Part shown: piece after piece, positions 1 to 64,000 of the stretch
Position numbering within the stretch: position 1 is the stretch's first letter
Layout: the number at the start of each line of letters is the position of its first letter
Assembly (NCBI GenBank): GCA_003551215.1
Contig: PUMD01000133.1
Span: 2,494 to 66,493, forward strand
From: Clostridia bacterium
GTDB lineage: Bacteria > Bacillota > Sulfobacillia > SLMV01
Direction of reading: 5' to 3'
Length of the DNA stretch: 64,000 nucleotides
Position numbers and translations under genes: made by a program
The notes under the pieces: model-generated
Told to the model about the DNA's origin: nothing
Seen by the model: only the letters and a program-made list of their open reading frames with translations
Database searches by the model: none

Positions 1-986
1 AGGAGGCTCACTCCATGGGGCTGACTGGCCTGGTGAGTATGGAAGGTCCCCGTGCATTCAGCACTCTCAGCCGGTTGAACTCGCGTGGACAGCTTACTTT
101 GAGGGTGCGCTCGACGGTGGCTGATGAAGTGCTTACTTCCGCAAAGGAAGTGGGTGTCACCGGTGGCCTCGGAGACGGGCACCTCCGTATTGTGGGGGTC
201 AAAGTGTTGGCCGACGGTGCTTTGGGCTCACAGACTGCATACATGAAACAACCTTACTGCGGGCGCCAGGACAGCTATCGCGGAATCCTTGTTACTCAGC
301 CACAGAAGATGGATGAGGTGGTTGAGACAGCCGTACAGCTTCAGCTTATGCCGGTGATTCATGCCATTGGCGATGCTGCATGTGAAAAAGTCCTGGAGGT
401 TTTCTCCCGTGCCAGGGAAAAAGGGGCGGACCTGAGAATGCGCATGGAGCACGCACAGCTTCTGTCCTCAGGGCACTTCGACCGCATGTCCGAGCTTGGG
501 GTTATTGCTTCTGTGCAGCCGATGCATGCCGTGTCTGACCGCGATCTGGTGGATGATTACTGGGGTGAACGTGGTAAGAGAGCCTACGCCTTTCAGTCGC
601 TGCTAGATGCCGGGGTTAATCTGGCCTTCGGTTCCGATGCACCGGTGGATACCCTCGATCCGGTACAGGGAATACGTGCAGCAGTATTTCGGCGAGCCAG
701 CCGTGGCGAACAGCCATGGTACCCGGGGCAGTGCCTGTCGCCTCAGCAGGCCGTTTATGCTTACACCCGCGGTTCGGCGTACGCGGTGCGTGAAGAGAAC
801 CTGTGGGGGACACTGCGTCCGGGCTATCTCGCCGACTTCACCGTGTTGACGGAGGATTTTCTCACCGGGGAGGGTGATGTTGATAGGCTGTGGGAGTGCG
901 GCGTTCGCATGACGGTAGTCGGCGGGCGTGTGGTATATGATGCAGAGCAAACCGTCCCCACAGACAGCGAGGATACACCCAACTGA
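1..986 (+). CDS. Amidohydrolase-family protein (metal-dependent hydrolase, YtcJ-like); C-terminal part, 5' end lies outside the window
   Basis: The ORF is open from the window edge. It has the GSDAPV motif and the His/Asp pattern typical of amidohydrolase-3 C-terminal halves. Confidence 0.55.
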   Translation, partial: EAHSMGLTGLVSMEGPRAFSTLSRLNSRGQLTLRVRSTVADEVLTSAKEVGVTGGLGDGHLRIVGVKVLADGALGSQTAYMKQPYCGRQDSYRGILVTQPQKMDEVVETAVQLQLMPVIHAIGDAACEKVLEVFSRAREKGADLRMRMEHAQLLSSGHFDRMSELGVIASVQPMHAVSDRDLVDDYWGERGKRAYAFQSLLDAGVNLAFGSDAPVDTLDPVQGIRAAVFRRASRGEQPWYPGQCLSPQQAVYAYTRGSAYAVREENLWGTLRPGYLADFTVLTEDFLTGEGDVDRLWECGVRMTVVGGRVVYDAEQTVPTDSEDTPN

Positions 987-1070
987 GGGTCATCTTCCGG
1001 TTTGAGGCTGGAGTTTGGGGTAAGCTAGCGGATCGAATCATCCAATCTATCTGCAGGGAGCGGTCCGCTT

Positions 1071-1820
1071 GTGAGCACACTGTTGCTCCGGGTCCTCAAA
1101 TTTACAGCTGCTGCGGGAGCCATGAGTGGTGTGGGTGCCTTATTCCTCTCACTGTATGGTGAGGTGTCGCGGCGGATATACTGCAGCATTTTGGGTTTTT
1201 CCGCCGGAGTTATGATGGGCGTATCGACAGTCATTCTGCTTCCTCACGCACTGCAAATTGGCTCCCTGCCGGTAGTGCTGGTGGGTATGGTTGCCGGAGG
1301 ACTTTTTGCCACTTTGCTGGAGGTCGGCATTCCGCACATGGAGCCGCACTTCGGTGCAGACGAGTTTTCTCCAGGTTTGGGAGATGCTGTGGCCCTGGCG
1401 CTGGCGGTGGCGATTCACAACATTCCTGAGGGACTGGCCATGGGATTGGGTTTTGCTGCCGGGAATGGGCTCGGCCCACTGCTGGTCGTTGCTGTTGGCT
1501 GCCAGAACATCCCGGAAGGCCTGGCCATAAGCCTGCCGCTGCGGCGTAACGGTGTAGACCGGTGGAAGAGCGTCGCTTTTGCCACCCTGTCGGGTATGAG
1601 CGAAATGATAGGAGCCGCATTGGCGGTGGCAGCATCCAGATGGGCGGAGTCAATCCTGCCGGTTGGACTGGCATTTGCCGCCGGGGCATTGATTTACGTT
1701 ACTGCCGAACAGCTGATTCCGGAGAGCCATCACCGCGAGATGGGGATAGTTCCCAGCTGGGGCTTGGTGTTGGGGTTTGCCATGGTAATGGTCATCAGTG
1801 AGATGGGCATCGACTTCTGA
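1071..1820 (+). CDS. zupT: ZIP-family zinc transporter ZupT
   Basis: Polytopic membrane protein with HNIPEGLAMG and QNIPEGLAISLPL signature motifs of ZupT/ZIP. GTG start. Confidence 0.7.
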   Translation: MSTLLLRVLKFTAAAGAMSGVGALFLSLYGEVSRRIYCSILGFSAGVMMGVSTVILLPHALQIGSLPVVLVGMVAGGLFATLLEVGIPHMEPHFGADEFSPGLGDAVALALAVAIHNIPEGLAMGLGFAAGNGLGPLLVVAVGCQNIPEGLAISLPLRRNGVDRWKSVAFATLSGMSEMIGAALAVAASRWAESILPVGLAFAAGALIYVTAEQLIPESHHREMGIVPSWGLVLGFAMVMVISEMGIDF

Positions 1821-1960
1821 TGATCCTTCCTGATGCGGGCCGCTGCATGATATACTGTTGTCGTGCTTGATTGAGAGCCAACCGGGGTTTTGGGAGATCT
1901 GCCACAGGCTGAGCATTACCCCGGTAGATGGGCAGATGTGGGAGGTACGATATATTGCGA

Positions 1961-3130
1961 ATGTCAACCATGACAACAGGGGTCGCATGGACGATCAGGA
2001 GGGTTCTATGCCCCCTTTTGCTCGTTGCTTTAATGGTCTTTTTCGGGCGTGGAGTATCTGCCTCGCAGTCCGATAGTTCCTGGTGGATTCCTAATGAGCA
2101 GGAAATCGCAGCCGCCGTAGATTTTATGCAGCGCGATTTCGATCGAACGGTTCGGGGGCTTTATGTGCCCACGACCGTTATGCAGGATCCGGCAGGCCGG
2201 GAGAACATACTGGAGCTGGTGCGGAGCACGGAGATTAACTCGTTGGTCATAGATGTTAAGGATGACAACGGATGGATTACCTATGACAGTTCGCTTGAGG
2301 CGGTGCAGCAGGCCAGAGCGCGGGACAATCGGTTGGGCGATCTGGAGCAGCTGGCACGCGAACTTGAATCGGAAGGGATCTATGCCATTGCTCGACAGGT
2401 GGTATTTAAGGATTCCCGGCTGGCTGCTGCCCGACCGGAGCTGGCCATTCAGAATCGGGCTGGAGAAATATGGCGTGATAGCCTCGGTACCGGGTGGGTT
2501 GATCCGCACAGCAGGGAGGTTTGGGAGTACAATCTACAGGTCGCCTCCGAGGTGATCGAAGCCGGTTTCCCCGAGGTTCAGTTCGATTACATCCGGTTTC
2601 CCACCGATGGTCAGGTGGAGGCGGCAGTGTTTCTGTGGGAAGATGAATCGGCGAGCAAGTCTCAGGTTGTCGAAGGATTTTTGCGCAGAGCACGCTGGGA
2701 GCTTGCTGCCGAGGGGGGATGGATTTCTGCTGATGTTTTTGGGCTGGTGCCGTCCGTGGTTGATGACATGGGCATAGGTCAGCACTGGGAAGGTGTGGCC
2801 GCTGTAGTGGATTACATCTCGCCCATGATATATCCTTCGCATTACGGGCCGAATATTTACGGGTTGCCCGTTCCTGAAGCCGATCCATACTCAACTACCT
2901 GGCACTCAGTGCAGGATGGCATGCGGCGCCTTGAGGAGCCCGGCGCTGCGAAAATACGGCCGTGGCTGCAGGATTTTTCCGACGCCTACACTTATGGACC
3001 TGCCGAGGTACGGGCTTCCATCGAGGCCTCCTACGACTGCGAAGTGCACAGCTGGATGCTTTGGAATGCGCGAGGCACTTATACGTCCGAGGCGCTTGAG
3101 CCGCTTTGGCAGGAGTGGGAGGATGAGTGA
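1961..3130 (+). CDS. Secreted putative glycoside-hydrolase-like TIM-barrel protein (DUF4015/GHL-type)
   Basis: Signal peptide (RRVLCPLLLVALMVFFG...VSAS). Conserved DVKDDNG, FDYIRFP and WLQDF blocks typical of the uncharacterised GH-like family. Start ambiguous (TTG 1955 / ATG 1961 / ATG 1928). Confidence 0.45.
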   Translation: MSTMTTGVAWTIRRVLCPLLLVALMVFFGRGVSASQSDSSWWIPNEQEIAAAVDFMQRDFDRTVRGLYVPTTVMQDPAGRENILELVRSTEINSLVIDVKDDNGWITYDSSLEAVQQARARDNRLGDLEQLARELESEGIYAIARQVVFKDSRLAAARPELAIQNRAGEIWRDSLGTGWVDPHSREVWEYNLQVASEVIEAGFPEVQFDYIRFPTDGQVEAAVFLWEDESASKSQVVEGFLRRARWELAAEGGWISADVFGLVPSVVDDMGIGQHWEGVAAVVDYISPMIYPSHYGPNIYGLPVPEADPYSTTWHSVQDGMRRLEEPGAAKIRPWLQDFSDAYTYGPAEVRASIEASYDCEVHSWMLWNARGTYTSEALEPLWQEWEDE

Positions 3131-3247
3131 GATAAGCTGTCAAATGGGTAATGGTAATTTTGAATTTGCAGATAAAGATTGCGTCCGTCCGGACTGCGGC
3201 GGACAGTCCGACATCACTGTGACATTGGACAGAGGAGGAGATCGTGG

Positions 3248-5323
3248 GTGAATGGCTATAAGGTGGAGGACATCCGGAACATCGCTCTAATCTCGCATAG
3301 CGGAGCTGGTAAAACCAGCCTCGCTGAGACCATGCTTTTCCTTTCGGGGGGCCGTTCTCGCTGGGGCAGAGTTGACGAGGGCAGCAGCATACTGGACCAT
3401 GACCCGGAGGAAAAGGAAAGGCAGGTCAGCATCAACACAGCTATTGCTCCAGTGAAGTGGAATGGCTGCAAGATCAACCTGCTTGATACGCCAGGATATT
3501 TTGATTTCGTGGGAGAAGTTAAAGTGGCGCTTCGCGCTGCTGACGTTGCACTGGTTACTGTCGAGGGAGTCTCGGGGGTAGAGGTCGGTACCGAGCTGGT
3601 CTGGGGCTATACCGACGAGCTCAATCTGCCGCGCGTAGTGTTTGTCAACAAACTGGACCGGGAGAATGCGGATTTTTTCAAGGTGCTGGGGCAGCTGCGC
3701 GAGCACTTTGATAAAAAGCTGGTCCCCCTCCAGATTCCCATAGGTAAAGAGGACAATTTTTCAGGTATCGTCGACCTGCTTTCTGAGAGCGCCTTTTCCT
3801 TTGATGAGGAGGGGAATTCAGAACAAATTGCTATACCTGATGATTTGGCCGAGGACGTCGAGCAATATCGAGAGGAGCTGCTCGATGCTGTTGTAGAGCG
3901 CGATGATGAATTGCTGCTGATGTACCTCGAAGGGGAGGAGCTTGATCCGGAGGCTCTCAAAAAGGTTCTGAAAGAGGCGGTTGTTGAACAGGATATTGTT
4001 CCTGTTCTTTGTGGCTCGGCTATGACTGCCACCGGCATTACCGCTTTTATGGACTTTGTCGTCGACTATCTTCCTGCTCCATCTGAGCTGCCTGCCATTG
4101 GAGGAGAAGACCCGGAGAACAATGATGAGACAACCCGTGATCCTTCAGTCGAGGAGTCCTTCAGCGGGTTGGCATTCAAGACGATGACCGACCCCTATGT
4201 GGGCAGACTTACCCTGACCCGTATTTACTCAGGCCGGATCACTCCCGGGATGCGGATTCTTAACTCGGTAAAGGGAGAATCCGAGGAAATAGACCGCATA
4301 TTCGTACCAAAAGGGGATGACCAGGAAGAACTGTCTGAAGCTGTCGCCGGCGAGATTGTAGCTATTCCCAAGCTGCAGGTAAGCACTACCGGTGATACCC
4401 TGTGCAGCCTGGATGCTCCGATCGTCTATCCCAGTATTGAGTTCCCCGACCCGGTGTATTCAGTGGCAGTCCGTCCCGAAAGCAGAGGCGATGAGGATAA
4501 ACTGGGTTCTGGTCTGAGCCGCGTGGCCGAAGAGGATCCGACCTTCCATACTGAGAGAAACAGTGAGACTAATGAGCAAATTGTCTCCGGTATGGGAGAG
4601 ATGCATGTATCAGTCATGACTCAGCGGTTGAAGCGGAAATTTGGTGTCAGTCTCAAGTTGTCACCACCGAAGATTGCCTACCGGGAGACAATACGGAGAG
4701 CATCTGAGGCCCACTATCGTCATAAGAAGCAAAGCGGAGGGCGTGGCCAGTTTGGTGAGGTTGACATTCGCCTTGAGCCCATGGAGCGCGGTGGCGGTTT
4801 CGAGTTTGTTGATGACATTTTCGGTGGTGCTGTGCCCAGGCAGTTTATACCAGCGGTGGAAAAAGGTATAATCGAGTCCATGCAGGAGGGGCCTTTGGCT
4901 GGCTATCCGGTGACTGACATAAGGGCAACGCTGTTTGATGGCGGATATCATCCAGTGGACTCCTCGGAGATGGCATTCAAGATAGCTGCCTCCAGAGCTC
5001 TGACACAGGCCTTTATGGATGCCGCACCCGTTTTGCTGGAGCCCATTGTGCAAGTAACTGTGCAGGTTCCGGAAGAGTTTATGGGTGATGTCATCGGGGA
5101 TCTGAACCGAAAGCGTGGCCAGATCTTGGGAATGGAACCACGCGGCAAGTTCCAGGTGATCAAGGCCAGGGCTCCAGCTGCTGAGATGGTACGTTATGCC
5201 ATAGACCTGCGCTCTATAACTCAGGGACGCGGAACGTTTACCTCAGAGTTTGCTGCCTACGAAATGGTACCGGAACAGGAAGCCGAAAAAGTCATTGAAC
5301 AGGCCCAAAGCGAAGAAGAGTAG
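3248..5323 (+). CDS. Elongation factor G paralog (EF-G2-like translational GTPase)
   Basis: G1 motif AHSGAGKTSL, DTPGYFDF, NKLDR; full EF-G five-domain length (about 690 aa), but not the canonical fusA N-terminus. GTG start 7 nt after GGAGGAG. Confidence 0.7.
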   Translation: MNGYKVEDIRNIALISHSGAGKTSLAETMLFLSGGRSRWGRVDEGSSILDHDPEEKERQVSINTAIAPVKWNGCKINLLDTPGYFDFVGEVKVALRAADVALVTVEGVSGVEVGTELVWGYTDELNLPRVVFVNKLDRENADFFKVLGQLREHFDKKLVPLQIPIGKEDNFSGIVDLLSESAFSFDEEGNSEQIAIPDDLAEDVEQYREELLDAVVERDDELLLMYLEGEELDPEALKKVLKEAVVEQDIVPVLCGSAMTATGITAFMDFVVDYLPAPSELPAIGGEDPENNDETTRDPSVEESFSGLAFKTMTDPYVGRLTLTRIYSGRITPGMRILNSVKGESEEIDRIFVPKGDDQEELSEAVAGEIVAIPKLQVSTTGDTLCSLDAPIVYPSIEFPDPVYSVAVRPESRGDEDKLGSGLSRVAEEDPTFHTERNSETNEQIVSGMGEMHVSVMTQRLKRKFGVSLKLSPPKIAYRETIRRASEAHYRHKKQSGGRGQFGEVDIRLEPMERGGGFEFVDDIFGGAVPRQFIPAVEKGIIESMQEGPLAGYPVTDIRATLFDGGYHPVDSSEMAFKIAASRALTQAFMDAAPVLLEPIVQVTVQVPEEFMGDVIGDLNRKRGQILGMEPRGKFQVIKARAPAAEMVRYAIDLRSITQGRGTFTSEFAAYEMVPEQEAEKVIEQAQSEEE

Positions 5324-5346
5324 CCAGAGAAACTGCATTTCGAAGT

Positions 5347-5387
5347 GGGCACTGAGGGGGAAAACAAAGGACTCTTCAGTGCCCTTT
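5347..5387. terminator. Bidirectional rho-independent terminator between the EF-G paralog and the GGDEF gene
   Basis: Perfect 9-bp stem GGGCACTGA/TCAGTGCCC with a 19-nt loop, followed by TTTGTCTCC. Sits between the convergent genes. Confidence 0.5.
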
Positions 5388-6494
5388 GTCTCCTCCCTTG
5401 ATACGCCCATTTTCGGCCTTGCTTCTGTACATATCCATATCAGCCCGGTGAAAGAAGGTATGCAGGTCATCGTTTTGGCGAATCTCAGCAGTTCCGAGGC
5501 TGCAGCTTGCCGCCGGCGTGAAATCCTGCAATGCGGTTGAAATGGCCCTGTCGATCCTCTTTGCCATCTCCTCTGCCTCATCTTTGGGGGTGTGGGGCAG
5601 CAGTACGGCGAATTCATCGCCTCCCCACCTGGCCAGTGTGTCATCTGTGCGTATTGTTTGCTTGGTGATTCGGGCGAACTGTTTGAGCACTTTGTCACCG
5701 GCGAGATGGCCCAGGGAATCATTTATCTTCTTCAGATCATCAATGTCGAGAATCAGAATAGAGAGGGGAGAGCCCTCCTCCTTGGCCCTTTTCATCCACT
5801 GTCGTGCCTCCTGGTTGAATTTTCTGCGATTGTATAGGCCGGTAAGCTCATCTCGGGTCCAGGTCTGCATCAATTCGGAATTTTGCGCAAACTGAAGACG
5901 GGCCAGCCTTTCTTTTTGGTAAGAGCCTGCAGTCGTAATTACGACTGCCAGGTTGAGATAAATGGCTGCTGCAAGAAGCTGCATACTGTCGGTACCGCCG
6001 ACCATCCAGGTCGCCAGACCCAGAAAACCCAGCGTCAGCGCAAGGCAAACCGCTGTCCTGTAAATCCAGCGATTGGGCACAAGAGAAAACGCAAGAATCA
6101 GTGCCAGAACGCCGAAAGACTGCATGATAACATCGGGCGACTCGTAAACGGCAAAAATAGCGAGGAATGTAATGGAGGCCAATACCTTGTAGCCTGTTAA
6201 GACAGACACCAGTGTACAGTAATCATTGAGGTTATCCAACTGCAAATGCAGGGCAACAACCAGAACAAGGAATGACGAGCGCAGAAAAAGAGTGAAGCGG
6301 AAGATACGCAGGCTTTCTATGACGAAGTAGTCAGCGATTGAGAACAGAAAAAATAGAGAGCCAAATATCAAAAGGAGAGCCTTGGTATAATCGAAGATGC
6401 GGTGAAATTCGCGATTCCGGTACCGATCTTCCCGTCTGTGATCTGCCAGCTCCGGCAGCGGGAATCGGAACAGTCTGCTGTCAGGTGAAGCCAT
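5376..6494 (-). CDS. Membrane-anchored GGDEF diguanylate cyclase
   Basis: About 6 N-terminal transmembrane helices, then a GGDEF domain (LAGDKVL...RWGGDEFAVLL). ATG at 6494 has a GGAGGT RBS 7 nt upstream; the listed ORF extends to GTG 6524. Confidence 0.7.
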   Translation of the reverse strand: MASPDSRLFRFPLPELADHRREDRYRNREFHRIFDYTKALLLIFGSLFFLFSIADYFVIESLRIFRFTLFLRSSFLVLVVALHLQLDNLNDYCTLVSVLTGYKVLASITFLAIFAVYESPDVIMQSFGVLALILAFSLVPNRWIYRTAVCLALTLGFLGLATWMVGGTDSMQLLAAAIYLNLAVVITTAGSYQKERLARLQFAQNSELMQTWTRDELTGLYNRRKFNQEARQWMKRAKEEGSPLSILILDIDDLKKINDSLGHLAGDKVLKQFARITKQTIRTDDTLARWGGDEFAVLLPHTPKDEAEEMAKRIDRAISTALQDFTPAASCSLGTAEIRQNDDLHTFFHRADMDMYRSKAENGRIKGGDKGH

Positions 6495-6853
6495 TGTATT
6501 ACCTCCAGCTACTCTGAATTTCACAGTGGTGCCTCTGCGGTGTGTTCAAAGGATCAGACCGGTAGACCGAAGCCTCATCAATCAGTCTTGTGAAGGACAC
6601 ACTCAGCACCGAACGGACAGATGAAGGGTCGACCGACTGCGAAATTCCTCCATTATCTCATCCACCCAATCATACTTATACAGAACCAAGCAAGGTGAAA
6701 CAAGGCTGACTCATTGCCCGGCAGCGCCATTGCGATTGCTTGGGCATCCGTGCGCATGACAGATGAGCCTTCATATCTCACTCGGAGCCGACCAGAAATC
6801 TGCGGAAAGAAAGACGCTTTTTGTGATAATAGATGTTTACTTTTGTGTGGTTG

Positions 6854-6885
6854 TGCTATAATAATGATGGTCAGAGAACATCAAA
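6854..6885 (+). promoter_or_regulatory. ctsR operon promoter (-10) with overlapping CtsR operator
   Basis: Extended -10 TGcTATAAT (6854-6862). Immediately downstream is GGTCAGA-GAA-CATCAAA (6869-6885), matching the CtsR heptad direct repeat (A/GGTCAAA N3 A/GGTCAAA). Confidence 0.5.
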
Positions 6886-6913
6886 CACGTAAGGGTTATG
6901 GGGTGGCGATACA

Positions 6914-7375
6914 GTGGCCAACCTCAGTGATTACATTGAGAGATATCTGCGCAAACTGCTGCGGGAGGCAAACCGCAGCATGATTGAGGTTCAGCGAGCG
7001 ACGCTGGCCAATCGCTTCCGGTGCGTACCGTCTCAGATCAACTACGTACTGAAGACCCGGTTCACTCCGGAACGTGGTTACCTGATCGAAAGCAGGCGGG
7101 GAGAAGGTGGATACATACGCATAATCAAGATCTCCTCCGACTCTGAGCGAGACCTTCTGCTCAGCATGTTTCAGTCAGCCCAGGAGGGGGTGAGTCCGCA
7201 GAAGGCGGCAGGTTATGTGGACCGTCTCCGCGATGAGCGAGTCATTACCGCGCGGGAAGCAGATCTTATGAAAGTGGCACTTGGCGTTCGCGGAAGACGA
7301 GACTTGGATGACAGGCGGCGTTCAGAGATACTACGTGGATTGCTGAAAGTCCTGATGCGAACTGGTTCAGATTGA
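6914..7375 (+). CDS. ctsR: Class III stress-gene repressor CtsR
   Basis: Conserved VPSQINYVLKTRFTPERGYLIESRRGEGGYIRI block. GTG start. First gene of the ctsR-mcsA-mcsB-clpC operon. Confidence 0.85.
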   Translation: MANLSDYIERYLRKLLREANRSMIEVQRATLANRFRCVPSQINYVLKTRFTPERGYLIESRRGEGGYIRIIKISSDSERDLLLSMFQSAQEGVSPQKAAGYVDRLRDERVITAREADLMKVALGVRGRRDLDDRRRSEILRGLLKVLMRTGSD

Positions 7376-7400
7376 ACTTAATGCTGATGAGGAGGTGAGG

Positions 7401-7955
7401 GTGGTGCTGTGCGAGCGCTGCGAAAACAAAGAGGCCACGGTCACCATCAGTCGAATCACCAATGAGAAGAAGCACAAGATTCATCTGTGCAGCGATTGTG
7501 CGGCTGAGGAGGGATATTTCGCCTGGTCCTTCGAGCCGCAGTTCCCTGTGCACAGCCTCCTGAAGAGTCTGCTCAATGATATGTCTGGAAAAGCAGCAAG
7601 TCAGCGTCTTACTCCCGGGAGGACTGTTAGCTCGGATTGTCCGAACTGTGGTCGCAGCTACAGCGATTTTTCCCGCACCGGTTTTCTGGGGTGTGGACAA
7701 TGCTATGAGACATTCTCTGACACCATAAAGCCGCTGCTGCGTCGAATCCAGGGTGGGACCGTTCACCGTGGAAGCCGTCCCGGGGAGCAGTCCGAGGCTG
7801 CCCGGTCTGATATTCGGCAGCAAATGTCTGACACCAAGCATAGAATCAAAAAACTGAAACGGCAGCTGAAAGAGGCTGTGGATATGGAAGAATATGAACG
7901 TGCGGCTGAACTGCGGGATATGATCGCACAGCTGGAGGGCGAGGACCATGAGTGA
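7401..7955 (+). CDS. mcsA: Protein-arginine kinase activator McsA
   Basis: Two CxxC zinc-finger pairs (CERCENK...CSDCAAE; CPNCGRS...CGQCYETF) and a C-terminal UvrB/C-like motif (EEYERAAELRDMIAQLE). RBS GGAGGTG. Confidence 0.8.
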   Translation: MVLCERCENKEATVTISRITNEKKHKIHLCSDCAAEEGYFAWSFEPQFPVHSLLKSLLNDMSGKAASQRLTPGRTVSSDCPNCGRSYSDFSRTGFLGCGQCYETFSDTIKPLLRRIQGGTVHRGSRPGEQSEAARSDIRQQMSDTKHRIKKLKRQLKEAVDMEEYERAAELRDMIAQLEGEDHE

Positions 7956-9018
7956 AAAGCAGGCCCCCTTTGCAGAAAGAAGCAGCTTCTGGATGCGGGG
8001 GGGCGGACCTTCTGCAGACGTAATAGTATCAACCCGGGTTCGCCTGGCCAGAAACCATAAAAACGTGCCTTTTCCGCCGGAGATGGCCAAAGAGCATGCG
8101 GAGCAGGTCCTCTCACTGGCCAGAGACCTGAATGATTGCCTGCGGCGGGATTCGGAAGGCGAGTATGTGTTTGACTTTTGGCCCCTTTCCGAACTGGACG
8201 AGACGGACCGCTGGGTGCTGGTGGAAAAGCACTTGGTTAGTCCACAGCTGGTAAAGACTGCAGCACTAAGCGGTGTTATTCTGCGGTCTGATGATGCGGT
8301 CAGTATCATGATCAACGAAGAAGATCACTTTCGCATTCAATGTCTGTTTCCCGGGTTGAATCTCACCCATAGCAGAGAACTTGCTCAGCAGGTCGATCAC
8401 ATTCTGCATGAAGTGGTCAACTGCGCCTTTGATGAGCAGCTGGGTTATCTGACCACCTGCCCGACCAATCTGGGAACAGGCATGAGGTCTTCGGTGATGG
8501 CGCATCTTCCTGGGCTTGTTATGCTCAACAGGTTGGAGGATGTGATATCTGGGCTGAGTGAGATAGGTGCCACTGTACGCGGCTTATATGGTGAAGGCAC
8601 AGAGAGTCGAGGAGACCTGTTTCAAATATCCAATCGCATCACCCTCGGGCAATCAGAGTCCGAGATATGTGCCAATCTGCAGGCGGTTATCGGTGAAATA
8701 GTCAGAAAGGAGCGGTCAGCCCGGGAAGAAGCATACGGGCGCCGGCGAGATGAGCTGGAGGACAAAGTCTTCCGGGCTTACGGTATTCTGACCAATGCAC
8801 GGATGATCGAGACAAAAGAGGCCATGAGGCTGCTTTCGGCTCTCAAACTTGGCAGAGATCTCAATATAGTGACTCACGTCTCGCAGGATTTGTTTTCTCA
8901 GATGATGATACGTATGCGCCCGGCGCTGATTCAAAGCCGGGCGGGGACATCACTCGACCCCCGGCAGCGGGATATTCGCAGGGCATCCCTGATACGCAAT
9001 GCATTGCTGGATAGCTGA
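7948..9018 (+). CDS. mcsB: Protein-arginine kinase McsB
   Basis: Phosphagen-kinase-like core ([18 protein letters not shown]). Overlaps the mcsA stop (ATGAGTGA). Confidence 0.85.
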
Positions 9019-9071
9019 GATCAACGGAGAGTGAAGCTGCGCCGAACTACTCAACCAAGGAGGGAAGGATA

Positions 9072-11669
9072 GTGTTTGGAAGATATTCAGCAAGAGCACA
9101 TAAGGTGATAGTGTTGGCGCAAGAAGAAGCGCGGCGCCTGAATTACAACTACGTGGGAACCGAGCACCTTCTTCTAGGTCTCATCAGAGAGGGAGGGGGT
9201 GTGGCCGCACGCACCCTGGAGAACGTAGGAATTGATCTGGAGCAGGTGCGTGAAGAGGTTGAAGATATCATTGGAGAGGGCAATACTCCGGTTTCCGGTC
9301 AGATCGGCTTCACACCCCGCGCCAAGAAGGTTGCACTGGAGCTTGCTCCCGAGGAGGCCCGTCGTATGGGCAATAACTACGTGGGAACAGAACATCTCCT
9401 ATTGGGTCTCATAAAGGAAGGAGAGGGAGTGGCGGCGAAAGTCCTGGAGAAGATGGGAGCCGATCTGGATGAGGTCAGGTCCGAGGTAATGGAGCTGCTC
9501 GGGGGACAGGGACAGGAGGCTCCTTCCGGTGGAGAACAACGCCAGCGCAAGTCTGGCAAAACCCCCGCACTGGACACTTATGGTCGGGATCTCATCGAGA
9601 TGGCGAAGGAAGACAAACTGGATCCTGTCATAGGTCGTGAAGCCGAGGTTCAGCGGGTCATTCAGATTCTGAGTCGTAGAACCAAGAATAACCCGGTGCT
9701 GATTGGCGAACCTGGAGTAGGGAAGACTGCCATAGTTGAGGGGTTAGCCCAGCGTATAGTCGAGGGTAATGTACCCGAAATGCTCAAGGGGTGCCGCATC
9801 ATAGGCCTTGATATGGGAAGCCTGGTGGCCGGTTCCAAGTACCGCGGTGAGTTCGAAGAAAGACTGAAGCGAGTCATGGGCGAGATAAAGGAAGCCGGCG
9901 ACGTCATCCTCTTTATCGATGAGATGCATACGATTGTTGGAGCCGGCGCTGCAGAGGGTGCCATCGATGCGTCCAGCATAATAAAGCCCGCCCTGACCCG
10001 CGGCGAGCTGCAGGCCATAGGTGCCACCACTATAGATGAGTACCGAAAGCACGTTGAGAAGGATGCAGCCCTGGAGCGACGCTTCCAGCCGATAATGGTG
10101 GAGGAGCCCTCCGTGGTGGAGACGGTGCAAATACTGCAAGGGCTGCGAGACAAGTATGAGGCCCATCACCGGGTGGAAATCACCGATGAGGCGATAAAGG
10201 CGGCTACAAAGCTTAGTAACCGCTACGTCACTGACCGTTTCCTTCCGGATAAGGCGATTGATCTGGTGGATGAGGCGGCTTCGCGCGTGCGGCTGGATGC
10301 ATTTGTTGCGCCCGCTGGCCTTAAGGAGCTGGAGGATCAGCTGGAAGAAGTGCGAACTGAGAAGGAAGCAGCAGTGCAGGGACAGGAATTTGAAAAGGCG
10401 GCTGAACTACGCGATCAGGAGCGCAAAATAAAGGAGCAGTTGAAGGAACGGAAAAAGGAATGGGAAAAGGAACAGATGACCGATAAATGCGTTGTGTCCG
10501 AGGAAGAGGTAGCGTCTATAGTCTCCGACTGGACAGGTGTACCGGTTTCAAGACTGACAGAGACGGAAGCAGAACGTCTCATGAAGCTTGAAGAAGTGCT
10601 GCACGAACGTGTGGTGTCCCAGCAGGAGGCTGTCAACGCCGTATCGCGAGCTGTGAGACGAGGGCGCACCGGCCTGAAGGATCCGAGAAGGCCAATAGGC
10701 TCCTTTATCTTCCTGGGACCAACCGGGGTGGGTAAGACAGAGCTCAGCAAGGCCCTGGCGGAGGCTCTGTTTGGTGACGAGGACGCCATGGTAACCATCG
10801 ATATGTCCGAGTATCAAGAACGTCACACCGTCTCTAGGTTGTTTGGAGCGCCTCCTGGATATGTGGGTTATGAGGAGGGCGGCCAGCTTACCGAGGCCAT
10901 CAGGCGGCAGCCCTACAGCGTGGTGTTGTTTGACGAAATAGAGAAAGCTCATCCCGAAGTATTCAACACCCTGCTGCAGGTGCTCGAAGAAGGACGTCTT
11001 ACCGAAGCCCAGGGTCGTACGGTAGATTTCCGCAACACAGTGATTATAATGACCTCAAATGCGGGTGCAGAGCTAATTCGTCGGGAGACCGCGGTCGGCT
11101 TCCGCGCTGGTGATGAAGATGGTCCGATGGACTACGAGAGAATGAAGGACAAGATCATGGAGGAAGTCAAAAAGACCTTCCGACCGGAGTTTCTCAACCG
11201 GGTTGACGATATCATAGTGTTCCACGCTCTGACGCAGGAAGACCTGCAGCAGATACTGGAGCTGATGCTGCGGGAAGTACAGGAGCGTCTTGGAGACAAG
11301 ATTCATCTGGCACTGACGGATGCAGCCAAGGAAGTCGTGCTGGATGAAGGCTATGATCCGGTGTATGGAGCCCGTCCGCTCCGTCGGTCCATTGTTCGCC
11401 TTCTCGAGGATCCACTTTCGGATGCCATTTTGGAAGACAGATTTGCAGAAGGTGACCGCGTGGTAGTGGACGCCTCCGACGGCAGCGTAGAGCTGTTGAG
11501 CTGGGAAGAGGCTCAAAAGAGACAGTTAGATGCGGAACTGCTTCCCCTTCCCAAGGAGTCAGAAACCGAGACAGAAGGACAACAGGCAACCTCAAGCGAG
11601 TGCGAGGAGGAAGGTGTAGACTCCGGACCGCGAGCTGCTGACTCCGATAGGCCAGCTGATGAGGGTTGA
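9072..11669 (+). CDS. clpC: ATP-dependent Clp protease ATP-binding subunit ClpC, with a roughly 55-aa acidic C-terminal extension
   Basis: Two Clp-N repeats, two AAA+ modules (GEPGVGKT; GPTGVGKT) and a UVR motif. GTG start after AAGGAGGGAAGG. Confidence 0.9.
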
Positions 11670-11683
11670 ATCCAGATCTTAAA

Positions 11684-11707
11684 GGCCCCGGCGATCCCGC
11701 CGGGGCC
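11684..11707. terminator. Bidirectional hairpin terminator between clpC and the convergent small gene
   Basis: Perfect 10-bp inverted repeat GGCCCCGGCG-atcc-CGCCGGGGCC. AAA on the plus side gives a T-tract for the minus-strand transcript. Confidence 0.55.
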
Positions 11708-11733
11708 TGACAATCAACTGTGCACAGCGGAAC

Positions 11734-12129
11734 TCAAGACAGCCGGTAGACACCCAGAGTATCCATCTTCTTTTGCTCTTTTTGCAGGATTTTATGCAGA
11801 TTCATGTCGAAAGCGTTGCAAAGAGAAGCCAGGTAAAAAAAGTGCATGCCGATCTCTGATTCTATAGTTTCGCGACACTCGTCACACAGCTTACCTTCAA
11901 TGTGATGACTCATGTATTCTGGAAGCTGCTGCAGGGAGATGTCCTCTGGGATGGCAGGTTTCTGAGCATTTACGCTTATGCAGCCACAGCTGGTTGTGGC
12001 CTTGGCGACGGCCCTGTTTACCCGTGCCCCTGCTTCGTGGCACTTGGCCAATATGTCCAGAATGCTTCTGTGCCGTATGGTGCATTCATCTACCATGTGT
12101 TGAAAATTGTCGGTTAGAAGCTCTTTCAT
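11734..12129 (-). CDS. Hypothetical Cys/His-rich small protein (131 aa), possible metal-binding
   Basis: ATG preceded by GGAGG. Motifs HxxxC, SCGCIS, HHIEGKLCDEC. No family confidently recognised. Occupies the slot where radA/disA normally follow clpC, on the opposite strand. Confidence 0.4.
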   Translation of the reverse strand: MKELLTDNFQHMVDECTIRHRSILDILAKCHEAGARVNRAVAKATTSCGCISVNAQKPAIPEDISLQQLPEYMSHHIEGKLCDECRETIESEIGMHFFYLASLCNAFDMNLHKILQKEQKKMDTLGVYRLS

Positions 12130-12444
12130 AGTCAGCCTCCATTCTCCCTGTAGCGAGTATGTGCAATGAAACGAACGCTGCGGCAAGTCAAGCTGAATTA
12201 TATCTCTTTGCGATACCTACTGTCAAAGTTTGCCCCGGATACAGGCCGAAGTGCCAAAGACTTGAGCAGCTGCCGCCACAAACCGATTATAACCATAGAA
12301 GGTTGCGAATTGGAACAGAAAGCTTTAATGTGAGTCAAAGATGCCGCAAGCATAGGAAGGTCAGCGCTGTGGTGCATTAAACTTCCAAACTGCGGGCAGT
12401 ATAAGTAGGAGTACAGATGAATCAGGTGAGGGGAGGTGACAAAC

Positions 12445-13626
12445 GTGGCTGAGCATGAACAGGGCAAAGTTGAGGAATCCGACAGGATACTGCGGATATC
12501 CGGGACTGTCAGGTTGTGGTTGGCCATCGTGGGTTTCATTGTGGGCGGGATCGGCACCTTTTATGGGCTTGACTCCATCGAAGTCCTGCTGGGGTTTTCC
12601 CTCATTCTCGTCCAGGCTGCAGGAGCTATAGCCTTCGGCGGGCTGCTGGGAGCTTTGCTGGTTGCGCTGCTTGCTCCATTTTTGCTTACCTGCGTGATCC
12701 GGTTGGGGATATGGATGGAAGGCAAGCTGGTGTCAGTGCCCCTCAGCGATATACTGGTCGGGGCGGTTGGACTCATATTTGGACTCATAATTGCTAATCT
12801 CTTGGGATCTGCGTTTTCCGAGCTCCCCTGGCTGGGTGGGATTGTTCCCACGGTTGGAGCCATTGTGCTGGGTTACTCCGGATGGGTTGTAGCCGTCAAC
12901 AAAAAACCTGACCTGATAGCCTGGGGGCGTACCGCCTGGCAAAACACCCCCTTGTTCTCTGGCTCTTCGGACAGTGGCGAAGAGGGTGGTGGGCATTCAG
13001 ATGCAGACGTTCCCAAAATTGTGGACTCCAGTGCGATCATTGACGGCCGCATAGCAGATGTCTGCCGGACTGGTTTTCTCGAAGGACCTCTGGTCATACC
13101 GTCGTTTGTGCTGCAGGAAGTTCAGCACGTGGCGGATTCATCTGATGAAATAAGACGCAATCGTGGTCGTAGGGGCCTGGATATTCTGAATACCATCCGT
13201 GATGAACTTGATATCGAGGTTGAGGTTTATCAGCAGGACCCGGAAAAGGATAGCGGCAATGGTGATGTGGACACGAAGCTTCTACAGCTGGCCAGACAGC
13301 TGGACGGTAAAGTCATCACCAATGACTACAATCTGAACAAAGTAGCCGTGCTTCAGGGAGTTGAGGTGCTCAATATCAACGATCTGGCCAACGCACTCAA
13401 GCCCATGGTTATTCCCGGCGAAAGGATGGAGATCCAGCTGATCAAGGAAGGGAAGGAACCGGGGCAGGGAGTAGGGTACCTCGATGATGGTACCATGGTG
13501 GTGGTAGACGATGGCAGATCGCACATCGGAGATGTGATATCGGTGGTCGTAACCAGCGTATTGCAGACTTCTGCCGGACGGATGATATTTGCACGTCCCG
13601 AAGATCTGGCCAACGCAGCTCCCTAA
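12445..13626 (+). CDS. PIN- and TRAM-domain membrane protein (YacL-like)
   Basis: N-terminal transmembrane segments, a PIN domain (VDSSAIIDGR...TNDYNL) and a C-terminal TRAM-like beta-barrel (GQGVGYLDDGTMVVVDDG). Conserved after clpC in Firmicutes. Confidence 0.7.
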   Translation: MAEHEQGKVEESDRILRISGTVRLWLAIVGFIVGGIGTFYGLDSIEVLLGFSLILVQAAGAIAFGGLLGALLVALLAPFLLTCVIRLGIWMEGKLVSVPLSDILVGAVGLIFGLIIANLLGSAFSELPWLGGIVPTVGAIVLGYSGWVVAVNKKPDLIAWGRTAWQNTPLFSGSSDSGEEGGGHSDADVPKIVDSSAIIDGRIADVCRTGFLEGPLVIPSFVLQEVQHVADSSDEIRRNRGRRGLDILNTIRDELDIEVEVYQQDPEKDSGNGDVDTKLLQLARQLDGKVITNDYNLNKVAVLQGVEVLNINDLANALKPMVIPGERMEIQLIKEGKEPGQGVGYLDDGTMVVVDDGRSHIGDVISVVVTSVLQTSAGRMIFARPEDLANAAP

Positions 13627-13657
13627 GCCAGCTGGAGGATTGGGAGAGGTAACCGCA

Positions 13658-14860
13658 ATGGAATCATTTTCAGTGATAATAGCCGCCGCCGGTCGCGGTC
13701 GTCGTATGGGGGGCGTAGACAAGGCGCTGTTGCCGCTGGCAGGGAAACCGCTTCTGACGCACTGTCTGTCATGCTTTGCTGCCATGGAGGAGGTCAGTGA
13801 AGTTGTTGTAGCCGGACGCGGGGCGATTCTTCCTGCCTTGCGCAGGCTGATGGCAGCCCATCAGCTGCCGGGCAGGGTTGTTCGCGGGGGCATTACCCGC
13901 CGGGAATCTGTATATCGTGGATTGGCTGCCCTGACAGGGCAAAGCCAGCTGGTGGCTGTTCACGATGTTGCCCGGCCGCTGATTACGCCGAAGCTGACCC
14001 GTGATGTTGTGTCAGCCGCCGCAAGCAGGCAGGCCGCAGCTGCAGCCGTACCAATATCAGATACTGTAAAAGAGATACATCCAGGGTCACAAGGAGCTTC
14101 TGAAGAGGAAGTTGCATCCACTCTGGCGCGTCAGTTTTTGCGCAGGGTGCAAACACCTCAGGTATTTTCTCATAAGTTACTACTAGAGGCTCATCGCTCC
14201 CTGGATGATGAAGAAGAGAACCAACTGACAGATGATGCTTCCATGGTGGAAGCCCTGGGGCATCCGGTATATCTGGTAAAAGGACAGAGCAGCAATCTGA
14301 AAATAACAACCTGGCATGACAAGACGGTGGCTGAGGCGTTGCATGCGCAGAGAGAGGAAGGTGCGCCCTGCCCCACCGGGGCGGGGGCATTGAGATGTGG
14401 AATCGGTTACGACATACACCGTTTTACCGACGAAGGCACCCTGACACTGGGTGGTGTACAGATCCCCGGGTCACCTCAGTTGGAGGGTCACTCTGATGCG
14501 GATGCCTTGCTTCATTCGGTTGCAGATGCGTTGCTTGGGGCATGTTCACTTGGGGATATTGGAGAGCACTTCCCTCCTGATGACCCGGAGTTTGAAAATG
14601 CCTGCAGCAGGCTTTTGCTGTCCCGGGTTGTCGCCATCCTGCGGGAAGCTGGGTACAGGCCGAGCAATGTTGATGCAACTGTCATAGCTGAGACGCCTCG
14701 GCTGGCCCCTCATGTGATGAGGATGCGGGAGAGTCTGGGTGGAACCCTGGATCTGCCGCCGGGCTCTGTCTCAATCAAGGCCACGACCAATGAGGGGCTC
14801 GGACCGGTGGGTGAGGGAAAAGCGATCGCCTCGCTCGCGGTCTGCACTGTAGTCAAGTAG
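13658..14860 (+). CDS. ispDF: Bifunctional IspD/IspF (MEP cytidylyltransferase fused to MEcPP synthase)
   Basis: N-terminal IspD (IIAAAGRGRRMG, VHDVARP). C-terminal IspF (GIGYDIHRF, GHSDADALLHSVADALLGA) joined by a Gly/Pro linker with no intervening stop. RBS GGAGAGG before ATG 13658. Confidence 0.8.
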   Translation: MESFSVIIAAAGRGRRMGGVDKALLPLAGKPLLTHCLSCFAAMEEVSEVVVAGRGAILPALRRLMAAHQLPGRVVRGGITRRESVYRGLAALTGQSQLVAVHDVARPLITPKLTRDVVSAAASRQAAAAAVPISDTVKEIHPGSQGASEEEVASTLARQFLRRVQTPQVFSHKLLLEAHRSLDDEEENQLTDDASMVEALGHPVYLVKGQSSNLKITTWHDKTVAEALHAQREEGAPCPTGAGALRCGIGYDIHRFTDEGTLTLGGVQIPGSPQLEGHSDADALLHSVADALLGACSLGDIGEHFPPDDPEFENACSRLLLSRVVAILREAGYRPSNVDATVIAETPRLAPHVMRMRESLGGTLDLPPGSVSIKATTNEGLGPVGEGKAIASLAVCTVVK

Positions 14861-14871
14861 GGAGCGGTGGG

Positions 14872-14895
14872 CCTCCTTTCGACCACGAAAGGAGG
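14872..14895 (+). promoter_or_regulatory. Hairpin that sequesters the RBS of the RlpA-like gene
   Basis: CCTCCTTTCG-acca-CGAAAGGAGG. The 3' arm is the AGGAGG Shine-Dalgarno located 9 nt before GTG 14905. Confidence 0.3.
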
Positions 14896-14904
14896 TTGGT
14901 CGCC

Positions 14905-15708
14905 GTGTCATCTGACAATTGCACCAAAGTTCAGCTTCACATCATCTGCCTCGGGTTGATCCTGAGCCTGGTCATGTCTGTGTGCATGACGCTGGGGACA
15001 CAGGGCCTGCTTGAGGCTTCTGATTTGTGCGCAGAGAGCAGGCCAGATTTCCGGCTCAACTGGTACGACGACAGCGAATATCCAGTGGCAGAGCTGACCT
15101 GCCAGGGACAGGCGGTTTTCCGGATCAGGGCTCCTCTGGGTCGATGGACCGTCAATCATCGGGGACGTAAGGTACTGCAGCGTCTCCGGGCTCGAACCTG
15201 GTGCGCCGAGGAAATCGAATCCGTCCGGCCCGGTGAAGTCAACGGATATTCTGTGGTGCTGGTTGCTGATGAGGTTCTGGTGACAGTTGATGCGCAGACT
15301 TCCAGTATTAACAAGTCTACCCCGGAAGATCTGGCAGCCATTTGGGCCAACAATTTGAGGGAATCTCTGGGCCTGCGGGCGGAAGATTTCTCCGCGGAAA
15401 GTGAGGAGAGCGAGGAGGTCGTGACCATGGTGGCTTCCTGGTACGGTGATTCATTTGCCGGCCGCCGTACGGCCAGTGGAGAGATATTCGACCCTGATCG
15501 TCTTACAGCTGCTCACCGCTGGTTACCGTTCGGAACTACACTGGAGGTGCTTTGCCCAAAGACTGACCGTTCTGTAGTTGTAGTAGTCAATGATCGCGGT
15601 CCTTTTGCTGAAGGAAGGGACCTGGATCTGTCCCGGGCAGCAGCAGAGCATCTGGGAATGGTCAGACGAGGTGTGGCTCAGGTTAAGGTATTCGTACACG
15701 GAAAATAG
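14905..15708 (+). CDS. RlpA-like double-psi beta-barrel (DPBB) lipoprotein/membrane-anchored protein
   Basis: N-terminal hydrophobic anchor. C-terminal DPBB block VASWYGDSFAGRRTASGEIFDPD...VVVNDRGPF. Confidence 0.55.
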   Translation: MSSDNCTKVQLHIICLGLILSLVMSVCMTLGTQGLLEASDLCAESRPDFRLNWYDDSEYPVAELTCQGQAVFRIRAPLGRWTVNHRGRKVLQRLRARTWCAEEIESVRPGEVNGYSVVLVADEVLVTVDAQTSSINKSTPEDLAAIWANNLRESLGLRAEDFSAESEESEEVVTMVASWYGDSFAGRRTASGEIFDPDRLTAAHRWLPFGTTLEVLCPKTDRSVVVVVNDRGPFAEGRDLDLSRAAAEHLGMVRRGVAQVKVFVHGK

Positions 15709-15796
15709 GGTACCAATATGGGCATATCAGCAGCCTGCCGTTCGCTGTGAACTGCAGTATGGTATAATGGGATTGTTGCAATGGGAGGTGAAGTGG

Positions 15797-17281
15797 TTGG
15801 TTCTAAGAGCTTTTAACACTCTGACCGGCCGCAAGGAGGAGGTTGACCTTCCCAAAGATCGACCGGTCAGAATATATGTTTGTGGAATCACACCGTACAG
15901 CAGCACTCATCTCGGACATGCCCGTCCGGCGGTGTTTTGGGATACTGTGGCCAAGTACCTTGAGTACAGGGGAAATGAAGTATACATGGTACAGAATGTT
16001 ACCGATGTCAATGAAAAGGTGTGGACAAGATCTCAGCTGGAGGGAGTCGGTGAAAAGGAACTGGCTCGACGTTACAACCGCGAATACGAGGATGTGTTGG
16101 AGGACCTCGGGATCACAACGATAGATGAGTATCCATGGGTGTCAGATCACATAGATGAGATTATTGATATGGTTGAGGCACTTATCGAGCAGGGACACGC
16201 CTATCAGGTAGACGAAGACGTATTTTTTGATGTATCCACCTTCGAACGTTACGGTCAGCTTTCGGGGCAGAGCCCGGACGAACTCGTGGCAGGAGCCCGG
16301 GTCGAAGTTGATGAACGCAAGAAGCATCCAGCAGATTTTGCCCTGTGGAAGTCTCCCACCGAGAACCAGCCCAGCTGGCCCAGTCCCTGGGGACAGGGAA
16401 GGCCTGGCTGGCATATTGAATGCTCTGCCATGGCCATCAAGTTCCTAGGTTTCGGTTTCGATTTTCACGGCGGCGGTACAGATCTCATATTCCCACATCA
16501 CGAAAACGAAATCGCGCAAAGTGAGGCTTACGCCGATGATTCTCCGTTCGTCAGGTGCTGGATTCATCACGGAATGATTACGGGAGAGGACGGGAAGATG
16601 TCAAAATCGCTGGGCAACTTCGTCACTGCCGATGAACTTCTGTCCGAGTACCGTCCAGAAGTCGTGCGGCATTTTTTGCTCAGTGCCCATTACTCTACAC
16701 CTCTCAAGTACAGCGAGGAGATAATGAAGAAGTCTCAGAGGGCCTTCGACAGGCTCATTTCTTGCGTGCAGTCGCTCGATCAGCTGCTGGACAGCAACCC
16801 CGAGGAAGATGTTCCACTGGCTGATAGCGAAGCTGAGGAGGTATATGCGGTGGCTGATGAGATGAAGCGCGAGTTCTGTTCAGCCATGGATGATGACTTC
16901 AACACAGCTCGAGCGCTGGCTGCGCTGTTTGGAGGAGTGCGTAAGGTTAACGGGTTTATCAATACCCCCGATTTTGCGCTAAGCGCTGACGTCAAACAGG
17001 CTCTCGCTGATGTTAAAGACCAGCTGGAAATCTGCAGCAGGATTCTGGGAGTATGGCCGGAGAAGGGAATCTTGCAGGATGATGCAGGGCCCGATACTGT
17101 GGGCCTGGAGTCTGAAGCGCAGCAAGAGTTGGTGCAGCTTCTGATCGAAGTGCGCCAGGAGGCACGGGAAAAGAAGTTGTGGGGAATTGCTGACAAGATA
17201 CGCGACGGCCTGGCGGAGTTGAATATTCGCTTGGAGGATACTCCGCAGGGTACCAGGGTGCGAAGTACTCGCGAGGGTTGA
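15797..17281 (+). CDS. cysS: Cysteinyl-tRNA synthetase
   Basis: HLGHARP (HIGH), KMSKSLGN (KMSKS), zinc-binding CGITPY/HIEC. N-terminus FNTLTGRKEE. Start is TTG 15797 or GTG 15788 after GGGAGGTG. An extended -10 TGgTATAAT lies at 15760-15768. Confidence 0.85.
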   Translation: MVLRAFNTLTGRKEEVDLPKDRPVRIYVCGITPYSSTHLGHARPAVFWDTVAKYLEYRGNEVYMVQNVTDVNEKVWTRSQLEGVGEKELARRYNREYEDVLEDLGITTIDEYPWVSDHIDEIIDMVEALIEQGHAYQVDEDVFFDVSTFERYGQLSGQSPDELVAGARVEVDERKKHPADFALWKSPTENQPSWPSPWGQGRPGWHIECSAMAIKFLGFGFDFHGGGTDLIFPHHENEIAQSEAYADDSPFVRCWIHHGMITGEDGKMSKSLGNFVTADELLSEYRPEVVRHFLLSAHYSTPLKYSEEIMKKSQRAFDRLISCVQSLDQLLDSNPEEDVPLADSEAEEVYAVADEMKREFCSAMDDDFNTARALAALFGGVRKVNGFINTPDFALSADVKQALADVKDQLEICSRILGVWPEKGILQDDAGPDTVGLESEAQQELVQLLIEVRQEAREKKLWGIADKIRDGLAELNIRLEDTPQGTRVRSTREG

Positions 17282-17306
17282 ACCGGGGCTAAAGGGCTTT
17301 GAGGGG

Positions 17307-18053
17307 ATGAAGACCTTGCAGGTACAGCTAATCCGGTACACCGAAGATCCGGACAAGACTGTGGCCATGGCGGCAAGACTTTGCTACTCGCCATCCACGA
17401 TAGATCAGCTGAGTGATAACCTCGACGAGGAGGCTGAGGTTGGCCGCATAATCAAGATGCTGGTTGACCGCGGCCATCTGTCACCATTTGAACACGCCTA
17501 TTTCACCGTGGGAATAGAAGGGCTGAGCCGAGTGGCATCTCATCAGTTGGTGCGGTCTCGCATTGCAAGCTATTCTCAGCAGTCGCAGCGGTACATAGAG
17601 CACAGGGACTTTGACTATGTTGTACCGCCCAGTATCGCCGCCAGCAGCGAACTGCAGGAGGAGTTTGATGCGCATTTGCGCCGGTCGCGACAGCTTTACC
17701 GTCGCCTTCGCGAGGGGGGTGTTGCTAAAGAGGATGCCCGGTTTGTGCTGCCGCAGGCCACCGCTAGCAGCATAGTCATGTCGAAGAATGCACGTGCGTG
17801 GCTCGAATGGATCCAGCTACGAACCTGCAACCGCTCCCAGTGGGAAATACGGCAGCTGGCACGGAGTATTACTCAGCTGTTGAAAGAAGTAGCGCCTCAT
17901 ATTTTCGCTTTCGCAGGACCCCCCTGTGTGAGTCAGGGGTTTTGCCGGGAGGGCGATGATAGTTGCAGCCGAATTGATGGAATCGACGTTGATTCTTTGC
18001 CTTTCAAGACCGCCACAGTCAGGCAGCAGGACAGCACCTGCTCTGAGGAGTGA
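17307..18053 (+). CDS. thyX: Flavin-dependent thymidylate synthase ThyX
   Basis: ThyX motif RHRIASYSQQSQRY. Confidence 0.8.
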   Translation: MKTLQVQLIRYTEDPDKTVAMAARLCYSPSTIDQLSDNLDEEAEVGRIIKMLVDRGHLSPFEHAYFTVGIEGLSRVASHQLVRSRIASYSQQSQRYIEHRDFDYVVPPSIAASSELQEEFDAHLRRSRQLYRRLREGGVAKEDARFVLPQATASSIVMSKNARAWLEWIQLRTCNRSQWEIRQLARSITQLLKEVAPHIFAFAGPPCVSQGFCREGDDSCSRIDGIDVDSLPFKTATVRQQDSTCSEE

Positions 18054-18065
18054 CACAGTCTCCAG

Positions 18066-18803
18066 ATGAAGCGCGATCGCATCGAAGGAAAACAGCCGGT
18101 CAGAGAAGCGCTGCGGTCCAACAGACGCCGCATTCACCATCTGCAGATTTCCCAACGGGTAAGCAGAAGCGATGTTGAAGATTTGCTGCAGGAGGCCGCC
18201 CGTCAGGAGATCGAGGTATCATGGGTGCGCGAGAGCACCGTGCAAAAGCAGTCCAGAATTGACTCCCACCAGGGAGTGGTGGCTATATGTGAACCTTTCC
18301 GCTATGGTTCCGTCGAAGAAGTGTTGAGTCGGGCAAACCGGGAAGGCGTGCCCCCCATGATACTTGTGGCTGCCCACATACAGGACCCACAGAACTTGGG
18401 TGCTCTGATCCGGACTGCCGAGGTTGCAGGAGCGCACGGGGTGATTATTCCGCGTAGGCGCGCGGCCGGAGTAACTTCCGCTGTAGTGAAGGCATCGGCC
18501 GGGGCAACGGAGCACATGCCGGTGGTAAGGGTTACCAACCTGGTCAGGACGGTCAAGCAGCTGAAGGACAGGCGGATCTGGTTTTATGGTGGAGACGTTG
18601 AGGGGCGATGTCTTTATGATGTGAGGCTTGACGGGGCAGTGGGTTTGTGCGTCGGCAGCGAAGGAACTGGACTACCCCGACTATTGAAGGAGACATGTGA
18701 CGGACTGGTCAGGATACCTCAGAAGGGTCAGATAGAGTCGTTAAATGTTTCTGTTGCGGGTGCCGTACTAATGTATGAAGTGGTCCGCCGAAGAATGGGA
18801 TGA
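18066..18803 (+). CDS. rlmB: TrmH/SpoU-family 23S rRNA 2'-O-methyltransferase (RlmB/YacO-like)
   Basis: SpoU methylase motifs (QDPQNLGALIRTAEVAG; GSEGTGL; SLNVSVAGAV). Confidence 0.75.
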   Translation: MKRDRIEGKQPVREALRSNRRRIHHLQISQRVSRSDVEDLLQEAARQEIEVSWVRESTVQKQSRIDSHQGVVAICEPFRYGSVEEVLSRANREGVPPMILVAAHIQDPQNLGALIRTAEVAGAHGVIIPRRRAAGVTSAVVKASAGATEHMPVVRVTNLVRTVKQLKDRRIWFYGGDVEGRCLYDVRLDGAVGLCVGSEGTGLPRLLKETCDGLVRIPQKGQIESLNVSVAGAVLMYEVVRRRMG

Positions 18804-18906
18804 GATTATATCGGACGGTACCGCGCATGGCTTCAACCGTTTTGCTTTGCATAAATACCCAACGACATGTCTTCAGTGGAGCTTGTAGACGTTGTGACGA
18901 TAGTGG

Positions 18907-18936
18907 TTGACCTGCATGCAGTACTGTCAGTATAAT
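18907..18936 (+). promoter_or_regulatory. Near-consensus sigma-A-type promoter upstream of sigH
   Basis: TTGACC, an 18-nt spacer, then TATAAT. The spacer contains the palindromes TGCATGCA and CAGTACTG. It would give a roughly 200-nt leader before sigH. Confidence 0.4.
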
Positions 18937-19151
18937 ATGCAATGTGCTAATAGTTTATGAGGTTAATCCTTCGTCGAAGATCGGTTGTCGGCCTGTTCAT
19001 ACAGCGCAAGGATAGGTTTCTGAGCCACAGTATATGTAGTTTTCTAACCAGCAGACATAAGTTTGCTGCGACCATCATACTTTTATCTTGTGTACATGTT
19101 CGAGTTTCTCCACAACCAGAATGACCCCCAAGGAAGTGGAGGAGAAAATAA

Positions 19152-19805
19152 GTGAGCACGTTTCCTCAGCCTGATCTTTATCCGACGGAATACGAGGCAA
19201 TGGGTGACGAGGATCTGGTAGAAGTTGCTCGGTCGGGTAGCAAAAGAGCCCTGGATTTCTTGATGCTGAAATACAGACATTTTGTGAAAGCCAAAGCAAG
19301 AAGCTACTTCCTGGTTGGTGCAGATCGCGAGGACATAATCCAGGAAGGGATGATAGGTCTTTACAAGGCCGTACGAGACTTTCGTCCAGAGAAGCTGTCG
19401 TCGTTCAAGGTATTTGCAGAACTGTGCATACAGAGGCAGATCATAACTGCCATAAAGACGGCCACGCGCCAAAAACATATACCGCTGAACTCCTATGTCT
19501 CACTGAATAAACCCATCTATGACGAAGATTCTGATCGCACGCTGATGGATGTTTTAGCCGGAAGTCATATATCCAATCCCGAACAGCTCATTATCTCGCG
19601 CGAGGAGTTCAACCAGATTGAAAAGAGAATGGGCGAGATGCTAAGCGAGCTGGAATGGCAGGTCCTTATGGCTTACCTGGACGGCAAGTCATATCAGGAG
19701 ATTGCCGACCAGATAGGCCGGCACGTCAAATCGGTAGACAACGCTTTACAGAGGGTAAAGCGGAAGCTTGAGCAGTATCTGCTGGAGGCGGAGGACAAAA
19801 GGTAG
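19152..19805 (+). CDS. sigH: Sporulation/transition-state sigma factor SigH
   Basis: Sigma-70 regions 2 and 4 (DIIQEGMIGLYKAVRDF; SYQEIADQIGRHVKSVDNALQR). GTG start after GGAGGAG. Confidence 0.85.
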   Translation: MSTFPQPDLYPTEYEAMGDEDLVEVARSGSKRALDFLMLKYRHFVKAKARSYFLVGADREDIIQEGMIGLYKAVRDFRPEKLSSFKVFAELCIQRQIITAIKTATRQKHIPLNSYVSLNKPIYDEDSDRTLMDVLAGSHISNPEQLIISREEFNQIEKRMGEMLSELEWQVLMAYLDGKSYQEIADQIGRHVKSVDNALQRVKRKLEQYLLEAEDKR

Positions 19806-19885
19806 GATGATCTTCTGCAGGACTATACATAAAGGCCAAGTTGTCGCCGGGCGATAGCGTTGGGTCAAGATATTATTTCAACCTG

Positions 19886-19914
19886 GCAGGGCGGGGTTTC
19901 CGTCCTGCTTTTTT
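19886..19914 (+). terminator. Rho-independent terminator of sigH
   Basis: 9-bp stem GCAGGGCGG/CCGTCCTGC (one G-U pair), loop GGTTT, followed by TTTTTT. Confidence 0.65.
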
Positions 19915-19975
19915 GAATTTTCGGGGTCGGCGGATACATCCCATGCAAATGCTGCTGAGCATGTCTGCGGATATG

Positions 19976-20446
19976 TTACACTACCTGCCCGCCGTTTCTG
20001 CTGATCGCCTGACGCACCCGGGGCAGCTGCGGTCTTGATGTGAATACGATCAGCAGACGCGGCTCGGTTGGTAGGGGGCGGTGGGGGGTTGTCAGACAAT
20101 AAATGGAGGCCAGGGTGGCGGTTATAAGTGCGAAGGAACCTCCCACCGCGAGGTAGGCTGGATATCTGCCGCCTGCGAATAGAGGGGCGAAAAAAGCCAG
20201 AGGAAGGAACCCGGCATGATGAAGATAAAGCAGAGTGATGCCCAGCAGTGCCCCTAGTAGCCCGCCCACGGCTGTTTTTTGCGCTTCACCGCGGCTGAGG
20301 AACAGCTGCTGGGATATCAATCTCTGGGTGTCCTCTGTCGGACCAAGAACCTGTCCGCTGCCCCACTGCTGAGATTCAATCTCCTCAAGCGCGGCGAGTG
20401 CCTGTTCCTCGGTGGCAAAAGTGGCTGCCAGCTTACTCATTTTCAT
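19976..20446 (-). CDS. YflT/general-stress-protein-17M-like domain membrane protein
   Basis: N-terminal KLAATFATEEQALAALEEI resembles the YflT (DUF1269) domain. Followed by two transmembrane helices. GGGAGGA RBS. The 3' part may be over-extended. Confidence 0.4.
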   Translation of the reverse strand: MKMSKLAATFATEEQALAALEEIESQQWGSGQVLGPTEDTQRLISQQLFLSRGEAQKTAVGGLLGALLGITLLYLHHAGFLPLAFFAPLFAGGRYPAYLAVGGSFALITATLASIYCLTTPHRPLPTEPRLLIVFTSRPQLPRVRQAISRNGGQVV

Positions 20447-21656
20447 CCTCCCGTTTTCTAAGAAGTCTCACCAGTTGATTGGTCAGTTGCTCAGGAACCT
20501 GGTCTGGTCCACCTATTACCCAGCCGCGGTTGAATCTGCTGACCAGGTGGGAGGTCGCTTGCGGCTGCAGCTGTCTCAGAAGCCTTTGTGTGGGCTCTGG
20601 TAGGTTGCCCTGTCTGAGCCATAGCAGGGGGCCAGCGTTCCCCCGGTGGGCCAAAGCGGCGGAAACCATCGCCTGCAAAGGACTCTCCTCATCTGCGAAA
20701 ACTGGGCTCAATCCAGGGCCCGAAGCTGCCCATCCCATATCGCGGGGGATTGCATCCAGCCACCAGCGCAGCTGGTCACCGCTGTCGGAGTACATTGCGA
20801 AAGAGGCAGCAAGTTCAGCTGCGTCCTCACCTGGTATTCGCTGAACATGTCCAAAATTGGCCAAGTCCCTGATCGCATCAGGTCCGATCGCGCCGGCAGG
20901 AGCCATAACATATATGAAGGCACCGCGAGGTCTGAGGTCTAACGCGCGCTTGGTTGCTTCAGGTAGCGAATCCTGATGGCTGAAAAGGATGGGCTGTCCC
21001 CTGCGAGCGGCCCAGAAGGCTCCAGTAGCTGCCAGCTGAGGGTCATCGACGGGTACTATAACTGTCTCGCTGCGATGATCACCCAGAAGAATCGAAAGGT
21101 AGTGATCTATTTTCTCGGCTAGTTCTTCTGGTGATGATGCTTTCAACCAGCGGAAACGGAATCCTTCGTCCTGCAGGGTACGTTGCACACCCGACGGAAG
21201 GTCCCCACAAAGCAATACCTGTGCGCCAGCATCACGCAGTATGCCCAGGGGGTTCAAGCGTCTTATCTCTCTCAGTACCAACTCAGGAAGGGGGGCGGAG
21301 GGTATGGGGATTACCGGCGCATCTACTGGTAGAGCGCTCAGCCGTGCAGCAGCAGCTGCGGTCCGCCAGTCATCATCAGGTACCAGTACTACGGCATTGG
21401 GTCTGGCCGAGCCTCCCGTTGCTGGGTATATGGTCTGTGATACGGTCAGCCCTACTGTCAATGGATCATCGCAGGGTATCTGTCGAATAGTCCCGAACTC
21501 CCTTTGGGCTCTGACGGATTGCCTGCTCGCATCTGGATACTGATAGGCAGCGGGAAGCAGGTAAGCGGCAAGAATTGCCGCCAAAAGTAATCCACCGGCA
21601 AGATAACACGCTATTTTCAGCTTGCGTTGCGACTTCTGGTAATCATTCGAGGGCAT
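20433..21656 (-). CDS. Membrane-anchored protein with three CWB2-like cell-wall-binding repeats
   Basis: N-terminal transmembrane anchor. Three repeats of the pattern vvLVpdDd..aAaAarLSA...aPvipi / QPILFS..SLPEATKRALDL...FIYVMAPAGAIGPDAIRDL..VQRIPGEDAAELAA, matching the CWB2 (PF04122-type) consensus. AGGAGGA RBS. Confidence 0.55.
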   Translation of the reverse strand: MPSNDYQKSQRKLKIACYLAGGLLLAAILAAYLLPAAYQYPDASRQSVRAQREFGTIRQIPCDDPLTVGLTVSQTIYPATGGSARPNAVVLVPDDDWRTAAAAARLSALPVDAPVIPIPSAPLPELVLREIRRLNPLGILRDAGAQVLLCGDLPSGVQRTLQDEGFRFRWLKASSPEELAEKIDHYLSILLGDHRSETVIVPVDDPQLAATGAFWAARRGQPILFSHQDSLPEATKRALDLRPRGAFIYVMAPAGAIGPDAIRDLANFGHVQRIPGEDAAELAASFAMYSDSGDQLRWWLDAIPRDMGWAASGPGLSPVFADEESPLQAMVSAALAHRGNAGPLLWLRQGNLPEPTQRLLRQLQPQATSHLVSRFNRGWVIGGPDQVPEQLTNQLVRLLRKREDENE

Positions 21657-21668
21657 AGGGTAATCCTC

Positions 21669-23558
21669 CTAAAATCTATCATACTGCGGCAGTGCGGCTG
21701 CCCAATAGAGACTGAGCGGGTAAGTGGTCAGCAGGGCGAATGCAGCACCAATTGAAGCGCTTCCCCACCAGGCAGTACGTCCCACAACCGGCGGCCAGCT
21801 CAGATACAGGTACTCCAGCAGCCACACTGCAAGAGAAAAGGCCAAAGCTGCTGAGGTCACCATGGACAGGGTTACCGGCCAGCGAGCCCCCAGGTCTTTG
21901 CTGTAGCTGATACTGGAATCCATGCTCGGATCCAGAACAAATATCACCACAGCAGCGGCAACCGCATAGCCGACCATCAGCGACCATATTCCTGGATTAC
22001 CCAGCCAAAATATCGAACCGGTCGTCATAAGCAATGCTGCACCACCGCCCTTGATTACTAGGCGGGTGACTATCATCAGCGCCGAGGTTACCCCCACCAC
22101 CACGACTGCCCCAGCGACGGCCTGAGTAAGGGGCGTCCGACTCGAACTATCAGCCGCTACCAAAGGGCGCTCTCCCCGGTAGCTCAGGTAGTACCCCAGC
22201 AGACCGAGAGGTCCGGTGGTGAGCACCGCCGTCACCCAGGCCAGCCGCTTCACCTGACCCACGGTTCTTCTTCGCATTGTCGAGTGACACCAGGTCCATA
22301 CCCCTCCCAGCCAGCTGGCCGTCATCCACAGTAAAAGGAGGGATTCCAGGCCACTGCTGGCCCGGGATGTTTGCGTCAGATAGGGTCCTGCCGTATTTAT
22401 GTAATCTATGCGAGCCTGCAGGGGCCAGCTGATGATTGCCTCCCCACCTGCGATCCATGTGTAGTTGAAAGGAGCTCCGGCAGAGCTATCCGTCCAGCTT
22501 GGACGTATGCTCCATAGATAAGTCTCCACTGATGGGCAGATGGCTTCAGATTGAGTCAGCAGGGTCGGACCTGCCCATATGTCGGAAAATACCTGAGCAG
22601 AAGCTATCAGGTGCTCCGGGTATTCCGGGTTACCCACCAGATGTACGTGGTCTTTGTGGGGTGTGTTTTCACTGTACCAGCCGAAATGAGTTCCTCTATC
22701 ATAATACCGCGCCATTGCCAGGGCATGCTGCTCCGGGTTACGCCCGGCAACCCTGGTGATCTGTCCGATTTTGCCCAGTTCTTCTACCACCGCCGTACCG
22801 GCTATGTGAAGGGGACTGGCGAGGTATATATTCAATTTCTTATCCCCAAGCTGTTTCTGCAGGCTCTGAAGACGGGAGACCACGTCCTTGCTTGGCCCGT
22901 TGCTGTCTATCGGGTAAACATGATCTGCCGTACGGGACAGCCAGGTAGCCAGAGGTAGCGCATATCTGGAATCCTCACTGCTTACCAGGATGACCCGTTC
23001 GTCATTTACTGTCGAATTCAGCTCCGAAACCAGCTCGTCGACGGCAAGGGCAAGGGGGGGACCTGAGCTGTCCACACACCGAATGCGGAACCTTCTGGCC
23101 AGCTTCGTCCTGATTTGCTGAGAGAACTCGCCGACAAGGATGATCTGCTTTCTCCGTTGTCCGATTCCTCGGGGCGACAGCTGTTTCATCTCGGCGAGCA
23201 CCTCTTTTGAAGGCTCCTCATCTGCGTCCAGAAGCACAAGTCCTGCTCCTACGGGTGGCGCAGTGAGCCGCAAAGCGTAAAGGGCAGCCAGTGGGTCTGC
23301 AGCGGGAGCCACCACCAGCCCGGGGACAGCACCACTGTGGGCGTACCGCACACGGACGGCCTGCAGGCTCAGGTCGGTGATGTTGTCCCCCGATAGTCTC
23401 GTGGTGTGTGCCGTCAGGGGCACAGCATCTTCCGCATAATCGCCTGAAGCAGATCTTCTCATGCACATCACGTGATCATATGTCAGGTAAAAGGGAGTGG
23501 CCAGAAGAACAACTATAAGGCCATACAGAATTATTCTTGCTGCCGTTTTCACCCGCAT
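21669..23558 (-). CDS. Large membrane protein: N-terminal anchor, three CWB2-like repeats, C-terminal roughly 6-TM domain of unknown function
   Basis: Repeats GLVVAPAADPLAALYALRLTAPP.., ERVILVSSEDSRYALPLATWLS.., HLVGNPEYPEHLIASAQVF.. Hydrophobic C-terminal third. Weak RBS; start ATG 23558 or GTG 23561. Confidence 0.5.
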   Translation of the reverse strand: MRVKTAARIILYGLIVVLLATPFYLTYDHVMCMRRSASGDYAEDAVPLTAHTTRLSGDNITDLSLQAVRVRYAHSGAVPGLVVAPAADPLAALYALRLTAPPVGAGLVLLDADEEPSKEVLAEMKQLSPRGIGQRRKQIILVGEFSQQIRTKLARRFRIRCVDSSGPPLALAVDELVSELNSTVNDERVILVSSEDSRYALPLATWLSRTADHVYPIDSNGPSKDVVSRLQSLQKQLGDKKLNIYLASPLHIAGTAVVEELGKIGQITRVAGRNPEQHALAMARYYDRGTHFGWYSENTPHKDHVHLVGNPEYPEHLIASAQVFSDIWAGPTLLTQSEAICPSVETYLWSIRPSWTDSSAGAPFNYTWIAGGEAIISWPLQARIDYINTAGPYLTQTSRASSGLESLLLLWMTASWLGGVWTWCHSTMRRRTVGQVKRLAWVTAVLTTGPLGLLGYYLSYRGERPLVAADSSSRTPLTQAVAGAVVVVGVTSALMIVTRLVIKGGGAALLMTTGSIFWLGNPGIWSLMVGYAVAAAVVIFVLDPSMDSSISYSKDLGARWPVTLSMVTSAALAFSLAVWLLEYLYLSWPPVVGRTAWWGSASIGAAFALLTTYPLSLYWAAALPQYDRF

Positions 23559-23986
23559 CACCCGGGAAACAGTGTTCCCGAAATGACGGATTATATTATC
23601 GGCGGTTAACCTGACTTCTGCTGGTGTTAGCGTAAAGTCTTGGCAGGTAGAGTGAGGTTAGACGTAAAATAAGGACCTCACCCGGCGTTGCAAATGTTGG
23701 GTATGCTGCATTGCAGCTGACAGCATCTGTATTATGTGTTCATCCTCGAGTCCGGCATGGTACACTTAGCTGACTGGACTTGGTGAGGTTCGTTTTTGCC
23801 CAGGCTCATTGTATCATCGAGGTCAGACCCGTGCAGCCTTGCGCCTTGAGATTCAACCAAAAGCGGGTGGACACAAAGGAGATCGACTGTCGCCTGCTGA
23901 ACCTAGCTGATTGCGGACGTCAATGATCATCTTTGGAGTGTCCCCATCGTGGGGGACACCATTTCAGCATATGAGGAGCTGATCAA

Positions 23987-24976
23987 GTGAGCAGGATAGA
24001 GGAATCTATATTTGTGCCTGACCGATTGCGTGCTCGGGTACGGCAGACCATTTACCGCGTGCTGGGCCCGCACCTGGACAAACGACAGGAGCCTCACTGC
24101 GAATACAGCTATGCAATCCAGCCCTGTGATGACAGCAAACTGGTAGTGAGGCAGTTTTACACCGGGACCCTGCAAATACAGGGCAACAGCACAGAACTGT
24201 ACGGCAGACTCCTCAGGGAATTGGACAGACTGCTGGACAGCTGTGAAAAGAATGAGAGTGAAAGCTGCGACAACAGGTTCGCACTATGTCCGTTTCCTCA
24301 TGTGGGCAGCGACGAAGCGGGAAAAGGTGATTACTTCGGACCGCTGGTGGTGGCTGCCTTGTTCGCCGACCGGCAGCAGGCAGAAACGCTGCGAGCCTGG
24401 GGGGTATCTGACTCCAAGAGCATAAGCGATTCACGCTGCCGTGCCCTGTGCCGTCGTATACGGGATCGATTCGAAGAGGTCATAGCGGTGAGAGTGGTGC
24501 TTCCCTCAGAGTACAATGTGCTTTACAGCAGATTCAGTAGCAGTGGGGATAATTTGAACGACCTTTTGGCTGCCTGCCACCTGCAAGTCATAAAGCAGTT
24601 GATCGACCGGACTAACGCCTATGAACAGCCTATTGCCGTCCTGGTGGACAAATTTGCTCGCGATTCGCTTCTTCTCGACCGGCTGAAAGCTGCTGAGTTG
24701 GAGGGGTATGATCTTGAGTCTAAGCTGTCGATTCGACAGATGGTTAGAGCCGAAGAGGATCCGGTGGTTGCAGCGGCGTCGGTTGTGGCGCGGGGCGTCT
24801 TCCTCGAATCACTGCAGGATCTGTCTGATGAGTTCGACATTGAACTTCCCAAGGGTGCTGGAGATCAGACTATTTCCGCGGGTAAGAATCTAACAGAGTC
24901 CTGGGGGGCGGAGATGCTGCAGCAGGTAGCCAAATTACACTTTGCCAACACCGATAGGATACTTGAGGATAGCTGA
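23987..24976 (+). CDS. rnhC: Ribonuclease HIII
   Basis: N-terminal TBP-like domain (FYTGTLQIQG). RNase HII/HIII catalytic motif GSDEAGKGDYFGPLVVAA. GTG start after GAGGAG. Confidence 0.75.
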   Translation: MSRIEESIFVPDRLRARVRQTIYRVLGPHLDKRQEPHCEYSYAIQPCDDSKLVVRQFYTGTLQIQGNSTELYGRLLRELDRLLDSCEKNESESCDNRFALCPFPHVGSDEAGKGDYFGPLVVAALFADRQQAETLRAWGVSDSKSISDSRCRALCRRIRDRFEEVIAVRVVLPSEYNVLYSRFSSSGDNLNDLLAACHLQVIKQLIDRTNAYEQPIAVLVDKFARDSLLLDRLKAAELEGYDLESKLSIRQMVRAEEDPVVAAASVVARGVFLESLQDLSDEFDIELPKGAGDQTISAGKNLTESWGAEMLQQVAKLHFANTDRILEDS

Positions 24977-24994
24977 CTGCGGGAGGGGAGTGCA

Positions 24995-25954
24995 ATGAGC
25001 AAAAAGATGTGGCGTCTTTTGAAAATAATGCATCTGGCAGCCGGCAATGAGAAACTCAAAGCTCCGGAGATGGCGGAGCGTCTGGGAGTATCGGTGCGAA
25101 CTTTTCACCGGGACAGACAACTGCTCGAGGAAGCGGGCCTGGGAGTAGTCTTCGACGGAGAAGGGTACTCTCTTGCCGGGGAGCCCTTTCTTCCCTCGGT
25201 GAAGCTGAGGCGTGACGAAGGCCTGGCGCTGATGCTCACTGTACAGAGTGTTTTGGATGCTGACTCGATCCCCTATTCAGAAAGCCTGCGCGGCGCTTTC
25301 GAGAAGATCGTATCCGGAATTCCTCCACACATGCGCAGAAACATAAGCAGACTGGGTCGCGAGATTCAAATAAGGCAGCAGCCCATGGTGAACATGTCAC
25401 CCTACCAGGAGGCTTTTGACGTGTTACGTGTTGCCATCGAAGAACAACAGGTTGTTCGCGCTGACTACATGGGACGTAGTGATGAGGAACCCCTCAGCAG
25501 AGAAATCGAGCCGTTGGGGATATTCCAAAGATGGCGCGCCTGGTACGTAGTAGCTCACTGTAGGCTGCGCGACGATCTGCGAGTATTCCGTATAGACCGC
25601 ATGTCGAATGTTTCTATGACCGAAGGGGAGTTTGTGCCCCGGAGGGATTTTGATCTCGATCGTTTCCTGCAGGAAGCCTGGCTCGTGGAACACGGAGATG
25701 TTCAGGAGGTGCGCATACGGTTCAGCGGAGAGGCCGCCCGGCTGGTAAGAGAGCTCACCTGGCATCCCTCGCAGCGGATAGAAGAGCATTCAGAAGATAG
25801 CCTGATTATGGTCTTCTGCACCGGAGGCAAAAGAGAGGTGGCTGACTGGGTCATGAGTTATGGTTCAAAAGCAGAAGTGCTAGAACCTCCCAGTCTTCGT
25901 TGCCTTGTGGCGCAAAAATCTGCCGAGATATCGTCCGTCTACAAGAGTGATTAA
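24995..25954 (+). CDS. WYL-domain transcriptional regulator (HTH-WYL-WCX, PafBC/YafY-like)
   Basis: N-terminal HTH (MAERLGVSVRTFHRDRQLLEEAG). WYL core (WYVVAHCRLRDDLRVFRIDRM). C-terminal WCX-like region. GGGAGGGGAG RBS. Lies 18 nt after rnhC. Confidence 0.7.
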   Translation: MSKKMWRLLKIMHLAAGNEKLKAPEMAERLGVSVRTFHRDRQLLEEAGLGVVFDGEGYSLAGEPFLPSVKLRRDEGLALMLTVQSVLDADSIPYSESLRGAFEKIVSGIPPHMRRNISRLGREIQIRQQPMVNMSPYQEAFDVLRVAIEEQQVVRADYMGRSDEEPLSREIEPLGIFQRWRAWYVVAHCRLRDDLRVFRIDRMSNVSMTEGEFVPRRDFDLDRFLQEAWLVEHGDVQEVRIRFSGEAARLVRELTWHPSQRIEEHSEDSLIMVFCTGGKREVADWVMSYGSKAEVLEPPSLRCLVAQKSAEISSVYKSD

Positions 25955-26392
25955 GACTGACAAACAACTGACTCCCTGCCGCATGAACCCCTTTCATGAT
26001 GTGGCGCATTCTGATGAGCAGGTTAGGAATCACCTTGATGGCTGGTGTCCTGTCAGTCGCCTTTGCAGCTTCCTGGATTCCCACTAATACGACCTGTGGA
26101 AGGAATGCTGTCGCGTCGGAAGGATATTGGTTCCACCATATAGAAAACAAATAGTACCAAGCACGCAAATTCAATGAAGCAGTATCCGGTTGCATCTGGT
26201 CTGCGCTCGGACACACATCGGAGTTCACCTATTCAGAAAAACTCGCCCAATTAGCAAGATTGATTCAATGTCAGCACATATCGCAGATCTGTTGTCTATA
26301 CACCCACAGCACAATTCAGCCGTATCAGCCGTCTGCGCTCCTGTTGTATCGATGGTGTTGATTTTTGCATTGAGGAGTGGGGGAAGGATCAT

Positions 26393-27112
26393 ATGTTTTC
26401 CTCAGGCAGCATTGCCAGGTGGGCAAAAATAATGCTGGTCGGGCTTCTGTTTGGCCTGGTTATTTGGTATTGTGCGCCTCCCCTTATGCTCTGGTTTGTA
26501 CCCACTCGGGTTCCCGAAGAAATAGCCAGACACTCCGAGGAACAGCTGCCAGACTCCTTCAACAAGATATCAAGGCATCAGGCGGTCAGTCCACTGCAGT
26601 GGAGGGTAACCCACATAGGACATTTTGCCGATGAATTGCATCCCCGCTATCAGGTGGTGTATCTTCAGAACCGTCTGACCGGCAGGGCAGAGGTCTCCGT
26701 CGATTACGTCCAGGGGAGACATCAGCTTTTTCCCTGGCTACAGCCGGTTTCATTTACTGCAGCCTTCTTTCTGTTTATATACCTGGCTGCCCCCAGATTA
26801 CTGGGGCAGCCCTGTCCACACTGCGGCAGCAAACCCTTTTCACTCATCAGTGAAGAGCCGCTGAAACAGGAACCTGGTCCAGCGTTTGCTACTTACCGGG
26901 GCCACTACAGGTGTTCAAAGTGTGGGCTGAACAAGATAACGGTGTACACTGGTTCACGCAAGAGAAATATCATGATGTCCGGGGATCTTGTGCGGGAAAT
27001 GGGTTTCGGGTCGTTGTTTTATGATGAGTCAGATGAGGAAGACCTCTCAGCTTGGGGGCACATTAGCTGGTTGCGAAAGAGTGAAGACGAGGAGTGGTTT
27101 GAGGACTCCTGA
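26393..27112 (+). CDS. Hypothetical membrane protein with a cytoplasmic zinc ribbon and acidic C-terminal tail
   Basis: Two transmembrane segments. CPHCGS...CSKCG zinc-ribbon pair. Tail DESDEEDLSAW...EDEEWFEDS. RBS GGGGGAAGGA. No family recognised. Confidence 0.4.
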   Translation: MFSSGSIARWAKIMLVGLLFGLVIWYCAPPLMLWFVPTRVPEEIARHSEEQLPDSFNKISRHQAVSPLQWRVTHIGHFADELHPRYQVVYLQNRLTGRAEVSVDYVQGRHQLFPWLQPVSFTAAFFLFIYLAAPRLLGQPCPHCGSKPFSLISEEPLKQEPGPAFATYRGHYRCSKCGLNKITVYTGSRKRNIMMSGDLVREMGFGSLFYDESDEEDLSAWGHISWLRKSEDEEWFEDS

Positions 27113-27231
27113 AACACCTGTGCGGCGCTGCGCTACGCAGCATTTTAAGGGCGTCCAGTCTGCCGATAGCTGCGGTCGGCAGCTGGCGCCCAATCTGTCT
27201 TCCTGGCTGATCCCTTGCTTTCAAATGCACA

Positions 27232-28002
27232 TCAATCTTTTTTGAGCAGTTTTTCAAGCACCTGGCTGACCATGGCGCGTCGGAAGCTGGGTATGTCAAA
27301 CTCCTCTGCGAGAGCCTCGGTGGCCTCCTCGTGTGATTTTTGCGCGATCAGCTGCCTGCTGCGCTCGTTGAACCTGCGTAAAAACTCACCCTGCTGTGCC
27401 AACAGCTCTTTTCCTCCCGGCTTACCATGTCCGGGAATTACGTACTCCACATCATATTCCAGCAGGTTTTGCAGGGTGGAGATCCAGAGATCTATGTCTG
27501 CGTCAAGCATGAAAGGGAAGCGTCCTGAAAAGACCAGGTCGCTTACTATCAGAACTGATCTTTGCGGGATATGCACCACGGTTGTTCCCGGAGCATGGCC
27601 ACCCACTTCAATCACTTCCAAGGTAATGTCCGAAAAACGAAGTGACAACTCATTGTCAAAGGTGATATCCGGAAGTGGTAGCGGTATATCCTGGTCAACG
27701 AGTTCTTTCCAGCTTTCTTCAAGGCGTTCTTTCATCAAGTTGTAAGTGGTTTTTGTAGACATGGTAGGGACATCAAAGGCCTGATTACCGAAAGTATGAT
27801 CCGCATGATAGTGCGTGTTTATGAGCATGTAGATGGGTTTCGCCGTGCTGGCGGATATGTGTCCGAACAGCAGTTCACCGTCGGCCGGTGTTCGCATCGT
27901 ATCCACAACCACGGTTCCTGTGTCTGTGGAGATGAATGCTGAGTTGACCGTCTCTTCTGCGTCGCTGACCATAAATACCCCGTCGGTGACTTTCATTTTC
28001 AT
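27232..28002 (-). CDS. MBL-fold metallo-hydrolase
   Basis: HYHADHTFGN (HxHxDH) motif and downstream His/Asp ligands. GGGAGGA RBS before ATGAAAATG. Confidence 0.65.
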   Translation of the reverse strand: MKMKVTDGVFMVSDAEETVNSAFISTDTGTVVVDTMRTPADGELLFGHISASTAKPIYMLINTHYHADHTFGNQAFDVPTMSTKTTYNLMKERLEESWKELVDQDIPLPLPDITFDNELSLRFSDITLEVIEVGGHAPGTTVVHIPQRSVLIVSDLVFSGRFPFMLDADIDLWISTLQNLLEYDVEYVIPGHGKPGGKELLAQQGEFLRRFNERSRQLIAQKSHEEATEALAEEFDIPSFRRAMVSQVLEKLLKKD

Positions 28003-28239
28003 TCCTCCCGCATACAGGATTTCTGACGGCATGCCGAATCGGTCGCACGTATTATCCTATTCTCGAAGCGAAGTCGAAAACCTGTATATGTTCTCACCTG
28101 GTGTCAGATCAAGGCTTGAGCAGCTTTATCTGGCCGATGAGACCGGATTTGCTTGATTTTTATGTTAGATGTGCTGGAGGATTTCCAGCATAGCGGCTTG
28201 ACACACAAACCATCATATCTCATGGAGGAGGTGAGCTAC

Positions 28240-28536
28240 TTGACCACCGGAACCAAGCTCCATCAGACCATCAGCCAGCTGAAGGCTGCAGCCGGTAACC
28301 TGCAGAGTTTCGCTCTGGATACAGATGATCCGCAGGCGAAGCAGATGTTCACCAGTGCATCCCAGCAGCTGGATAAGATAGTCGATCAGGTGAGTGCCCG
28401 CACCAACTATGTGGAGCAGCAGGAACCAGCGTACAAGATGACCCAGATGGCTCAGTCTGCTCAGCAGCAGAATCAGGGACAAGGCCAGGGACAGGGCCAG
28501 CGGCAAGGACGACCAAGACAGAATAGGCGCCGCTGA
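28240..28536 (+). CDS. DUF1657-family small protein (sporulation-associated) with a Gln/Gly-repeat tail
   Basis: MTTGTKLHQTISQLKAAAGNLQSFALDTDDPQAKQMF...QEPAY matches the DUF1657 pattern. TTG start 7 nt after GGAGGAGGTGA. Tail QGQGQGQGQRQGRPRQNRRR. Confidence 0.5.
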   Translation: MTTGTKLHQTISQLKAAAGNLQSFALDTDDPQAKQMFTSASQQLDKIVDQVSARTNYVEQQEPAYKMTQMAQSAQQQNQGQGQGQGQRQGRPRQNRRR

Positions 28537-28567
28537 ACGCCCCGCTGTCAAGCCGGAGTCAAAGTAG

Positions 28568-28602
28568 CAAAAAGCCCGGCCCCCGAGACATCGGGCCGGG
28601 CT
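28568..28602. terminator. Bidirectional terminator between the DUF1657 gene and prsA
   Basis: AAAAA, then a perfect 10-bp inverted repeat AGCCCGGCCC / GGGCCGGGCT. Gives a T-tract on the minus strand for prsA. Confidence 0.6.
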
Positions 28603-28629
28603 AACTTCAATGGAAATGGCTGCAGATGT

Positions 28630-29532
28630 TCAGAACTGCAGGTCCTGGTATCTCTCCCAGCGTATTTCAATCTGAGCTTCTTCGCGGATTTCGTTGAGGA
28701 TTTCCTGGGCGTCCGGACCGTGTTCATCCTGATAGTGACGGATAACATCTTCCCTTACGTCTTCGAATTCTGGCATCTCTTGATCATGCATTTCAGTTAC
28801 CTTGATGATGTGGAAACCATGTTCGGTTTCAACTGGTTCACTTACCTCATCCAGGTCCAGCGTAAAGGCGACATCCTCAAATTCAGGCGACATCATTCCA
28901 CGCCCGAAAGCCCCCAGGTCCCCACCTTCTTCTGCCGAGGCAGTATCGATGGAGTAGCGTTTTGCCAGGTCGGCGAAGCTTTCTCCTTCGTCCAGCTCAC
29001 CTAATACTTCAAGGGCTTTCTCTTCGCTGCCCAAAAGTATATGGGAGGCTCTGACCTGTTCAGGTCTCTCGAAAAGCTCCTGATTCTCCTCATAATACTC
29101 AATGAGGTCTTCCTCGGTGTAGTCAACACGCTGCCGTCGAAGTTCATCCAGTGCCATGTTGATCATCAGGTTCGTCCTCAGACTACCCATAGTCATGCCT
29201 TGCTGCTCCAGCATCTGTTGAAGTCCGGCTTCTCCAAACTGAGCTACCAGGCCTTCGATTTCCTGGTCTACGTCCTCTTCGTCAGGAGCGGCATCGGCCC
29301 GTTCTGCAGCATCGATTACCATGGCCTGCATTATCAAGGATTGAAGTGCCTGACGACCAAATTCATCTTCCAGGTGGTCGTGGAAGTCGTCCTGTGTTAT
29401 GGTAGTGTCATTGATAACTGCCACCACATCACCGTTTCGGGGGCCCGGACGTGCGTACCACACAAAACTTGCGCCCGCCAGGGCGACAGCACAGACTATT
29501 GCCACTATCCACTTAACCGTACTCCTTCTCAT
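28630..29532 (-). CDS. prsA: Foldase PrsA-like parvulin-type peptidyl-prolyl isomerase
   Basis: N-terminal anchor, a SurA-like domain, and a PpiC domain (ASHILL...GDLGAFGRGMMSPEFEDVAF...GFHIIKV). GGGGAGGGA RBS. Confidence 0.7.
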   Translation of the reverse strand: MRRSTVKWIVAIVCAVALAGASFVWYARPGPRNGDVVAVINDTTITQDDFHDHLEDEFGRQALQSLIMQAMVIDAAERADAAPDEEDVDQEIEGLVAQFGEAGLQQMLEQQGMTMGSLRTNLMINMALDELRRQRVDYTEEDLIEYYEENQELFERPEQVRASHILLGSEEKALEVLGELDEGESFADLAKRYSIDTASAEEGGDLGAFGRGMMSPEFEDVAFTLDLDEVSEPVETEHGFHIIKVTEMHDQEMPEFEDVREDVIRHYQDEHGPDAQEILNEIREEAQIEIRWERYQDLQF

Positions 29533-29818
29533 AGAATGGTCCCTCCCCGTATTAAAACGAAAAAGGTGAAAAAGACATCACCTTTCGCTCATTGCTTTAC
29601 TGTCAACGTTTTATTTGCATCATTTAGTTTAGTATGCTGAAGGCAGGAGGGCAAGTCTAAGGGAGTGGAGTTTTGTGCCGGTGATGTAAGCTTGCTGTGA
29701 TTCTTACACGTCTGGCCAGCAGCCTGCAGACAAGGCTTTTGCTGAGTCCACGGAGAAAAGATAAATGTGGAGGTTGACAAAGCATATTTGATTTGCGGTA
29801 AGGGGCAGGTGTTCAAGC

Positions 29819-30220
29819 GTGCATTTTAACGTCGATGTTATCTATCTTTGGATGGGGGCGCTCGTTTTCATCGGATCCGGGCTGATAGGTTTGGTCCGGG
29901 GCACTTTCGAGGAGACCATTGTAGCTGCAGTTGTCGGTATTGTTATGCTGGCCGTAGGAGCAGTTGGCCCAGAAAGTCGGGAAGAGATGTCCGAGGAACA
30001 GGAGCAGCGCCTGTTTGACCAGTATAAGCTGGCTGGTTACTATTCCTTTCTTTTCGCCAGCTTTGCAGGCGGTGTGGTGCTGCTCTGGCTCGTCTGGGAT
30101 GCAAGACCACTTGCCACGGTTGCTGCCTTTGTGGCAGTGATCCAGATTCCCTATCTGGTGACCCGCATATATCTGCGCAGACACAGCCGAGATGAAATCG
30201 GAGAGGAGGAAGATGCTTAA
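29819..30220 (+). CDS. Hypothetical small membrane protein (4 predicted TM)
   Basis: Hydrophobic ORF with a GTG start 7 nt after AAGGGGCAGGTG. No family recognised. Confidence 0.35.
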   Translation: MHFNVDVIYLWMGALVFIGSGLIGLVRGTFEETIVAAVVGIVMLAVGAVGPESREEMSEEQEQRLFDQYKLAGYYSFLFASFAGGVVLLWLVWDARPLATVAAFVAVIQIPYLVTRIYLRRHSRDEIGEEEDA

Positions 30221-30287
30221 TGGCAAGCTACTAGCAAAATAAAACATAAAAGGATATAATTAACTGAACACGTAATCTGGACTGTGC

Positions 30288-30941
30288 ATGGGGCGGAAAA
30301 AAGTGAAACCACCATCGGTGCAAATACAGCATCGTGTCCTTGCCGTCTGTGTTTTGATCGGGGCCCTGGTCATGCTTATGCACATCGATCAGCACCTGCC
30401 CGATGTAACTCTTTGGCGGTCGGGCCCTTTTCGATATCCTGCGGAAGAAGTTGCGCCTTCAGATAGTACCTGTGATTCGCAGGGCGTGGCTGGTTCCAAA
30501 GTAACGGTCATCGATCCTGATGGGATTTGGGTTCATATAGAGGGGGAAATCGAATCACCCGGTGTCTACCAGGTTCCACCGGGAACCAGAATAATGGCCC
30601 TAGTGGACTTCGCAGGAGGACTGACTGCTGAGGCGGATAGCGAAGCCCTTAATCTGGCTGCAGTAGCAGTTGATGGCGACAGGATATCAGTTCCAGCGGT
30701 CGGCAGAATTGAAGATGCAGAACCATCCAGGGCAGATCCCACCACTTCCCGAATCAACATAAACACAGCCGACGGAGATAAGCTGCAGACGCTCCCGGGG
30801 GTGGGACCGGTTCTTGCTGAACGGATAGTCGATTATCGAAGGCGGCACGGGCGTTTTTACTCTGTTTCAGAACTCGTTCGAGTGAAAGGAATAGGTAAAA
30901 AGACACTAAAAACGCTTGAGCCCCTTGTTTTGGTGGACTGA
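30288..30941 (+). CDS. comEA: Competence protein ComEA (SLBB plus tandem helix-hairpin-helix DNA-binding domain)
   Basis: C-terminal NINTADGDKLQTLPGVGPVLAERIVDYRRRHGRFYSVSELVRVKGIGKKT. The start may be the internal GTG at 30303. Confidence 0.75.
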   Translation: MGRKKVKPPSVQIQHRVLAVCVLIGALVMLMHIDQHLPDVTLWRSGPFRYPAEEVAPSDSTCDSQGVAGSKVTVIDPDGIWVHIEGEIESPGVYQVPPGTRIMALVDFAGGLTAEADSEALNLAAVAVDGDRISVPAVGRIEDAEPSRADPTTSRININTADGDKLQTLPGVGPVLAERIVDYRRRHGRFYSVSELVRVKGIGKKTLKTLEPLVLVD

Positions 30942-30958
30942 TTGATGTCAAAGCCTGG

Positions 30959-32239
30959 TCAGATAAGATGCATAAGCGCTATCCCTGTTGCTGCAACCAG
31001 CAACACCACCGGCATATATATGCGGTAGACTTCGCCAAGGGATACCTCAAAGTAGCGGTTAGTCAATATCTGACACAGGTGAAGCGGTGAAATCAGATAA
31101 GCGATGAATCCAAAGCAGTAAATGAACATAACGTAGGGGAGGACAGGTTCTCCTGAGGCCTGGATCACCGGAAGGATTATGGGCAATACGACTGCCAGCG
31201 TGCTCGAATGCGAGGCCGATACGTAGCCGACTATAAAGGCCAGCCCGCCTGCCACTGCATACAGGGGAACCCCTGCCTGCAGCAGCGTGGTCATAAGGTC
31301 TCCAAATGCAGTGGTCTGATCCACGCCTGCGCGGAAGACCATAATACCTGCCATTGCTCCCACAATGTTGTAGTCTATTTTCTGCAGGATCATACCGGGT
31401 GCCGATGATGGTTTGAACCCTTGCTTTTCGAGGTTCGAAACCAGTATCACGGTCAGCAGCAGGCCGCACAGCAGGGCCAGTGCCAGATGAAGGCGAAATC
31501 CGATGGACAGCACCAGGCTGACAATTATAGGAGACGCGTATTTGCCAAAAGATGCAGCGGCAGCAGGAAGGGATTGATAGGTGGCTTCGCTTTCTGCATT
31601 TGCGGATTGCTGTGTTGTCTGCGTTGAATCATCAGCCCTGACCTCAACAAGGTTCCCCCCGCGAAGTATGAAGAAGTAGCCAGCCGCCAGCATCACTGCA
31701 GTAAGCGGCCACTGCAGCCTGATTAGATCCAACACCTCGATACCGGAGAGCCGGGCAGCCAGAATATAGGTGGGCAGGAAAGGAAAAATGAAATACCAGC
31801 TGTGACGAAACATCAGATTGGCTGCCGAACGACGTGCCGGGGGAAGACTTATATGTTCGCCGAGGGTATCGACCATAGGAGCGGAGACTATTGCTCCCCC
31901 CACCATGGGCATGCAACCGACTAACCCGGGCACAAGCATGAGGGTGATGCGGTCGCTTCTGAGTACTTGCCTCAGCGCGTTTACCATGTGTTTGAAAAAA
32001 TCGAACTCCTGCAAAAAGCCTGCGAGGGCGGTAATTGTTGCTACTATAAGGACCAAATCTATAGTGTCTTGGTCCTTGAGGGCACTCCATATGACACCGA
32101 TGATCTCTCCAACTGTTCCGCCAGCTGCAGCAAGGACGATCAAGGATGCCAAGAACATGACAAGGCCGAGGGGTTTTTTGCGGCTTATCAGCACAACGAT
32201 AATTACAAAAGCGAGGGCAATCCCTGCTATCTCCTGCAA
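30959..32239 (-). CDS. DUF401-like polytopic membrane protein (putative transporter)
   Basis: About 12 transmembrane helices with a central soluble loop. TTG start after GGAGTGA. Family call is tentative. Confidence 0.4.
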   Translation of the reverse strand: MQEIAGIALAFVIIVVLISRKKPLGLVMFLASLIVLAAAGGTVGEIIGVIWSALKDQDTIDLVLIVATITALAGFLQEFDFFKHMVNALRQVLRSDRITLMLVPGLVGCMPMVGGAIVSAPMVDTLGEHISLPPARRSAANLMFRHSWYFIFPFLPTYILAARLSGIEVLDLIRLQWPLTAVMLAAGYFFILRGGNLVEVRADDSTQTTQQSANAESEATYQSLPAAAASFGKYASPIIVSLVLSIGFRLHLALALLCGLLLTVILVSNLEKQGFKPSSAPGMILQKIDYNIVGAMAGIMVFRAGVDQTTAFGDLMTTLLQAGVPLYAVAGGLAFIVGYVSASHSSTLAVVLPIILPVIQASGEPVLPYVMFIYCFGFIAYLISPLHLCQILTNRYFEVSLGEVYRIYMPVVLLVAATGIALMHLI

Positions 32240-32265
32240 GCTATCACTCCATAAACGTCTCTATA

Positions 32266-33957
32266 TCAATCAAGCCACCAGTTAACTGTTATTCTCGCAC
32301 CAATCCAGCTGGTCACCAGACCCAGTATCGCCGCCTGGCCTATACCAACGACGAAGCACAGCGAGGCGAGCGAGACACCCCACAAGCTATGTGGAAGAAG
32401 AATATGAGGACTATCCAGTCCCCAGGCGAAGACTCCTGCTGCGACAACTGCCAACAAAGTTATCATACTGGTCAACAGAATGTGAAGGGTTCCACCGAAC
32501 AGATTCTCCAGCGAGTATTCTCCGCTTCTTGCGATCATCAAGCCCGACAGCATTCCCAGGGCAATTGCCAGCAGATAACCGTGACCCCGGAAGCTTTCAA
32601 CCCACATGGGAAAGTTAACTATGGTGTGAAAGTCACTGAAGCTGAACCGTGCACCAAGCACATACAAAAGACCGTGCGCGAGAAACAGGGTGAACGGTAT
32701 TCCCAAGAGGGCTGTCCGCAGATATTCACTACGGAGCAGAATTACCGCCCATACACCGATTATCAGCAGCATGACCAGCGGAATGAAGATGCGCTCCGAG
32801 CGGTCCTGCTTTATGTGTAGGGTTTCTGCTTCCGCCGTCGCTTTCTCGTAGCTGTTGGCCAGCTCTCTGAGGGCGACCATATCTGAAGCTTCGGGAGCGG
32901 GAATCGAGATATCTGAGCCCAAAGCTGTCAGGTAGCTAGAGTATACAGAATGCTGTGTGCTTGCAGTGGCGGATATGCTGGCAAGCTGGGCGTCATCATC
33001 AAGGTCCATTCCGCCCAGAAGCGGCAGGCCGGTGCTGTGTGACGGCAGTTCCACACCGAGCAGAGTCGCGAGGGTTGGAGCGATATCGCGGGTTTGAGCC
33101 TCTCCTGCAGACTCAGCAGCGATTCCCGCACCGGCCATCACCATAGGTACAAGGCGAGCCTCGCTTTCGGGACCTCCCCATCCTCCTCGCGGTATGCTGC
33201 CATGCGAGCCCACAACCATCAGGGCCTCTTTAGACAGGTCTACTTCATCCAGCACATCCCCCACCAGCTCGTCTAATGCAGCGAGACGCCGTGTGAAGGT
33301 GCTCTCGCGGTGAACATGAGCCCCTGCTCGGAGTGCCGTATTGGTGGCGGTGTTCAGGTTCAAAACAAACAGACCCCGGGGGGAGGCACTATACTCAGCC
33401 AGAATGGCCTTGGTGGACTCCTCGTCCGCAGCGATTCCTGGGTCCTTGTCTCGGGGGGAGAAATGATATTTAGTCCAGGTGGCGGACCTGTCAACCAGAG
33501 CCTCCCACTCGCGATTGCCTGAGAAGAAAACGGGATATCCGCCCCGATCGGCCGCATCCAAAATAGTATCGACATGAGGAGATGGCTGATGCATGCCGGT
33601 GACCGAACCATGTATTTTGGGATCAGTACCAGTCAGCAGTGTGGTCCAAACTGGGAGCTGCTGGGTGGGTACGGGGCAGGTGAGCGACCAACCCGAATAT
33701 TCCTCATGCAATCGTTCGACAGTGGGCATATAACTGAGACCGTCGTATGGAAGGGCATCTATGACTATGACCATAATCTTCTCTGCTTCGCCATGTTCCA
33801 CCCCGAAGGCGGTCAATTCGTCCAGTTGTGGTGTCTGATAATCGGTCAGCTGCTGCCACTTTGCATCTACCAGTTGGTTCCCCAGGTAAGCCATCCCCGT
33901 GACGACGATGAATAATATAACTGCCGTCGCCCAAGCCTGCACTTTCCGTCTTGTCAT
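32266..33957 (-). CDS. Alkaline-phosphatase-superfamily (type I phosphodiesterase/nucleotide pyrophosphatase-like) membrane protein
   Basis: N-terminal transmembrane segment. VIVIDALPYD and LTGTDPKIHG metal-site motifs, with GSHG further on. C-terminal roughly 5-TM domain. RBS GGGGGGTACGAG. Confidence 0.55.
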   Translation of the reverse strand: MTRRKVQAWATAVILFIVVTGMAYLGNQLVDAKWQQLTDYQTPQLDELTAFGVEHGEAEKIMVIVIDALPYDGLSYMPTVERLHEEYSGWSLTCPVPTQQLPVWTTLLTGTDPKIHGSVTGMHQPSPHVDTILDAADRGGYPVFFSGNREWEALVDRSATWTKYHFSPRDKDPGIAADEESTKAILAEYSASPRGLFVLNLNTATNTALRAGAHVHRESTFTRRLAALDELVGDVLDEVDLSKEALMVVGSHGSIPRGGWGGPESEARLVPMVMAGAGIAAESAGEAQTRDIAPTLATLLGVELPSHSTGLPLLGGMDLDDDAQLASISATASTQHSVYSSYLTALGSDISIPAPEASDMVALRELANSYEKATAEAETLHIKQDRSERIFIPLVMLLIIGVWAVILLRSEYLRTALLGIPFTLFLAHGLLYVLGARFSFSDFHTIVNFPMWVESFRGHGYLLAIALGMLSGLMIARSGEYSLENLFGGTLHILLTSMITLLAVVAAGVFAWGLDSPHILLPHSLWGVSLASLCFVVGIGQAAILGLVTSWIGARITVNWWLD

Positions 33958-34155
33958 CTCGTACCCCCCGCAATGCTTTGCTGTGGCTTATAGTTGTGTA
34001 TCAATGTTATTATAACTCTACAGTGTCCTGAAGCGAACGACCCCATCTTGAGGTTTCGGTAGATTGAGGACTGGGTCCTGCCTGAGCTGGTGAGATGTCC
34101 ATAGATATGCCGATGATTTCCGAGCAAGGGAGTTGAGAGAGGGATAAACTGCGCT

Positions 34156-36381
34156 ATGAGTCAAAGGCCTTCACAGAAGGACACAAGCATTTCTGCCCGG
34201 GTCCTGCGAGTAAGGTATGAAGCCGACGATTCTCCGTGGAAGGTGCTTGAGGTTGAGACGGATGACGGCCTGACCACTGTGGTAGGAGAGCTTCCGGAGA
34301 TAGAGGGCGGTCTGGAATATGAGTTTCAGGGTCGCTGGCAGGTGCATAGTCGTTATGGTGAGCAGTTCCGTGCGCAGAGCTGCTATCCAAGGCCTCCTGA
34401 GACTAGACGGGGAATGATAGCCTACCTGTCCAGCGGTCTCATCAAGGGGATAGGCCCCAAAACCGCCCGCAAGATAGTTGATAAGTTCGGTGGTGAGACT
34501 TTTGAGGTCATAGGGAATACCCCGGAGCGCCTGCTGGAGGTGCAGGGGATAGCAGAGGGCAAGAAAAAGCAGCTGGTGGAGTCCTTCGAGAAACATGAGA
34601 ATCTTCAGCAGGTAGTTACTCACCTCACCGGGTTGGGTTTGAGCGCAAACCTGGCCGTCCGGCTTTACGAGGAGTATGGAGACCGGACTCTGGCGGTACT
34701 GGAAACCAACCCCTATCGCCTTACCAGCGACATCTTCGGTATAGGTTTCAAAAGGGCAGATGAGATTGCCCGAGCAACCGGAGTGGATCCGCGCTCGCGT
34801 CACCGCATAGAGGCGGCCATCATTTACGTGCTCAGACGGGCGGCTCAGCGCGAAGGACACACATATCTGCCGGAGGATGAGCTGCTTGCTGAGGCACATG
34901 AGCTTCTATCGGAGCATCTGAATAAGCCGGATGCCCTCACCCGGGAAGATATACGAGGCGTAATGCTGATGGCCGAAAGCAGCGGGCAGCTGCGGATGGA
35001 ATCCGACTCTGGCGCTGTCTATCTGGCCAAGCATTACCGGTGTGAGACTTACGTGGCGCAAAAGCTGAGCCAGATCTGCCACACCGGAACAGTCACCGCC
35101 CCACCTGACGATATAATGGAGGGTGTTTTGGATCGGGTGGAACGTACGTTGAATATCCGCTACGCCTCTGAGCAGAAGGAGGCCGTACAGAACGCATTCG
35201 CCAACGGCATTATGGTCATAACCGGTGGTCCGGGTACAGGAAAGACGACAATCGTCCGGGGAATTCTCGAGGCTTCCGAGATCCTGGGAGGCGGGCTCAG
35301 AGTGCTGCTGGCTGCGCCCACCGGGCGGGCAGCGCGGAGGCTCAGTGAGGTCACTGACCATCCTGCACAAACCATTCATCGCCTGTTGGGTTACACGTAT
35401 GTAGATGGTGCCCCCAGGTTTCAACACAACGAAGATGAGCCCCTGCAGGGGGACGTGCTGATAATCGATGAGACTTCCATGGTGGACATTGAGTTGGCGT
35501 ATCATCTACTACGCGCGGTTCCGGAAACGATGAGGGTAATTTTCGTGGGTGATGCCGACCAGCTTCCCTCAGTGGGACCGGGTAACTTCCTGCGCGACCT
35601 TGTTTCATCAGAGTTTTTGCCTGTGGTCAGGCTGACTCAAATATACCGCCAGGATCAGGTCTCTGACATCGTTCTCAATGCTCACAGGATAAACCGGGGA
35701 GAGATGCCTGAGTTCTCCGCTGATGAAGCAGACAGTCATTTTGTCAAAAGGAAATCTCCTGAAGACATGTGTGAGTACGTCGTCAGTCTCTTTGACAGGA
35801 TGATGCGCAGCGGTCGTTTTGATGTAGATGAGGTTCAGGTGTTGAGTCCAATGCACCGGGGACCAGCCGGCGTAGCCAACCTCAATGCCCAGCTGCAGAA
35901 GCGGCTGAACCCGCCTTCCCGGGAAAAAAGGGAGATCAAATCAGGCAGCAGTACGTACCGCACAGGGGACAAAGTGATGTGTCTGAGGAACAACTACGAA
36001 AAGGGACAGGAAGGTATCTTCAACGGCAATCAGGGTATTGTTCTGGATGTACTTTCGTCTGATGAACCAGGTGTAGAAGAGCCTTCTTTAAAAATTGATT
36101 TCGATGGTGAGATTGTCCTGTATGGGCGCAGCGAGCTGCAGGAACTGACGCTTGCCTATGCCAGTACGGTTCACAAGGCACAGGGGAGTGAGTTTCCCTC
36201 AGTCATTATGGTGCTTTCTACCAGTCATTACATTCTTCTGCAGAGGAACCTCTTTTACACTGCAGTTACCCGGGCAGAGGATATGCTGGTGCTGGTGGGT
36301 CAGCCTAAAGCCATGTACATCGCCGTACAGAACAATGCCGTCGAGGAACGTTACTCCAGATTGGCTTCCCGCCTCAACTGA
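34156..36381 (+). CDS. recD2: RecD2-type ATP-dependent 5'-3' DNA helicase
   Basis: N-terminal OB/HhH region. Walker A ITGGPGTGKTT. Motifs IIDETSMVD, VGDADQLPSVGPG, C-terminal SH3-like, VHKAQGSEF. Confidence 0.85.
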   Translation: MSQRPSQKDTSISARVLRVRYEADDSPWKVLEVETDDGLTTVVGELPEIEGGLEYEFQGRWQVHSRYGEQFRAQSCYPRPPETRRGMIAYLSSGLIKGIGPKTARKIVDKFGGETFEVIGNTPERLLEVQGIAEGKKKQLVESFEKHENLQQVVTHLTGLGLSANLAVRLYEEYGDRTLAVLETNPYRLTSDIFGIGFKRADEIARATGVDPRSRHRIEAAIIYVLRRAAQREGHTYLPEDELLAEAHELLSEHLNKPDALTREDIRGVMLMAESSGQLRMESDSGAVYLAKHYRCETYVAQKLSQICHTGTVTAPPDDIMEGVLDRVERTLNIRYASEQKEAVQNAFANGIMVITGGPGTGKTTIVRGILEASEILGGGLRVLLAAPTGRAARRLSEVTDHPAQTIHRLLGYTYVDGAPRFQHNEDEPLQGDVLIIDETSMVDIELAYHLLRAVPETMRVIFVGDADQLPSVGPGNFLRDLVSSEFLPVVRLTQIYRQDQVSDIVLNAHRINRGEMPEFSADEADSHFVKRKSPEDMCEYVVSLFDRMMRSGRFDVDEVQVLSPMHRGPAGVANLNAQLQKRLNPPSREKREIKSGSSTYRTGDKVMCLRNNYEKGQEGIFNGNQGIVLDVLSSDEPGVEEPSLKIDFDGEIVLYGRSELQELTLAYASTVHKAQGSEFPSVIMVLSTSHYILLQRNLFYTAVTRAEDMLVLVGQPKAMYIAVQNNAVEERYSRLASRLN

Positions 36382-36430
36382 GTCAGGTTTGTCTTTTTAC
36401 CTACCGTGTGGAGCATATCTTTGAAATATT

Positions 36431-36540
36431 TGTGAATCTCATCACATACCTCTTGTTATACATATCACATACCACAGCATATGCGAGTTAATCGCATTTA
36501 ATCACATTATCAGGCCATATATCGGAAAATATGCGATTTG
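36431..36540. repeat. Array of six ATC(A/G)CAT motifs in both orientations upstream of the ThiW-like gene
   Basis: ATCACAT at 36441, 36464 and 36501. ATCGCAT at 36491. Inverted copies ATGCGAG at 36481 and ATGCGAT at 36531. Palindrome ATGCGA-gttaa-TCGCAT at 36481-36497. A hairpin CCCGCAC-gcg-GTGCGGG follows at 36542-36558. Confidence 0.35.
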
Positions 36541-36605
36541 ACCCGCACGCGGTGCGGGCTTAGAATGAGGGCGGCAATGAGGAGGCGCAAGGGAAGGGAG
36601 AAGTC

Positions 36606-37100
36606 GTGACCTCATCTCGCGGCAACACAATCTGGATAGCGCGAACCGCACTGATGTTGGCGCTTACCGTGGTGATACAGATGTTTGGATTGCCCCAGTG
36701 GTTCACGGGACCGGCGGTCAACGCCATGTTGCTTCTGGCAGCGGGACTGATCAATCCAGCCGCCGGAGTAATGGTAGGTCTGTTCACTCCGGTTATCGCG
36801 GTCTGGCGTGGGATATTGCCTCCCATGCTTACGCCTGTAGTTCCGTTCATCGCCGCGGGTAATGCAATATACGTCCTGGTCTTTGTGATGCTTGAGCGTT
36901 GGCACCCCTACATTGGAGTCGCGACGGCGGCATTTGCTAAGTTCGCGCTGCTGGCGGCGGCAGTTCGCCTGGTAGTAGAGGTTCCCGCAGCGATTGCCCA
37001 AATGATGCAGCTGCCGCAGCTGGTGACAGCGCTGGTGGGAGGAGCAGGGGCCCTGGCCATCTTGTGGCTACTGGAAGATAGAGTGGATTTGCGCGAATGA
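36606..37100 (+). CDS. Small 5-TM membrane protein, ThiW/ECF-S-component-like
   Basis: 164 aa with the five-helix pattern and length of ThiW-type S components. GTG start after GGGAAGGGAGAAG. No riboswitch in the leader. Confidence 0.35.
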   Translation: MTSSRGNTIWIARTALMLALTVVIQMFGLPQWFTGPAVNAMLLLAAGLINPAAGVMVGLFTPVIAVWRGILPPMLTPVVPFIAAGNAIYVLVFVMLERWHPYIGVATAAFAKFALLAAAVRLVVEVPAAIAQMMQLPQLVTALVGGAGALAILWLLEDRVDLRE

Positions 37101-37309
37101 TCGGTATCGGTGCTTATGCGGTCCTCCAGTCTGCTGCAAACCTGGACAATGCACGATGCGGACAGGACTATTGCAGCAAATATAAGGTTCGGCCTAGAAA
37201 TGGGGAGCCTGCAGAAGGAACGGTGGCTGATGCTTTGTGAAGCAAATCTCATGCAGGTGTTAAAGTTAGATAAGCGTTTTAAGCACTCGAAATCGGTCTT
37301 TAGTCATGC

Positions 37310-37348
37310 TTGATAAAATTATATGGTCTTCTTAGAATGTATATGGTC
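37310..37348 (+). promoter_or_regulatory. Candidate promoter of the hydrogenase structural operon, flanked by TATATGGTC direct repeats
   Basis: TTGATA (37310-15), a 17-nt spacer, then TAGAAT (37333-38). TATATGGTC at 37320-28 and 37340-48. Upstream imperfect palindrome GTGTTAAAG-N8-CGTTTTAAGCAC (37257-37286). Confidence 0.3.
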
Positions 37349-37484
37349 GTTGTTTGGTGTAAACGGTTGAGATGTATCGGTCGCCTGTTGGAGTTTGCGG
37401 CCTCTAGCATCGCGCCTTCAGCGACTCCGTATTGTCTTGTCGGCTATGATCTGAAGTTTCGATTTGGAAAGGGGTGCAAAGGTA

Positions 37485-38075
37485 GTGGACAAACAAGGCT
37501 TCGGAGGCCCCAGTGAAGATGGCGAAAGAACCGCTTGGTACGAGCGGCAGATCGACTGGGATGCCGTCGGGGATCGCCAGGAAAGTGCTGATTACGAAGA
37601 GGATATAGACTGGGATGCCGTCGAGGAGAAGGTGGACGAGATAATCAATGAATACGACGGAGATTCCGGCGCCCTGATCGAAGTGCTGCACGAAGTTCAG
37701 GAGCTGGTCGGGTATCTGCCGCAAAGGGTGCAGGTGCGGGTGGCTGACCGTCTCGGTCTATCGGTGAGTGAAGTCTACAGTGTGGTCACCTTTTACTCAC
37801 TGTTTTCTCTGAAACCCAAGGGCGAAAACCACATAACGGTATGCAAGGGTACCGCCTGTTACGTTCGCGGTGCAGCCCAGTTAATTGAAGAACTGGAAAA
37901 TCAACTGGGTATCTCTGTGGGCGATACCACAAGCGATGGAAAGTTTTCCCTGGAAGTGGTGAGGTGTCTGGGGGCGTGCGGGCTTGGTCCGGTAGCGATG
38001 GTTAACAACGAGGATGTTTTCGCGCGAATAACCGTCGATCAGGTTTCCGATATGCTGCAGCAGTACGAGGACTAG
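37485..38075 (+). CDS. hydC: NuoE-like [2Fe-2S] subunit of a multimeric [FeFe] hydrogenase (HydC/HndA-like), with an acidic N-terminal extension
   Basis: Thioredoxin-like 2Fe-2S motifs CKGTACYVRG...CLGACGLGP. N-terminus carries a duplicated IDWDAV segment. Start uncertain (GTG 37485 or TTG 37464). Confidence 0.7.
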   Translation: MDKQGFGGPSEDGERTAWYERQIDWDAVGDRQESADYEEDIDWDAVEEKVDEIINEYDGDSGALIEVLHEVQELVGYLPQRVQVRVADRLGLSVSEVYSVVTFYSLFSLKPKGENHITVCKGTACYVRGAAQLIEELENQLGISVGDTTSDGKFSLEVVRCLGACGLGPVAMVNNEDVFARITVDQVSDMLQQYED

Positions 38076-38085
38076 GCGGGCAATT

Positions 38086-38736
38086 ATGGAAGAGATATCG
38101 CTTCATGTGCTGGACATAGCAGAAAACTCCATAAATTCGGGAGCCACTGAACTGGCCATCACTATAGAGGAGCTGCCAGGTGACGGTCTGCTGTCGGTGA
38201 GTATCGCCGATGACGGGGGCGGTATCGCGTCCGATATGCTTCCAAAAGTGGCGGACCCTTTTACTACCAGTAGGACTACGCGAAAAGTCGGCCTGGGGCT
38301 GGCCTTTTTGCAGGAAGCCTGCTGTTCTGCTGGTGGCAACCTTCAGGTCCGTTCCGATTGCCGGGGTACCGTGGTTGCTGCTACCTTTCAGTACGGACAT
38401 ATTGACCGTCCTCCGCTCGGGGATATGGCCTCCACATTGGTGGTACTGGTGGCAACAAAGCCGGGCTTGCGGGTTTCGTATCGGCACGACGTGGGGGACA
38501 GAACGTTCGAGTTCGATACCAAGCAGCTGGACGAGTGGTTTGGCGACCTGGGCGAAAAACAGCAGCGCAGTCCGGTCGTGCTCCAGTGGCTGAGGCGGTA
38601 TCTTGAGGATAACTTGGAATCGCTGCGCGAGGGAGTACAGACGGATGTTCATAATCAAGGACACGCAGGCGACCAAGACCAAAGCCTGATCCGTCGGTCG
38701 CCGGCGGGGAGCATTGATCAACAACAGACTGACTGA
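38086..38736 (+). CDS. Histidine-kinase-like ATPase domain protein (HATPase_c only) embedded in the hydrogenase operon
   Basis: N box HVLDIAENSINSG. G boxes DDGGGI and GLGLAF. No HisKA/phospho-acceptor domain. Confidence 0.6.
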   Translation: MEEISLHVLDIAENSINSGATELAITIEELPGDGLLSVSIADDGGGIASDMLPKVADPFTTSRTTRKVGLGLAFLQEACCSAGGNLQVRSDCRGTVVAATFQYGHIDRPPLGDMASTLVVLVATKPGLRVSYRHDVGDRTFEFDTKQLDEWFGDLGEKQQRSPVVLQWLRRYLEDNLESLREGVQTDVHNQGHAGDQDQSLIRRSPAGSIDQQQTD

Positions 38737-38754
38737 GCGAAGGGGGAGACAACG

Positions 38755-41700
38755 ATGAGCAAACAGCGCGCTCATGTTTTGGTGTGTGCGGGAGCAGGCT
38801 GCATATCTTCCGGTTGCCGGGAGACGGCGGCTGAACTCAGCAACGCACTCAGAGAACACGGCCTGGAAGATGAGATTCGCGTGGTGGAGACCGGGTGCAT
38901 GGGGCCATGCGATCTGGGGCCTGTGGTGGTAGTTTATCCCGAAGGCGTGCTTTATCAGCAGGTTAAGCCGGAAGATGCTCAACTGATTGCCGAAGAACAT
39001 CTGCTCAAGGGACGGGTAGTCGAAGAGTTAACCTATCGATTGCCCGGCGTCGGGGAATTCATCCCGAGCCAGGAAGAGATGCCGTTTTTTGGTCACCAAA
39101 ACCGGATTGCCCTGCGCAACGCGGGCTTGATTGATCCGGATTCCATAGAAGAGTACATAGCCCGCGATGGTTACGCCGGCTTGGCCAAAGTGCTTTCGTC
39201 CATGCAGCCAGGAGAGGTAATCGACGCTATAAAAGAATCTGGCCTGCGGGGGCGCGGGGGTGCTGGTTTTCCCACCGGCCTCAAGTGGCAGTTTACCAAA
39301 GATGCTGAAGGGGATACCAAATACGTAGTGTGCAACGCCGATGAGGGAGACCCAGGAGCGTTCATGGACCGCAGTATTCTGGAGGGTGATCCCCACAGCA
39401 TCTTGGAAGCGATGGCAATTGCCGGGTACGCGGTCGGTGCCGGTCAGGGTTACGTTTATGTGCGTGCGGAATACCCGCTGGCTGTCGAGCGTCTCCGGCG
39501 GGCAATAGCCAAAGCTCGAGAATACGGACTGCTCGGTGAAAACATCTTCAGCGCGGATTTCTGCTTTGACATCGACATACGAGTAGGCGCCGGGGCGTTC
39601 GTGTGTGGAGAGGAAACTGCACTTTTGGCCTCTATAGAGGGTCGGACCGGACAGCCCAGACCCCGTCCGCCGTTTCCGGCGAATGAAGGCCTGTGGGGCA
39701 AACCTACGCTCCTTAACAACGTGGAGACCTTTGCCAACGTGGCTCCCATAATTCTCAACGGTGCAGACTGGTTCGCCGGAATAGGTACTGAGGACAGCGC
39801 TGGAACCAAGGTGTTTGCCCTTGCCGGTGATGTTATCAATACCGGTCTTGTTGAGGTTCCCATGGGCACTCCGCTGAGCGATATTGTCTTTGACATAGGC
39901 GGGGGAGTACCAGATGGAAGGAAATTCAAAGCTGCTCAGACCGGCGGCCCTTCGGGAGGATGTATCCCCGCGGAATATCTGAATACTCCGGTTGATTACG
40001 AGTCGCTGACAGAACTGGGCACCATTATGGGGTCAGGCGGCCTGATAATTGTTGATGAGGACACCTGTATGCCCGACTTCGCCAAGTTCTTCTTGGAATT
40101 TGTTCAGGATGAGTCTTGCGGTAAGTGTCATCCGTGTCGTATAGGTACCAAGCGCATGCTGGAAATACTTGAGCGCATAACTGCCGGTGAAGGAGAAGAA
40201 GGGGATATCGATCGCCTGGTTGAGCTGGGGGAGCAGATAAAAGAGCTGGCTCTCTGCGGGCTAGGTCAGTCTGCCCCCAATCCGGTGCTGACCACCATCG
40301 AGTACTTCCGTGAAGAGTACGAGGCACACGTAAGGGACAAGGAATGTCCCGCCTCGGTGTGCGCCTCTCTGTTTACTTCTCCCTGTCAGAACGCCTGCCC
40401 GGCAGATGTGGACGTCCCACTTTACATCGACCTGGTGCGGCAGGGTCGTTTCGAAGAAGCCTACCGTGTGATCAAGACTGAGATGCCGCTGCCTGGAGTC
40501 TGCGGATACGTTTGCAACCATCCCTGCGAGGGTAAGTGTCAGCGGGTGCAGATCGATGAATCGATTGCCATCAGATCCCTGAAGAGATTTGCCACCGATG
40601 CCGTACTGCAGGACAGCGGTGAGCTGCCCGCCCTCGAACGTCTGGCAGAGCGGGAAGGGAAAGTGGCTGTTGTGGGTTCCGGTCCAGCCGGGCTCTCTGC
40701 GGCTCACTTTTTGGCGCGAGTCGGATACTCGGTCACCGTTTTCGAAGCCATGCCGGTATTGGGCGGTACTCTGGCTGCGGGAATCCCTGAGTATCGCTTG
40801 CCAGAAGATGTTCTGGAAGCGGAGATTGAAACGGTGAGCAAGCTGGGAGTCGAGTTCAGAACCGGCGTCTGTGTGGGTAGCGACATTACGCTTGATGAGC
40901 TCAAACAACAGGGTTATGAGGCCATATTCCTGGGAGTTGGTGCTCACAAGAGCCGACGGCTGGGTATACCCGGCGAGGATCTCGACGGCGTGACCCACAG
41001 CATCGAGTTTCTGCGTGACGTAAACGTAGGTCAGCAGACCGACCTCAGTGGTGCTTCCGTGGCGGTAATCGGCGGTGGTAATGCAGCAGTCGATGCAGCC
41101 CGTACGGCTGGTCGTTTGGGGGCCCGAGATGTGAAAATCGTCTACCGGCGCCGAGAAGAAGATATGCCGGCGCTGGATGAGGAAATAGAAGATGCCCTGG
41201 CCGAAGGCATAGAGCTGATAACTCTGGCTAACCCGACGAAGGTGATAGGCCGTGACGGTAGAGTAAGAACCCTCAAATGCCAGCAAATGCAGCTGGGCGA
41301 ATACGATCAGAGCGCCCGGCCCCGACCGATTCCTGCAGAAGGCTCCACCTTCGACCTGGACGTGGATGTGGTGATCGTGGCCATCAGCCAGCAGCCAGAA
41401 GGTGAGTTCACTCTGGAGGGTAAACAGGTGGAGACCACCGATTGGGATACTTTCCCGGTGGATGAAGACACTCTGGCCACCAACGTTCGGGGAGTATTCG
41501 CAGGCGGTGACTGCGTAACCGGCCCCGATACTGTGATCGAAGCCGTTGCAGCTGGTAAGAGGGCGGCCGCGGCCATTGACGTATATCTCGGAGGCGACGG
41601 ACAGATCGTACGCAAGCCTGCCATGGATCGAGTGATCGGTCACGAACTGCTGGAAACCAAGACCGAGCGCGTGGCCATGCCGAAAGTTGCCGCTGACGGG

Positions 41701-41823
41701 CGAAAGGGATTCTCGGTTGTCGAGTTAGGGTATTCCCCAGAGCAAGCAGTGGCGGAGGCCAGAAGATGCCTCAGGTGCGATGTTGAAGACGTGTCTCAGT
41801 CGTCGGGCGAGGCTGCGAATTAA
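38755..41823 (+). CDS. hydB: NuoF-like flavoprotein subunit (HydB/HndC-like) fused to a GltD/NfnB-like NAD(P)H oxidoreductase domain
   Basis: N-terminal thioredoxin-like 2Fe-2S (CAGAGC...CMGPC). NuoF FMN/NADH site ([16 protein letters not shown]; [12 protein letters not shown]). Two ferredoxin-like CxxCxxC clusters. Then a GltD-type module ([19 protein letters not shown]...; [17 protein letters not shown]). 1022 aa single ORF. RBS GGGGGAG. Confidence 0.8.
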
Positions 41824-41842
41824 ATGACCGGAGGTGAGTGCA

Positions 41843-43576
41843 GTGAGTGAAGTTTCTTTAACCATAAACGGACGTGACGTATCTGCGGCTCCCGGGACAA
41901 CGATTCTTGAGGCAGCCAAGCAGATCGATGTTGATATACCAACCCTGTGCTATCTCGAGGGGATCAACGAGATAGGCGCCTGCCGGGTCTGTGTTGTCGA
42001 ATGTGAGGGCAGCCTGCTGGCTGCCTGTACGACCCCGGTGACTGATGGAATGTCCGTGGTCACTAACAGTCCGAAGGTGAGAGCTGCCCGTCGAACCAAT
42101 GTTGAACTCATCCTCTCAGACCACGATGGCGACTGTCTATCCTGCAGCCGCAGCATGAACTGTGAGCTGCAGACCATTGCCCGCAACCTCGGAATTCGGG
42201 AAATCAGATATGAGGGAGAGATGTCCAGCCACCCTCGAGATGAGTCCAGTCCTTCACTGGTCCGGGATCCAGACAAATGCATTCTCTGTCAGCGGTGCTC
42301 AAGTGTCTGCAAGCAGGTTCAGGACGTGGAGGCCATCGATACCGTGGGACGCGGTTTTCAGATGCAGGTCGGTCCGGCCTTTGAGCAGACCATGGACGAG
42401 ATAGCCTGTGTCAATTGCGGTCAATGCATTCTCGTGTGCCCCACTGGTGCAATCACTGAGAAGGATTACAGAGAGGAAGTCTGGGGTGCTCTGAGCGACC
42501 CTGACAAACACGTAGTGGTTCAGACTGCTCCCGCTGTCCGGGTGTCCATTGGTGAAACTTTGGGCATGGAGCCTGGCAGTATTGTAACCGGACAGATGGT
42601 GGCCGGGCTGCGTCTTTTGGGCTTCGACAGGGTGTTTGACACTGATTTCGCAGCTGATCTGACTATAATGGAGGAAGGGAGCGAACTGCTGGCCCGCCTG
42701 AACGAAGGCGGTACGGTCCCGCTGCTGACCTCCTGTAGCCCCGGGTGGATAAAATACGTGGAGCATTTCTATCCGGAATTCACGGATCATCTCTCTACGT
42801 GCAAGTCTCCGCAGCAGATGTTCGGGGCACTGGCCAAGACTTTCTACGCGGAGAAGGCGGGAATCAAACCGGAAGATATTTTTGTGGTATCGGTAATGCC
42901 GTGCACCGCGAAGAAATTTGAGGCCCAGAGGCCGGAAATGGGAGCCAGCGGTTACGCCGACGTGGATGTCGTTCTGACCACCCGCGAGATGGGGCTGATG
43001 TTTTCGGAAGCCGGAGTAGACCTGAGACATCTCGAGGAGGAAGAGTTCGACGATCCTCTCGGGATATCAACTGGTGCCGCGGCTGTTTTCGGCGCTACCG
43101 GTGGCGTGATGGAAGCGGCTCTTCGCACGGTGTACGAGCTGGTTACCGGAGAGGAGCTTGAGGAGCTGGACTTTCACGATGTCCGTGGGTTGCAAGGAGT
43201 CAAGGAAGCCGAAGTTGATCTGCAGGGTACCACGGTTAAAGTGGCGGTGGCCCACGGCCTGAGCAAGGCACGCGGTGTCCTTGACGCCATTAAAGAAGGA
43301 AAAGCCGACTACACGTTTGTGGAAGTGATGTGCTGTCCGGGAGGTTGCATTGGCGGTGGCGGTCAGCCCCTACCCACGGATGACGAGATCAGACAGAAGC
43401 GGATCGACGCCATCTATCAGGTTGATAGAGACATGCCCCTGCGTAAATCGCACGAGAACCCGGCCGTGCAGGCTCTGTACGAGGAATATCTAGGTGAACC
43501 TCTCAGCGACAAGTCACATGAGCTTCTGCACACCGATTATTTGAGGCGCGAGGCGCACGCCGGGTATATCGGCTGA
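41843..43576 (+). CDS. hydA: [FeFe] hydrogenase catalytic subunit HydA (HndD-like), with an L1 motif variant
   Basis: N-terminal plant-type 2Fe-2S and 4Fe-4S ferredoxin domains. H-cluster motifs L1 TSCSPGW (canonical TSCCPxW), L2 MPCTAKKFE, L3 EVMCCPGGCIGGGGQP. GTG start after GGAGGTGA. Confidence 0.85.
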   Translation: MSEVSLTINGRDVSAAPGTTILEAAKQIDVDIPTLCYLEGINEIGACRVCVVECEGSLLAACTTPVTDGMSVVTNSPKVRAARRTNVELILSDHDGDCLSCSRSMNCELQTIARNLGIREIRYEGEMSSHPRDESSPSLVRDPDKCILCQRCSSVCKQVQDVEAIDTVGRGFQMQVGPAFEQTMDEIACVNCGQCILVCPTGAITEKDYREEVWGALSDPDKHVVVQTAPAVRVSIGETLGMEPGSIVTGQMVAGLRLLGFDRVFDTDFAADLTIMEEGSELLARLNEGGTVPLLTSCSPGWIKYVEHFYPEFTDHLSTCKSPQQMFGALAKTFYAEKAGIKPEDIFVVSVMPCTAKKFEAQRPEMGASGYADVDVVLTTREMGLMFSEAGVDLRHLEEEEFDDPLGISTGAAAVFGATGGVMEAALRTVYELVTGEELEELDFHDVRGLQGVKEAEVDLQGTTVKVAVAHGLSKARGVLDAIKEGKADYTFVEVMCCPGGCIGGGGQPLPTDDEIRQKRIDAIYQVDRDMPLRKSHENPAVQALYEEYLGEPLSDKSHELLHTDYLRREAHAGYIG

Positions 43577-43604
43577 TATGGAAGAGCCTGGAGGTGAAGC
43601 TGAC

Positions 43605-43970
43605 ATGAAGATTGAGTCTCTGGATGATCTCCGCAAAGTCCGGGAGCAGGCCAAGGAAGGCATCAGCGTGCGGGAAGGCGGCGATGTCAAGATAGTAGTG
43701 GGCATGGGCACATGCGGCATCGCTGCTGGCGCGCGTGAGGTACTCTCGGCGGTACTGGAGGAGCTGGCGGAGAGAAACATTGTTGGAGTTGATGTTACAC
43801 AGACCGGTTGTGCTGGCTTGTGTGAACATGAACCCCTCCTTGAAGTCATCACCGAGGACCAGCCGCGCGTAGTGTACGGAAAGGTGACACCAGATCGGGC
43901 CAGGAAAATAGTGGTACAGCACCTGATCAATAGGCAGATAGTAGGTGAATGGGTACTCAAGAAGGATTGA
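43605..43970 (+). CDS. Stand-alone thioredoxin-like [2Fe-2S] ferredoxin (14-kDa HndB/HydD-like)
   Basis: GMGTCGIAAGAREV...TGCAGLCEHEPLLEV motifs. ATG 7 nt after GGAGGTGA. Confidence 0.65.
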   Translation: MKIESLDDLRKVREQAKEGISVREGGDVKIVVGMGTCGIAAGAREVLSAVLEELAERNIVGVDVTQTGCAGLCEHEPLLEVITEDQPRVVYGKVTPDRARKIVVQHLINRQIVGEWVLKKD

Positions 43971-44006
43971 GTTGGTTGTGCGAGAAGCCCATACGAGGGA
44001 ATCGTC

Positions 44007-44600
44007 GTGTCGGGCGGCGTAGCGATATTCTCGCTCCGGCACGACGATAGCCCTCCGATATCGCCCATTGTATATGCGGGGCTGGACCTTTTGTCCCGGG
44101 TGGTTGTCGGGCAATTCGATACGGAAGAAGGTGTCCTCTTGCAGCTGGAATATGAAGTAAAGGGGATGGATTTCCGGAATGCAGGCAAGGCTTCAACTAG
44201 AGTCCGGAAGAGGCTGCAGCAGCTGGGCCTCGACTCGACAACCCTCAGAAGCGTTGCGGTTATCTGTTATGAGGCGGAGATGAACATCGTAATACACGCC
44301 TATGAAGGACGCCTTATAGTGGATATAGATACGACCATGATCGAGATAACAGCCCGGGACCGGGGACCAGGGATTGAGGACATAGAACGTGCCATGCAGG
44401 ACGGGTTCTCTACGGCGCCCGAGCACGTGCGCGAAATGGGTTTCGGTGCGGGTATGGTCCTCACAAACATCAAGAGGCTGGCTAATTCCCTGCAGTTGGA
44501 ATCCACTGAGGGTGAGGGTACATGTTTGAAAGCGGTAGTCTACTACGGCTACCCACAGAAAGGTGGTGTTCAGTCGTGCCAGGGAAGTTTCACTCCGTGA
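44007..44600 (+). CDS. RsbW/SpoIIAB-type serine-protein kinase (anti-sigma-regulatory-factor-like HATPase)
   Basis: HATPase_c_2-like boxes (EAEMNIVIHA; ARDRGPGI; GFGAGM). GTG start after GAGGGA. Confidence 0.55.
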   Translation: MSGGVAIFSLRHDDSPPISPIVYAGLDLLSRVVVGQFDTEEGVLLQLEYEVKGMDFRNAGKASTRVRKRLQQLGLDSTTLRSVAVICYEAEMNIVIHAYEGRLIVDIDTTMIEITARDRGPGIEDIERAMQDGFSTAPEHVREMGFGAGMVLTNIKRLANSLQLESTEGEGTCLKAVVYYGYPQKGGVQSCQGSFTP

Positions 44601-46258
44601 AGCTGATAGAAGACGAGTGTGAGGGCTGTACCAACTGTATTCAAAATTGTCCTACCGAGGCCATTCGGGTACGGGACGGCAAAGCACAGATATTTGAGGA
44701 ACGTTGCATCGACTGCGGCGAATGCATAAGGCATTGCCCGAATCAGGTCAAGACGGCGGTTACGGATGATCTGAAGGCGCTCGGACGCTTTCAGTATAAC
44801 GTCGCTATACCAGCTCCCGCTTTTTTTGGGCAATTTGATCAGGGAGTAACGGCGGATGACATCCTCGCGGGTCTGCTTAACGTGGGCTTTGACGATGTGT
44901 TTGAGGTGGCAGTTGGTGCTGAAGCGGTAACCCTGGCGATTCGCCGATACATTGAAGGAGCCGCCTGCCGTTCACCGCTTATATCTTCGGCATGTCCGGC
45001 TATTGTACGCCTCATCCAGATCCGGTTCCCTGATCTGCTGGATCAGATAATACCCATTCACACTCCGATGGACATGGCTGCCAGACTGGCCAAAAGGAAA
45101 GTGGCCGATGAGCGAGATCTAGCCCTTGAGGATATAGGAGTGTTTTTTGTCAGTCCGTGCCCGGCGAAGGTCACCGCTGTCAAGGAACCGCTGGGAACCA
45201 GCGAGACAGATGTGGACGGGGCAATAGGTGTCGGCGAAATTTACGGCCAGGTGCGTTCCAAGACCGGGCGCGGCGAAGAGAAAAACCTGAGCAGAGCATC
45301 CGGTTTGGGGGCTCAATGGGGGTTTTCCGGTGGTGAAAATCAGGCCATCAACTCAGGAGTCCTTCTGGCGGTAGATGGGATTCAGAGTGCCATTTCAGTC
45401 CTGGACGGCGTGGAAAAAGGCGAGCTGCAGTCAGTAGATTACATTGAGTGTCAGGCCTGCATCGGTGGCTGCGTGGGTGGGGCTTTGATGGTTCAGAACC
45501 CGTTTTTGGCGCGCTCGCGGGTGGAGCGCATGGTGGAACAGATGGATCCGGGCAAAAGATACGAGCCTAGTGTGGACATGGCAGAAGCTACCCAGCTGTT
45601 TGACCGCGGGGAATTCGATCTTACCGAACCCATCCTCGCTCGCCCAGCCATGCGCCTGGATGAGGATGTCAACGTAGCTATGGACAAAATGGCCCGGTTG
45701 GATGAATTGAGCGAGGAACTGCCTGGTTACGATTGCGGTTCCTGTGGAGCTCCTACCTGTCGTGCCCTGGCTGAAGATATCGTTCAGGGGTTGTCAGTCC
45801 GAACCGACTGCATTTTTGAACTGCGAGAAGAGGTCTCTACCCTGGCTGAACAGATAAGCACAATTGTCCAGAGGCGCATGCCGATGATGAGCACCGAGGA
45901 GGAGCGGAAAGTGTTTGATGAGCTCACTCTCAGCCATGTTGCAGACGAGCTGGAGCTCTGGGCAGTGGCATTTGAAGATGTCCTGGACTCCCGTGTGATC
46001 CGAGGAGCTTACTGCTCAGACCTTCTCAGCGATGTAATGGCTAACGCTGGGGAGGGGAGCCTGTGGATTACCATTCAGACCCACCAGAATATTGTGGCGG
46101 TGGCCCTCATGGTTTCGCTTGGAGCCATAGTGGTCTGCGGAGGACGCGAACCCAGCCCGGGAACTGTGGTGAGGGCTGAAGAGGAGAACATCCCACTGCT
46201 GATTGCCGAGGATGATTCGTACACAGTGGCGGCCAAACTGCACAGCTTGACAATGTAG
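44576..46258 (+). CDS. hydS: Putative sensory [FeFe]-hydrogenase-like protein (HydS/HfsB-like) with a C-terminal Fe-S (CGxCGxxxC) and DRTGG-like domain
   Basis: Two 4Fe-4S ferredoxin motifs. H-cluster-like L1 SSACPAIV (proton-relay Cys replaced by Ala), L2 SPCPAKV, L3 ECQACIGGCVGG. C-terminal CGSCGAPTC and ...VCGGREP. Start uncertain (GTG 44576/44597 or ATG 44522). Confidence 0.65.
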   Translation: MPGKFHSVKLIEDECEGCTNCIQNCPTEAIRVRDGKAQIFEERCIDCGECIRHCPNQVKTAVTDDLKALGRFQYNVAIPAPAFFGQFDQGVTADDILAGLLNVGFDDVFEVAVGAEAVTLAIRRYIEGAACRSPLISSACPAIVRLIQIRFPDLLDQIIPIHTPMDMAARLAKRKVADERDLALEDIGVFFVSPCPAKVTAVKEPLGTSETDVDGAIGVGEIYGQVRSKTGRGEEKNLSRASGLGAQWGFSGGENQAINSGVLLAVDGIQSAISVLDGVEKGELQSVDYIECQACIGGCVGGALMVQNPFLARSRVERMVEQMDPGKRYEPSVDMAEATQLFDRGEFDLTEPILARPAMRLDEDVNVAMDKMARLDELSEELPGYDCGSCGAPTCRALAEDIVQGLSVRTDCIFELREEVSTLAEQISTIVQRRMPMMSTEEERKVFDELTLSHVADELELWAVAFEDVLDSRVIRGAYCSDLLSDVMANAGEGSLWITIQTHQNIVAVALMVSLGAIVVCGGREPSPGTVVRAEEENIPLLIAEDDSYTVAAKLHSLTM

Positions 46259-46282
46259 GGGTCGATAATCTTGCGGTCCTGG

Positions 46283-47017
46283 ATGGTGGATCTGCACATC
46301 CATACCGCCCTATCGCCGTGTGCCAGTGATGATATGACACCGGACAACATTGTGGCTGCTTCTCGAGAACGCAATCTCGACGTCATAGGAATAGCTGATC
46401 ATAATTCAGCGGCGAATGTGCGGGCGGTGGTGGCGGCTGCCGACAGCTTTGACCTGGTCGTGCTGCCTTGCTTGGAAGTTCAGACTTCCGAAGAGGTACA
46501 TGTGCTGTGCGTCTTCGATGATCTGGAGAGCGTTGCGGCATGGCAAGAGCATGTCTACCGGCACCTGCCAGATCGGGCCAATGATGAGGAGATTTTCGGG
46601 CGCCAGCATCTGTACGACGAATCGGGTATACTGTCGGGCAGCGAAAACCAGCTGCTATTGGTGAGCGCGGATTTGACCCTGGAATCAGTTTTTGAGGTGG
46701 TTTCGGTGCTGGGAGGGGTGTGTATTCCGGCCCATGTTGACCGTCGCAGCTTCGGACTTCTGGGAGTGTTGGGATTCGTCCCGGAGTCGTTGGACATATC
46801 AGCAGTCGAGGTGTCGCCCAATTTTCCGGGTGATGATGGTTTGAGCATACCGGACTCGGCCGCTACCGTACGTTTTTCTGATGCCCACACTCTGTCAGAT
46901 CTGGGGAACCAGTTTACAACTATGTGGATGGAAGCCCCGACTGTTGAGTGCCTGATGCAGGCCTTCAGGGGAGATGGAGGGAGAAGGGTCAAACCGCGGT
47001 TCGCCAGGGGGGATTAG
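46283..47017 (+). CDS. PHP-domain phosphoesterase
   Basis: HIHTALSP...ADHNS...PAHVDR His/Asp motifs of the polymerase and histidinol-phosphatase fold. Confidence 0.6.
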   Translation: MVDLHIHTALSPCASDDMTPDNIVAASRERNLDVIGIADHNSAANVRAVVAAADSFDLVVLPCLEVQTSEEVHVLCVFDDLESVAAWQEHVYRHLPDRANDEEIFGRQHLYDESGILSGSENQLLLVSADLTLESVFEVVSVLGGVCIPAHVDRRSFGLLGVLGFVPESLDISAVEVSPNFPGDDGLSIPDSAATVRFSDAHTLSDLGNQFTTMWMEAPTVECLMQAFRGDGGRRVKPRFARGD

Positions 47018-47043
47018 CAGCCCTACAGAAAGGAGGAGGTGAC

Positions 47044-49152
47044 GTGGCACAGCAGGTAGTTTACACGGTCTTGGATCAATGCCGTCGCTGTTATCACTGC
47101 GTGCGTGAATGCCCGGTGAAAGCGATAAAGGTGGAAGAAGGTCAGGCCTGGGTGATTGAGGAGCTGTGCATCTCATGCGGAACTTGTGTTAGAAACTGTC
47201 AGCTGCGGGCCAAGACTTACCTCAATGTGGTTCCAGAGTGTGAAAAAGAGCTGGGAGCCAGCCGTCACTCCGTGGCCATGCTTGCACCCTCCTTTGTTGC
47301 CTCATTTACCGAAGTGCAGCCCGGTCAGGTGGTAGCAGCCCTCAAGCGCCTGGGCTTCGATCAGGTGGTGGAAGTGGCCTATGGAGCCGAGTTGACGGCT
47401 TTGGCGTATGAGCAGTTTATCAATGAAGTCATGAACAACGGTGCGGGAGCAAATCAGAATGGCCACACGCAACGTCCACCGTTCCTCAGCAGCGCCTGTC
47501 CGGCGATAGTCAATCTGGCTCAGATTCACTACCCTCAGCTGCTGGAGCATCTGGTGCCGATTGTCTCTCCCATGGTTGCCCTGGCCCGTTTTCTTCGCTG
47601 GCGCGCCGACAGGAGCGAAGAGCCGCAGCCGTTTGTGGTGTTCGTGGGTCCCTGCGTGGCGAAAAAAAGCGAAGTTGACGACCCTAATCTGCGCGGTGAC
47701 GTCGATCTGGTTTTGACCTTCGCAGAACTCCGTCAGATGTGCGAGGAGAAAGATATTGATATCGAAGCGCTACAGCCGGCCGAATTCGACCCTCCCCATC
47801 CTTCGGTAGCCCGAATTTTTCCTCTTTCCGGGGGACTGTTGCGTTCGACGGGGGAACGTACGGATCTGATCAATCCTGATTTCGAAGTGGTTGAAGGTAA
47901 AAACGACGTGGTTGAGCTCTTTGATTCGTTGACCAATGGTGAGTCGGTAGACACCTCCCTGGTTGATATCCTGCTGTGTGAAGGATGCATTGCCGGTCCG
48001 GTGATAGACAGTGACTTGCCCTATATAAAACGACGCGAACAGGTGGTCAACTACACGCGTAGCACGGTAGGAAGCAGTGAACTGAGGCGTGGTAGTCCAC
48101 CGGAAAGCTGTTTTCCCTTGGAGCACCTTAGAAGGACTTTCGAGCCGCAGGCACAGCATCTTGCGGTCCCATCAGAGGAGGAAATACGTTCAATACTGCA
48201 ACGTGTGGGGAAGTCAGAGCCCGAAGATGAGCTGAACTGCGGGGCTTGTGGTTACGGTACCTGCCGGGATAAGGCGGTAGCTGTCCACCGGGGACTGGCA
48301 GAGGCGGAAATGTGCCTTCCTTATATGCTCGAGAAAATGCAGGAGACAGTAAAGCAGTTAGAAGAATCCTATGAAGAGCTGCATGAAATGTACCATGAGC
48401 TGCAGGAGACGCAGAAAGAGCTGGTGCAGGCGGAAAAGATGTCCTCCTTGGGGCAGATAGCGGCGGGAGTGGCCCATGAGATTAACAATCCGCTCAGCGG
48501 CATCCTCCTGCACGTCGACCAGGTAGAGCGGAACGATGACCAACACGTACAGACCATCAGGAAGGAAGCTGCCCGCTGCAAAGATATAGTTCAAAATCTG
48601 TTGAACTTCGCCAGACAATCAAGACTTCGAAAGCAGCCAGTCGGGTGGAATTCGTACGTGCAACAGGTGGTAGAGCAGTATCGAGGCCAGATGTCAAAGC
48701 AAGTGGAGGTTGAGCTCGACCTGCATGCCAGCGCCGACCGCCAGATACAGTTGGACCCCGAGCAGATGAAGAGGGTGCTGACAAACCTTCTGGACAATGC
48801 TGTGGATGCAGTGGATGAATCGGGCAGAGTGACAGTGGCAACTCACTATAATCAGTACACCAAGGAGGTCTCGGTGGTCGTCCAGGATGATGGTGAGGGC
48901 ATATCGGAAGAGAACCAACAGCGGTTGTTTACCCCATTTTTCACAACCAAAGAGCCAGGTAAGGGAACTGGTCTGGGGCTGCCTATGGCCCATGGCATTG
49001 TGAAGATGCACCGGGGTGATATTGAAATTGACTCTGAGGTGGGAGCGGGCACAGAGGTCAAGGTAACGCTGCCTAGGGACACTGAGGGAGCTGCGGCAAT
49101 CGTCGGCGCAGGTGAACCACGCAAGGAAGGTTCATCCGACGTAATTTCGTAA
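47044..49152 (+). CDS. Sensory [FeFe]-hydrogenase-like domain fused to a histidine kinase (HisKA plus HATPase_c)
   Basis: Two CxxCxxC ferredoxin motifs. L1 SSACPAIV, L2 GPCVAKKSE, L3 CEGCIAGP. Then H box AHEINNPLSG and G boxes (DDGEGI; GTGLGLPMAHGIV). GTG start after GGAGGAGGTGA. Confidence 0.7.
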   Translation: MAQQVVYTVLDQCRRCYHCVRECPVKAIKVEEGQAWVIEELCISCGTCVRNCQLRAKTYLNVVPECEKELGASRHSVAMLAPSFVASFTEVQPGQVVAALKRLGFDQVVEVAYGAELTALAYEQFINEVMNNGAGANQNGHTQRPPFLSSACPAIVNLAQIHYPQLLEHLVPIVSPMVALARFLRWRADRSEEPQPFVVFVGPCVAKKSEVDDPNLRGDVDLVLTFAELRQMCEEKDIDIEALQPAEFDPPHPSVARIFPLSGGLLRSTGERTDLINPDFEVVEGKNDVVELFDSLTNGESVDTSLVDILLCEGCIAGPVIDSDLPYIKRREQVVNYTRSTVGSSELRRGSPPESCFPLEHLRRTFEPQAQHLAVPSEEEIRSILQRVGKSEPEDELNCGACGYGTCRDKAVAVHRGLAEAEMCLPYMLEKMQETVKQLEESYEELHEMYHELQETQKELVQAEKMSSLGQIAAGVAHEINNPLSGILLHVDQVERNDDQHVQTIRKEAARCKDIVQNLLNFARQSRLRKQPVGWNSYVQQVVEQYRGQMSKQVEVELDLHASADRQIQLDPEQMKRVLTNLLDNAVDAVDESGRVTVATHYNQYTKEVSVVVQDDGEGISEENQQRLFTPFFTTKEPGKGTGLGLPMAHGIVKMHRGDIEIDSEVGAGTEVKVTLPRDTEGAAAIVGAGEPRKEGSSDVIS

Positions 49153-49342
49153 ACAGCCTGCGGTGGGCAGTTGTGTTATTCTGCGGTTACGTATTTTGGA
49201 CGCTGTTGGTAGGTTTGGAGATTTCCTGAGCTGGTCAGAGACATTCTGGCAGTGAGGGGTAGTTTTCAGTACAACATACCTCCTGAGTCGAGGGTGGTGC
49301 AAAGGACACCTGAACCACAGGGAGGCACCATGCATACCAAGG

Positions 49343-49374
49343 GCCTACCTGTGTTTCTGCATGGGTAGGCTTTT
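49343..49374 (+). terminator. Rho-independent terminator, about 190 nt downstream of the hydrogenase-kinase fusion gene
   Basis: GCCTACC, a 13-nt loop, GGTAGGC, then TTTTT. Confidence 0.5.
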
Positions 49375-49458
49375 TACGTCAATCGCCGGTGTTGCCAGTC
49401 AACTAAGACAACGTGACGAGAGCGAGTGAGCAAAGGCTTCGGGAATGGGAGGCAAACC

Positions 49459-49737
49459 ATGGATCAAAGGATTGGCGTGGTGGGGATCGTGATAGAAGAC
49501 CGAGAGTGCATCGCACCTGAGGTTAACCGAATACTGAGCCAGTTTGGGGATGTTATCGTCGGCAGAATTGGGGTGCCGCGTCCGGACCATGACTTGGCGG
49601 TGATCGCGCTTATCGTACAGGGCACTGCAGATCAGATGGGAGCTCTTACTGGTCGGTTGGGGAATCTACCTTCGGTTCAAGTGAAGTCCGGAATGACCTC
49701 AAAGAGAGTGAAGACAGACGGGGAGGGATGCAGGTGA
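49459..49737 (+). CDS. Small ACT-like putative iron-only-hydrogenase system regulator (TM1266-like)
   Basis: About 92 aa, MDQRIGVVGIVIEDRE... Typical size and position immediately upstream of hydG. RBS GGGAGG. Confidence 0.5.
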   Translation: MDQRIGVVGIVIEDRECIAPEVNRILSQFGDVIVGRIGVPRPDHDLAVIALIVQGTADQMGALTGRLGNLPSVQVKSGMTSKRVKTDGEGCR

Positions 49738-51137
49738 AGCAGCTGCAGGAGGTGATTTCGGAGGAGAGAATATTCAATGTGCTTTCGGATGCTGCCGGAT
49801 CCAGCCGGCAGGAAGCCGGACGCATCATAGACAAGGGCCGCAACCTACAAGGTCTGAGCCCCAAAGAGGCGGCAGTTCTGCTGACCATCGACGAAGAGGA
49901 TCTGCGGCAGCTATTGCTGCAGGCAGCTCGAGAGGTAAAGGAACAGATTTACGGAAAGCGGCTGGTGATCTTCGCTCCGCTTTATCTGGATAATATCTGC
50001 CATAACAGCTGTCTTTACTGCGGTTTCCGAAAAGAGAACCAGAAAATAGAACGACGGCGGTTGTCGATGGAGGAAATAAAAAAAGAAGTCTCTGCTTTGC
50101 AGAAGGAAGGACACAAGCGGCTGTTGATTCTTACCGGCGAGAAGCGGGATGCGGATCTGGACTATCTGCTGGATGGAATAGCTGCTGCATACCAGGTGCA
50201 GACCAAAAAGGGAGGACAGACTCGCAGGATCAACGTCGAGGTCGCTCCCATGACCGACAAAGAGTTTGAGTCTCTTGCGGAAGCGAATATAGGTACGTAT
50301 ACCTGTTTTCAAGAGACCTACCACCGCCCCACCTATAAGAGAATGCACCCGCGAGGGCGGAAGGCAGATTTCGACTGGCGTCTGACGGTTATGGATCGCG
50401 CTCAGCGTGCTGGTATAGACGATGTGGGTATCGGAGCGCTTTTTGGTCTTTATGATTACCGCTATGAGGTGGTGGCAATGCTCCTGCACGCTCAGTATTT
50501 GAGTGAAACCTACGGAGTCGGACCGCACACTGTATCTGTCCCGCGGTTGCAGCCCGCTGCCGAGGCACCGATACGCAAGTCCCCTTACCCGATTTCCGAT
50601 GAGGATTTCAAGAAATTGGTCGCCGTGCTCCGATTGGCTATCCCTTATACCGGGATAATCCTGAGCACCCGGGAACCGGTTTCCCTGCGTAATCAGCTAT
50701 TTATGCACGGTGTTTCTCAGATCAGCGTCGGCTCCCGGACTGCCCCCGGTGCCTACCAGCAAGACGAGCAGGGCTGCGGCAAGCGAGCGCAGTTTACTCT
50801 GCACGATAGTCGTCCTATGTCCGAAGTGGTGGCTGAAGTCGCCAAGGCCAACTATATTCCCAGTTTTTGCACTGCCTGCTACAGAGAAGGGAGAACCGGT
50901 GAGGCTTTCATGGATCTGGCCATACCGGGCAAGATTAGCAACTACTGCAAGCCGAATGCCATGTTGACCTTCAAGGAATATCTCACGAACTATGCCGATG
51001 AAGTGACCACAAAGGCAGGAGAGGCCTGTCTCAACCACCATCTGCGGGAAATCAAGAGCGGAGATAAACAGCTAGCCCAATGGATTGAGCGGGCCTTCGA
51101 CCGCATGCAACGGGGGGAACGCGACATTTACCTGTAG
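49728..51137 (+). CDS. hydG: [FeFe] hydrogenase maturase HydG (radical SAM tyrosine lyase)
   Basis: Radical-SAM CHNSCLYCGF. C-terminal auxiliary cluster motif C-x2-C-x22-C (FCTACYREG...ISNYC). 469 aa. Confidence 0.85.
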   Translation: MQVKQLQEVISEERIFNVLSDAAGSSRQEAGRIIDKGRNLQGLSPKEAAVLLTIDEEDLRQLLLQAAREVKEQIYGKRLVIFAPLYLDNICHNSCLYCGFRKENQKIERRRLSMEEIKKEVSALQKEGHKRLLILTGEKRDADLDYLLDGIAAAYQVQTKKGGQTRRINVEVAPMTDKEFESLAEANIGTYTCFQETYHRPTYKRMHPRGRKADFDWRLTVMDRAQRAGIDDVGIGALFGLYDYRYEVVAMLLHAQYLSETYGVGPHTVSVPRLQPAAEAPIRKSPYPISDEDFKKLVAVLRLAIPYTGIILSTREPVSLRNQLFMHGVSQISVGSRTAPGAYQQDEQGCGKRAQFTLHDSRPMSEVVAEVAKANYIPSFCTACYREGRTGEAFMDLAIPGKISNYCKPNAMLTFKEYLTNYADEVTTKAGEACLNHHLREIKSGDKQLAQWIERAFDRMQRGERDIYL

Positions 51138-51140
51138 GAG

Positions 51141-52445
51141 GTGATCGCCATTCAGAAAACACCGAGAGCAACTCGTCCACATATAGCAGTTTTCGGCAGG
51201 CGCAATGTTGGTAAATCCACCTTGGTCAACGCGCTGGCAAACCAAAACGTAGCAGTGGTTTCGTCGGTACCGGGTACCACAACTGATCCGGTTTACAAAT
51301 CAATGGAACTTCACCCGTTCGGACCGGTTGTGCTGATTGATACTGCCGGAATAGATGATGCGGGCGACCTGGGGGAAGTACGGGTGAACCGCACCAGGCG
51401 TGTGCTTCGCCGGACCGATCTGGCTTTATTGGTGGTCGATCCGCGGCAGGGAATCGGCGAGTGGGAAACGGACTTTCTGTCAGAGGTTAACCGCGATAAA
51501 GTTTCTGTGCTGGCAGTCATAAACAAAATTGATCGAGCGGAAAGAAAGGATCTAAGAGGTATCCGGCGAGAAGTCAGAAACGGGCTGGATCTCCCGGTAG
51601 TCCGGGTCAGTGCCGAGCAGCATAGGGGCATTGATGCACTGCGGGATGAGATAGTGGCCCATCTTCCCCGCAGGGCGAAGGCAGATACCATCGCTGCGGA
51701 CCTTGTATCGGAGGGGAATCTGTGCCTGCTGGTCACTCATATCGATGAGGCTGCTCCCCAGGGCCGGCTGATTTTACCTCAGGTGCAGACGCTGCGCGAT
51801 CTGTTGGACCATGGCTGTCCTGCGCTGGTGACGAAAGAAAGCGAACTACCTCTGGCCCTCAGCAGATTATCGTCGCCGCCGGGTCTGGTTATATGTGATT
51901 CGCAGGTGTTTCCCCGGGTACAGGAGTGCTTGCCGGGGGATGTTTCATTGACCAGCTTCTCCATTTTATTTGCGCGACTTAAAGGGGATTTTCAATTCTA
52001 CCTGCGGAGCCTGCAACAGTTGGAGAGACTTGCCCCCCAAACGAGGATCATCGTAGCCGAGGCATGTACGCATAGGGTTACGCACGAGGATATAGGGCGC
52101 GTCAAGATCCCGCGCATGTTGTGCAGCCGATACCCCGATCGAGCATTTATATTTGATTACTGCTCCGGCAGCGATTTTCCCGATGACCTCGATCCCTACG
52201 ATCTAATGTTGCACTGCGGCGGGTGCATGTTGAATCGCACAGAAGTTCTGTCGCGTCTCGGCGAAGCCCAGGAGGCCTCACTTCCAGTAATAAACTATGG
52301 TATGCTCCTCGCCTACCTCAACGGTATCCTTGGACGAGCCCTTCAACCGATACTGGGCAAACAACCTGCTTATCAATATTGTGGCATCGGGGATGATGTG
52401 CGCGTTGGTGACGATGCAAGGCGAGGTGAAGATGATGTCAGTTAG
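51141..52445 (+). CDS. hydF: [FeFe] hydrogenase maturation GTPase HydF
   Basis: GRRNVGKSTL (G1), DTAG (G3), NKID (G4). C-terminal CxH...HCGGC cluster motif. Start codon uncertain (GTG 51141 abuts the GGAGG). Confidence 0.8.
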   Translation: MIAIQKTPRATRPHIAVFGRRNVGKSTLVNALANQNVAVVSSVPGTTTDPVYKSMELHPFGPVVLIDTAGIDDAGDLGEVRVNRTRRVLRRTDLALLVVDPRQGIGEWETDFLSEVNRDKVSVLAVINKIDRAERKDLRGIRREVRNGLDLPVVRVSAEQHRGIDALRDEIVAHLPRRAKADTIAADLVSEGNLCLLVTHIDEAAPQGRLILPQVQTLRDLLDHGCPALVTKESELPLALSRLSSPPGLVICDSQVFPRVQECLPGDVSLTSFSILFARLKGDFQFYLRSLQQLERLAPQTRIIVAEACTHRVTHEDIGRVKIPRMLCSRYPDRAFIFDYCSGSDFPDDLDPYDLMLHCGGCMLNRTEVLSRLGEAQEASLPVINYGMLLAYLNGILGRALQPILGKQPAYQYCGIGDDVRVGDDARRGEDDVS

Positions 52446-53526
52446 TGAGACAGCATACAGTCACGAGTATATCCACAACATCTTAAAACGGGCACACTGC
52501 CAGGGCCCGGAACTATCCGTAGGGGAGATCGAGGCGCTGCTCAGCATAGGTCATCCCGACGGGCTCGAATCTCTCTACGCTATTGCTGATAAGGTTCGGA
52601 AAGATACGGCAGGTGATGGGATTCACCTGCGAGGACTGATAGAGTTTTCCAATTACTGTCGCAGAAATTGCCTGTACTGCGGGCTGCGCAGGGCTAACCG
52701 TCGTCTGACCCGGTATCGGATGGATCAAACAGAGGTTTTGGGAGTTGTGCAGGCCATGGCGGAGCGGGGTATAAAGACCGTGGTATTGCAGTCGGGGGAA
52801 GATCCGCACTTCACACAGGCGCGGATGGTTTCCCTCGTTGAAAAGATAAAATCGCGTTTTGATATAGCCATTACCCTGAGTGTGGGTATACGATCTCAAA
52901 AGGATCTGATCGCTTTCCGGGCGGCGGGTGCTGACCGCTATCTACTGCGCCATGAAACTGCAAACCGCCAGCTATACTCTCAGCTGCACCCAGATTCCCG
53001 ACTCGGCGACCGAGTAGAAATGCTGCATGCGCTCAGCGAATTGGGATATGATATCGGCACTGGACCCATGGTGGGGCTTCCCGGACAGACTTACCGAGAT
53101 CTGGCCTTGGATATTGATCTGGCCCGACGACTCAAAGCCGATATGTTTGGCGTTGGTCCGTTCATCCCTCATCCGGATACTCCCCTGAGTGAGGCACAGG
53201 AGGGTACAGCAGAGGACACTTTCAAGATGATTGCGCTGGCACGTATAGTTTTAAGGGAGGTTCACATACCTGTGACTACCGCCCTGACCACCCTGGATGC
53301 CGAGGCCCGGGAGAAGGGATGGAACAGAGGGGCAAACGTAGTTATGCCGAACGGCACGCCAGCTCCTTATCGCGAGCAGTATGAATTATATAAGGATAAG
53401 AGATGCCTGCAGGATTCGCTGAAGCGATGTGCGGTTTGTCTGCAGATGCGGGTTCAGTCCGTTTCACGCCATATCAGCTCAGGTTATGGTGATTCCCTGC
53501 GCAGTGACAGACAGAGGTCTTCCTGA
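52432..53526 (+). CDS. hydE: [FeFe] hydrogenase maturase HydE (radical SAM)
   Basis: CRRNCLYCGLRRAN radical-SAM motif, about 364 aa. ATGATG start after GGCGAGGTGAAG, overlapping the hydF stop. Confidence 0.8.
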   Translation: MMSVSETAYSHEYIHNILKRAHCQGPELSVGEIEALLSIGHPDGLESLYAIADKVRKDTAGDGIHLRGLIEFSNYCRRNCLYCGLRRANRRLTRYRMDQTEVLGVVQAMAERGIKTVVLQSGEDPHFTQARMVSLVEKIKSRFDIAITLSVGIRSQKDLIAFRAAGADRYLLRHETANRQLYSQLHPDSRLGDRVEMLHALSELGYDIGTGPMVGLPGQTYRDLALDIDLARRLKADMFGVGPFIPHPDTPLSEAQEGTAEDTFKMIALARIVLREVHIPVTTALTTLDAEAREKGWNRGANVVMPNGTPAPYREQYELYKDKRCLQDSLKRCAVCLQMRVQSVSRHISSGYGDSLRSDRQRSS

Positions 53527-53596
53527 TAACGTTGGAGGAAAGTCCTCCTATCTAAAGATTGCGGGCATCAAGATCTGGCGATTGTGATTGATCGAA

Positions 53597-53631
53597 CAAG
53601 ATTGAGTTGCAAGATTGAGACATAGTATAAT
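53597..53631 (+). promoter_or_regulatory. Promoter-like region with tandem CAAGATTGAG repeats upstream of the stand-alone receiver gene
   Basis: CAAGATTGAG at 53597 and 53610 (13-nt period), further GATTG copies upstream, -10 TATAAT at 53626. Confidence 0.3.
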
Positions 53632-53749
53632 TGCATTGCTGACCAGCAGCCAGTAAGAAAACCGATTGTAACGATCTTCTGCTCGGTCTGCAGGGTCGTT
53701 TGCATCTTCTAACATAGACCGAGTCCTTACGGGAAGGGAGGTCAAATCG

Positions 53750-54154
53750 ATGACAGAAGGAAAGACTGTTCTCCTGATTGATGATGATGCCGATTTCGTA
53801 GACTTGAACAAAAAGGCTCTGGAGGATGCTGGTTACGAAGTGGAGACTGCTTATGATGGAGAAGAGGGCATGCAGAAAGCCAAAGATATCAAGCCGGATG
53901 CAATAGTCCTTGACGTTATGATGACTACCTCCACAGAAGGGTTTGAAGTGGCGCGGGATATGCGCAATGATCCCAAGACCAAGCACACCCCGATCATCAT
54001 GCTTACGTCCATAAATGCACCTGAGCACGGGCTGCCCCGTGCCCTCGGAGAGTATGACAAGGACGAGACTTGGAACCCGGTGGACGTATTCCTCAACAAG
54101 CCAGTGTCTCCTGAGGAGCTGCTAGAAAAGATAGAAGATGCCCTCAAACGGTAG
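53750..54154 (+). CDS. Stand-alone response-regulator receiver (CheY-like)
   Basis: LLIDDD, D in IVLDVMM, TPIIMLTS, NKP motifs. 134 aa with no output domain. Confidence 0.75.
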   Translation: MTEGKTVLLIDDDADFVDLNKKALEDAGYEVETAYDGEEGMQKAKDIKPDAIVLDVMMTTSTEGFEVARDMRNDPKTKHTPIIMLTSINAPEHGLPRALGEYDKDETWNPVDVFLNKPVSPEELLEKIEDALKR

Positions 54155-54169
54155 CATCTGACAGAACTG

Positions 54170-54432
54170 ACTTGGCGTCGCACAGACTCAGCAGACGATG
54201 ACGCAGGCTTTGCGGGAGTAAAGAGGAGAGCACCTGGGGCATCCGGTAATGAGGTCTCGAGTATGAGCAGTCTGACGATATCCAGCTGGATTTGATGATG
54301 GCGCACAGTGATGCAGGTTTCCACTATGCATGCGAGATCAAATCCCGAAATCAGGAAGTACCGGTGATGATGTTGACCGGAGCCGCATTGAACACGCAAC
54401 ATGGGGTCAGGCTTTTTAGATGCTGGCGAGCC
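54170..54432 (+). pseudogene. Frameshifted, degenerate remnant of a second receiver domain
   Basis: One frame reads ..DDDAGFAG... A +1 frame reads YEQSDDIQLDLMMAHSDAGFHYACEIKSRNQEVPVMMLTGAAL, matching the PDLILLDLMMPG...PIIMLTA receiver signature. No intact ORF. Confidence 0.45.
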
Positions 54433-54544
54433 AGGGATGGATAGCAGTGGCGCTTATTCGAAGACCCTCATTTCCAGGAGCGTCCTGCTGGAGACGTCCG
54501 ACGCTTGCTGGATCAGGCCTATGAGCGGTGCGACTTAGTGCTGT

Positions 54545-54574
54545 GGAGACCGGGTGGAATTCCACCCGGTCTCC
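54545..54574. repeat. Perfect 30-nt palindrome 20 nt upstream of the hybrid kinase gene
   Basis: GGAGACCGGGTGGAA|TTCCACCCGGTCTCC, exact reverse complement over 15+15 nt. Confidence 0.6.
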
Positions 54575-54593
54575 GTGTTAGAGGGGCGATAAT

Positions 54594-56114
54594 GTGACAA
54601 AACCTGAGGATCCCCAAAAATACGTACAGAACATCCTTGATGAGCAAGACGGTTCTCCTCAGATAATTGTTCTTGATGACGAGGAATCGATACGCTCGGG
54701 GTGTAAGAAAGCGCTGGAGGGTGAGGGCTTGGAGGTAGACGTTGCCGCCGATGGTGTGCAAGGTTGGGAGATGCTCAATCGCAAGGAGTATGATCTGGCA
54801 CTGGTGGATCTGAGGATGCCAGGTCTGGACGGTATATCAGTTCTCGAAAGGATGCAGGATGCGATGCCAGATGTGGTGACGATAGTGATCACCGGCTACG
54901 CTTCCTTTGAGACTGCCGTTGAGACCGTCAAGCTTGGGGCCTATGACTATATACCGAAGCCGTTTACTCCCGAGGAGCTGCGGAATGTGGTCAACCGGGG
55001 ACTGGAACGGCGATTTCTCCAGCTTGCCAACCGGCGATTGCGGGAAGAAAGAGAACGGAACCTCCTAACCCTCACTGAAGAAAGAAGCCGCCTGATAACC
55101 GTTCTGAACGCTATGTCTGACGGAGTACTGGTGATCAACCGATCGGGACAGCTGGTACTTTTCAACCCGAGCGCCCTGCATTGGGTGCTGAAGGACAGAC
55201 AAGTCAATGAAGAACAGCCCCCAGTAGCGCTGGAGGAAGCCGTCAGGGAGGAGGCCCTTTTGCAGCTTGTTGAGGCGATAGAACAGGATGAACAGCTGGA
55301 CCAGCAGGATGTTGAGCTAGAGATAGATGGTGAGCGGTTCATCCATGCCGCCGGGGCTGCCGTTCGGGACGAAAATGACCGTTACCTGGGCGTGGTGATT
55401 GTGCTGCGTGACATCACCGAGCGCAAGGAAATTGAGAAAATGAAGACAGCGCTGGTGAGGACGGTTTCACATGAGCTGAGGTCTCCGCTGGCAGCGGTAG
55501 AGGGTTATCTGAACTATCTTGATGATGAAGATCAGGACCCCTCCGAGCGGAGCCACATGGTGCACAGATGTCGCGAACGCATTCAGGGACTGCAGCAGAC
55601 CATAAATGATTTGCTTGACCTCTCCAGACTGGAAAGCGGACAGGTTCATCGGGAGCTAAGGAAGCACAACCTGACAGATATCCTCGATGAAATAGTGCAG
55701 CTGCAGAAAGGGGTTGCCGCAGAGCGAAATATTTCCATTGATCTTCATGCACCTGAGGATCTGCCGGTGCTGGCTGACAAGCGCGAACTGTCCGAGATAT
55801 TTGGCAATCTCATTTCGAATGCAATTAAGTACAATCAGGATGATGGGCAGGTATGGGTCAAGGCCGGAAGCGACGGCGAGTATATCGTCGTAGAGGTATC
55901 TGACACCGGTATCGGGATCAAGCCTGAGGCGCTGGATAGCATTTTTGATGAGTTCTATCGCGTTCGTGGCCGTCAGACGGCAAAGATCAGCGGGTCTGGC
56001 CTGGGACTGGCAATCGTTAAGCGGCTGGTGGAGCAGTACCAGGGCCGCATCTTAGTCGAAAGCGAGTTGGGCGAGGGCTCCACCTTTGAGGTGAATCTGC
56101 CCATTCGCCCCTAG
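54594..56114 (+). CDS. Hybrid sensor: N-terminal receiver plus PAS plus histidine kinase
   Basis: REC (IIVLDDEE; LALVDLRMPG; TIVITGYA; YIPKPF). PAS-like (LNAMSDGVLVINRSG). H box VSHELRSPLAAV. N/G boxes (NAIKYN; DTGIGI; GSGLGLAIV). GTG start after GAGGGG. Confidence 0.75.
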   Translation: MTKPEDPQKYVQNILDEQDGSPQIIVLDDEESIRSGCKKALEGEGLEVDVAADGVQGWEMLNRKEYDLALVDLRMPGLDGISVLERMQDAMPDVVTIVITGYASFETAVETVKLGAYDYIPKPFTPEELRNVVNRGLERRFLQLANRRLREERERNLLTLTEERSRLITVLNAMSDGVLVINRSGQLVLFNPSALHWVLKDRQVNEEQPPVALEEAVREEALLQLVEAIEQDEQLDQQDVELEIDGERFIHAAGAAVRDENDRYLGVVIVLRDITERKEIEKMKTALVRTVSHELRSPLAAVEGYLNYLDDEDQDPSERSHMVHRCRERIQGLQQTINDLLDLSRLESGQVHRELRKHNLTDILDEIVQLQKGVAAERNISIDLHAPEDLPVLADKRELSEIFGNLISNAIKYNQDDGQVWVKAGSDGEYIVVEVSDTGIGIKPEALDSIFDEFYRVRGRQTAKISGSGLGLAIVKRLVEQYQGRILVESELGEGSTFEVNLPIRP

Positions 56115-56701
56115 GACTGCGGCAGGTTCGGCTGCAATGCCATGCAGCACGCAAAAGAAATGCGGTGTGACGAGAATAAACATGACGATGCTGGTATAGG
56201 GAGACCATGCCGGTGGAAGTCATCATCTGCCAGCAGCCGGCTGGATAGATCTTTGGCAGGAAAATAAGCTATGAGTTTATGTCTATTACCTCATTGGTGG
56301 CGATATATTTGGCCTGTGCTCAGCAGCATAGACCAGGCGCATTAGTTTACGTAAAGAGGAGTTCTTCCTCTGCGTGAGGTGTGAGCAGCGTTGAATGCGT
56401 CAGGTTATCCCTGGGTGGTTTACGGATCAACAGCCTCGCGATGAGAGCTCACCTGCCAGGCCGGATGTGGCCCTGGTGTTGAATCAGGGAGTGCCGGTGC
56501 AAAACAGCATACGCCAGGGATTTGTCCTCAGAGCGCAACATTCTCACGCGAGAAGTTGGGTCACTGAGGAACAATACGGAGAAGCAGCAACTACCCGGAA
56601 ACCGTCGCTTGGAGTTCATTGTCCATAGACCCCCTGACAACTGCAAAGCTAACCCACTATTTTGTCAACCATGACAACTACAAGATGCGGGGGAGATATA
56701 T

Positions 56702-57550
56702 GTGCAAAAAGTATTTTTCAATGGTGAATTTATGCACTACGGAGAAGTGAACATATCGCCCGAGGATAGAGGGTTTAACTTCGCTGATGGGCTGTATGAG
56801 GTCATTAGAGTCTACAACGGCCGACCGTTTTGCATGCGAGAGCACCTCGACCGCCTGTACAGCGGGGCAGAAGAGCTGGAAATAAGCATCCCTTACAGCA
56901 GGACGGATTTTGCCGACATAACCGACCGTCTTTTGCAGTCCAACGACCTGCAGGAGGCCATGATCTACATGCAGGTCACTCGTGGAGCGGCTCCCAGGTC
57001 TCACCCCTTTCCTGATAGCTGCGAGCCTACTGTTTTTGTGTTTGTGCGCAGCGTATCTCCGCCGGCAAGAGAGAAAGTAGACCGTGGGGTATCAGTCATA
57101 ACTCAACCGGACAATCGGTGGGGCCTTTGTCACATCAAGACGATTGGTCTGCTGCCCAATTGCATAGCTCGCACGAAAGCGGAGCGCCAGGGAGCCTTTG
57201 AGGCCCTGCTGGTCCGTGACGGTTTTGTGACTGAGGCCACCGCACGTACCGCATTTTGCGTCAGAGACGACGTCATGTACACCCATCCTCTGGCCAATAT
57301 ACTGCCCAGTGTAACCCGGTTGTGTGTCCTGCGTCTCGCCGAAGAAAATGGTTGGCCGGTGCAGGAGCAGGCTTTGCCGGTGGCGCAATTTCTGGGAGCC
57401 GATGAGATCTTCATCGGGGGAACGGTAGCCGAAATACTGCCGGTAGTTCGGGCAGACGGTCGCGAAGTGGGAGACGGAAAACCGGGTCCGATCTTCCGTT
57501 CCGTTTATCGGGCGTATCAGGAATTGATAGACCACCAGTGCGAAAGATGA
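56702..57550 (+). CDS. dat: D-amino-acid (D-alanine) aminotransferase, class IV PLP enzyme
   Basis: 282 aa. EDRGFNFADGLYEVIRVYNG...EHLDRLYSGAEEL...QVTRGAAPRSHPFP closely parallels Bacillus Dat. GTG start 7 nt after GGGGGAG. Confidence 0.7.
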   Translation: MQKVFFNGEFMHYGEVNISPEDRGFNFADGLYEVIRVYNGRPFCMREHLDRLYSGAEELEISIPYSRTDFADITDRLLQSNDLQEAMIYMQVTRGAAPRSHPFPDSCEPTVFVFVRSVSPPAREKVDRGVSVITQPDNRWGLCHIKTIGLLPNCIARTKAERQGAFEALLVRDGFVTEATARTAFCVRDDVMYTHPLANILPSVTRLCVLRLAEENGWPVQEQALPVAQFLGADEIFIGGTVAEILPVVRADGREVGDGKPGPIFRSVYRAYQELIDHQCER

Positions 57551-57771
57551 GCCAGATCAATGCCGTCGGAAGGGCCTTTCATCTTTGAGATGGCCACTCC
57601 GTCGGCATCTGCTGTGTATGATAAGCTGCACAATTTGCGTCTCTTACCGGAGCAAATCCCGCCTACCTGTGGACGGCCCCCATTGTATTCCATATAATGG
57701 TACAAAACAAATCAAATCATCTGACCCTATGAAAGACTGATTCTTCAATTCTGCGGCGTCCGCTTTACTAC

Positions 57772-60204
57772 ATGTCGGTTTCTTTTGCAGCCGGTATCCT
57801 GGCAGCCAGCACCTGGACCGTCCTGCCTCGCTGGTTTGCAGCGGTGACCGTTGGTGCCCCGTGTATCGCTATGGTACTCTGTTGGGCCGCCCGCAGACAG
57901 GTTAACTGCAGCTGCAGGCGTGTCAGGCGTGTTGTGTGGGGCCTGCTTCTGCTGGGAGTGTTCTTCTGTGGATCACTGCGATATCTTATGCACGTCTCTT
58001 CTGTGGCTGGAGGACCGCTGCTGTGCGATGAGGAGCGCGCAGCAGAAGTAGTAGTCACGGCTGCAGGCAACCCTGAACCCACCTCTGCAGCAGGGGGGCT
58101 GCGGTGGGAGGCGGAGATTCTCCCCAGTGAGGACCGGCAGCCAGCTGCAGAAAGCGGATTTAAGCGTGACCTCATCGGACATAGTGTCATGGTCTTTTCC
58201 GACCGGCAGTCGATCAAGGCCGGAGGAGTTTACCGGGTGCAGGGAACAATAACACGTCCGCGTGCAGCCAGGAACCCGGGTGTTTTCGATTATCGTCAGT
58301 ACCTTTTACATCAGGGCGTCGGCTATGTCTTGTACGCGGAGGACGTCTCTCAGCTGAGGGCTCCGCCTGCATGGAGCATAGCACGACTCAGGCAGCAGCT
58401 CGGCAGGCGGATTTACTCGTCGCTGACTCCTGCTGCAGAAGAGTCCATCGTCGGTATTGTGCTGGCACTCACTCTCGGTATACGCGACAGCATACCTCAA
58501 TCTCTCCTGCAGGATTTCCGTACGGTCGGCCTGGGCCATTTGCTAGCCGTCTCTGGAATGCATCTGGCCATTTTTGGCATGGGCATGCTTCATCTTTGTT
58601 ATCTTGTGATGTCAAAACACCACACACCTGTGGTAGCCATCCCCGCCCTAGTGATATACTGCTGCCTGGTGGGAGGTAGGCCCTCCGTCTGGCGTGCTGC
58701 CGCAGTATTTGCCGGGTGGTTGTGTTCGCAGCTTGCGGCACATCGGATAGAGCCGCTTAACACCCTGGGTGGGGCAGCCCTGCTGCTTCTGGTGGCGAAT
58801 CCAGGCACCCTGTTTGATATCGGGTTTCAACTGTCCTTTGCTGCATGCTGGGGGCTGGTATGTATCGGCCCCAGAATCAATGCCTGGATGTCCCATTTGA
58901 TTGGCAATGGTCCTCTTCAGTCGTATCTCGTGCCGGCGATGTCTGCATCAACTGCCGCCTACCTGACTACTGTTGGCTTGATCCTGTATCACTTCGGTGA
59001 AAGCTCCCTGCTGGCGTTGATGATTAATCCGCTGTTTGTTCCGCTGCTGGCTCCCATGATGATAGGTGCCTGGATCGCGGCGTTGTGGGCATCGTTCGGC
59101 CTGCCAGCAGTTGTTCCTTATGTCGCCACGCGGCCTCTGGCCTTTCTGACGGCGGTGGTGCGCTGGCTTGCCGGTGCATCGACTGGCTACACGGTAACCC
59201 TGCGGCCCATGATGCTGCTGTTTGTATACTCATCCCTGTGGGCTTCCTTTCCTCCTCCGCGGGAGGTTCTGCTCGAGGATCAGGTCACAAAGCTGCAGAC
59301 CGGCAAGCTCCGCTTCTTAAGGACTGCCAGGCTCCTGCTGCTGTGGCTGGTGGTTTTGTTGCTGGTCTGGACGGCCCCGCACCCTGGCGGGGGCTTTTTG
59401 CGGGTGACGCTCTTTGATGTTCGCCAGGGAGACTGCCTTTTGATTGAGGAACCCGGGGGAAAAACAGTGCTGATTGACACCGGTCCCCCTGATTGGAGCG
59501 GCGATGATTCCATACTGCAGCGGGAAGTGCTGCCTTATCTTTTGAGCAGGGGGATAAGTTCCATTGATTACCTGTTGTTGACCCACAGTCACCTCGACCA
59601 TATAGGAGGGGCGGATGATCTCCTTTGTGCAGTGGATGCAGAGAATATCTGGCTGCCTACAGCTGACAGGGGCAGGAAAGCCGATGGGGTGTGCCCCGAC
59701 GTGTGGGGGCAGTGGGCTGAGGAGTATTCTGATAGGATCAGGTGGGTGTATGCTGGTGATGATTTCGAGGTCGGCTGTGTCAATGTGGAGGTTTTATGGC
59801 CGCCCAGCGAGGTGGACCCGCGCCTCGATCTCAATGAGAGGAGTATGGCGGTACGGATCAGCTATGGAGATTGGACCATGCTGGCCATGGGGGATGTCGA
59901 GGGGTTAGGAGAACATATGCTGGTGCACAAGCTGCGGGGACAGCTGTCCGCCTCAGCTCTCAAGGTTGGTCATCACGGGGCGAGACGTTCAAGCGGCGAG
60001 GATTTCCTCGGTCAGGTTAGGCCCCAGGTGGCACTGATCCCGGTCGGTGTAAACCCTTACGGCATGCCCTGCGCGGACACAATCAGGCGGCTTGAGGCCT
60101 CTGGAGCCCGCGTTCTCAGTACCAAGCGTGCCGGAGCCATAATCCTTCATACAGATGGAACTCGTTGGTGGCTGCAGACGATGCTTTATGCAGCCGCGGA
60201 CTGA
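57772..60204 (+). CDS. comEC: DNA internalization competence protein ComEC/Rec2
   Basis: N-terminal OB/DUF4131 region, the polytopic competence domain, and a C-terminal MBL domain (LLLTHSHLDHIGG). Start uncertain. Confidence 0.85.
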   Translation: MSVSFAAGILAASTWTVLPRWFAAVTVGAPCIAMVLCWAARRQVNCSCRRVRRVVWGLLLLGVFFCGSLRYLMHVSSVAGGPLLCDEERAAEVVVTAAGNPEPTSAAGGLRWEAEILPSEDRQPAAESGFKRDLIGHSVMVFSDRQSIKAGGVYRVQGTITRPRAARNPGVFDYRQYLLHQGVGYVLYAEDVSQLRAPPAWSIARLRQQLGRRIYSSLTPAAEESIVGIVLALTLGIRDSIPQSLLQDFRTVGLGHLLAVSGMHLAIFGMGMLHLCYLVMSKHHTPVVAIPALVIYCCLVGGRPSVWRAAAVFAGWLCSQLAAHRIEPLNTLGGAALLLLVANPGTLFDIGFQLSFAACWGLVCIGPRINAWMSHLIGNGPLQSYLVPAMSASTAAYLTTVGLILYHFGESSLLALMINPLFVPLLAPMMIGAWIAALWASFGLPAVVPYVATRPLAFLTAVVRWLAGASTGYTVTLRPMMLLFVYSSLWASFPPPREVLLEDQVTKLQTGKLRFLRTARLLLLWLVVLLLVWTAPHPGGGFLRVTLFDVRQGDCLLIEEPGGKTVLIDTGPPDWSGDDSILQREVLPYLLSRGISSIDYLLLTHSHLDHIGGADDLLCAVDAENIWLPTADRGRKADGVCPDVWGQWAEEYSDRIRWVYAGDDFEVGCVNVEVLWPPSEVDPRLDLNERSMAVRISYGDWTMLAMGDVEGLGEHMLVHKLRGQLSASALKVGHHGARRSSGEDFLGQVRPQVALIPVGVNPYGMPCADTIRRLEASGARVLSTKRAGAIILHTDGTRWWLQTMLYAAAD

Positions 60205-60321
60205 ATTACCGCATGAGGGGAAGGAACTTGCGGTCCTGTGCGGAAATCTACAGTTAGGCGGCATTTTCCGTTTGCATGTAAGAAAGGGGGATAGGCGGTA
60301 GGGCCTTGCCCACCGCGCGAC

Positions 60322-62007
60322 ATGTCAAAACCTCAGTTTGAGTTTTCAGGCTACTACACCTATGAACAGATTACCGAGGAGCTGCATGACCTGTCTGAGC
60401 AAAATCCATCGCTGGTTTCGGTGGAATCGATAGGGAAAAGCCACGAGGGCCGAGACGTATGGCTGGTGACCGTAACTGATCGGGAAACCGGATGTCCGGA
60501 CAGCAAACCGGCTCACTACCTTGATGCCAACCACCATGCCGGCGAGGTGACTGGCTCTATGGTCATCCTCTACCTCATCCGCTACCTGGCCGACAACTAC
60601 GGCATCGATGAATCCATCACTCGCCTGCTGAGACGCTGCACCCACTACTTGGTACCCCGGGTGAGCCCGGATGGTTCCGAAAAGTACCTCAACACGCCGC
60701 ATGCCCTCCGTTCGAGCGTAAGGCCCTGGCCCAAAAATCACAGCACAAAAGGACTGCAGCCTGAGGATATAAACGGAGACGACCTGATACTGCAGATGCG
60801 CGTACCCAACCCCGACGGCGCCTGGCGTATATCCGACGAGGACCCGCGGTTGATGGTCCGCAGAGATCCCGACGAGGAAGGCGGCGAATACTACGACCTG
60901 CTGACCGAAGGCATTATTGAAGGTTATGACGGCGTGACGGTTGATAGTGCTCCTCCCCGTTGGGGATTGGACTTCAACCGCAATTATCCAGCCAACTGGA
61001 AGGATGCCCGTCAGCAGAGGGGAGCTGGACCGTATCCCCTCTCTGAACCGGAGACACACAACATTGCCGGGTTTTTCTCTCAGCACCCAAATATCGCTGC
61101 CGCAACCTCATATCACACAACCGGCGGGATATACCTGCGTCCGCCCTGTATTCATCCAGACGGAGAGATGAACTACGGAGACCTTCGCCTTTTTGCCGAG
61201 CTGGGTAGGCTTGCAGCAGAGCATACCGGGTATCCCTGCGAGTCGGTCTTTGATGCCATGACTCTGGACAAAAGCAGGCCGCATTGTGGGAGTTTCATCG
61301 ACTTCGCCTATGAGATGCACGGGCTGGTGGCCTTTGCTCCGGAGCTTTGGAATCTGCGGCAAAGAGCCGGGATTCCTCAGAGATCGCCGAAGGACCGTTA
61401 CCTGATGTCGCCCGCCGAAAAAGAGACCGACGACCTGAAAACTCTTCAGTGGCTCGATGAACACGCTCCCGGTTCCTTTCATCCATGGACCCCTTTCGAG
61501 CACCCCCAGCTGGGTCAGGTAGAAATCGGCGGGGTTGAAGGAAAATTCACTCTGGTTAATCCTCCGGTTGACTTTCTGTCGCAGGAGTGTCACAAAAATG
61601 CAATGGCTGCGCTGACTCTCAGTAAAGCCCTTCCCCGGCTGGCTATAGACGATTTCACATGTCGTCGGGTGTCTGATACTGTTGTTTATGTGCTGTCAGC
61701 GGCGGTGAGCAACAGAGGTTGGCTGGGAACCTGGGTGACCAGCAAGGGGCGTCAGCAGGGAGACGACATGCAGTACAGGCTGTACCTGCCTGATGCAGTG
61801 GAGGTAATAAAGGGCAAAACTCAGGGCCCATTACCCCATCTGGCCGGCCGCAGCAGCGCCAGTGAACGACGCGCTATTGCCAGCTCCGAGAAGCTCGAAT
61901 GGGTGGTAAAGGGCCCACAGAGGGCGCTGGGTGAACTGCGGCTGGAGATTCGCGGCAGACGAGCAGGCGTATGCACCGGACAGCCTGCTGTTATGGAGGA
62001 TAATTGA
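60322..62007 (+). CDS. M14-family zinc carboxypeptidase
   Basis: Zinc ligands HAGE (HxxE) and the downstream His. DFNRNY motif. 561 aa. Confidence 0.6.
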   Translation: MSKPQFEFSGYYTYEQITEELHDLSEQNPSLVSVESIGKSHEGRDVWLVTVTDRETGCPDSKPAHYLDANHHAGEVTGSMVILYLIRYLADNYGIDESITRLLRRCTHYLVPRVSPDGSEKYLNTPHALRSSVRPWPKNHSTKGLQPEDINGDDLILQMRVPNPDGAWRISDEDPRLMVRRDPDEEGGEYYDLLTEGIIEGYDGVTVDSAPPRWGLDFNRNYPANWKDARQQRGAGPYPLSEPETHNIAGFFSQHPNIAAATSYHTTGGIYLRPPCIHPDGEMNYGDLRLFAELGRLAAEHTGYPCESVFDAMTLDKSRPHCGSFIDFAYEMHGLVAFAPELWNLRQRAGIPQRSPKDRYLMSPAEKETDDLKTLQWLDEHAPGSFHPWTPFEHPQLGQVEIGGVEGKFTLVNPPVDFLSQECHKNAMAALTLSKALPRLAIDDFTCRRVSDTVVYVLSAAVSNRGWLGTWVTSKGRQQGDDMQYRLYLPDAVEVIKGKTQGPLPHLAGRSSASERRAIASSEKLEWVVKGPQRALGELRLEIRGRRAGVCTGQPAVMEDN

Positions 62008-62029
62008 CCTGTGACTCCGGAGGGATACC

Positions 62030-63082
62030 ATGAGTTTTGAAAGCATCCTTTCAGAAGTGAATGAAGGCCACGTGGCCGCAGTCTATCTCCTGTACGGTGA
62101 GGAATACGAGCGAAGGCGTGAATTTCTGCATCGTCTTCGGCGCAGGCTGGGCATTGATGATGATACATCTTCGTTGAACTATCAGAAGTTCGTCGGCGAC
62201 AGTGCCACTGCTGATGCTGTCCTGTCCGCCTGCAGTACCCGTACATTTGATGGAAGAAGCCGGCTGGTGGTTGCTGTTGATCCGCCCGATCTTGAAGGTG
62301 GGGATCAGGAGGAGGCCCGCAAGTGGGTTTCTTACGTGGAAAACCCCAACCAGAGCAACTGCCTGTGTATCGCAGTTGCCAAGGTAGATAAGCGGCGCAG
62401 GCTGTATCGACGGGTCAGTTCAGCGGAATATCAGCATGCTCGGGCTGTGCCCTGCGAACGACCACAGGGGAAGCAGCTCAAAAAGTGGATAAAGAGTACG
62501 CTCTCACGCCGGGGCAAGGACATCTCCGCCCGGGCGTTGGAGATGCTGAGCGACTACGACGTCCCCCTGAGCCTCCTGCGGCAGGAACTGGACAAGATGT
62601 GCACGTACGTTGGTGACCGAGGAACCATCTCGGCAGACGACGTGTCAGCTCTGGCCTGCCTCCCTCCACAGCAGAACATTTTCGATCTGGTGGATGCTGT
62701 CGGTGAGAGGGACTCAAAAAAGGCAGTTATGCAGACCGAGAGAATGCTACAAGACGGGGCAGAACCTCTGATGCTACTGGGCATGATAGCACGCCAGATA
62801 AGGCTGATCTGGCACACTCAGCATTACCTGAGCAGGGGTTATACCGTCAGCAAGTTAGCTTCGCGGATGCAGCTGCCCGACTGGGTGGTGCGCAAGTACG
62901 TGAGGCAGAGCCGCAATTTTACTCCCAGGCAGCTGGAAACAACTATGGAGGTTATGCGGGAATGCGATCTGGGCATAAAGCAGGGGCGCTGGCCAGCAGA
63001 GATGGCTATTGAGCGCCTTGTGGTTATGCTGGCTAATCCCGAGGTCAGAACAGAGAAGGCCGGCCTGGGACCAGATGGTTAG
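62030..63082 (+). CDS. holA: DNA polymerase III delta subunit HolA
   Basis: YLLYGEE N-terminal motif and delta-subunit length. Conserved position after comEC and before rpsT. RBS GGAGGGA. Confidence 0.8.
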   Translation: MSFESILSEVNEGHVAAVYLLYGEEYERRREFLHRLRRRLGIDDDTSSLNYQKFVGDSATADAVLSACSTRTFDGRSRLVVAVDPPDLEGGDQEEARKWVSYVENPNQSNCLCIAVAKVDKRRRLYRRVSSAEYQHARAVPCERPQGKQLKKWIKSTLSRRGKDISARALEMLSDYDVPLSLLRQELDKMCTYVGDRGTISADDVSALACLPPQQNIFDLVDAVGERDSKKAVMQTERMLQDGAEPLMLLGMIARQIRLIWHTQHYLSRGYTVSKLASRMQLPDWVVRKYVRQSRNFTPRQLETTMEVMRECDLGIKQGRWPAEMAIERLVVMLANPEVRTEKAGLGPDG

Positions 63083-63165
63083 AAATCTACCTGGCCCCTT
63101 TGCTCGGCGACGGCACACAATAGATCACTGAATCTTCGCCGAAGGGACGCAGAAGACCCTGGCCT

Positions 63166-63450
63166 TCAATCTTCCTCCGACTGTCTTTCGGCAAACTCGT
63201 TGTACCTCGTGTGAAGCTGGGATTTCTTACGGGCAGCGTTGTTCCGATGAAGGACGCCTTTGGATACAGCACGGTCGATGCAGCTTACCGCATTCCGAAG
63301 GGCCCGGGAAGCCTCGTCCAGTTCTTCATCCTGCAGCGTTTGCATAAACTGGCGGATGGCCGTCTTCATGCGGGTCTTTACCCGCTTGTTGCGCAGGCGC
63401 CGCTTCTCAGAAGACCTCGCCCGTTTGGCAGAAGACTTGAGCTTGGGCAA
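63166..63450 (-). CDS. rpsT: 30S ribosomal protein S20
   Basis: MPKLKSSAKRARSSEKRRLRNKRVKT... RBS GGAGGTGA. Confidence 0.9.
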   Translation of the reverse strand: MPKLKSSAKRARSSEKRRLRNKRVKTRMKTAIRQFMQTLQDEELDEASRALRNAVSCIDRAVSKGVLHRNNAARKKSQLHTRYNEFAERQSEED

Positions 63451-63500
63451 TTAATTCACCTCCTAGAGCATATTAGCACACAACCGGCCCGGCTTCAACG

Positions 63501-64000
63501 CTACTGGACAGCATCAGGAACCAGGTCCCTTTTCAGGGCAACAGCGAGAACCTTGGCCATCATGCGGGCACTCTTGAGGGCTTCGTCCATGGTGTTCTCC
63601 ACGCCTCCCACCTCCAAAAGTAAAGCTGCGGGCGATAGGTGCTGGTTGTAGCGGTAATCTTTTTGCATTATTCGCAGAAACAGGCCGGGGAACTCCTCTT
63701 CCATGATTTCCGACAGGCCTTCGGCAAACTGCAGATTCAGGTGGTGATGAGGGTGGTCAAGATGCCGGTCGGAGCCCACAACCATCATGATCCTTGCCCC
63801 AGTATCTCCACTTTCTGTGTCCTGAAACGCTGTTATTTCCCTGGGGGTGGCGTCGCGGTGAACATCAAGCAGAATCTGAGCTGAGGGGTATTCCTTCTGC
63901 AGGGCGGTTATCCTTTCACCGGATCGGGCGTAGGCACCCACTCGGTTCATGCCCCGCCCGTCAGGAAGCGTGTCAAAATAATCCCGGACGTGAATGGTGG
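63501..64000 (-). CDS. spoIIP: Stage II sporulation protein P, C-terminal part (5' end beyond the window)
   Basis: LLDVHRDA and YNQHLSPAALLLEVGGVENT align with the SpoIIP blocks IDIHRDS and YNQDL..ALLLEFGGVDN. Conserved neighbour of rpsT/holA. Confidence 0.75.
   Translation of the reverse strand, partial: TIHVRDYFDTLPDGRGMNRVGAYARSGERITALQKEYPSAQILLDVHRDATPREITAFQDTESGDTGARIMMVVGSDRHLDHPHHHLNLQFAEGLSEIMEEEFPGLFLRIMQKDYRYNQHLSPAALLLEVGGVENTMDEALKSARMMAKVLAVALKRDLVPDAVQ

Follow-up and report, generated by a model that had tools for sequence, protein, structure and literature searches.

A HydB-type [FeFe]-hydrogenase subunit with a putative NADP(H)-binding GltD module in place of its ferredoxin-like domain

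The gene hydB*, located in a 64,000-nucleotide stretch of Clostridia bacterium DNA (hereafter the window), encodes the beta/HydB/BfuB-type flavoprotein subunit of a multimeric group A3-type [FeFe]-hydrogenase (HydC, HydB*, HydA). Judged from its sequence, the GltD module of this subunit stands in for the 2x[4Fe-4S] ferredoxin-like domain; it is a replacement, not an addition. In our best reading, to which we assign a probability of roughly 0.55, the enzyme is a hydrogenase of the HydABC/Bfu type and would end its low-potential arm in a predicted NADP(H) site. Such an enzyme probably links hydrogen metabolism to NADPH. In the energy conservation of acetogens, fermenters and syntrophs, bifurcating hydrogenases play a central part, and their mechanism is still being settled, including the place where ferredoxin docks and the role of the B3/B4 domain. 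HydB* represents a natural and widespread swap of the low-potential-branch domain with the bifurcating core left intact, and is a ready-made experiment on that branch.

Table 1. Features of the hydB* locus, in window positions.
Feature	Position	Strand	Basis or remark
hydC, NuoE-like thioredoxin-fold [2Fe-2S] protein, BfuC equivalent	37464..38075	+	Pfam 2Fe-2S_thioredx, E 2e-51; NCBIfam NuoE/HoxE
GHKL/HATPase-domain gene between hydC and hydB*	38086..38736	+	Pfam HATPase_c, E 1e-12
hydB::gltD fusion (hydB*)	38755..41823	+	1022 aa
N-terminal thioredoxin-like [2Fe-2S] domain (B5 site)	38764..38994	+	Pfam; ligands C11, C16, C48, C52
NuoF core	39139..40344	+	Pfam; FMN/NAD(H) site, SLBB region, B1 [4Fe-4S]
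B2 (Zn-type) hinge site	40327..40362	+	H525, C531, C536, plus C438 upstream; directly before the junction
GltD-type Fe-S domain	40375..40614	+	Pfam Fer4_20; C544, C548, C583, C587, C591, C595
FAD and NADPH domains	40660..41589	+	Pfam Pyr_redox_2; alignments to NfnB, NfnA, StnC
C-terminal segment, RRC1005LRC1008	41695..41781	+	Last two GltD-cluster Cys; circular-permutation signature
hydA, group A [FeFe]-hydrogenase catalytic subunit	41834..43576	+	Pfam Fe_hyd_lg_C, E 2e-99
Small thioredoxin-like [2Fe-2S] protein, HydD/HndB-like candidate fourth subunit	43578..43970	+	Weak Pfam 2Fe-2S_thioredx match
Regulatory block	44007..49152	+	Pfam
H-cluster maturases hydG, hydF and hydE-like radical SAM gene	49728..53526	+	Pfam

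HydB* is a genuine fusion protein

Translation of positions 38755-41823 (+) gives a reading frame that is uninterrupted by stops over 1022 codons, as originally predicted, and a Shine-Dalgarno sequence (GGGGGAG) lies 7-8 nt 5' of the start. The junction, expected near 40.3 kb, was placed at residue ~541 (nt ~40375). The unusual length of the protein and its uninformative public name, 'NuoF', are the sole points in favour of a trivial explanation, namely that adjacent hydB and gltD genes were merged by a missing stop or a frameshift during assembly or annotation. Against this, an independent Logan assembly of SRR490150 (L001) covers window positions 38082-44787 with a single mismatch, which lies outside the hydB* ORF, and encodes an identical protein. 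The same architecture recurs in the 120 best-scoring homologues, nearly all of them ~1010 aa long. Three such homologues come from genomes of cultured strains, two of them on 3.3 Mb contigs, and the fused architecture turns up in at least 11 of the clusters formed at 50% identity. GC3 hardly changes across the junction, with values of 0.58 and 0.61. Since the N-terminal part lacks a C-terminal domain of its own, the halves do not correspond to a pair of intact genes. With assembly error ruled out by the independent assembly and the many full-length homologues, a merger of neighbouring genes is exceedingly improbable, and we conclude that HydB* is a genuine 1022-residue fused protein.

More than 125 full-length homologues (50-79% identity) have this architecture in common. 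In a set of 125 homologues with 50-100% identity to HydB*, all 24 metal ligands, the FAD GxGxxG motif, the GGGN.A motif, Y797 and R798 are invariant, and R799, the second arginine of the YRR motif, is kept in 124. Invariant ligands and motifs in both parts point to purifying selection on both halves. Cultured hosts include Thermanaeromonas toyohensis, Moorella sp. Hama-1 and Pelotomaculum terephthalicicum, and syntrophs and their relatives (Pelotomaculum, Syntrophomonadaceae, Moorellales) are among the hosts; the fused design is widespread in anaerobes. In a second subgroup, the fused subunit is paired with a formate-dehydrogenase-type partner and adjoins metVF. Neighbour-joining on residues 1-540 gave a tree in which one split holds all 47 fused proteins together with 6 canonical ones, and which has two subgroups. 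This crude tree fits one or a few fusion origins and does not by itself establish strict monophyly of the fused proteins. The AF2 model of HydB* has a pLDDT of 86 and a pTM of 0.78, and internally its pLDDT falls below 50 only at hinge residues 537-539.

A complete HydB core of the bifurcating sequence type

The N-terminal half of HydB* contains the Pfam domains 2Fe-2S_thioredx (residues 4-80), Complex1_51K (residues 159-330, E 5e-48) and NADH_4Fe-4S (residues 441-525, E 2e-34). The four ligands of the N-terminal B5 cluster are invariant in 125/125 homologues. An FMN/NADH site and a cluster motif had been predicted for this part, and they were located at residues 166-175 and 454-462 (SCGKCHPCR), respectively; the B1 [4Fe-4S] ligands, C455, C458, C461 and C501, are likewise invariant. 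Sequence criteria for BfuB or bifurcating HydB include IPR011538, IPR019575, the SLBB domain IPR019554 and a C-terminal ferredoxin-type 4Fe-4S domain, IPR017896 (Schut et al. 2022, PMC9304861). HydB* contains both the NuoF FMN-binding domain and the NuoF 4Fe-4S domain required of a BfuB. Its SLBB region scores 22 bits in Pfam, under the 27-bit cutoff, and aligns without gaps to solved HydBs.

The NuoF core is 63-68% identical to that of the solved bifurcating HydBs 7q4v_B and 7t2r_B. Residues 2-541 match 7q4v_B (E 1e-243), and the match ends at residue 543 of 599. Directly before the junction, the hinge motif aligns with AHIRDKKCPAGVC of 7q4v_B. The B2 residues are invariant in 125/125 homologues, in keeping with the three cysteines and one histidine demanded of BfuB; in Bfu enzymes, B2 is a Zn site with 3 Cys + 1 His, and the histidine has been named a Bfu hallmark (PMC12018979).

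Losey et al. 2020 described bifurcating beta subunits as having A/E..M near the NADH site, a Phe near the FMN and a GGPSG motif, whereas non-bifurcating beta subunits have T/S..K/S/A, a Tyr instead of the Phe, and no GGPSG (PMC7311640). HydB* features the bifurcating-type signatures A202-F203-M204, F282 and GGPSG (397-401), all of which are invariant or nearly invariant across the fused family (alignment A1). By these criteria, HydB* is not a non-bifurcating S. wolfei-type beta subunit. Its NuoF core is complete and of the electron-bifurcating sequence type.

These signatures bear on the alternative of a non-bifurcating NAD(P)H-dependent hydrogenase, in which loss of the ferredoxin-like domain would have done away with bifurcation, leaving an enzyme that simply equilibrates H2 with NADH and/or NADPH when, as in syntrophs, the H2 partial pressure is low. 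The presence of Pelotomaculum, Syntrophomonadaceae and Moorellales among the hosts speaks for it, as do the absence of the canonical ferredoxin exit and the existence of NADH-dependent non-bifurcating [FeFe]-hydrogenases in syntrophs (PMC7311640). However, the beta-subunit signatures that distinguish such enzymes are absent, the bifurcating pattern is conserved family-wide, and both the N-terminal [2Fe-2S] domain and the hallmark histidine are retained, which makes this alternative quite unlikely.

A permuted GltD module at the position of the ferredoxin-like domain

No Fer4-type Pfam domain was found in a scan of the 1022-aa protein. The CxxCxxCxxxC motif is absent from HydB* and occurs in 0/125 fused homologues, compared with 72/73 canonical HydBs, which have two. 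HydB* thus lacks the C-terminal ferredoxin-type domain (B3/B4, two CX2CX2CX3CP motifs) that forms part of the BfuB definition, and a GltD-type Fe-S domain sits where that domain would be. This rules out a GltD module simply added after a complete HydB. The original prediction of a HydB-GltD fusion was correct as to the fusion itself, but the module takes the place of the ferredoxin clusters rather than following them. In BfuB, the B3/B4 clusters of the ferredoxin-like domain reduce ferredoxin, and in experiments ferredoxin has been seen to bind a Bfu enzyme between its B3/B4 domain and the CTD of BfuC (PMC12018979). Because the ferredoxin exit itself is the part that was swapped out, the mechanistic reading is altered.

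Pfam assigns residues 531-619 to Fer4_20 (E 9e-26) and residues 636-934 to Pyr_redox_2 (E 2e-37). The cysteines of the module are spaced as C544-x3-C548-P, C583-x3-C587-x3-C591-x3-C595 and C1005-x2-C1008, giving eight ligands for two [4Fe-4S] clusters as in the NfnB/NfnL-GltD family; all eight are invariant in 125/125 homologues. The two CxxCxxC clusters once ascribed to this part are not there, and the sole example of this motif in HydB*, CGKCHPC, belongs to the NuoF part. Two Rossmann nucleotide sites had also been proposed, and both were found: the FAD domain contains GSGPAG (641-646) and IPEYRLP (677-683), and the NADPH domain contains GGGNAA (773-778) and YRR (797-799). Alignment, suggested earlier as a check, shows the FAD- and NADPH-binding residues to be present and, R799 apart, invariant. 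In NADPH-dependent relatives, YRR lines the 2'-phosphate pocket. We infer a preference of HydB* for NADPH over NADH solely from this shared motif. The invariant FAD/NADPH motifs and the hydrogenase operon together naturally suggest a second pyridine-nucleotide site, as had been envisaged.

The module matches 9bov_A (residues 542-1012, E 2e-120 and 3e-121), 9n5u_A and 8oh5_C, and the same residues match T. maritima NfnB (4ylf_B, E 5e-105). Its C-terminal segment aligns with the N-termini of NfnB (4ylf_B 15-43) and Pfu NfnL (7-48). The segment order is that of StnC/NfnA residues 102-570 and not the canonical NfnB/GltD order, in which the CxxC-bearing segment is N-terminal. The alignments indicate that the module is a circularly permuted GltD/NfnB-like unit with StnC/NfnA topology, which sets it apart from a plain copy of NfnB. 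In StnC/NfnA, the permuted GltD module serves as the NADPH input and its FAD is reported to be non-bifurcating (PMC10482914). R681 is the counterpart of the arginine that H-bonds to N5 of the FAD in bifurcating NfnL. Since this arginine is also kept in the non-bifurcating StnC and NfnA, it is uninformative as a marker of FAD bifurcation in HydB*; the two classes differ structurally.

The hydB* operon

The neighbours expected of a BfuB, a NuoE-like BfuC and a BfuA homologue, are present as hydC and hydA (Table 1). The true hydC start is probably 3' of the listed TTG, because homologues are 157-162 aa long. A hydC gene also lies upstream of the fusion in loci L082-L084 and L002-L009, and the order hydC-HATPase-hydB*-hydA is kept in Thermanaeromonas toyohensis, Moorella sp. 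Hama-1, Pelotomaculum terephthalicicum and locus L009. The HATPase-domain gene, which occupies the same position at the Thermanaeromonas, Moorella sp. Hama-1 and Pelotomaculum loci, presumably encodes a regulatory or accessory protein.

HydA comprises Fer2_4, NuoG-type 4Fe-4S, 2x4Fe-4S, H-cluster and small-subunit (SSU) domains and scores 920 bits against NCBIfam NF040763 FeFe_hydrog_A6 (cutoff 765). It contains the motifs TSCSPGW, MPCTAKKFE and EVMCCPGGC; the unusual TSCSPGW is equally common beside canonical HydB, which rules out a tie to the fusion. A homologue of the small [2Fe-2S] protein (49-56% identity) lies directly upstream of hydB* in L082-L084, and this HydD-like protein is probably also part of the HydC-HydB*-HydA complex. 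As in the A3 definition of HydDB, a group A HydA adjoins a NuoF-domain gene; here that gene is upstream of hydA, whereas the rule says downstream.

A PyrK-like NfnA/NfnS partner ([2Fe-2S] plus a second FAD) was not found by Pfam among the genes annotated at 36.6-53.5 kb. Because this partner is absent from that interval, the Nfn-like transhydrogenation proposed earlier is unsupported in its classical sense. The regulatory block consists of HATPase_c_2, HydA-like + FeS + DRTGG, PHP, and a sensory Fe-hydrogenase-like gene fused to a histidine kinase, and homologues of it adjoin the operon in L082 and L083. The maturase genes were assigned by Radical_SAM + BATS, by HydF_dimer and HydF_tetramer, and by Radical_SAM, respectively.

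Possible electron transfer routes

In the favoured NADP(H)-terminated arrangement, the two GltD clusters would replace B3/B4 and wire the HydBC core to the FAD. With the clusters so wired, NAD(H) would bind at the FMN and NADP(H) at the FAD, which gives the complex a pair of pyridine-nucleotide sites. H2/H+ could then be coupled to both nucleotides (about 2 H2 + NAD+ + NADP+ <-> NADH + NADPH + 2 H+), with NADP(H) replacing or supplementing ferredoxin as the lower-potential partner. The NADP(H) potential in vivo is more negative than that of NAD(H), the gap being about 100 mV. Two considerations count against the arrangement: if the core truly bifurcates, handing electrons of ~-500 mV to NADP+ would waste energy, and an NfnSL-style ferredoxin site on the GltD clusters would be an equally reasonable end point.

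A more specific proposal is a distinct Bfu-type class in which NADP(H) at the B-subunit GltD module replaces ferredoxin and bifurcation/confurcation operates between the NAD(H) and NADP(H) pools, the FDH subgroup doing the same with formate beside MetVF. We consider this tentative and rather improbable. If it holds, syntrophs and acetogens would make ferredoxin-independent use of the ~100 mV gap between NAD(H) and NADP(H).

Alternatively, ferredoxin may still be the low-potential substrate, docking on the distal [4Fe-4S] cluster of the GltD module, with the FAD/NADPH site as an added Nfn-like branch. This would turn the enzyme into a hub for four substrates (H2, NAD, Fd, NADP), in effect a HydABC with a built-in transhydrogenase. 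In favour of this, the GltD-like subunit of NfnSL has two [4Fe-4S] clusters that lead to ferredoxin (PMC5861303), and the retention of all bifurcating-type signatures is most sensible if a low-potential acceptor is still served. However, the operon contains no NfnS/PyrK-like partner, the module is of the permuted StnC/NfnA type with NADPH input and a non-bifurcating FAD (PMC10482914), and the ferredoxin site known from a Bfu enzyme adjoins the B3/B4 domain, which HydB* lacks. Taken as a whole, the ferredoxin-docking hub therefore seems unlikely.

Comparison with known systems

HydABC of T. maritima, A. woodii and T. kivui (7p5h, 7q4v, 8a6t; Bfu family) has the same partners, a NuoE-like HydC and a group A HydA, and a HydB core that is 50-68% identical to that of HydB*. 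The FMN site, B1, the N-terminal B5 [2Fe-2S] domain, the B2 His/Cys hinge and the bifurcating signatures are common to both. In contrast to the C-terminal B3/B4 ferredoxin-like domain of HydB, HydB* has a GltD module of ~480 residues with a predicted FAD and NADPH site.

The best PDB match of the module is to the Bfu-type transhydrogenase StnABC/NfnABC (8oh5, 9bov, 9n5u), which has the same permuted GltD module and a HydBC-like core as in the HydB* complex, and for which NADPH is a substrate. There, the NuoG-like A subunit harbours the module as an insert that feeds the mid-potential path, and the B subunit keeps its ferredoxin-like domain; in the HydB* complex, the module stands in for that domain on the NuoF-like B subunit, and a true hydrogenase serves as the A subunit. 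NfnB/NfnL (4ylf_B, 5jca_L) and GltD resemble the module in fold, cofactor set and the GxGxxG/GxGxxA/YRR motifs (38-45% identity), but HydB* has its CxxC segment C-terminally, is fused to NuoF and is without an NfnA/NfnS partner.

In archaea, the HydB of a group F hybrid [FeFe]/[NiFe] enzyme was modelled with a glutamate synthase (GltA) domain as the low-potential acceptor site (Greening et al., Cell 2024, PMC11216029). Compared by description, this protein is like HydB* in being a NuoF-like diaphorase subunit with a glutamate-synthase-type domain. The archaeal complex differs in that it has five genes and contains a [NiFe] module as well as a NuoG-like HydD; it is a model only, in which NADP is not discussed. 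The 'glutamate synthase-linked' A2 group of HydDB is defined by the gene that directly follows hydA, whose product has a GltD-type domain 'but not NuoF'. It shares with the HydB* system a GltD-type partner of a group A hydrogenase, whereas in HydB* a single polypeptide contains both NuoF and GltD, and the operon also encodes a NuoE-like subunit.

Implications for annotation and metabolic models

No description of a bacterial HydB-GltD fusion was found in full-text literature mostly from non-subscription journals, where the archaeal protein is the only precedent; with this coverage, the absence is weak evidence. In metabolic models, the links between H2, NADH and NADPH would change for Moorellales, Pelotomaculum, Syntrophomonadaceae and Chloroflexota. 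Current annotation practice probably masks the fused family. A survey of Bfu enzymes demanded the ferredoxin-type domain that the fused proteins lack (PMC9304861), HydDB would classify the HydB* enzyme as plain A3, and PGAP names the fused homologues 'NuoF'.

The HydB-GltD fusion is genuine and widespread

The gene, preceded by a Shine-Dalgarno sequence of good quality, encodes one uninterrupted chain in which Pfam places NuoF-type domains ahead of a GltD-type module (see table); on the fused protein, no NCBIfam model reached its cutoff. Independently, a Logan assembly of run SRR490150 contains a 6.7-kb contig that matches window positions 38082-44787 apart from one mismatch, which falls outside the ORF, and the fused protein it encodes is identical; the assembly error that had been raised as a possible explanation is thus not borne out. 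When a collection of 5.8 billion proteins was searched, the best 120 matches (60-79% identity, nearly all of about 1010 residues) agreed with the fusion in Pfam content. Among them are proteins encoded in the genomes of cultured strains, namely Thermanaeromonas toyohensis ToBE and Moorella sp. Hama-1, each on a 3.3-Mb contig, and Pelotomaculum terephthalicicum JT. Clustering at 50% identity left at least 11 full-length fused clusters, with identity down to 35%, and GC3 is similar on both sides of the HydB/GltD junction. Because the second assembly, the best 120 homologues, the clusters and the even GC3 agree, we conclude that the fusion is genuine, as the original prediction had read it from a single ORF. 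The motifs quoted in that prediction are present, with the exception of the CxxCxxC clusters assigned to the second half: the only CxxCxxC of the protein is CGKCHPC of the NuoF cluster. An antisense ORF lying wholly within the GltD-coding part is in all likelihood no more than a shadow of the coding strand, which is GC-rich.

Features of the fused protein, its operon and related gene clusters
Feature	Position	Description
Fusion gene (hydB*)	38755-41823 (+)	1022 residues
Thioredoxin-like [2Fe-2S] domain	residues 4-80	Pfam
NuoF FMN domain	residues 159-330	Pfam, E 5e-48
SLBB	between NuoF FMN and NuoF 4Fe-4S domains	Pfam, weak
NuoF 4Fe-4S domain	residues 441-525	Pfam, E 2e-34
DPD/GltD-type Fe-S domain (Fer4_20)	residues 531-619	Pfam, E 9e-26
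Pyridine-nucleotide-disulphide oxidoreductase domain	residues 636-934	Pfam, E 2e-37
Antisense ORF	40261-41643 (-)	460 aa
hydC	upstream of hydB*	NuoE-like HydC
GHKL/HATPase_c-domain protein	38086-38736	between hydC and hydB*; no recognisable kinase dimerisation or sensor domain
hydA	41834-43576	downstream of hydB*; group A [FeFe]-hydrogenase; NCBIfam FeFe_hydrog_A6, 920 bits (cutoff 765)
Small thioredoxin-like protein	downstream of hydB*, after hydA	
Sensory/regulatory hydrogenase-like genes	44007-49152	followed by hydG, hydF and a hydE-like gene
ORF	32266-33957 (-)	563 aa; no Pfam match at E 1e-6
Related cluster, L007	4747-12621	FdhA-like, NuoE-like, NuoF::GltD, MetV-like (DUF5981), MetF (MTHFR)
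Related cluster, L008	4763-12685	FdhA-like, NuoE-like, NuoF::GltD, MetV-like (DUF5981), MetF (MTHFR)

The GltD module replaces the ferredoxin-like domain

Residues 2-541 share 63-68% identity with the electron-bifurcating HydB structures 7q4v_B and 7t2r_B, and the match ends at about residue 543 of 599, right behind the motif AH(V/I)RDK(E/K)CPA(S/G)VC. In canonical HydB and its equivalent BfuB, the last ~55 residues form a ferredoxin-like domain whose two CX2CX2CX3CP motifs hold clusters B3/B4; structures of Thermococcus sibiricus NfnABC indicate that this domain takes low-potential electrons from the mobile [2Fe-2S] cluster of BfuC and reduces ferredoxin (PMC12018979). Of 73 canonical HydBs taken from genome contigs, 72 have two CxxCxxCxxxC motifs; none of 125 fused homologues has even one. 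Judged by these motifs, the GltD module was not added behind a complete HydB, as originally supposed: the B3/B4 domain is absent and has been replaced.

The remainder of the HydB core is intact. Across the 125 fused proteins (50-100% identity), the predicted ligands of B5 (C11, C16, C48, C52), of B1 (C455, C458, C461, C501) and of the Zn-type hinge site B2 (C438, H525, C531, C536) are invariant; the B2 histidine is described as a hallmark of Bfu-family B subunits (PMC12018979). Losey et al. separate bifurcating from non-bifurcating beta subunits by A/E-x-M, a Phe rather than Tyr near FMN, and GGPSG (PMC7311640), and in the fused proteins all three are in the bifurcating state and invariant or nearly so. 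These retained signatures speak against the alternative of an NAD(P)H-dependent hydrogenase that no longer bifurcates, which we consider improbable.

Residues 542-1012 match the GltD module of Bfu-type transhydrogenase large subunits (9bov_A, 9n5u_A, 8oh5_C), with E about 2e-120 against residues 102-570 of 9bov_A (3e-121 in a second search) and about 5e-105 against T. maritima NfnB, 4ylf_B (2e-106). The C-terminal piece ending RRC1005LRC1008 aligns with the N-terminus of NfnB (residues 15-43) and of P. furiosus NfnL (residues 7-48); in StnC/NfnA its equivalent is C-terminal, the order found in the fused protein. By alignment, therefore, the module is a circularly permuted, insertion-type GltD module of Stn/Nfn-Bfu enzymes, joined to the B subunit at the very hinge from which the ferredoxin-like domain usually extends. 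Eight predicted GltD-cluster cysteines (C544, C548, C583, C587, C591, C595, C1005, C1008), the FAD GxGxxG, the NADPH-side GGGN.A, Y797 and R798 are invariant in the 125 proteins, and R799 is present in 124. The predicted FAD- and NADPH-binding residues are thus in place. An AlphaFold2 model (65 homologues) is confident (mean pLDDT 86.3, pTM 0.78), and its sole internal stretch with pLDDT <50, residues 537-539, lies exactly at the hinge. No solved chain spans both halves (top query-normalised TM score 0.51).

Proposed mechanism

Starting from the established cofactor-binding architecture of the fused subunit, its conservation and its operon, we infer that the two GltD [4Fe-4S] clusters take the functional place of B3/B4 and would link FAD and NADP(H) with the HydBC core. 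The enzyme would then have two nucleotide sites, NAD(H) at FMN and NADP(H) at FAD, making the originally proposed second, NADPH-type site on the hydrogenase reasonable. NADP(H) would serve as the lower-potential partner in ferredoxin's stead (physiological E' ~-380 mV, versus ~-280 mV for NAD(H), according to a Bfu review), and the simplest reaction would be 2 H2 + NAD+ + NADP+ <-> NADH + NADPH + 2 H+. By analogy with NfnSL, ferredoxin might still bind at the GltD clusters, giving a four-substrate hub; we regard this as rather unlikely, if less so than a loss of bifurcation. A classical Nfn mechanism is disfavoured by the permuted Stn-type module and by the lack of an NfnS partner among the genes annotated between 36.6 and 53.5 kb. 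The N5-contacting Arg is common to bifurcating and non-bifurcating relatives, so the sequence is no guide to FAD bifurcation.

Distribution and classification

The order hydC-HATPase-(small 2Fe-2S)-hydB*-hydA, with the GHKL/HATPase_c gene in the same position, recurs in Thermanaeromonas, Moorella sp. Hama-1 and Pelotomaculum. A Desulfitobacteriia MAG (L009) has hydC-hydB*-hydA, with no homologues of the two small genes detected. A second, more distant fused subgroup (51-54% identity) occurs in Dehalococcoidales, Chloroflexota, Syntrophomonadaceae and a deltaproteobacterial MAG. At its loci L002, L003, L007 and L008, the fused subunit and a NuoE-like gene adjoin a protein whose match to HydA is confined to the NuoG-like N-terminus. 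Pfam identifies this partner in L007 and L008 as formate-dehydrogenase-type (Fer2_4, NuoG Fe-S and molybdopterin domains; 901-928 aa), and metV and metF lie directly downstream. Such a gene content, seen in Syntrophomonadaceae and Chloroflexota/Dehalococcoidales MAGs, suggests a formate dehydrogenase module that is NADP-linked and tied to the methyl branch of the Wood-Ljungdahl pathway. Since it also stands beside a formate-dehydrogenase-type partner, the fused B subunit is a reusable module, not bound to hydrogenase alone.

When the N-terminal 540 residues were used to build a crude neighbour-joining tree, all fused proteins and only six canonical ones fell on the same side of a split, which is compatible with one or few origins but not decisive. 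Proteins of ~650 aa (P0189, P0191, P0197, P0209, P0225) combine the NuoF C-terminal 4Fe-4S helical domain, Fer4_20 and Pyr_redox_2 across the same NuoF/GltD junction, without the FMN domain; P0153 (1130 aa) carries an extra C-terminal Fer4 dicluster domain behind NuoF::GltD.

The window protein thus belongs to a variant of the HydABC/Bfu family that is sizeable, conserved, uncharacterised and mechanistically informative. This variant is neither rare nor unseen in databases, and has an archaeal precedent: a comparable subunit was described by Greening et al. 2024 (PMC11216029), who modelled the HydB of archaeal group F hybrid hydrogenase complexes with a glutamate-synthase domain and proposed that domain as the place where the low-potential acceptor binds. 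Our literature search, short on subscription journals, found no other description and no biochemical characterisation of any member, an absence that is weak evidence. Current schemes probably mis-bin the variant. Schut et al. define BfuB by four InterPro domains, including a ferredoxin-type 4Fe-4S domain (PMC9304861); the fused proteins lack this domain and were therefore probably not collected in that survey. HydDB assigns any NuoF-containing neighbourhood to group A3 and keeps A2 for 'GltD but not NuoF', and PGAP names the homologues 'NADH-quinone oxidoreductase subunit NuoF'.

Neighbouring genes

The regulatory block behind the operon resembles Hfs-type H2-sensing sets. It encodes an anti-sigma-like HATPase_c_2 protein, a PHP-domain protein, a HydA-like protein with 'Putative Fe-S cluster' and DRTGG domains, and a protein that joins a sensory hydrogenase-like domain to HisKA/HATPase. 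The listed HydC ORF opens at a TTG with an acidic extension of ~50 residues (window 37464-37620) in which 'IDWDAV' is repeated; HydC homologues (157-162 aa) lack it, so the true start probably lies further downstream. HydA carries EVMCCPGGC at L3 (residues 497-508) and, at L1 (residues 299-305), TSCSPGW versus the textbook TSCCPxW. A tie between TSCSPGW and the fusion was rejected: TSCSP occurs in ~60% of HydAs from the fetched loci, beside fused and canonical HydB alike.

Follow-up and report, generated by a model that had tools for sequence, protein, structure and literature searches.

Serine at an H-cluster ligand position of a HydABC/Bfu-type [FeFe]-hydrogenase from a Clostridia bacterium is a feature typical of its clade

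The textbook form of the L1 motif of [FeFe]-hydrogenases is TSCCPxW, in which the second Cys binds the [4Fe-4S]H subcluster. The catalytic subunit HydA encoded in a stretch of 64,000 nucleotides from a Clostridia bacterium (contig PUMD01000133.1, positions 2,494 to 66,493, hereafter the window) has Ser302 instead. The initial annotation of this locus had offered three explanations, a natural Ser-ligated variant of the H-cluster, an inactive or repurposed enzyme, or a single-base error, and the question addressed here is which of them accounts for the Ser. The gene and the three motifs concerned are the following:

41834..43576, plus strand: HydA, catalytic [FeFe]-hydrogenase subunit, 580 aa (Pfam, NCBIfam).
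42728..42748, plus strand: L1 motif TSCSPGW, T299-S300-C301-S302-P303-G304-W305 (acc tcc tgt agc ccc ggg tgg).
42896..42922, plus strand: L2 motif MPCTAKKFE, aa 355-363, with Cys357 as [4Fe-4S]H ligand (translation, alignment).
43322..43369, plus strand: L3 motif EVMCCPGGCIGGGGQP, aa 497-512, with Cys501 and Cys505 as H-cluster ligands (translation).

The sequence and the frame of the ORF (41834-43576) confirmed the motif as it had been annotated, with Ser302 encoded by AGC at 42737-42739 and Cys301 by TGT at 42734-42736.

The domain order of HydA according to Pfam was 2Fe-2S, NuoG-type 4Fe-4S, 2x4Fe-4S, H-domain and small-subunit-like tail (PF13510, PF10588, PF22117/PF00037, PF02906 and PF02256, respectively). 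The H-domain matched PF02906 with an E-value of 1.8e-99 and covered the profile fully (1-245). HydA scored 543.4 bits against the curated subfamily model TIGR02512 (cut-off 405.95), in keeping with a catalytic enzyme of group A, and 920 bits against NF040763 (cut-off 765), the family 'NADH-dependent [FeFe] hydrogenase, group A6', with residues 7-572 aligned to positions 1-571 of the 571 of the profile. Its closest named relatives, at 65-69% identity, belong to the Bacillota, for example Moorella/Neomoorella, Desulfotruncus, Desulfallas and Zhaonella. HydA retains Cys301 and carries no signalling domain, and thus does not fit the sensory enzymes (HydS, group C). Judged on these sequence features, HydA belongs to group A6 and would be the catalytic component of a HydABC/Bfu-type [FeFe]-hydrogenase that is multimeric and linked to NAD(P)H.

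The genes surrounding hydA in the window are listed below:

37464..38075, plus strand: HydC, NuoE-like thioredoxin-like [2Fe-2S] subunit (Pfam PF01257, E 1.9e-51).
38755..41823, plus strand: HydB, NuoF-like FMN/NAD(H) subunit with a C-terminal GltD/NfnL-like module, 1022 aa (Pfam PF01512, PF10589, PF14691, PF07992).
44522-46258, plus strand: sensory-type HydS-like gene with a DRTGG domain (Pfam, weak H-domain match).
46948-49152, plus strand: sensory-type HydS-like gene fused to a histidine kinase (HisKA/HATPase) (Pfam, weak H-domain match).
49728..53526, plus strand: maturases HydG/HydF/HydE (NCBIfam, all above cut-offs), comprising the three genes that follow.
49728-51137, plus strand: HydG (TIGR03955, 506 bits).
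51141-52445, plus strand: HydF (TIGR03918, 516 bits).
52297-53526, plus strand: ORF of HydE, the true start of which is probably later (TIGR03956, 348 bits).

As in HydABC complexes, a NuoE-like HydC and a NuoF-like HydB (FMN, N-terminal [2Fe-2S]) are encoded directly upstream of HydA. The maturases lie downstream, past an intervening sensory and regulatory cluster in which a PHP-domain gene sits between the two HydS-like genes. These two paralogs are regarded as sensory-type because of their weak H-domain matches, their signalling domains and the sequence SSACP at L1; a replaced relay Cys together with a C-terminal signalling domain distinguishes HydS (group C). Since they are the other two of the three H-domain ORFs found in the window, HydA stands, as annotated, as the only non-sensory enzyme of the locus.

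The position of Ser302 within the H-domain was established by alignment with enzymes of known structure. Neither phmmer nor BLASTP placed any gap within about 50 residues of L1 when HydA was compared with CpI, Thermoanaerobacter kivui HydA and Acetobacterium woodii HydA1. In these alignments Ser302 is paired with Cys300 of CpI, Cys299 of T. kivui and Ser301 of A. woodii, and Cys301 with Cys299, C298 and C300, respectively. The [4Fe-4S]H ligands of CpI are Cys300, Cys355, Cys499 and Cys503, of which Cys300 has its place occupied by Ser302 here, and Cys299 of CpI, equivalent to Cys301, is the proton-relay residue. The annotated replacement of a [4Fe-4S]H ligand by Ser is therefore upheld by the gap-free alignment opposite Cys300. 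A different register of the motif, which the initial annotation had allowed for, was not found; the alignments to four solved enzymes were free of gaps near L1, which rules it out.

The remainder of the site is intact. Cys301 was invariant in an alignment of 26 sequences and was kept in all 84 homologs recovered from genomes (84/84). L2 was likewise invariant in the 26-sequence alignment, and the identical motif was present in 104 of the 120 nearest homologs. Cys357, Cys501 and Cys505, the ligands in the family patterns MPCxxK (L2) and ExMxCxxGCxxGGGQP (L3), are all present, and all are invariant in the alignment of the clade. The description of L2 and L3 as canonical holds for L2 (MPCTAKKFE), but only in part for L3, which is present but has an additional Cys, Cys500, and thus MCC in place of the MAC of most HydA.

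The possibility of a sequencing or assembly error was considered in view of the codon, since AGC is a single base apart from TGC (Cys) and one miscall would suffice. However, a contig that Logan assembled independently from SRR490150 agrees in every letter of the 40-mer spanning L1, and its translation is identical to HydA. Moreover, the alignment against a broad set of HydA sequences that the initial annotation had proposed as a check revealed TSCSPGW in all but one (119) of the 120 nearest homologs, which share 65-77% identity with HydA, and Ser302 was invariant in the 26-sequence alignment. For the survey of genomes, 80 loci were retrieved with peptide patterns independent of L1 (CKSPQQMF and [IV]MPCTAKK); three of them gave no motif-bearing gene, and the remaining 77, from other species, held 84 HydA genes, 80 with Ser and four with Cys. 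The 77 loci span Bacillota, Armatimonadota, Deltaproteobacteria, Melainabacteria-like Cyanobacteria, Bacteroidales, Planctomycetota, Verrucomicrobiota, Elusimicrobia, Omnitrophota and others. Among the 80 genes with Ser all six codons are used (AGC 20, AGT 10, TCA 19, TCT 13, TCG 10 and TCC 8). Because the relatives carry Ser by way of all six codons, Ser is the expected residue at this site, and a miscall is rejected as having a practically negligible probability. The use of all six codons is explicable only by a long-standing selection for Ser. On the strength of these sequences, TSCSPGW is the normal form of L1 in the clade of HydA.

To determine the distribution of Ser beyond this clade, 1.84 billion cluster representatives (50% identity) were searched exhaustively with HMMER, and the alignment columns were taken from phmmer. 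Among about 155 diverse H-domains the L1 dyad was Cys-Cys in 105, Cys-Ser in 30 and the sensory-like Ser-Cys in six. Ser was thus found in approximately 19% of the diverse group-A H-domains covering the site, in agreement with the approximately 20% of putative [FeFe]-hydrogenases with Ser at the ligand position already published (Kertess et al. 2017, citing Winkler et al. 2013; PMC5855289). TSCSPGW had also been reported, unexplained, in hydrogenases of Melainabacteria (Di Rienzi et al. 2013, PMC3787301). When 187 H-domains were arranged in a rough neighbour-joining tree, 87 of the 96 sequences with Ser fell inside one clade of 98 tips. Parsimony of Ser and Cys at this site on the same tree yielded about 16 changes, with Cys inferred at the root. 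A single origin of Ser was therefore discarded: although the tree is approximate, the Ser state corresponds mostly to one clade plus several switches.

A second explanation is that the loss of a ligand abolishes the H-cluster and that HydA has been left with a role in electron transfer or regulation alone. Two precedents lend it some weight. In the engineered variant C115S of Chlamydomonas reinhardtii CrHydA1, a Cys-to-Ser exchange at the position equivalent to Ser302, the [4Fe-4S] cluster was mostly lost and of low occupancy, [2Fe] was not inserted and no activity was detected (Kertess et al. 2017, PMC5855289), and HydA-like subunits free of H-cluster occur in Nfn-Bfu complexes (PMC12018979). 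However, the present protein has kept Cys301, Cys357, Cys501 and Cys505, all four of them invariant in the clade, as well as the small-subunit-like domain at its C-terminus. It passes the group A6 cut-off, and HydG, HydF and HydE are encoded in the same locus. In addition, the enzyme of A. woodii, which has the same motif, is active. Its HydA1 is the closest solved structure to our protein (E 2.6e-208, 54% identity over the full length) and forms part of the electron-bifurcating complex HydABC(D) (PDB 7Q4V, 7Q4W and 8A5E; Katsyv et al. 2023, PMC10021017). In HydA1, Ser301 replaces the Cys ligand and was modelled as a ligand of the [4Fe-4S] subcluster, the H-cluster was normal by FTIR, and the enzyme is highly active, both complexes of that study being active bidirectional hydrogenases (PMC10021017). 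The map of this structure is of 3.4 Å, and the bond Fe-O(Ser) is modelled there, not proven. Taking both sides together, an inactive or repurposed HydA is considered very unlikely.

The natural Ser-ligated variant, the remaining explanation of the three, is supported by the conservation of Ser in the clade and by A. woodii HydA1 (PMC10021017). It is not new, the Ser variant having already been documented by sequence, structure and spectroscopy. We consider it highly probable that HydA is a HydABC/Bfu-type enzyme with the TSCSPGW normal in its clade, in which Ser302 would act as an oxygen ligand of a normal H-cluster, and that the enzyme is active, as expected from its sequence and by analogy with the enzyme of A. 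woodii. Cys301 would retain the proton-relay role of its equivalent in CpI. The oxygen of Ser302 would ligate [4Fe-4S]H in place of the fourth thiolate, as modelled for Ser301 of A. woodii, and from this analogy we infer a bond Fe-O(Ser302) in HydA. The other three ligands of [4Fe-4S]H would be Cys357, Cys501 and Cys505, the last also bridging to the di-iron site. A normal H-cluster would be assembled with the maturases HydE, HydF and HydG of the locus, resulting in a catalytically active HydA. The oxygen ligand may also tune the redox potential or the catalytic bias of [4Fe-4S]H.

The extra Cys of L3 raises a further alternative, in which Ser302 is not a ligand and the fourth Fe-S bond is provided by Cys301 or by Cys500 (MCC). 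Regarding the first candidate, the neighbouring residue C114 was suggested as a possible ligand in the variant C115A of CrHydA1 (Kertess et al., PMC5855289). As a ligand, however, Cys301 would no longer serve the proton relay, which does not fit the full activity of the A. woodii enzyme, where Ser301 is modelled as the ligand. Regarding the second, Cys500 was present in 102 of the 120 nearest homologs and was enriched in Ser-type H-domains (16/97 against 2/98; Fisher p = 4e-4, uncorrected for phylogeny), yet those 16 of 97 are a small share of the Ser-type H-domains overall. Since most Ser-type enzymes, including the active A. woodii HydA1 (MAC), are without Cys500, this residue is not needed, and as a general compensator for Ser302 it was discarded. 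Its place corresponds to Ala498 of CpI, located between Met497, which faces the di-iron site, and Cys499, and presumably pointing away from the cluster. A swap of the ligand to either Cys is thus given only a slim chance. The same slim chance is assigned to a more specific proposal, namely that in this subclade [4Fe-4S]H is again bound by thiolates alone owing to Cys500 (MCCPGGC), with Ser302 as a second-shell hydrogen-bond donor, or that Ser302 and Cys500 together tune the potential of the H-cluster specifically where HydB carries a fused NfnL-like NADPH module; if it were true, ligation by Cys500 would constitute a natural ligand swap inside the H-cluster.

The partner subunit HydB departs from the classical organization of these complexes. 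Its residues 2-541 match residues 2-543 of A. woodii HydB (E 1e-243), and the match stops at position 543 of 599. Residues 542-1012 match NfnA, NfnB and related chains (Fer4_20 plus Pyr_redox_2). This GltD/NfnL-like module, with 2x[4Fe-4S], FAD and an NAD(P)H site, replaces the ferredoxin-like domain, so that HydB is without the C-terminal ferredoxin-like 2x[4Fe-4S] (B3/B4), the proposed site of ferredoxin reduction in HydABC. Among the 80 genome loci, 16 belonging to several phyla have the same fusion immediately before HydA, plus three more that are cut at contig ends. In the characterized Nfn-Bfu enzymes the NfnL-like domain is located in subunit A, not in B (PMC12018979), and a search of the literature for the HydB-GltD fusion retrieved nothing relevant. 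Because B3/B4 are replaced by the GltD/NfnL-like module, a ferredoxin-coupled bifurcation is not to be assumed, and physiologically the complex may catalyse a reaction other than the classical H2:NAD+/ferredoxin bifurcation of A. woodii HydABC.

With respect to annotation, TSCSPxW in HydA is no reason to flag a defect, a pseudogene or a sequencing error. Most enzymes of the multimeric NAD(P)H-linked "A6" clade carry Ser, as do about one fifth of the diverse group-A enzymes. Ser302 of HydA is an ordinary feature, typical of its clade.

Among the solved enzymes, A. woodii HydA1 resembles HydA in its domain architecture, L1 (ITSCSPGWIKF, with TSCSPGWIK identical), L2, and the NuoE-like and NuoF-like neighbours. 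It differs in L3, which reads MAC there and MCC here, and its HydB has the ferredoxin-like B3/B4 domain in the place of the GltD/NfnL-like C-terminal module of the present one. The HydA of T. kivui (PDB 8A6T; phmmer E-value 5e-206) and CpI (4XDC and 3C8Y; 8e-150) share with HydA the fold, the domain order, the relay Cys and the ligands of L2 and L3, but both have the canonical TSCCP and an all-Cys [4Fe-4S]H; in addition, CpI is monomeric and ferredoxin-dependent.

Comparison with the engineered algal enzyme leads to a different outcome, since CrHydA1 C115S is inactive and the natural Ser-type enzyme of A. woodii is active; because of that inactive variant, Ser is not tolerated in every scaffold. 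Engineered changes of ligands at other positions of CrHydA1 shift the catalytic bias. Every column of the H-domain was screened for covariation in 29 Ser-type and 105 Cys-type representatives, a small sample uncorrected for phylogeny, and no column compensating for or clearly co-varying with Ser302 was detected in it (best Jensen-Shannon divergence 0.36, against 1.0 at the site itself). The tolerance of Ser is probably spread over the scaffold, or else the sample is too small to show its determinants. The contrast between a natural Ser with a normal H-cluster and the loss in algal C115S is a puzzle no more tractable here than in the purified A. woodii enzyme.

Finally, the sensory HydS-like proteins (group C) share the H-domain with HydA and vary in the same Cys-Cys dyad of L1, but the substitution is the opposite: in SSACP it is the relay Cys that has gone and the ligand Cys that remains, whereas HydA keeps the relay.

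The hydrogenase HydB of this locus, encoded immediately upstream of the catalytic subunit gene hydA, was found to be a fusion protein, and two small accessory genes were located within the same operon:

38086-38736, forward strand: HATPase_c-only protein by domain content (216 aa), between HydC (NuoE-like) and HydB (NuoF-like)
38755-41823, forward strand: HydB fusion protein (1022 aa), with sequence matches to HydB of Acetobacterium woodii and to a GltD/NfnL-like module
43578-43970, forward strand: thioredoxin-like [2Fe-2S] protein (130 aa), directly 3' of HydA; weak Pfam match (E 1e-4)

Residues 2-541 of HydB matched residues 2-543 (of 599) of the A. woodii protein, and residues 542-1012 constituted the GltD/NfnL-like module, comprising Fer4_20 and FAD/NAD(P)H domains. 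This module stands in place of the C-terminal ferredoxin-like B3/B4 domain of A. woodii HydB, a domain proposed as the ferredoxin site. This fusion recurred immediately 5' of HydA in 16 of the 80 genome loci fetched by peptide patterns independent of the L1 motif, from several phyla, and three additional loci were cut at contig ends. A literature search for this HydB fusion returned no paper. In known Nfn-Bfu enzymes the NfnL-like module belongs to subunit A (PMC12018979), whereas here it is part of HydB. The complex may couple H2 to both NAD and NADP instead of ferredoxin.

In HydA, an additional cysteine was detected directly ahead of the H-cluster ligand Cys501:

43331-43333, forward strand: Cys500, in the L3 motif MCCPGGC of HydA

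Most HydA proteins have Ala at this position. Cys500 was common to 102 of the 120 nearest HydA homologs and enriched among Ser-type enzymes, those with Ser at the ligand position of L1 (16/97 versus 2/98); A. woodii HydA1, in contrast, lacks the extra L3 cysteine.

Two Ser-type HydA genes, about 5 kb or less apart, were observed in each of five loci (L006, L008, L009, L010, and L012), affiliated to Deltaproteobacteria/Syntrophus, Armatimonadota, and Halanaerobiales; tandem duplication of hydrogenase operons is therefore common in this clade. The HMMER search of cluster representatives also recovered a 4122-aa protein (P0122) with seven H-domain-like stretches; this is either a very large fusion of multiple HydA units or the product of mis-assembly or faulty gene calling.

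Regulatory and maturation genes followed HydA:

44007-49152, forward strand: regulatory cluster of four genes
49728-53526, forward strand: HydG, HydF, and HydE, the full H-cluster maturase set, all scoring above the NCBIfam cut-offs

The mechanically called HydE ORF overlapped HydF by about 150 bases, and thus the true HydE start is probably further downstream. Besides a HATPase_c_2 protein, the regulatory cluster encoded two HydS-like proteins, one carrying FeS and DRTGG domains and the other fused to a HisKA/HATPase histidine kinase, their genes separated by one for a PHP-domain protein. Each HydS-like protein showed SSACP in L1, retaining the ligand Cys and lacking the relay Cys, the reverse of HydA, in which the ligand Cys is replaced. 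The cluster is probably similar to hydrogen-sensing clusters of the hfs type, as found in Thermoanaerobacterales.

Follow-up and report, generated by a model that had tools for sequence, protein, structure and literature searches.

TamHydS of Thermoanaerobacter mathranii, a group D/M2e putative sensory [FeFe] hydrogenase (PMC8163306; PMC13104023), catalyses slow, reversible H+/H2 interconversion (PMC8163306). M2e/TamHydS proteins have lost Cys299, carry Ser or Thr for Met353, possess a Cx2Cx4Cx16C motif and lack a PAS domain; their genes adjoin a trimeric hydrogenase and a histidine-kinase-like ATPase (PMC8163306). TmHydS and RaHydS represent the PAS-containing group C (M2f), and HydDB distinguishes "histidine kinase-linked" C1 from "phosphatase-linked" C3 proteins (PMC5037454). 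Among the products of hfsABCD in Thermoanaerobacterium saccharolyticum and T. thermosaccharolyticum, HfsA is unclear, HfsB is a PAS-type HydS, HfsC a serine phosphatase homologue and HfsD a catalytic, ferredoxin-linked enzyme (PMC11837493); genetics points to fermentation regulation (PMC5707799). In Ralstonia eutropha, the H2-sensing hydrogenase HoxBC signals through the histidine kinase HoxJ and the response regulator HoxA to hydrogenase genes (PMC5707799). Here we describe a locus, within a 64-kb stretch of DNA from an uncultured Bacillota bacterium (the window), in which two putative sensors adjoin one HydABC-type hydrogenase and HydEFG, as had been predicted.

Layout of the locus

All six ORFs between 43605 and 49737 are uninterrupted and lie on the + strand (Table 1), with good start contexts and ribosome-binding sites (RBS) across the studied genes; gene boundaries are the most likely ones, chosen from RBS and homologue N-termini. 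Every domain assignment of the original prediction was reproduced, by Pfam or, for the PHP protein, by model and metal ligands and, for the ferredoxin, by its NfnB match; Pfam/NCBIfam E-values rule out chance for the domain matches. Judged from sequence, four conserved units meet in this stretch, in place of the single six-gene cassette once proposed: a displaced ferredoxin, a group D (M2e) cassette, a kinase-fused clade C sensor, and TM1266 heading the maturase operon. The cassette as drawn also misses the conserved partners of the fused kinase, a receiver and a hybrid kinase.

Table 1. Features of the locus, with positions in the window
Feature	Position	Strand	Basis
HydC, NuoE-like thioredoxin-like [2Fe-2S] subunit	37464..38075	+	Pfam 2Fe-2S_thioredx 1.9e-51
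Stand-alone GHKL ATPase (HATP_D in the synteny table)	38086..38736	+	Pfam HATPase_c 1.3e-12
HydB, NuoF-like flavoprotein fused to GltD-like NAD(P)H/FAD domain, 1022 aa	38755..41823	+	Pfam Complex1_51K 4.7e-48, NADH_4Fe-4S, Fer4_20, Pyr_redox_2 1.8e-37
HydA, catalytic group A [FeFe] hydrogenase	41834..43576	+	Fe_hyd_lg_C 1.8e-99, Fe_hyd_SSU
Ferredoxin, thioredoxin-like [2Fe-2S], 121 aa	43605..43970	+	NfnB match, synteny
RsbW/SpoIIAB-like GHKL ATPase, 153 aa, TTG start	44139..44600	+	Pfam HATPase_c_2 6.8e-9, 36.2 bits (cut-off 27.4)
HydS::DRTGG, group D (M2e-type) putative sensory [FeFe] hydrogenase, 560 aa, GTG start	44576..46258	+	Pfam Fe_hyd_lg_C 2.3e-33, PF04060 8.8e-12, Fer4 domains, DRTGG 2.6e-6 (27.7 bits, cut-off 25.2)
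Stand-alone PHP-fold metal-dependent phosphoesterase, 244 aa	46283..47017	+	Model, metal ligands
Clade C putative H2 sensor fused to class I histidine kinase, no PAS, 702 aa	47044..49152	+	Pfam Fe_hyd_lg_C 6.6e-51, PF04060 3.2e-9, HisKA 2.1e-12, HATPase_c 9.6e-27
Hairpin GGCCTACC...GGTAGGC then TTTTT	49343..49377	+	Read from sequence; in MFE fold
TM1266-family ACT-like putative regulator	49459..49737	+	PF21699 1.7e-28
HydG, radical SAM + BATS maturase	49728..51137	+	Domain search
HydF, GTPase scaffold maturase	51141..52445	+	HydF_dimer 9.8e-36, HydF_tetramer 3.1e-39
HydE, radical SAM maturase	52432..53526	+	Domain search, HydE-labelled orthologues
Single-domain response regulator, 134 aa	53750..54154	+	Response_reg 3.2e-19
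Hybrid receiver-PAS-HisKA-HATPase kinase, 506 aa	54594..56114	+	Pfam

HydA carries the motifs TSCSPGW (L1), MPCTAKK (L2) and MCCPGGCIGGGGQP (L3), scores 920 bits against NCBIfam FeFe_hydrog_A6 (cut-off 765) and finds its top PDB matches in the HydA1 chains of 7q4v and 8a6t. The HydC domain begins at residue 57, behind an acidic N-terminal extension, and the HydB::GltD fusion recurs in L003, L063, L017 and other loci. The GHKL ATPase that follows HydC is kept between hydC and a small ferredoxin in nearly all related loci. The ferredoxin gene of the window, with an ATG start preceded by GGAGGTGA, encodes a protein scoring below the Pfam cut-off (22.3 versus 24.8) and matching the N-terminal [2Fe-2S] domain of NfnB (9n5u_B, 6e-24). 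Its orthologues (38–58% identity) sit between the GHKL ATPase and NuoF/HydB in about 55 loci; among the loci compared, a position behind HydA occurs only in the window and in L167/L168. On this comparison, the ferredoxin is a hydrogenase-operon accessory gene out of place, not a signalling gene.

At the other end, TM1266 (TIGR03959, 98.1 bits; cut-off 60.8) overlaps hydG by 10 nt and lies beside hydE/F/G in L003 and L063 as well; by its position it is the first gene of the hydG-hydF-hydE operon, an insertion that parts the sensor kinase from its receivers. The ATG of hydE (52432) is preceded by GAGGTGA. The 306 nt between sensor gene and TM1266 contain the hairpin and T-run, for which an Rfam search gave no match and which may terminate the hydC-to-sensor unit or act as an attenuator before TM1266. 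Promoter-like sites, each matching 10/12 positions, lie near the HydC gene (37310–37338) and the receiver gene (53602–53631); operon boundaries rest on such consensus scans, whose sites were not enriched over shuffled sequence.

Module 1, a group D cassette with a fused DRTGG domain

The genes of module 1 encode the RsbW/SpoIIAB-like GHKL ATPase, HydS(D) and the PHP phosphoesterase. The ATPase matches TIGR01925 at 1.2e-15, under the family cut-off, and the SpoIIAB structure 1th8 at 2.6e-7, and contains an N-box (EAEMNIVIHA), G1 (DRGPGI) and G2 (GFGAGM); its orthologue lies ahead of HydS(D) in almost all of the 84 labelled loci carrying one.

The N-terminus of HydS, MVPGKFHSV, fits the family-conserved YFHSV. 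Its L1, PLISSACPAIV, has lost the proton-relay Cys, a change that could be read directly from both sensors, as predicted, and the alignment gives the family motifs PLISSACPA, F[IF][ST]PCPAKVT and QAC[VI]GGC. In a neighbour-joining (NJ) tree of H-domains, which forms three clades, HydS groups with D members (39–49% identity), and all listed M2e/TamHydS signature features are present at its locus. Compared by published description, it shares with TamHydS two N-terminal [4Fe-4S] motifs, the H-domain, a C-terminal Cx2Cx4Cx16C (DCGSCGAPTC...16...C), loss of Cys299, Ser for Met353, absence of PAS and, as gene neighbours, a trimeric group A hydrogenase and a histidine-kinase-like ATPase. It differs in its fused C-terminal DRTGG domain, in Gln at Met497 versus the Leu reported for TamHydS, and in a gene position downstream, not upstream, of hydABC.

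We compared the cassette across 80 genome loci plus L003 and L004 (n = 82). Nearly all have RsbW-like, HydS(D), PHP, NuoE, GHKL ATPase, ferredoxin, NuoF and HydA in order. With a DRTGG HMM, genes for this domain were found both upstream and downstream in 70/82 loci, giving the canonical order DRTGG1, kinase, HydS, DRTGG2, PHP, usually immediately upstream of hydC; the PHP gene follows HydS or DRTGG2 in most loci. In the window, a DRTGG2-type domain is fused to the HydS C-terminus (custom HMM 7e-51, residues ~467–580 of the stop-to-stop ORF 44516–46255), an arrangement found in two of the 82 loci besides, and no DRTGG1 gene was detected by the HMM within the 64 kb. Without DRTGG1, module 1 of the window may be impaired or function in another way.

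The PHP translation is 100% identical to a 244-aa public protein (P0241); an alternative TTG start lies at 46271. Its Pfam PHP score (22.8) is under the cut-off (26.4), and its AF2 model (pLDDT 95.2) matches PHP-fold enzymes best in the PDB, with EndoQ 5zb8 at the top of the Foldseek results (E 9e-12, TM 0.68), followed by BAD_1165 and RNase AM. It shares with these a PHP barrel whose metal-binding His, Asp and Glu residues are complete (invariant D3, H5, H7, D39, H40, E65, H73, H151, D200 and H202). It is, however, only 16–20% identical to them; relative to EndoQ, the C-terminal half is unmatched, the alignment placing the 244-aa model on about two thirds of the 398–400-residue chain (TM 0.43 on target), and the context is hydrogenase regulation, not DNA repair. 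The nearest folds to the model are those of EndoQ, RNase AM and pAp-phosphatase-type enzymes, which argues against a protein phosphatase; for the same reason, the enzyme may act on a nucleotide and not on a phosphoprotein.

Module 1 resembles the RsbW/RsbV/RsbU and SpoIIAB/SpoIIAA/SpoIIE partner switches in its small HATPase_c_2-type GHKL ATPase, whose best solved relative is SpoIIAB, and in having small accessory proteins and a phosphoesterase. It lacks a STAS antagonist, a PP2C phosphatase and an adjacent sigma factor; DRTGG and PHP, non-homologous to STAS and PP2C, stand in their places. A domain search of all genes called from 37.4 to 57.5 kb found no STAS or PP2C domain. With no such gene and an EndoQ/RNase AM-type PHP model, the proposed partner-switch link is an analogy. 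Membership in the hfs family was rejected as well: its likeness is a sensory-type hydrogenase gene among regulatory genes, whereas the HfsA–D set (PMC11837493) is unlike one of RsbW-like protein, M2e::DRTGG, PHP and kinase fusion. HfsB has a PAS domain, HfsC is not a PHP protein, HfsD is catalytic and not a kinase fusion, and hfs is without a DRTGG gene, an RsbW-like gene as defined for the window or a two-component kinase.

Module 2, a kinase-fused putative clade C sensor with its receivers

Module 2 comprises, by conserved gene order, the PAS-less sensor kinase, the receiver and the receiver-PAS-kinase hybrid. The sensor gene has a GTG start preceded by AAAGGAGGAGGTGA, and its translation is 100% identical to a 702-aa public protein (P0001); no frameshift or stop splits the predicted in-frame fusion, and, as in HydS, an H-domain (Fe_hyd_lg_C) is present. 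Two [4Fe-4S] motifs, the H-domain and Cx2Cx4Cx16C (NCGACGYGTC...16...C) are followed by a long helix, HisKA (His478) and HATPase. L1 is PFLSSACPAIV; the family-invariant Cys152, Cys204, Cys312 and Cys315 and the H, N, G1, F and G2 boxes are kept. Clade C has a Cx2C L3 motif versus Cx3C in groups A and D; H-cluster binding is putative for this subfamily. The H-domain tree places the protein with PAS-HK, PAS-sigma54 and sigma54 fusions (33–52% identity), bearing out the prediction of two different sensory architectures; the two window sensors are mutually 29% identical. It thereby clusters with PAS-containing sensors, the type of TmHydS and RaHydS, and shares with TmHydS Met353 to Gly (reported in PMC8163306) and a C-terminal four-Cys domain. 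It differs in lacking PAS, its Fe-S domain running via a ~50-residue predicted helix into HisKA. The monomer model shows one helix over residues 425–494, with pLDDT <50 for 452–481.

The order of sensor kinase, receiver and hybrid is kept in at least seven unrelated contigs, mostly straight behind hydA (module 2 synteny at L002, L085, L086, L088, L165, L166 and L169). The window receiver is 70% identical to that directly behind the L169 sensor kinase, and the hybrid 58–63% identical to those behind the receiver in L002, L165 and L169. Catalytic residues of kinase and receiver are intact. In the window, 4.6 kb of maturase genes separate the sensor kinase from its receivers, and the hybrid follows a non-coding gap of 440 nt.

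Probable mosaic origin

Clade C and group D sensors co-occur at four other sampled loci (L003, L004, L013 and L063); two sensor types per locus are uncommon, yet recurring. The window has ComEA, DUF401 and RecD2 on one flank and Aminotran_4, ComEC and holA on the opposite one; these flanks match L002 and L165, both with module 2 only. The closest HydA relatives (78–80%) are in L167/L168, where HydA, ferredoxin, RsbW, HydS::DRTGG and PHP follow one another as in the window, the sensor kinase is absent and the hybrid kinase is broken over at least four reading frames. Because its closest relatives each hold just one of the two modules, the window reads as a mosaic. We consider it probable that the whole is a mosaic around one HydABC-type [FeFe] hydrogenase uniting two independent putative H2-sensing modules.

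Proposed mechanism and alternatives

From the observed conservation, adjacency and DRTGG fusion of module 1 we infer that its HydS H-cluster, with the proton-relay Cys lost and Ser for Met353 as in TamHydS, would report H2. This state would pass via the C-terminal [4Fe-4S] domain to DRTGG, altering how DRTGG binds the GHKL ATPase or is modified by it in an ATP-dependent way, and PHP would reset the system through phosphoester hydrolysis. For module 2, whose three-gene order is likewise observed, an H2 or redox change at the H-cluster and C-terminal cluster would travel down one continuous helix, from the last cluster Cys (424) to His478, and set autophosphorylation; phosphate would move to the receiver and the hybrid kinase, the hybrid relaying to further output. 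HoxBC-HoxJ-HoxA serves as a working analogy, although its metal centre and proteins are unrelated, its sensor and kinase are separate polypeptides, and HoxA is a DNA-binding activator, an output that the window locus does not encode.

Both H-domain proteins might instead sense cellular redox (reduced ferredoxin or the NAD(P)H pool) and not H2. Each keeps ferredoxin-like N-terminal domains, and CBS and DRTGG domains, which go with adenine-nucleotide-binding regulators in other protein families, accompany the cassette; the slow, reversible activity of TamHydS also puts its clusters in equilibrium with H2 and the redox pool alike. We nevertheless find this unlikely: retaining all four H-cluster Cys and adjoining maturases would be needless for a pure Fe-S redox sensor, and published TamHydS properties resemble those of regulatory [NiFe] hydrogenases.

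It is more doubtful still that HydABC has HydS(D), perhaps together with the kinase-fused protein, as an additional subunit or a slow catalytic module, with GHKL, DRTGG and PHP as assembly or maintenance factors. In most loci the cassette and hydC-hydA are co-linear, some group C3 proteins are treated as the "T subunit" of Bfu-type complexes (PMC11406978), TamHydS retains catalytic activity, and the PHP fold is unlike protein phosphatases. Against this, one protein forms a single polypeptide with a complete histidine kinase, and its clade members form fusions with PAS-HK or sigma54 activators, which is sensible only as signalling; both proteins have lost the proton-relay Cys, and the top PDB matches of the HydA family are HydA chains of HydABC entries. 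That one module is a decaying remnant of the mosaic-forming recombination, leaving a single functional sensor, is very improbable: the absent DRTGG1, the displaced receivers with their upstream gap, and the frameshifted hybrid of L167, where the sensor kinase is absent and which indicates that such decay does occur in the lineage, are set against intact window ORFs, good RBS and start contexts and retention of every family-invariant catalytic and cluster residue.

We favour the two-module mosaic, known parts in an unusual mixture and no new kind of system. The experimental record for members of either module is spectroscopy on TamHydS and TmHydS; both module types are widely conserved and, as originally noted for these architecture classes, functionally uncharacterised. 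The HydS::DRTGG fusion and the receiver partners offer testable leads.

Two putative hydrogenase-like sensors of different clades

Genes on the plus strand form an unbroken run from 37.4 to 56.1 kb, as judged by ORF listing and translation. The original prediction placed a six-gene, hfs-like H2-sensing module at 43605–49737, and Pfam and NCBIfam scans reproduced all the domains it had named across this interval. The two hydrogenase-like proteins, HydS and the kinase-fused sensor (hereafter sensor kinase), both retain an H-domain (Fe_hyd_lg_C). Translation and alignment with the window HydA and homologues confirmed SSACP at L1 in both, and the expected four-cysteine C-terminal domain recurs in each as Cx2Cx4Cx16C. 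A neighbor-joining tree of H-domains resolved three clades, with the window HydA in clade A, HydS in clade D, and the sensor kinase in clade C. The two sensors share only 29% identity and represent different sensory architectures, as proposed.

Features of the sensory modules and adjoining genes in the window
Feature	Position	Strand	Assignment or evidence
Ferredoxin	43605-43970	+	Thioredoxin-like [2Fe-2S], 14-kDa
RsbW/SpoIIAB-like ATPase	44139-44600	+	Small HATPase_c_2 protein
HydS	44576-46258	+	Fer4x2, Fe_hyd_lg_C, PF04060, DRTGG (Pfam)
PHP protein	46283-47017	+	PHP phosphoesterase superfamily
Sensor kinase	47044-49152	+	Fer4x2, Fe_hyd_lg_C, PF04060, HisKA, HATPase_c in one 702-aa ORF (Pfam)
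TM1266 protein	49459-49737	+	TIGR03959, 98.1 bits vs equivalog cut-off 60.8 (NCBIfam)
Receiver	53750-54154	+	70% identical to L169 receiver
Hybrid kinase	54594-56114	+	58-63% identical to hybrids of L002, L165, L169

The M2e or group D class has been defined by two N-terminal [4Fe-4S] motifs, a C-terminal four-Cys motif, absence of PAS, loss of Cys299, and replacement of Met353 by Ser or Thr (Land et al., PMC8163306). HydS exhibits all of these features and, set against TamHydS by its published description, is assigned to group D from its sequence. It matches Fer4 families, Fe_hyd_lg_C (2.3e-33), and PF04060 (8.8e-12; Cx2Cx4Cx16C spacing counted on the sequence), with no PAS family at E ≤ 0.01 (Pfam); the proton-relay Cys299 is absent and Met353 is Ser. 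Its motifs are SSACP (L1), VSPCPAK (L2), and ECQACIGGC (L3), and the cysteines of SSACP, SPCPAK, and QACIGGC are conserved throughout the homologues in the HydS(D) alignment. L2 reads TPCPAK, SPCPAK, TPCAAK, or SPCAAK in 72 of the 82 group D loci compared here. Start codons were set by ribosome-binding-site context, and for HydS also by the conserved YFHSV N-terminus of homologues. HydS is 39–49% identical to clade D members and clusters with 440–460-aa PAS-less homologues from Thermoanaerobacterales, Moorellales, and other groups.

Conserved gene context of group D sensors

Scanning a genome collection with the HydS(D) alignment recovered 80 loci out of >554 relatives, and their ORFs were labeled with the window proteins. 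Nearly all share one order: RsbW-like ATPase, HydS(D), PHP, NuoE, GHKL ATPase, small ferredoxin, NuoF, and HydA. A DRTGG HMM detected two paralogous DRTGG genes in 70/82 loci (the 80 genome loci plus L003 and L004), DRTGG1 preceding the ATPase and DRTGG2 lying between HydS and PHP. A fusion of DRTGG2 to HydS was seen in just 2/82 loci, as well as in the window and its nearest homologues (P0121–P0131). The fused domain of the window is DRTGG2-type (WITIQTHxN), and the same HMM detected no DRTGG1 in the whole 64 kb. That HydS and DRTGG are now and then encoded as one protein suggests that the DRTGG domain is the immediate partner of the group D sensor. A full-text literature search for DRTGG and hydrogenase together returned no relevant paper.

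The signaling cassette proposed originally thus needs correction: the ATPase, HydS, and PHP remain as members, DRTGG is to be counted among them, and the ferredoxin belongs to the hydrogenase operon, here moved to a position after hydA. Among solved structures, the ferredoxin is closest to the N-terminal [2Fe-2S] domain of NfnB (6e-24).

A partner switch had also been suggested for this module. The RsbW-like ATPase scores above the HATPase_c_2 cut-off (Pfam) and keeps its N, G1, and G2 boxes; it reaches 57.7 bits against TIGR01925 (cut-off 135), its best solved relative is SpoIIAB (2.6e-7), and by these matches it appears related to RsbW/SpoIIAB at superfamily level only. No gene called from 37.4 to 57.5 kb encodes a STAS or PP2C domain, the gaps in this stretch hold no plausible ORFs, and no sigma factor lies beside the ATPase in this module. 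The PHP protein falls below its Pfam cut-off (22.8 vs 26.4), and a PDB sequence search gave a best E of 0.08. Its structural model (pLDDT 95.2) best matches EndoQ (E 9e-12, TM 0.68), followed by a putative pAp-type phosphoesterase, RNase AM, and polymerase PHP domains; each of the 25 PDB matches at E ≤ 0.001 is either an enzyme with the PHP fold or a PHP domain, and the His/Asp/Glu metal-ligand residues are invariant among homologues. The model and these residues place the protein in the PHP phosphoesterase superfamily. Histidinol phosphatase was marginal in this fold search and no protein tyrosine phosphatase appeared among the matches, which does not support a protein phosphatase analogous to PP2C. 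Given an ATPase without STAS, PP2C, or sigma factor, together with the PHP fold matches, the module is like a partner switch only in its broad layout, and a nucleotide or phosphoester signal is no less likely than phosphorylation of a protein. The hfs-like label is not upheld either: hfsABCD comprises a PAS-type HfsB, a serine-phosphatase-like HfsC, and a catalytic HfsD, none of which is matched by the domain content of the six genes at 43605–49737.

The clade C sensor kinase and its proposed phosphorelay

The sensor kinase ORF is continuous, without frameshift or stop, and 100% identical to P0001, a 702-aa protein in the public collection; a split kinase, raised as a possible objection, is thereby ruled out. 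Its motifs are SSACP (L1), FVGPCVAKK (L2), and LLCEGCIAGP (L3). Cys299 is absent, the C-terminal Cx2Cx4Cx16C is present, and position 353 is Gly, the residue also reported in TmHydS of group C. Identity to clade C members is 33–52%, and its neighbors there are sensors fused to PAS-histidine kinases, PAS-sigma54 activators, or PAS-less sigma54 activators. No PAS domain was matched in the sensor kinase (Pfam), and it was therefore filed as a PAS-less clade C relative rather than as M2f. In L3, the Cx2C spacing falls one residue short of that in clades A and D; since it is invariant in the kinase-fused family and common to PAS-type clade C members, it represents a clade trait, and a lesion is ruled out.

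HisKA (2.1e-12) and HATPase_c (9.6e-27) were matched by Pfam, and the boxes AHEINNPL, NLLDNA, DDGEGI, FTPFFTTK, and GTGLGL are invariant in the alignment of kinase-fused sensors. By its H-box His and its N, G1, F, and G2 boxes, the protein is classified as a class I (HisKA) two-component kinase. The roughly 50 residues from Cys424 to His478 are predicted to form a single helix; a monomer model of modest confidence (pLDDT 69) has one helix at 425–494, beginning directly after the last cluster cysteine (Cys424) and running through His478. This geometry is compatible with a C-terminal cluster domain that acts on the kinase core by direct mechanical coupling.

Neighborhoods of kinase-fused homologues share a trio in fixed order, comprising the sensor kinase, a single-domain receiver (~130–165 aa), and a receiver-(PAS)-HisKA-HATPase hybrid (~505 aa), mostly directly after hydC-hydB-hydA (related loci L002, L085, L086, L088, L165, L166, and L169). 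A metagenome scan with the sensor-kinase alignment contributed only L085–L088 as informative loci, the back-translated FxPFFTTK having matched generic histidine kinases. The window receiver and hybrid lie outside 43605–49737, parted from the sensor kinase by TM1266-hydG-hydF-hydE. With orthologues next to the sensor kinase in seven further loci, they are its presumptive cognate partners. Sequence reading and alignment found the phospho-acceptor and catalytic residues complete throughout this set, and no DNA-binding output is encoded in the locus. The receiver–hybrid gap (54155–54593) spans 440 nt without a plausible ORF; in relatives, both genes abut or overlap. A separate arrangement was observed in L166 (10001–18139), which carries two tandem clade C sensors, the PAS-less histidine kinase trio followed by a PAS-histidine kinase with a sigma54 regulator.

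The hydrogenase operon and gene boundaries

HydA (41834–43576) reads TSCSPGW at L1 (~residues 297–303), its Ser aligning with CpI Cys300, the [4Fe-4S]H ligand. TSCSPGW also occurs in 48/51 HydA proteins of related loci, and the HydA1 structure in PDB 7q4v has it too; it is the subtype norm, and loss of function is rejected as its explanation. HydB (38755–41823, 1022 aa) fuses a NuoF-like subunit to a GltD-like Fer4_20 + Pyr_redox_2 NAD(P)H/FAD module. This type of fusion, which recurs in nine related loci (L003, L007, L010, L011, L013, L017, L042, L047, and L063), points to a HydABC variant that is NADP(H)-linked or Nfn-like. Two further features of the operon were recorded: a second stand-alone GHKL ATPase without HisKA (38086–38736) between hydC and hydB, a position kept in nearly every related locus, and a 56-residue acidic N-terminal extension with duplicated IDWDAV ahead of the NuoE-like domain in the HydC ORF (37464–37630; start codon uncertain).

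The TM1266 ORF overlaps hydG by 10 nt, and its product, encoded next to the hydrogenase maturases, is assigned by its profile score to the TM1266 family. The 306-nt spacer between it and the sensor kinase (49153–49458) is non-coding and contains a GC-rich hairpin followed by TTTTT (~49343–49377), ~85 nt ahead of the TM1266 start. The spacer folds marginally better than shuffled sequences (z −1.67), and the hairpin could be a terminator or attenuator; an Rfam search over 36–57 kb gave no match at E ≤ 0.1. The two best promoter-like sites (10/12 positions each) lie ahead of hydC and ahead of the receiver. Promoter and terminator scans revealed no enrichment over shuffles, and none of the evidence for operon structure is statistically compelling. 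Control by Rex is unsupported: a search for its operator (TTGTKAANNNNTTMACAA, ≤2 mismatches) returned one site, at 36430, away from the sensors and equaled in 23/100 shuffles.

Origin of the combined locus

The locus is flanked by ComEA, DUF401, and RecD2 upstream and by Aminotran_4, ComEC, and holA downstream. These flanks match L002 and L165, which have hydCBA and the clade C trio only. Window HydA and HydB are 65–70% identical to those of L003/L063, the type linked to the group D cassette, vs 53–54% to those of L002. The nearest relative, L167/L168 (HydA 78–80%), shares with the window the permuted order HydA, ferredoxin, ATPase, HydS::DRTGG, PHP, and has no sensor kinase, single receiver, or maturases in the locus. 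Taken together, flanks, HydA/HydB kinship, and gene order identify the window as a union of module types that are separate in its closest relatives. In two independent assemblies, the hybrid kinase orthologue of L167/L168 is divided among four or more reading frames (L167 3964–5511; L168 4160–4918), consistent with decay after loss of the upstream sensor.

Clade C and group D sensors also occur together, with differing clade C outputs, in L003, L004, L013, and L063 (~4 of the 82 sampled group D loci); their co-location is uncommon but not unique. In two of these loci (L063 12996–15278; L004 18010–20619), an H-domain/Fe-S module is joined directly to a sigma54 enhancer-binding domain; such proteins would be one-component activators that respond to H2.

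The remaining window genes (among them those at 5376–6524 (−) and 7948–11669 (+)) are ordinary Bacillota chromosomal genes and confirm a chromosomal, non-mobile context. They include a GGDEF protein, McsB-ClpC, IspDF, CysS, ThyX, a sigma-70-family gene, RecD2, ComEA/ComEC, and holA. Neither Pfam nor PADLOC gave a match for two adjacent large ORFs (20433–21656 (−), 407 aa; 21669–23561 (−), 630 aa), which adjoin an N-terminally extended RNase HII-like gene and a WYL/WCX regulator (24995–25954), where GC skew falls.

Discussion

Among putative sensory [FeFe] hydrogenases, biochemical study has covered TmHydS and TamHydS only. A 2024 survey (PMC11406978) found HATPase-containing C1 genes adjoining A3 hydrogenases, its authors doubting their H-cluster motifs; a 2024 Cell paper called groups B and D functionally undefined, and the 2026 TamHydS paper stated that group D signal transduction is unexplained. 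The window locus is a mosaic arrangement, a member of known but uncharacterized kinds and not a new system; the original observation is confirmed, and its interpretation is partly supported.

We tentatively propose, as a joint reading that is on balance improbable, that DRTGG1-GHKL ATPase-HydS(D)-DRTGG2-PHP constitutes an undescribed group D signaling device. The HydS::DRTGG fusion of the window and its subclade would serve as a Rosetta stone, marking DRTGG proteins as the partners that take the output directly from the H2 sensor; the substrate of the PHP enzyme would be a nucleotide or phosphoester signal and not a phosphoprotein; and one HydABC hydrogenase, possibly linked to NADP(H), would come under both this device and the clade C phosphorelay, giving two-tier H2 control.

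The comparison yields a conserved five-gene context in the case of group D sensors and, in that of PAS-less kinase-fused sensors, a defined three-protein candidate phosphorelay, with the receiver pair as a lead. The window is a natural case in which both modules flank one hydrogenase; its parts belong to known classes and the combination recurs elsewhere, and the value of the locus is as a source of hypotheses.

Follow-up and report, generated by a model that had tools for sequence, protein, structure and literature searches.

Stem-loops placed between cistrons are a familiar means by which bacteria achieve differential expression within an operon, the REP hairpin between malE and malF of E. 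coli and the hairpins of the Rhodobacter puf operon being cases in point. Long palindromes are also known as DNA operators, as with QacR IR1, which extends over 28 bp. In the stretch of DNA analysed here (the window, 64 kb at its full length), an exact 15+15 palindrome lies in the gap between a single-domain receiver gene and the gene of a hybrid histidine kinase. Like the malE-malF and puf hairpins, it would form a stable, GC-rich stem without a U-tract between co-directional cistrons, located near the upstream stop codon and before the next ribosome-binding site. Unlike those hairpins, this putative RNA element is present in a single copy, and the cistron upstream of it appears to be dead. 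In its length and its perfect dyad symmetry the palindrome also resembles QacR IR1, but it has neither an overlapping promoter nor a nearby cognate regulator, and the spacing of the half-sites varies in its homologue.

The apparently dead cistron has its own counterparts among bacterial pseudogenes, which include decayed two-component genes of genomes undergoing reduction. A receiver can be recognised over its full length and in conserved synteny; its start is lost, part of its interior is deleted, its frame is shifted several times and missense changes have accumulated. Unlike the pseudogenes of reductive genomes, however, it represents an isolated loss in an otherwise intact operon; a related receiver (of type A, see below) adjoins the remnant, and relatives show the reciprocal loss.

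Both features belong to a hydrogenase cluster that includes a putative H2-sensing phosphorelay. Sensory [FeFe]-hydrogenases have been described beside bifurcating hydrogenases and kinase-type proteins (PMC8163306, PMC3608648). As in the clusters of these studies, the window encodes an H-cluster protein that has FeS motifs at its N-terminus and a Cys motif at its C-terminus, and its gene adjoins HydABC-type and histidine-kinase-type genes. In contrast to them, the hydrogenase-like domain of the window is fused directly to HisKA-HATPase, and across the loci that we compared one or two single-domain receivers and a REC-PAS kinase come after this fusion. In the literature on sensory [FeFe]-hydrogenases (PMC8163306, PMC3608648) we found no experimental study of any part of a relay of this type.

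Our reading of the locus is that the gap holds the pseudogene of a second receiver, followed by a palindrome that belongs to the ancestral spacer and acts as an RNA hairpin, and for this explanation as a whole we estimate a probability of about 0.7. The decay of the receiver is ordinary gene loss, and gene decay and intercistronic hairpins are both of kinds already known.

The hydrogenase locus and its relatives

The features of the locus are collected in Table 1. The fusion of a hydrogenase-like domain to HisKA-HATPase is presumed to be the H2-sensing kinase of the same phosphorelay, and a survey of Pfam domains found no DNA-binding output regulator encoded in the hydrogenase cluster. The gap between receiver A and the hybrid kinase measures 439 nt (54155-54593, forward strand); 3′ of the hybrid kinase lie genes for a class IV aminotransferase and ComEC. 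Judging from its sequence, the sigma-70-like match upstream of receiver A is likely the promoter of a transcript comprising receiver A, the remnant and the kinase. A consensus scan of the gap found no promoter-like site, hence none over the palindrome, and since the best promoter is located upstream of receiver A, transcription of the kinase probably runs through both the remnant and the hairpin.

Table 1. Features of the locus, with positions in the window
Feature	Position	Strand	Basis or remark
HydC-like gene	37464	+	Pfam-based domain content
NuoF/HydB-like fusion	38755	+	Pfam-based domain content
HydA	41834	+	Pfam-based domain content
HydS-like protein	44522	+	Pfam-based domain content
[FeFe]-hydrogenase-like domain fused to HisKA-HATPase	46948..49152	+	Pfam Fe_hyd_lg_C, FeS, HisKA and HATPase_c
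TM1266-like regulator	49426-49737	+	upstream of receiver A
HydG, HydF, HydE	49728-53526	+	upstream of receiver A
Sigma-70-like promoter match, TTGAGT-18-TATAAT	53602..53631	+	10/12 consensus positions; upstream of receiver A
Intact single-domain receiver, family A, 134 aa	53750..54154	+	Pfam Response_reg, 69.6 bits
Type-B receiver pseudogene (almost certain)	54172..54525	+	tblastn, frameshift-aware alignment, DNA alignment, HMM
Ancestral type-B stop region and start of spacer	54526..54544	+	DNA alignments to L002, L004 and L144
Exact 15+15 palindrome	54545..54574	unstranded	equals its own reverse complement
Shine-Dalgarno-like AGAGGGG of the kinase	54580..54586	+	by eye; outside the hairpin; 7 nt to GTG 54594
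REC-PAS-HisKA-HATPase hybrid histidine kinase, 506 aa, GTG start	54594..56114	+	Pfam

The related loci stem from Bacillota/Clostridia genomes assembled from metagenomes. Their hybrid kinase orthologues are 55-70% identical, none being closer, and the loci are syntenic, with the common gene order of hydrogenase-kinase fusion, receiver or receivers, and hybrid kinase. In these relatives, the receivers follow immediately after the fusion. Genes of the bifurcating hydrogenase are found upstream in every related contig that is long enough to show them, and those contigs that reach far enough downstream carry aminotransferase IV, ComEC, holA and rpsT.

The single-domain receivers at these loci split into two families, A and B, with 32-40% identity between them. 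Type A comprises the intact receiver of the window, L004_rec1, L006_rec1 and L008_rec, which are 62-77% mutually identical, and L149_rec was assigned to it from its motifs; the window protein shares 65-69% identity with L004_rec1, L006_rec1 and L008_rec, as against 34-40% with family B. Type B comprises the receivers of L002, L003, L005 and L009 together with L004_rec2 and L006_rec2 (48-88% mutually identical), and the L144 receiver (P0129) belongs to it by a strong match to the type-B profile. Both receivers are kept in L004 and L006, B without A is found in L002 (= L148), L003, L005, L009 and L144, and A without B in L008 and L149. In eight related loci, an intact type-B receiver stands directly upstream of the same type of kinase.

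Type B is a small, clade-restricted family, since a profile search of 5.8 billion proteins returned 8 clusters above 200 bits, after which the score fell to 130 bits for the next match; none of the 8 clusters comes from the organism of the window. In a crude neighbour-joining tree of the kinase N-termini, the window clusters together with L144 and L002. L148 differs from L002 at 1 position in 2008 nt and, owing to this near-identity, is uninformative on covariation.

The receiver remnant

As far as can be judged from sequence, the gap almost certainly contains a full-length but broken type-B receiver pseudogene. Using the type-B protein of L002 as the query, tblastn matched the gap with E = 7.6e-13 and 44% identity over 88 aa, reading through one stop, and a frameshift-aware alignment of protein to DNA spans the entire domain (54173 to about 54525). 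In this alignment, the L002 receiver scored 133 (53/115 identities) and the L144 receiver 126 (50/114), whereas 30 shuffled versions of the gap DNA scored -22 +/- 11, with a maximum of 5. The DNA of the remnant is colinear with intact type-B genes over the full gene, and its order and strand match those of the type-B gene in L002-L006, L009 and L144. An earlier note on this DNA, made from its letters, had read two strings of receiver residues here, DDDAGFAG and DIQLDLMMAHSDAGF...PVMMLTGAA. Both are present, in two different forward frames, and the view that the stretch is a decayed receiver is borne out by the scores.

The same note saw in the remnant a paralogue of the neighbouring receiver gene that had decayed, and this assignment has to be replaced by type B. 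The adjacent type-A protein gave the lowest-scoring tblastn match to the gap (E = 6.8e-4, 28 bits), and of the type-A proteins the neighbour scored 53 in the frameshift-aware alignment, with 38/114 identities, and the other 51. The profiles agree, in that the unstitched remnant frame reached 36.1 bits on the type-B HMM and 19-20 bits on the type-A HMMs; the stitched translation reached 61.6 bits on the type-B HMM. On the general Pfam model Response_reg (PF00072), with its cut-off of 30.2 bits, the central frame had 19.0 bits and the hand-stitched translation 21.8 bits, both short of the cut-off. When the remnant is compared with the two receiver domains of the window itself, the adjacent gene matches weakly (E = 7e-4) and the kinase's own REC domain does not match, such that the local domains alone would under-call the remnant and the orthologous loci are needed. 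An HMM search of the 64-kb window found no second type-B copy.

The lesions are of several kinds. The start codon is lost, with ATG changed to TTG plus an extra base, and about 40 nt are deleted near 54260, which removes helix alpha2. The number of frame disruptions varies from three to five with the guide sequence used (they lie near 54263, 54394, 54425 and 54468-54494), and there are in-frame stops. Missense changes have decayed the hydrophobic core of beta1 (RILMV to RTDSA), and the conserved Lys is lost (EKP to RRP or EDP). Still encoded are the DDD motif, the phospho-acceptor Asp (LDLMM) and the Thr of MMLTG. The damage goes well beyond the single +1 shift described earlier.

A further supposed lesion, the change of a key Pro (in LDLMMPG) to His, is not a lesion, since the His is native to type B: the remnant reads MMAHSD, the intact type-B proteins of L002 and L144 read MMEHSD, and the motifs of intact family-B members are LDLMMEHSD, MMEKSD and MMDQSD. 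Family A has the motifs VMMTTS, IMTTS, IMSTN and MMTTP; in L004_rec1 and L006_rec1, Pro is the second residue after MM, which is not the canonical Pro position of MMPG. The type-B stop is placed differently by two alignments, either at a disrupted GCCT(AT)GA near 54517-54525 or at the TAG of 54536-54538, and a GTGCTG motif just 3′ of the stop is common to the window and L144.

The remnant yields no functional protein. For the (beta-alpha)5 domain of about 115 aa there is no uninterrupted ORF, the receiver being divided among two or more frames that contain stops, and the longest forward-strand ORF in the gap has 50 aa. The previous statement that the gap is free of ORFs of 60 aa or more holds for the forward strand but not for the reverse strand, on which two ORFs overlap the gap, at 53851-54402 (183 aa) and 54519-54761 (80 aa). 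They are mostly antisense to well-supported genes, and Pfam gave no match for them or for the small forward-strand ORFs in the gap. Annotation of the gap should record a response-regulator pseudogene rather than a non-coding spacer or a novel element.

The palindrome before the kinase gene

The sequence GGAGACCGGGTGGAATTCCACCCGGTCTCC is identical to its reverse complement and ends 19 nt before the GTG of the kinase, in agreement with the exact 15+15 palindrome first reported. It is the sole perfect long inverted repeat in the 64-kb window, and none of 100 shuffles gave a match. Folded as RNA, it would have a stem of 13 bp closed by an AAUU loop, with a free energy of -28.2 kcal/mol (z = -7.1). 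Under either placement of the type-B stop, it is located in the ancestral spacer between B and the kinase, which in the relatives measures 51-92 nt, or is zero where the two genes overlap, as they do in L005 and L009.

The description of a very stable hairpin without a T-tract was accurate as well. Intrinsic terminators share with the palindrome a GC-rich stem-loop, here with a tetraloop, and in some unrelated metagenome contigs the 20-nt core of the palindrome is indeed accompanied by a T-run. Unlike in intrinsic terminators, however, the 8 nt that follow the stem in the window contain only 3 T (tail GTGTTAGA); the other strand has no U-tract of note either, and a consensus terminator scan calls nothing at the palindrome on either strand. 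Classical intrinsic termination is not expected from a hairpin that lacks a U-tract. In a search of 53400-54800 against Rfam 15, the best match had 19 bits, as compared with a gathering score of 100.

A homologous hairpin, GACCGGGCGG-tctcat-CCGCCCGGTC, is present in the same spacer of L144 (810-835 of that locus). Its counterparts in the window are the conserved core arms GACCGGGTGG (54548-54557) and CCACCCGGTC (54562-54571). The two loci agree at 19 of 20 positions in the stem and differ by one compensatory pair (U-A to C-G), whereas the loops differ in sequence and length (4 nt in the window, 6 nt in L144) and the flanks are about 50% identical. We estimate the chance of a 9/10 arm match within the 92-nt spacer at roughly 0.002-0.005. 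The covariation itself is non-significant, with 126 of 500 shuffles doing as well, because the conservation is that of two sequences and one compensatory pair. A stem this close to invariant would also suit a sequence-specific protein-binding site.

At the same place, L002 has a different, imperfect but strong hairpin (-24.7 kcal/mol), and the grouping of the kinase tree suggests that a stem-loop is probably ancestral to the subgroup of the window, L002 and L144. The spacers of L003, L004, L006 and L008 contain no significant hairpin. A covariance model of the window and L144 hairpins found only its own two members in the window and 10 related loci; a GGTGG/CCACC mini-hairpin that visual inspection had suggested in L004 and L006 lacks support from this model and was discarded.

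Elsewhere in the window, a similar GC-rich gene-end hairpin without a T-tract is found at 11683-11708, 13 nt past the stop of the ORF 9072-11669 and between convergent ORFs. L005 has another such GC-rich hairpin, a perfect 15+15 palindrome without a T-tract at 12902-12931, 11 nt past a stop codon.

With respect to what the palindrome does, the likeliest reading is an RNA stem-loop between cistrons or at a gene end, with a function that we infer. We lean, if only modestly, towards a functional RNA stem-loop of some kind, and our confidence in any specific RNA mechanism is lower than that.

Perfect palindromes with zero spacer are the expected product of strand-switch copying. It is thus possible, though in our view rather unlikely, that template switching recently and neutrally produced the perfect palindrome, through an inverted duplication or the 'perfection' of a quasi-palindrome, once gene death had relaxed the constraint on this region, and that the palindrome adds no function to that of the ancestral 10-bp hairpin. 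The window and L144 in fact share just the inner 10 bp, the outer GGA/TCC and the AATT centre, which is self-complementary, being lineage-specific, and by analogy the zero-spacer perfect symmetry is what such copying would give. However, selection for a stronger stem would be expected to leave the same pattern, and the gene-end palindrome of L005 suggests that such structures are used in this group. A neutral origin is in any case compatible with the palindrome being an RNA stem-loop.

Besides a hairpin, the earlier note had offered a symmetric DNA operator, at which a dimeric or dimer-of-dimers transcription factor would control the kinase gene. This would make sense of the perfect two-fold symmetry including the central AATT, for which an RNA hairpin has no need, and of the near-invariance of the stem between the window and L144; the lack of an encoded DNA-binding output regulator in the cluster has been counted on the same side. 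Against it, there is no promoter-like site over or beside the palindrome (54480-54593), and in L144 the half-sites are spaced 2 bp further apart and the outer 3 bp are asymmetric, such that the exact zero-spacer symmetry is absent there. Furthermore, the lone stem change between the window and L144 is compensatory, as base pairing predicts, the hairpin at the same place in L002 differs in sequence, and the window contains no further copy or pair of half-sites, the regions upstream of the hydrogenase genes included. Single half-sites gave 9 extra matches in the window at up to 3 mismatches, as against 2.6 expected, but the five that were checked all lie inside coding ORFs, the best of them (38883-38896) encoding the conserved VETGC motif of HydB, and we rejected this excess as a signal in favour of chance or codon bias. 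The choice between hairpin and operator therefore leans to base-paired RNA, and an operator is unlikely. Similarly, we would give little credence to the more specific idea that GACCGGGYGG/CCRCCCGGTC is a sequence-specific RNA or DNA recognition element for a factor by which the second kinase's expression is tied to the H2-sensing relay.

That the palindrome belongs to a REP-like repeat family spread over the genome, as had also been considered earlier, or to a MITE-like one, is very improbable, and the same holds for the footprint of a mobile element. It is GC-rich, extragenic and of REP-like size, but the 64-kb window contains no second copy at up to 3 mismatches or by the covariance model, and the searches turned up no repeat family. 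The JGI metagenome contigs do not contain the 30-mer, nor does IMG/VR contain the 22-mer, and the homologous copy at the orthologous position of L144 argues for vertical descent rather than insertion. The 20-mer core does occur in 14 metagenome contigs, in about 10 distinct and apparently unrelated contexts, of which some are T-tailed and terminator-like and others apparently coding, with two small groups sharing flanks internally; these matches are best read as convergent occurrences and not as a mobile family. L136 carries the 28-mer beside an unrelated gene on a contig of 69% GC. A loop-degenerate 20-base pattern was matched in genome contigs of more than 120 unrelated, mostly high-GC genomes, and none of the fetched loci contains the 28-mer.

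That the pseudogene itself is an artefact of sequencing or assembly errors over an intact receiver, or a case of programmed frameshifting, is scarcely credible: the source is a metagenome assembly resting on one sequencing run, and one indel falls at a T5 run (CTTTTTAG, near 54415), but the Logan assembly of SRR490150 (L001), which may share reads with the window, matches it at 100% identity over 53700-54650, both flanking genes (134 and 506 aa) are intact, no correction of the reading frame repairs the 40-nt deletion or the loss of the ATG, the beta1 core and the Lys, and sequencing error is not a credible source of at least five indels and this deletion in 400 nt of DNA next to long intact ORFs.

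Gene loss, hairpin and putative relay

The history that we propose starts from an ancestor in which a type-B receiver sat between the [FeFe]-hydrogenase-histidine-kinase fusion and the hybrid kinase. The lineage of the window would have kept A while losing B, through deletion, frameshifts and missense decay, and the mRNA that links receiver A to the kinase probably still contains the remnant as an untranslated part. The palindrome, located outside the dead gene, would be an elaborated version of the ancestral stem-loop. Its hairpin may act as a leaky terminator or attenuator that lacks a T-tract, or as a barrier to exonucleolytic decay of the mRNA, and either role would set the expression of the upstream receiver relative to that of the downstream kinase. 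The hairpin would thereby have outlasted the gene that preceded it.

If the palindrome were truly a recognition element, it would be a dedicated cis-regulatory site of a so far uncharacterised [FeFe]-hydrogenase signalling pathway, and its retention past the death of the upstream gene would mark a functionally important part of the spacer. As an RNA hairpin, it is a candidate cis element for receiver-to-kinase expression, which is not unusual for bacterial operons. The window shows a type-B receiver in the middle of its loss, which is useful for the annotation of this signalling cluster, and the occurrence of A, B or both among the related loci suggests that these single-domain receivers are at least partly interchangeable in the putative relay.

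Hairpins between receiver and kinase

In the spacer that separates the single-domain receivers from the hybrid histidine kinase, hairpins are found in related loci as well as in the window (see table). The hairpin of the related locus L144 is a homologue of the core part of the palindrome in the window (the exact 15+15 inverted repeat 5' of the kinase), from which it differs by one compensatory pair. The hairpin of a second related locus, L002, of which an identical copy is present in L148, is unlike the window hairpin in sequence and aligns with it weakly for the 3' half; it may be a remodelled descendant.

At 54537-54597 of the window, the C-terminal frame of the decayed type-B receiver (..VRRLLDQAYER..) is open across the palindrome and ends at a TGA (54595-54597) that overlaps the GTG start of the kinase (ATGTGA). 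This arrangement is reminiscent of the related loci L005 and L009, where the stop of receiver B overlaps the kinase start.

Hairpins and hydrogenase genes in the window and related loci
Feature	Locus	Position	Setting
Hairpin GACCGGGCGG-tctcat-CCGCCCGGTC	L144	810-835	Spacer, type-B receiver to kinase
Imperfect hairpin, 15 bp, 8-nt loop, -24.7 kcal/mol	L002	5943-5981	Receiver-kinase spacer
Perfect 11-bp stem, 4-nt loop, AGGCCCCGGCG-atcc-CGCCGGGGCCT	Window	11683-11708	13 nt past stop of ORF 9072-11669
Perfect 15+15 palindrome ACGTTTCCCCGGCTGCAGCCGGGGAAACGT	L005	12902-12931	11 nt past stop of thiamine-binding-protein gene
HydC-like gene	Window	within 37464-53526	
NuoF/HydB-like protein, 1022 aa, fused to pyridine-nucleotide-disulphide oxidoreductase module	Window	within 37464-53526	
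HydA	Window	within 37464-53526	
HydS-like protein with DRTGG domain	Window	within 37464-53526	
Hydrogenase-HisKA-HATPase fusion	Window	within 37464-53526	
TM1266-like regulator	Window	within 37464-53526	
HydG/F/E	Window	within 37464-53526	

Palindrome matches and gene-end hairpins elsewhere

The left arm of the palindrome with its flank has a 14-nt exact match, GTGGAGACCGGGTG, at window 38883-38896, which lies within the HydB-like coding sequence, encodes VETGC and is probably due to chance. The 20-mer CCGGGTGGAATTCCACCCGG is repeated in metagenome contigs (L130-L143; 51-72% GC) in about 10 distinct contexts, in some of which it resembles the stem of a terminator with a T-run after it, while in others it is apparently coding (e.g., ..PGGIPPG..).

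The 11-bp hairpin of the window is flanked by convergent ORFs and carries no T-tract. In its gene-end style it is similar to the palindrome hairpin.

The hydrogenase cluster and the loss of type B

The genes listed in the table make up a large [FeFe]-hydrogenase cluster. Those related loci that reach far enough have the receivers directly 3' of the hydrogenase-kinase fusion; in the window, the TM1266-like gene and HydGFE are inserted between the two. By longest-ORF calls, HydF (51141-52445) and HydE (52297-53526) overlap by 149 nt, and the real HydE start probably lies further downstream than called.

Two other related loci have type A as their only receiver (L008, 2446-2868; L149, 619-1023), and neither leaves any room for a type-B remnant 5' of the kinase. 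Type B has therefore been lost cleanly elsewhere, and among the loci seen it is the window alone that retains a visible remnant of it.
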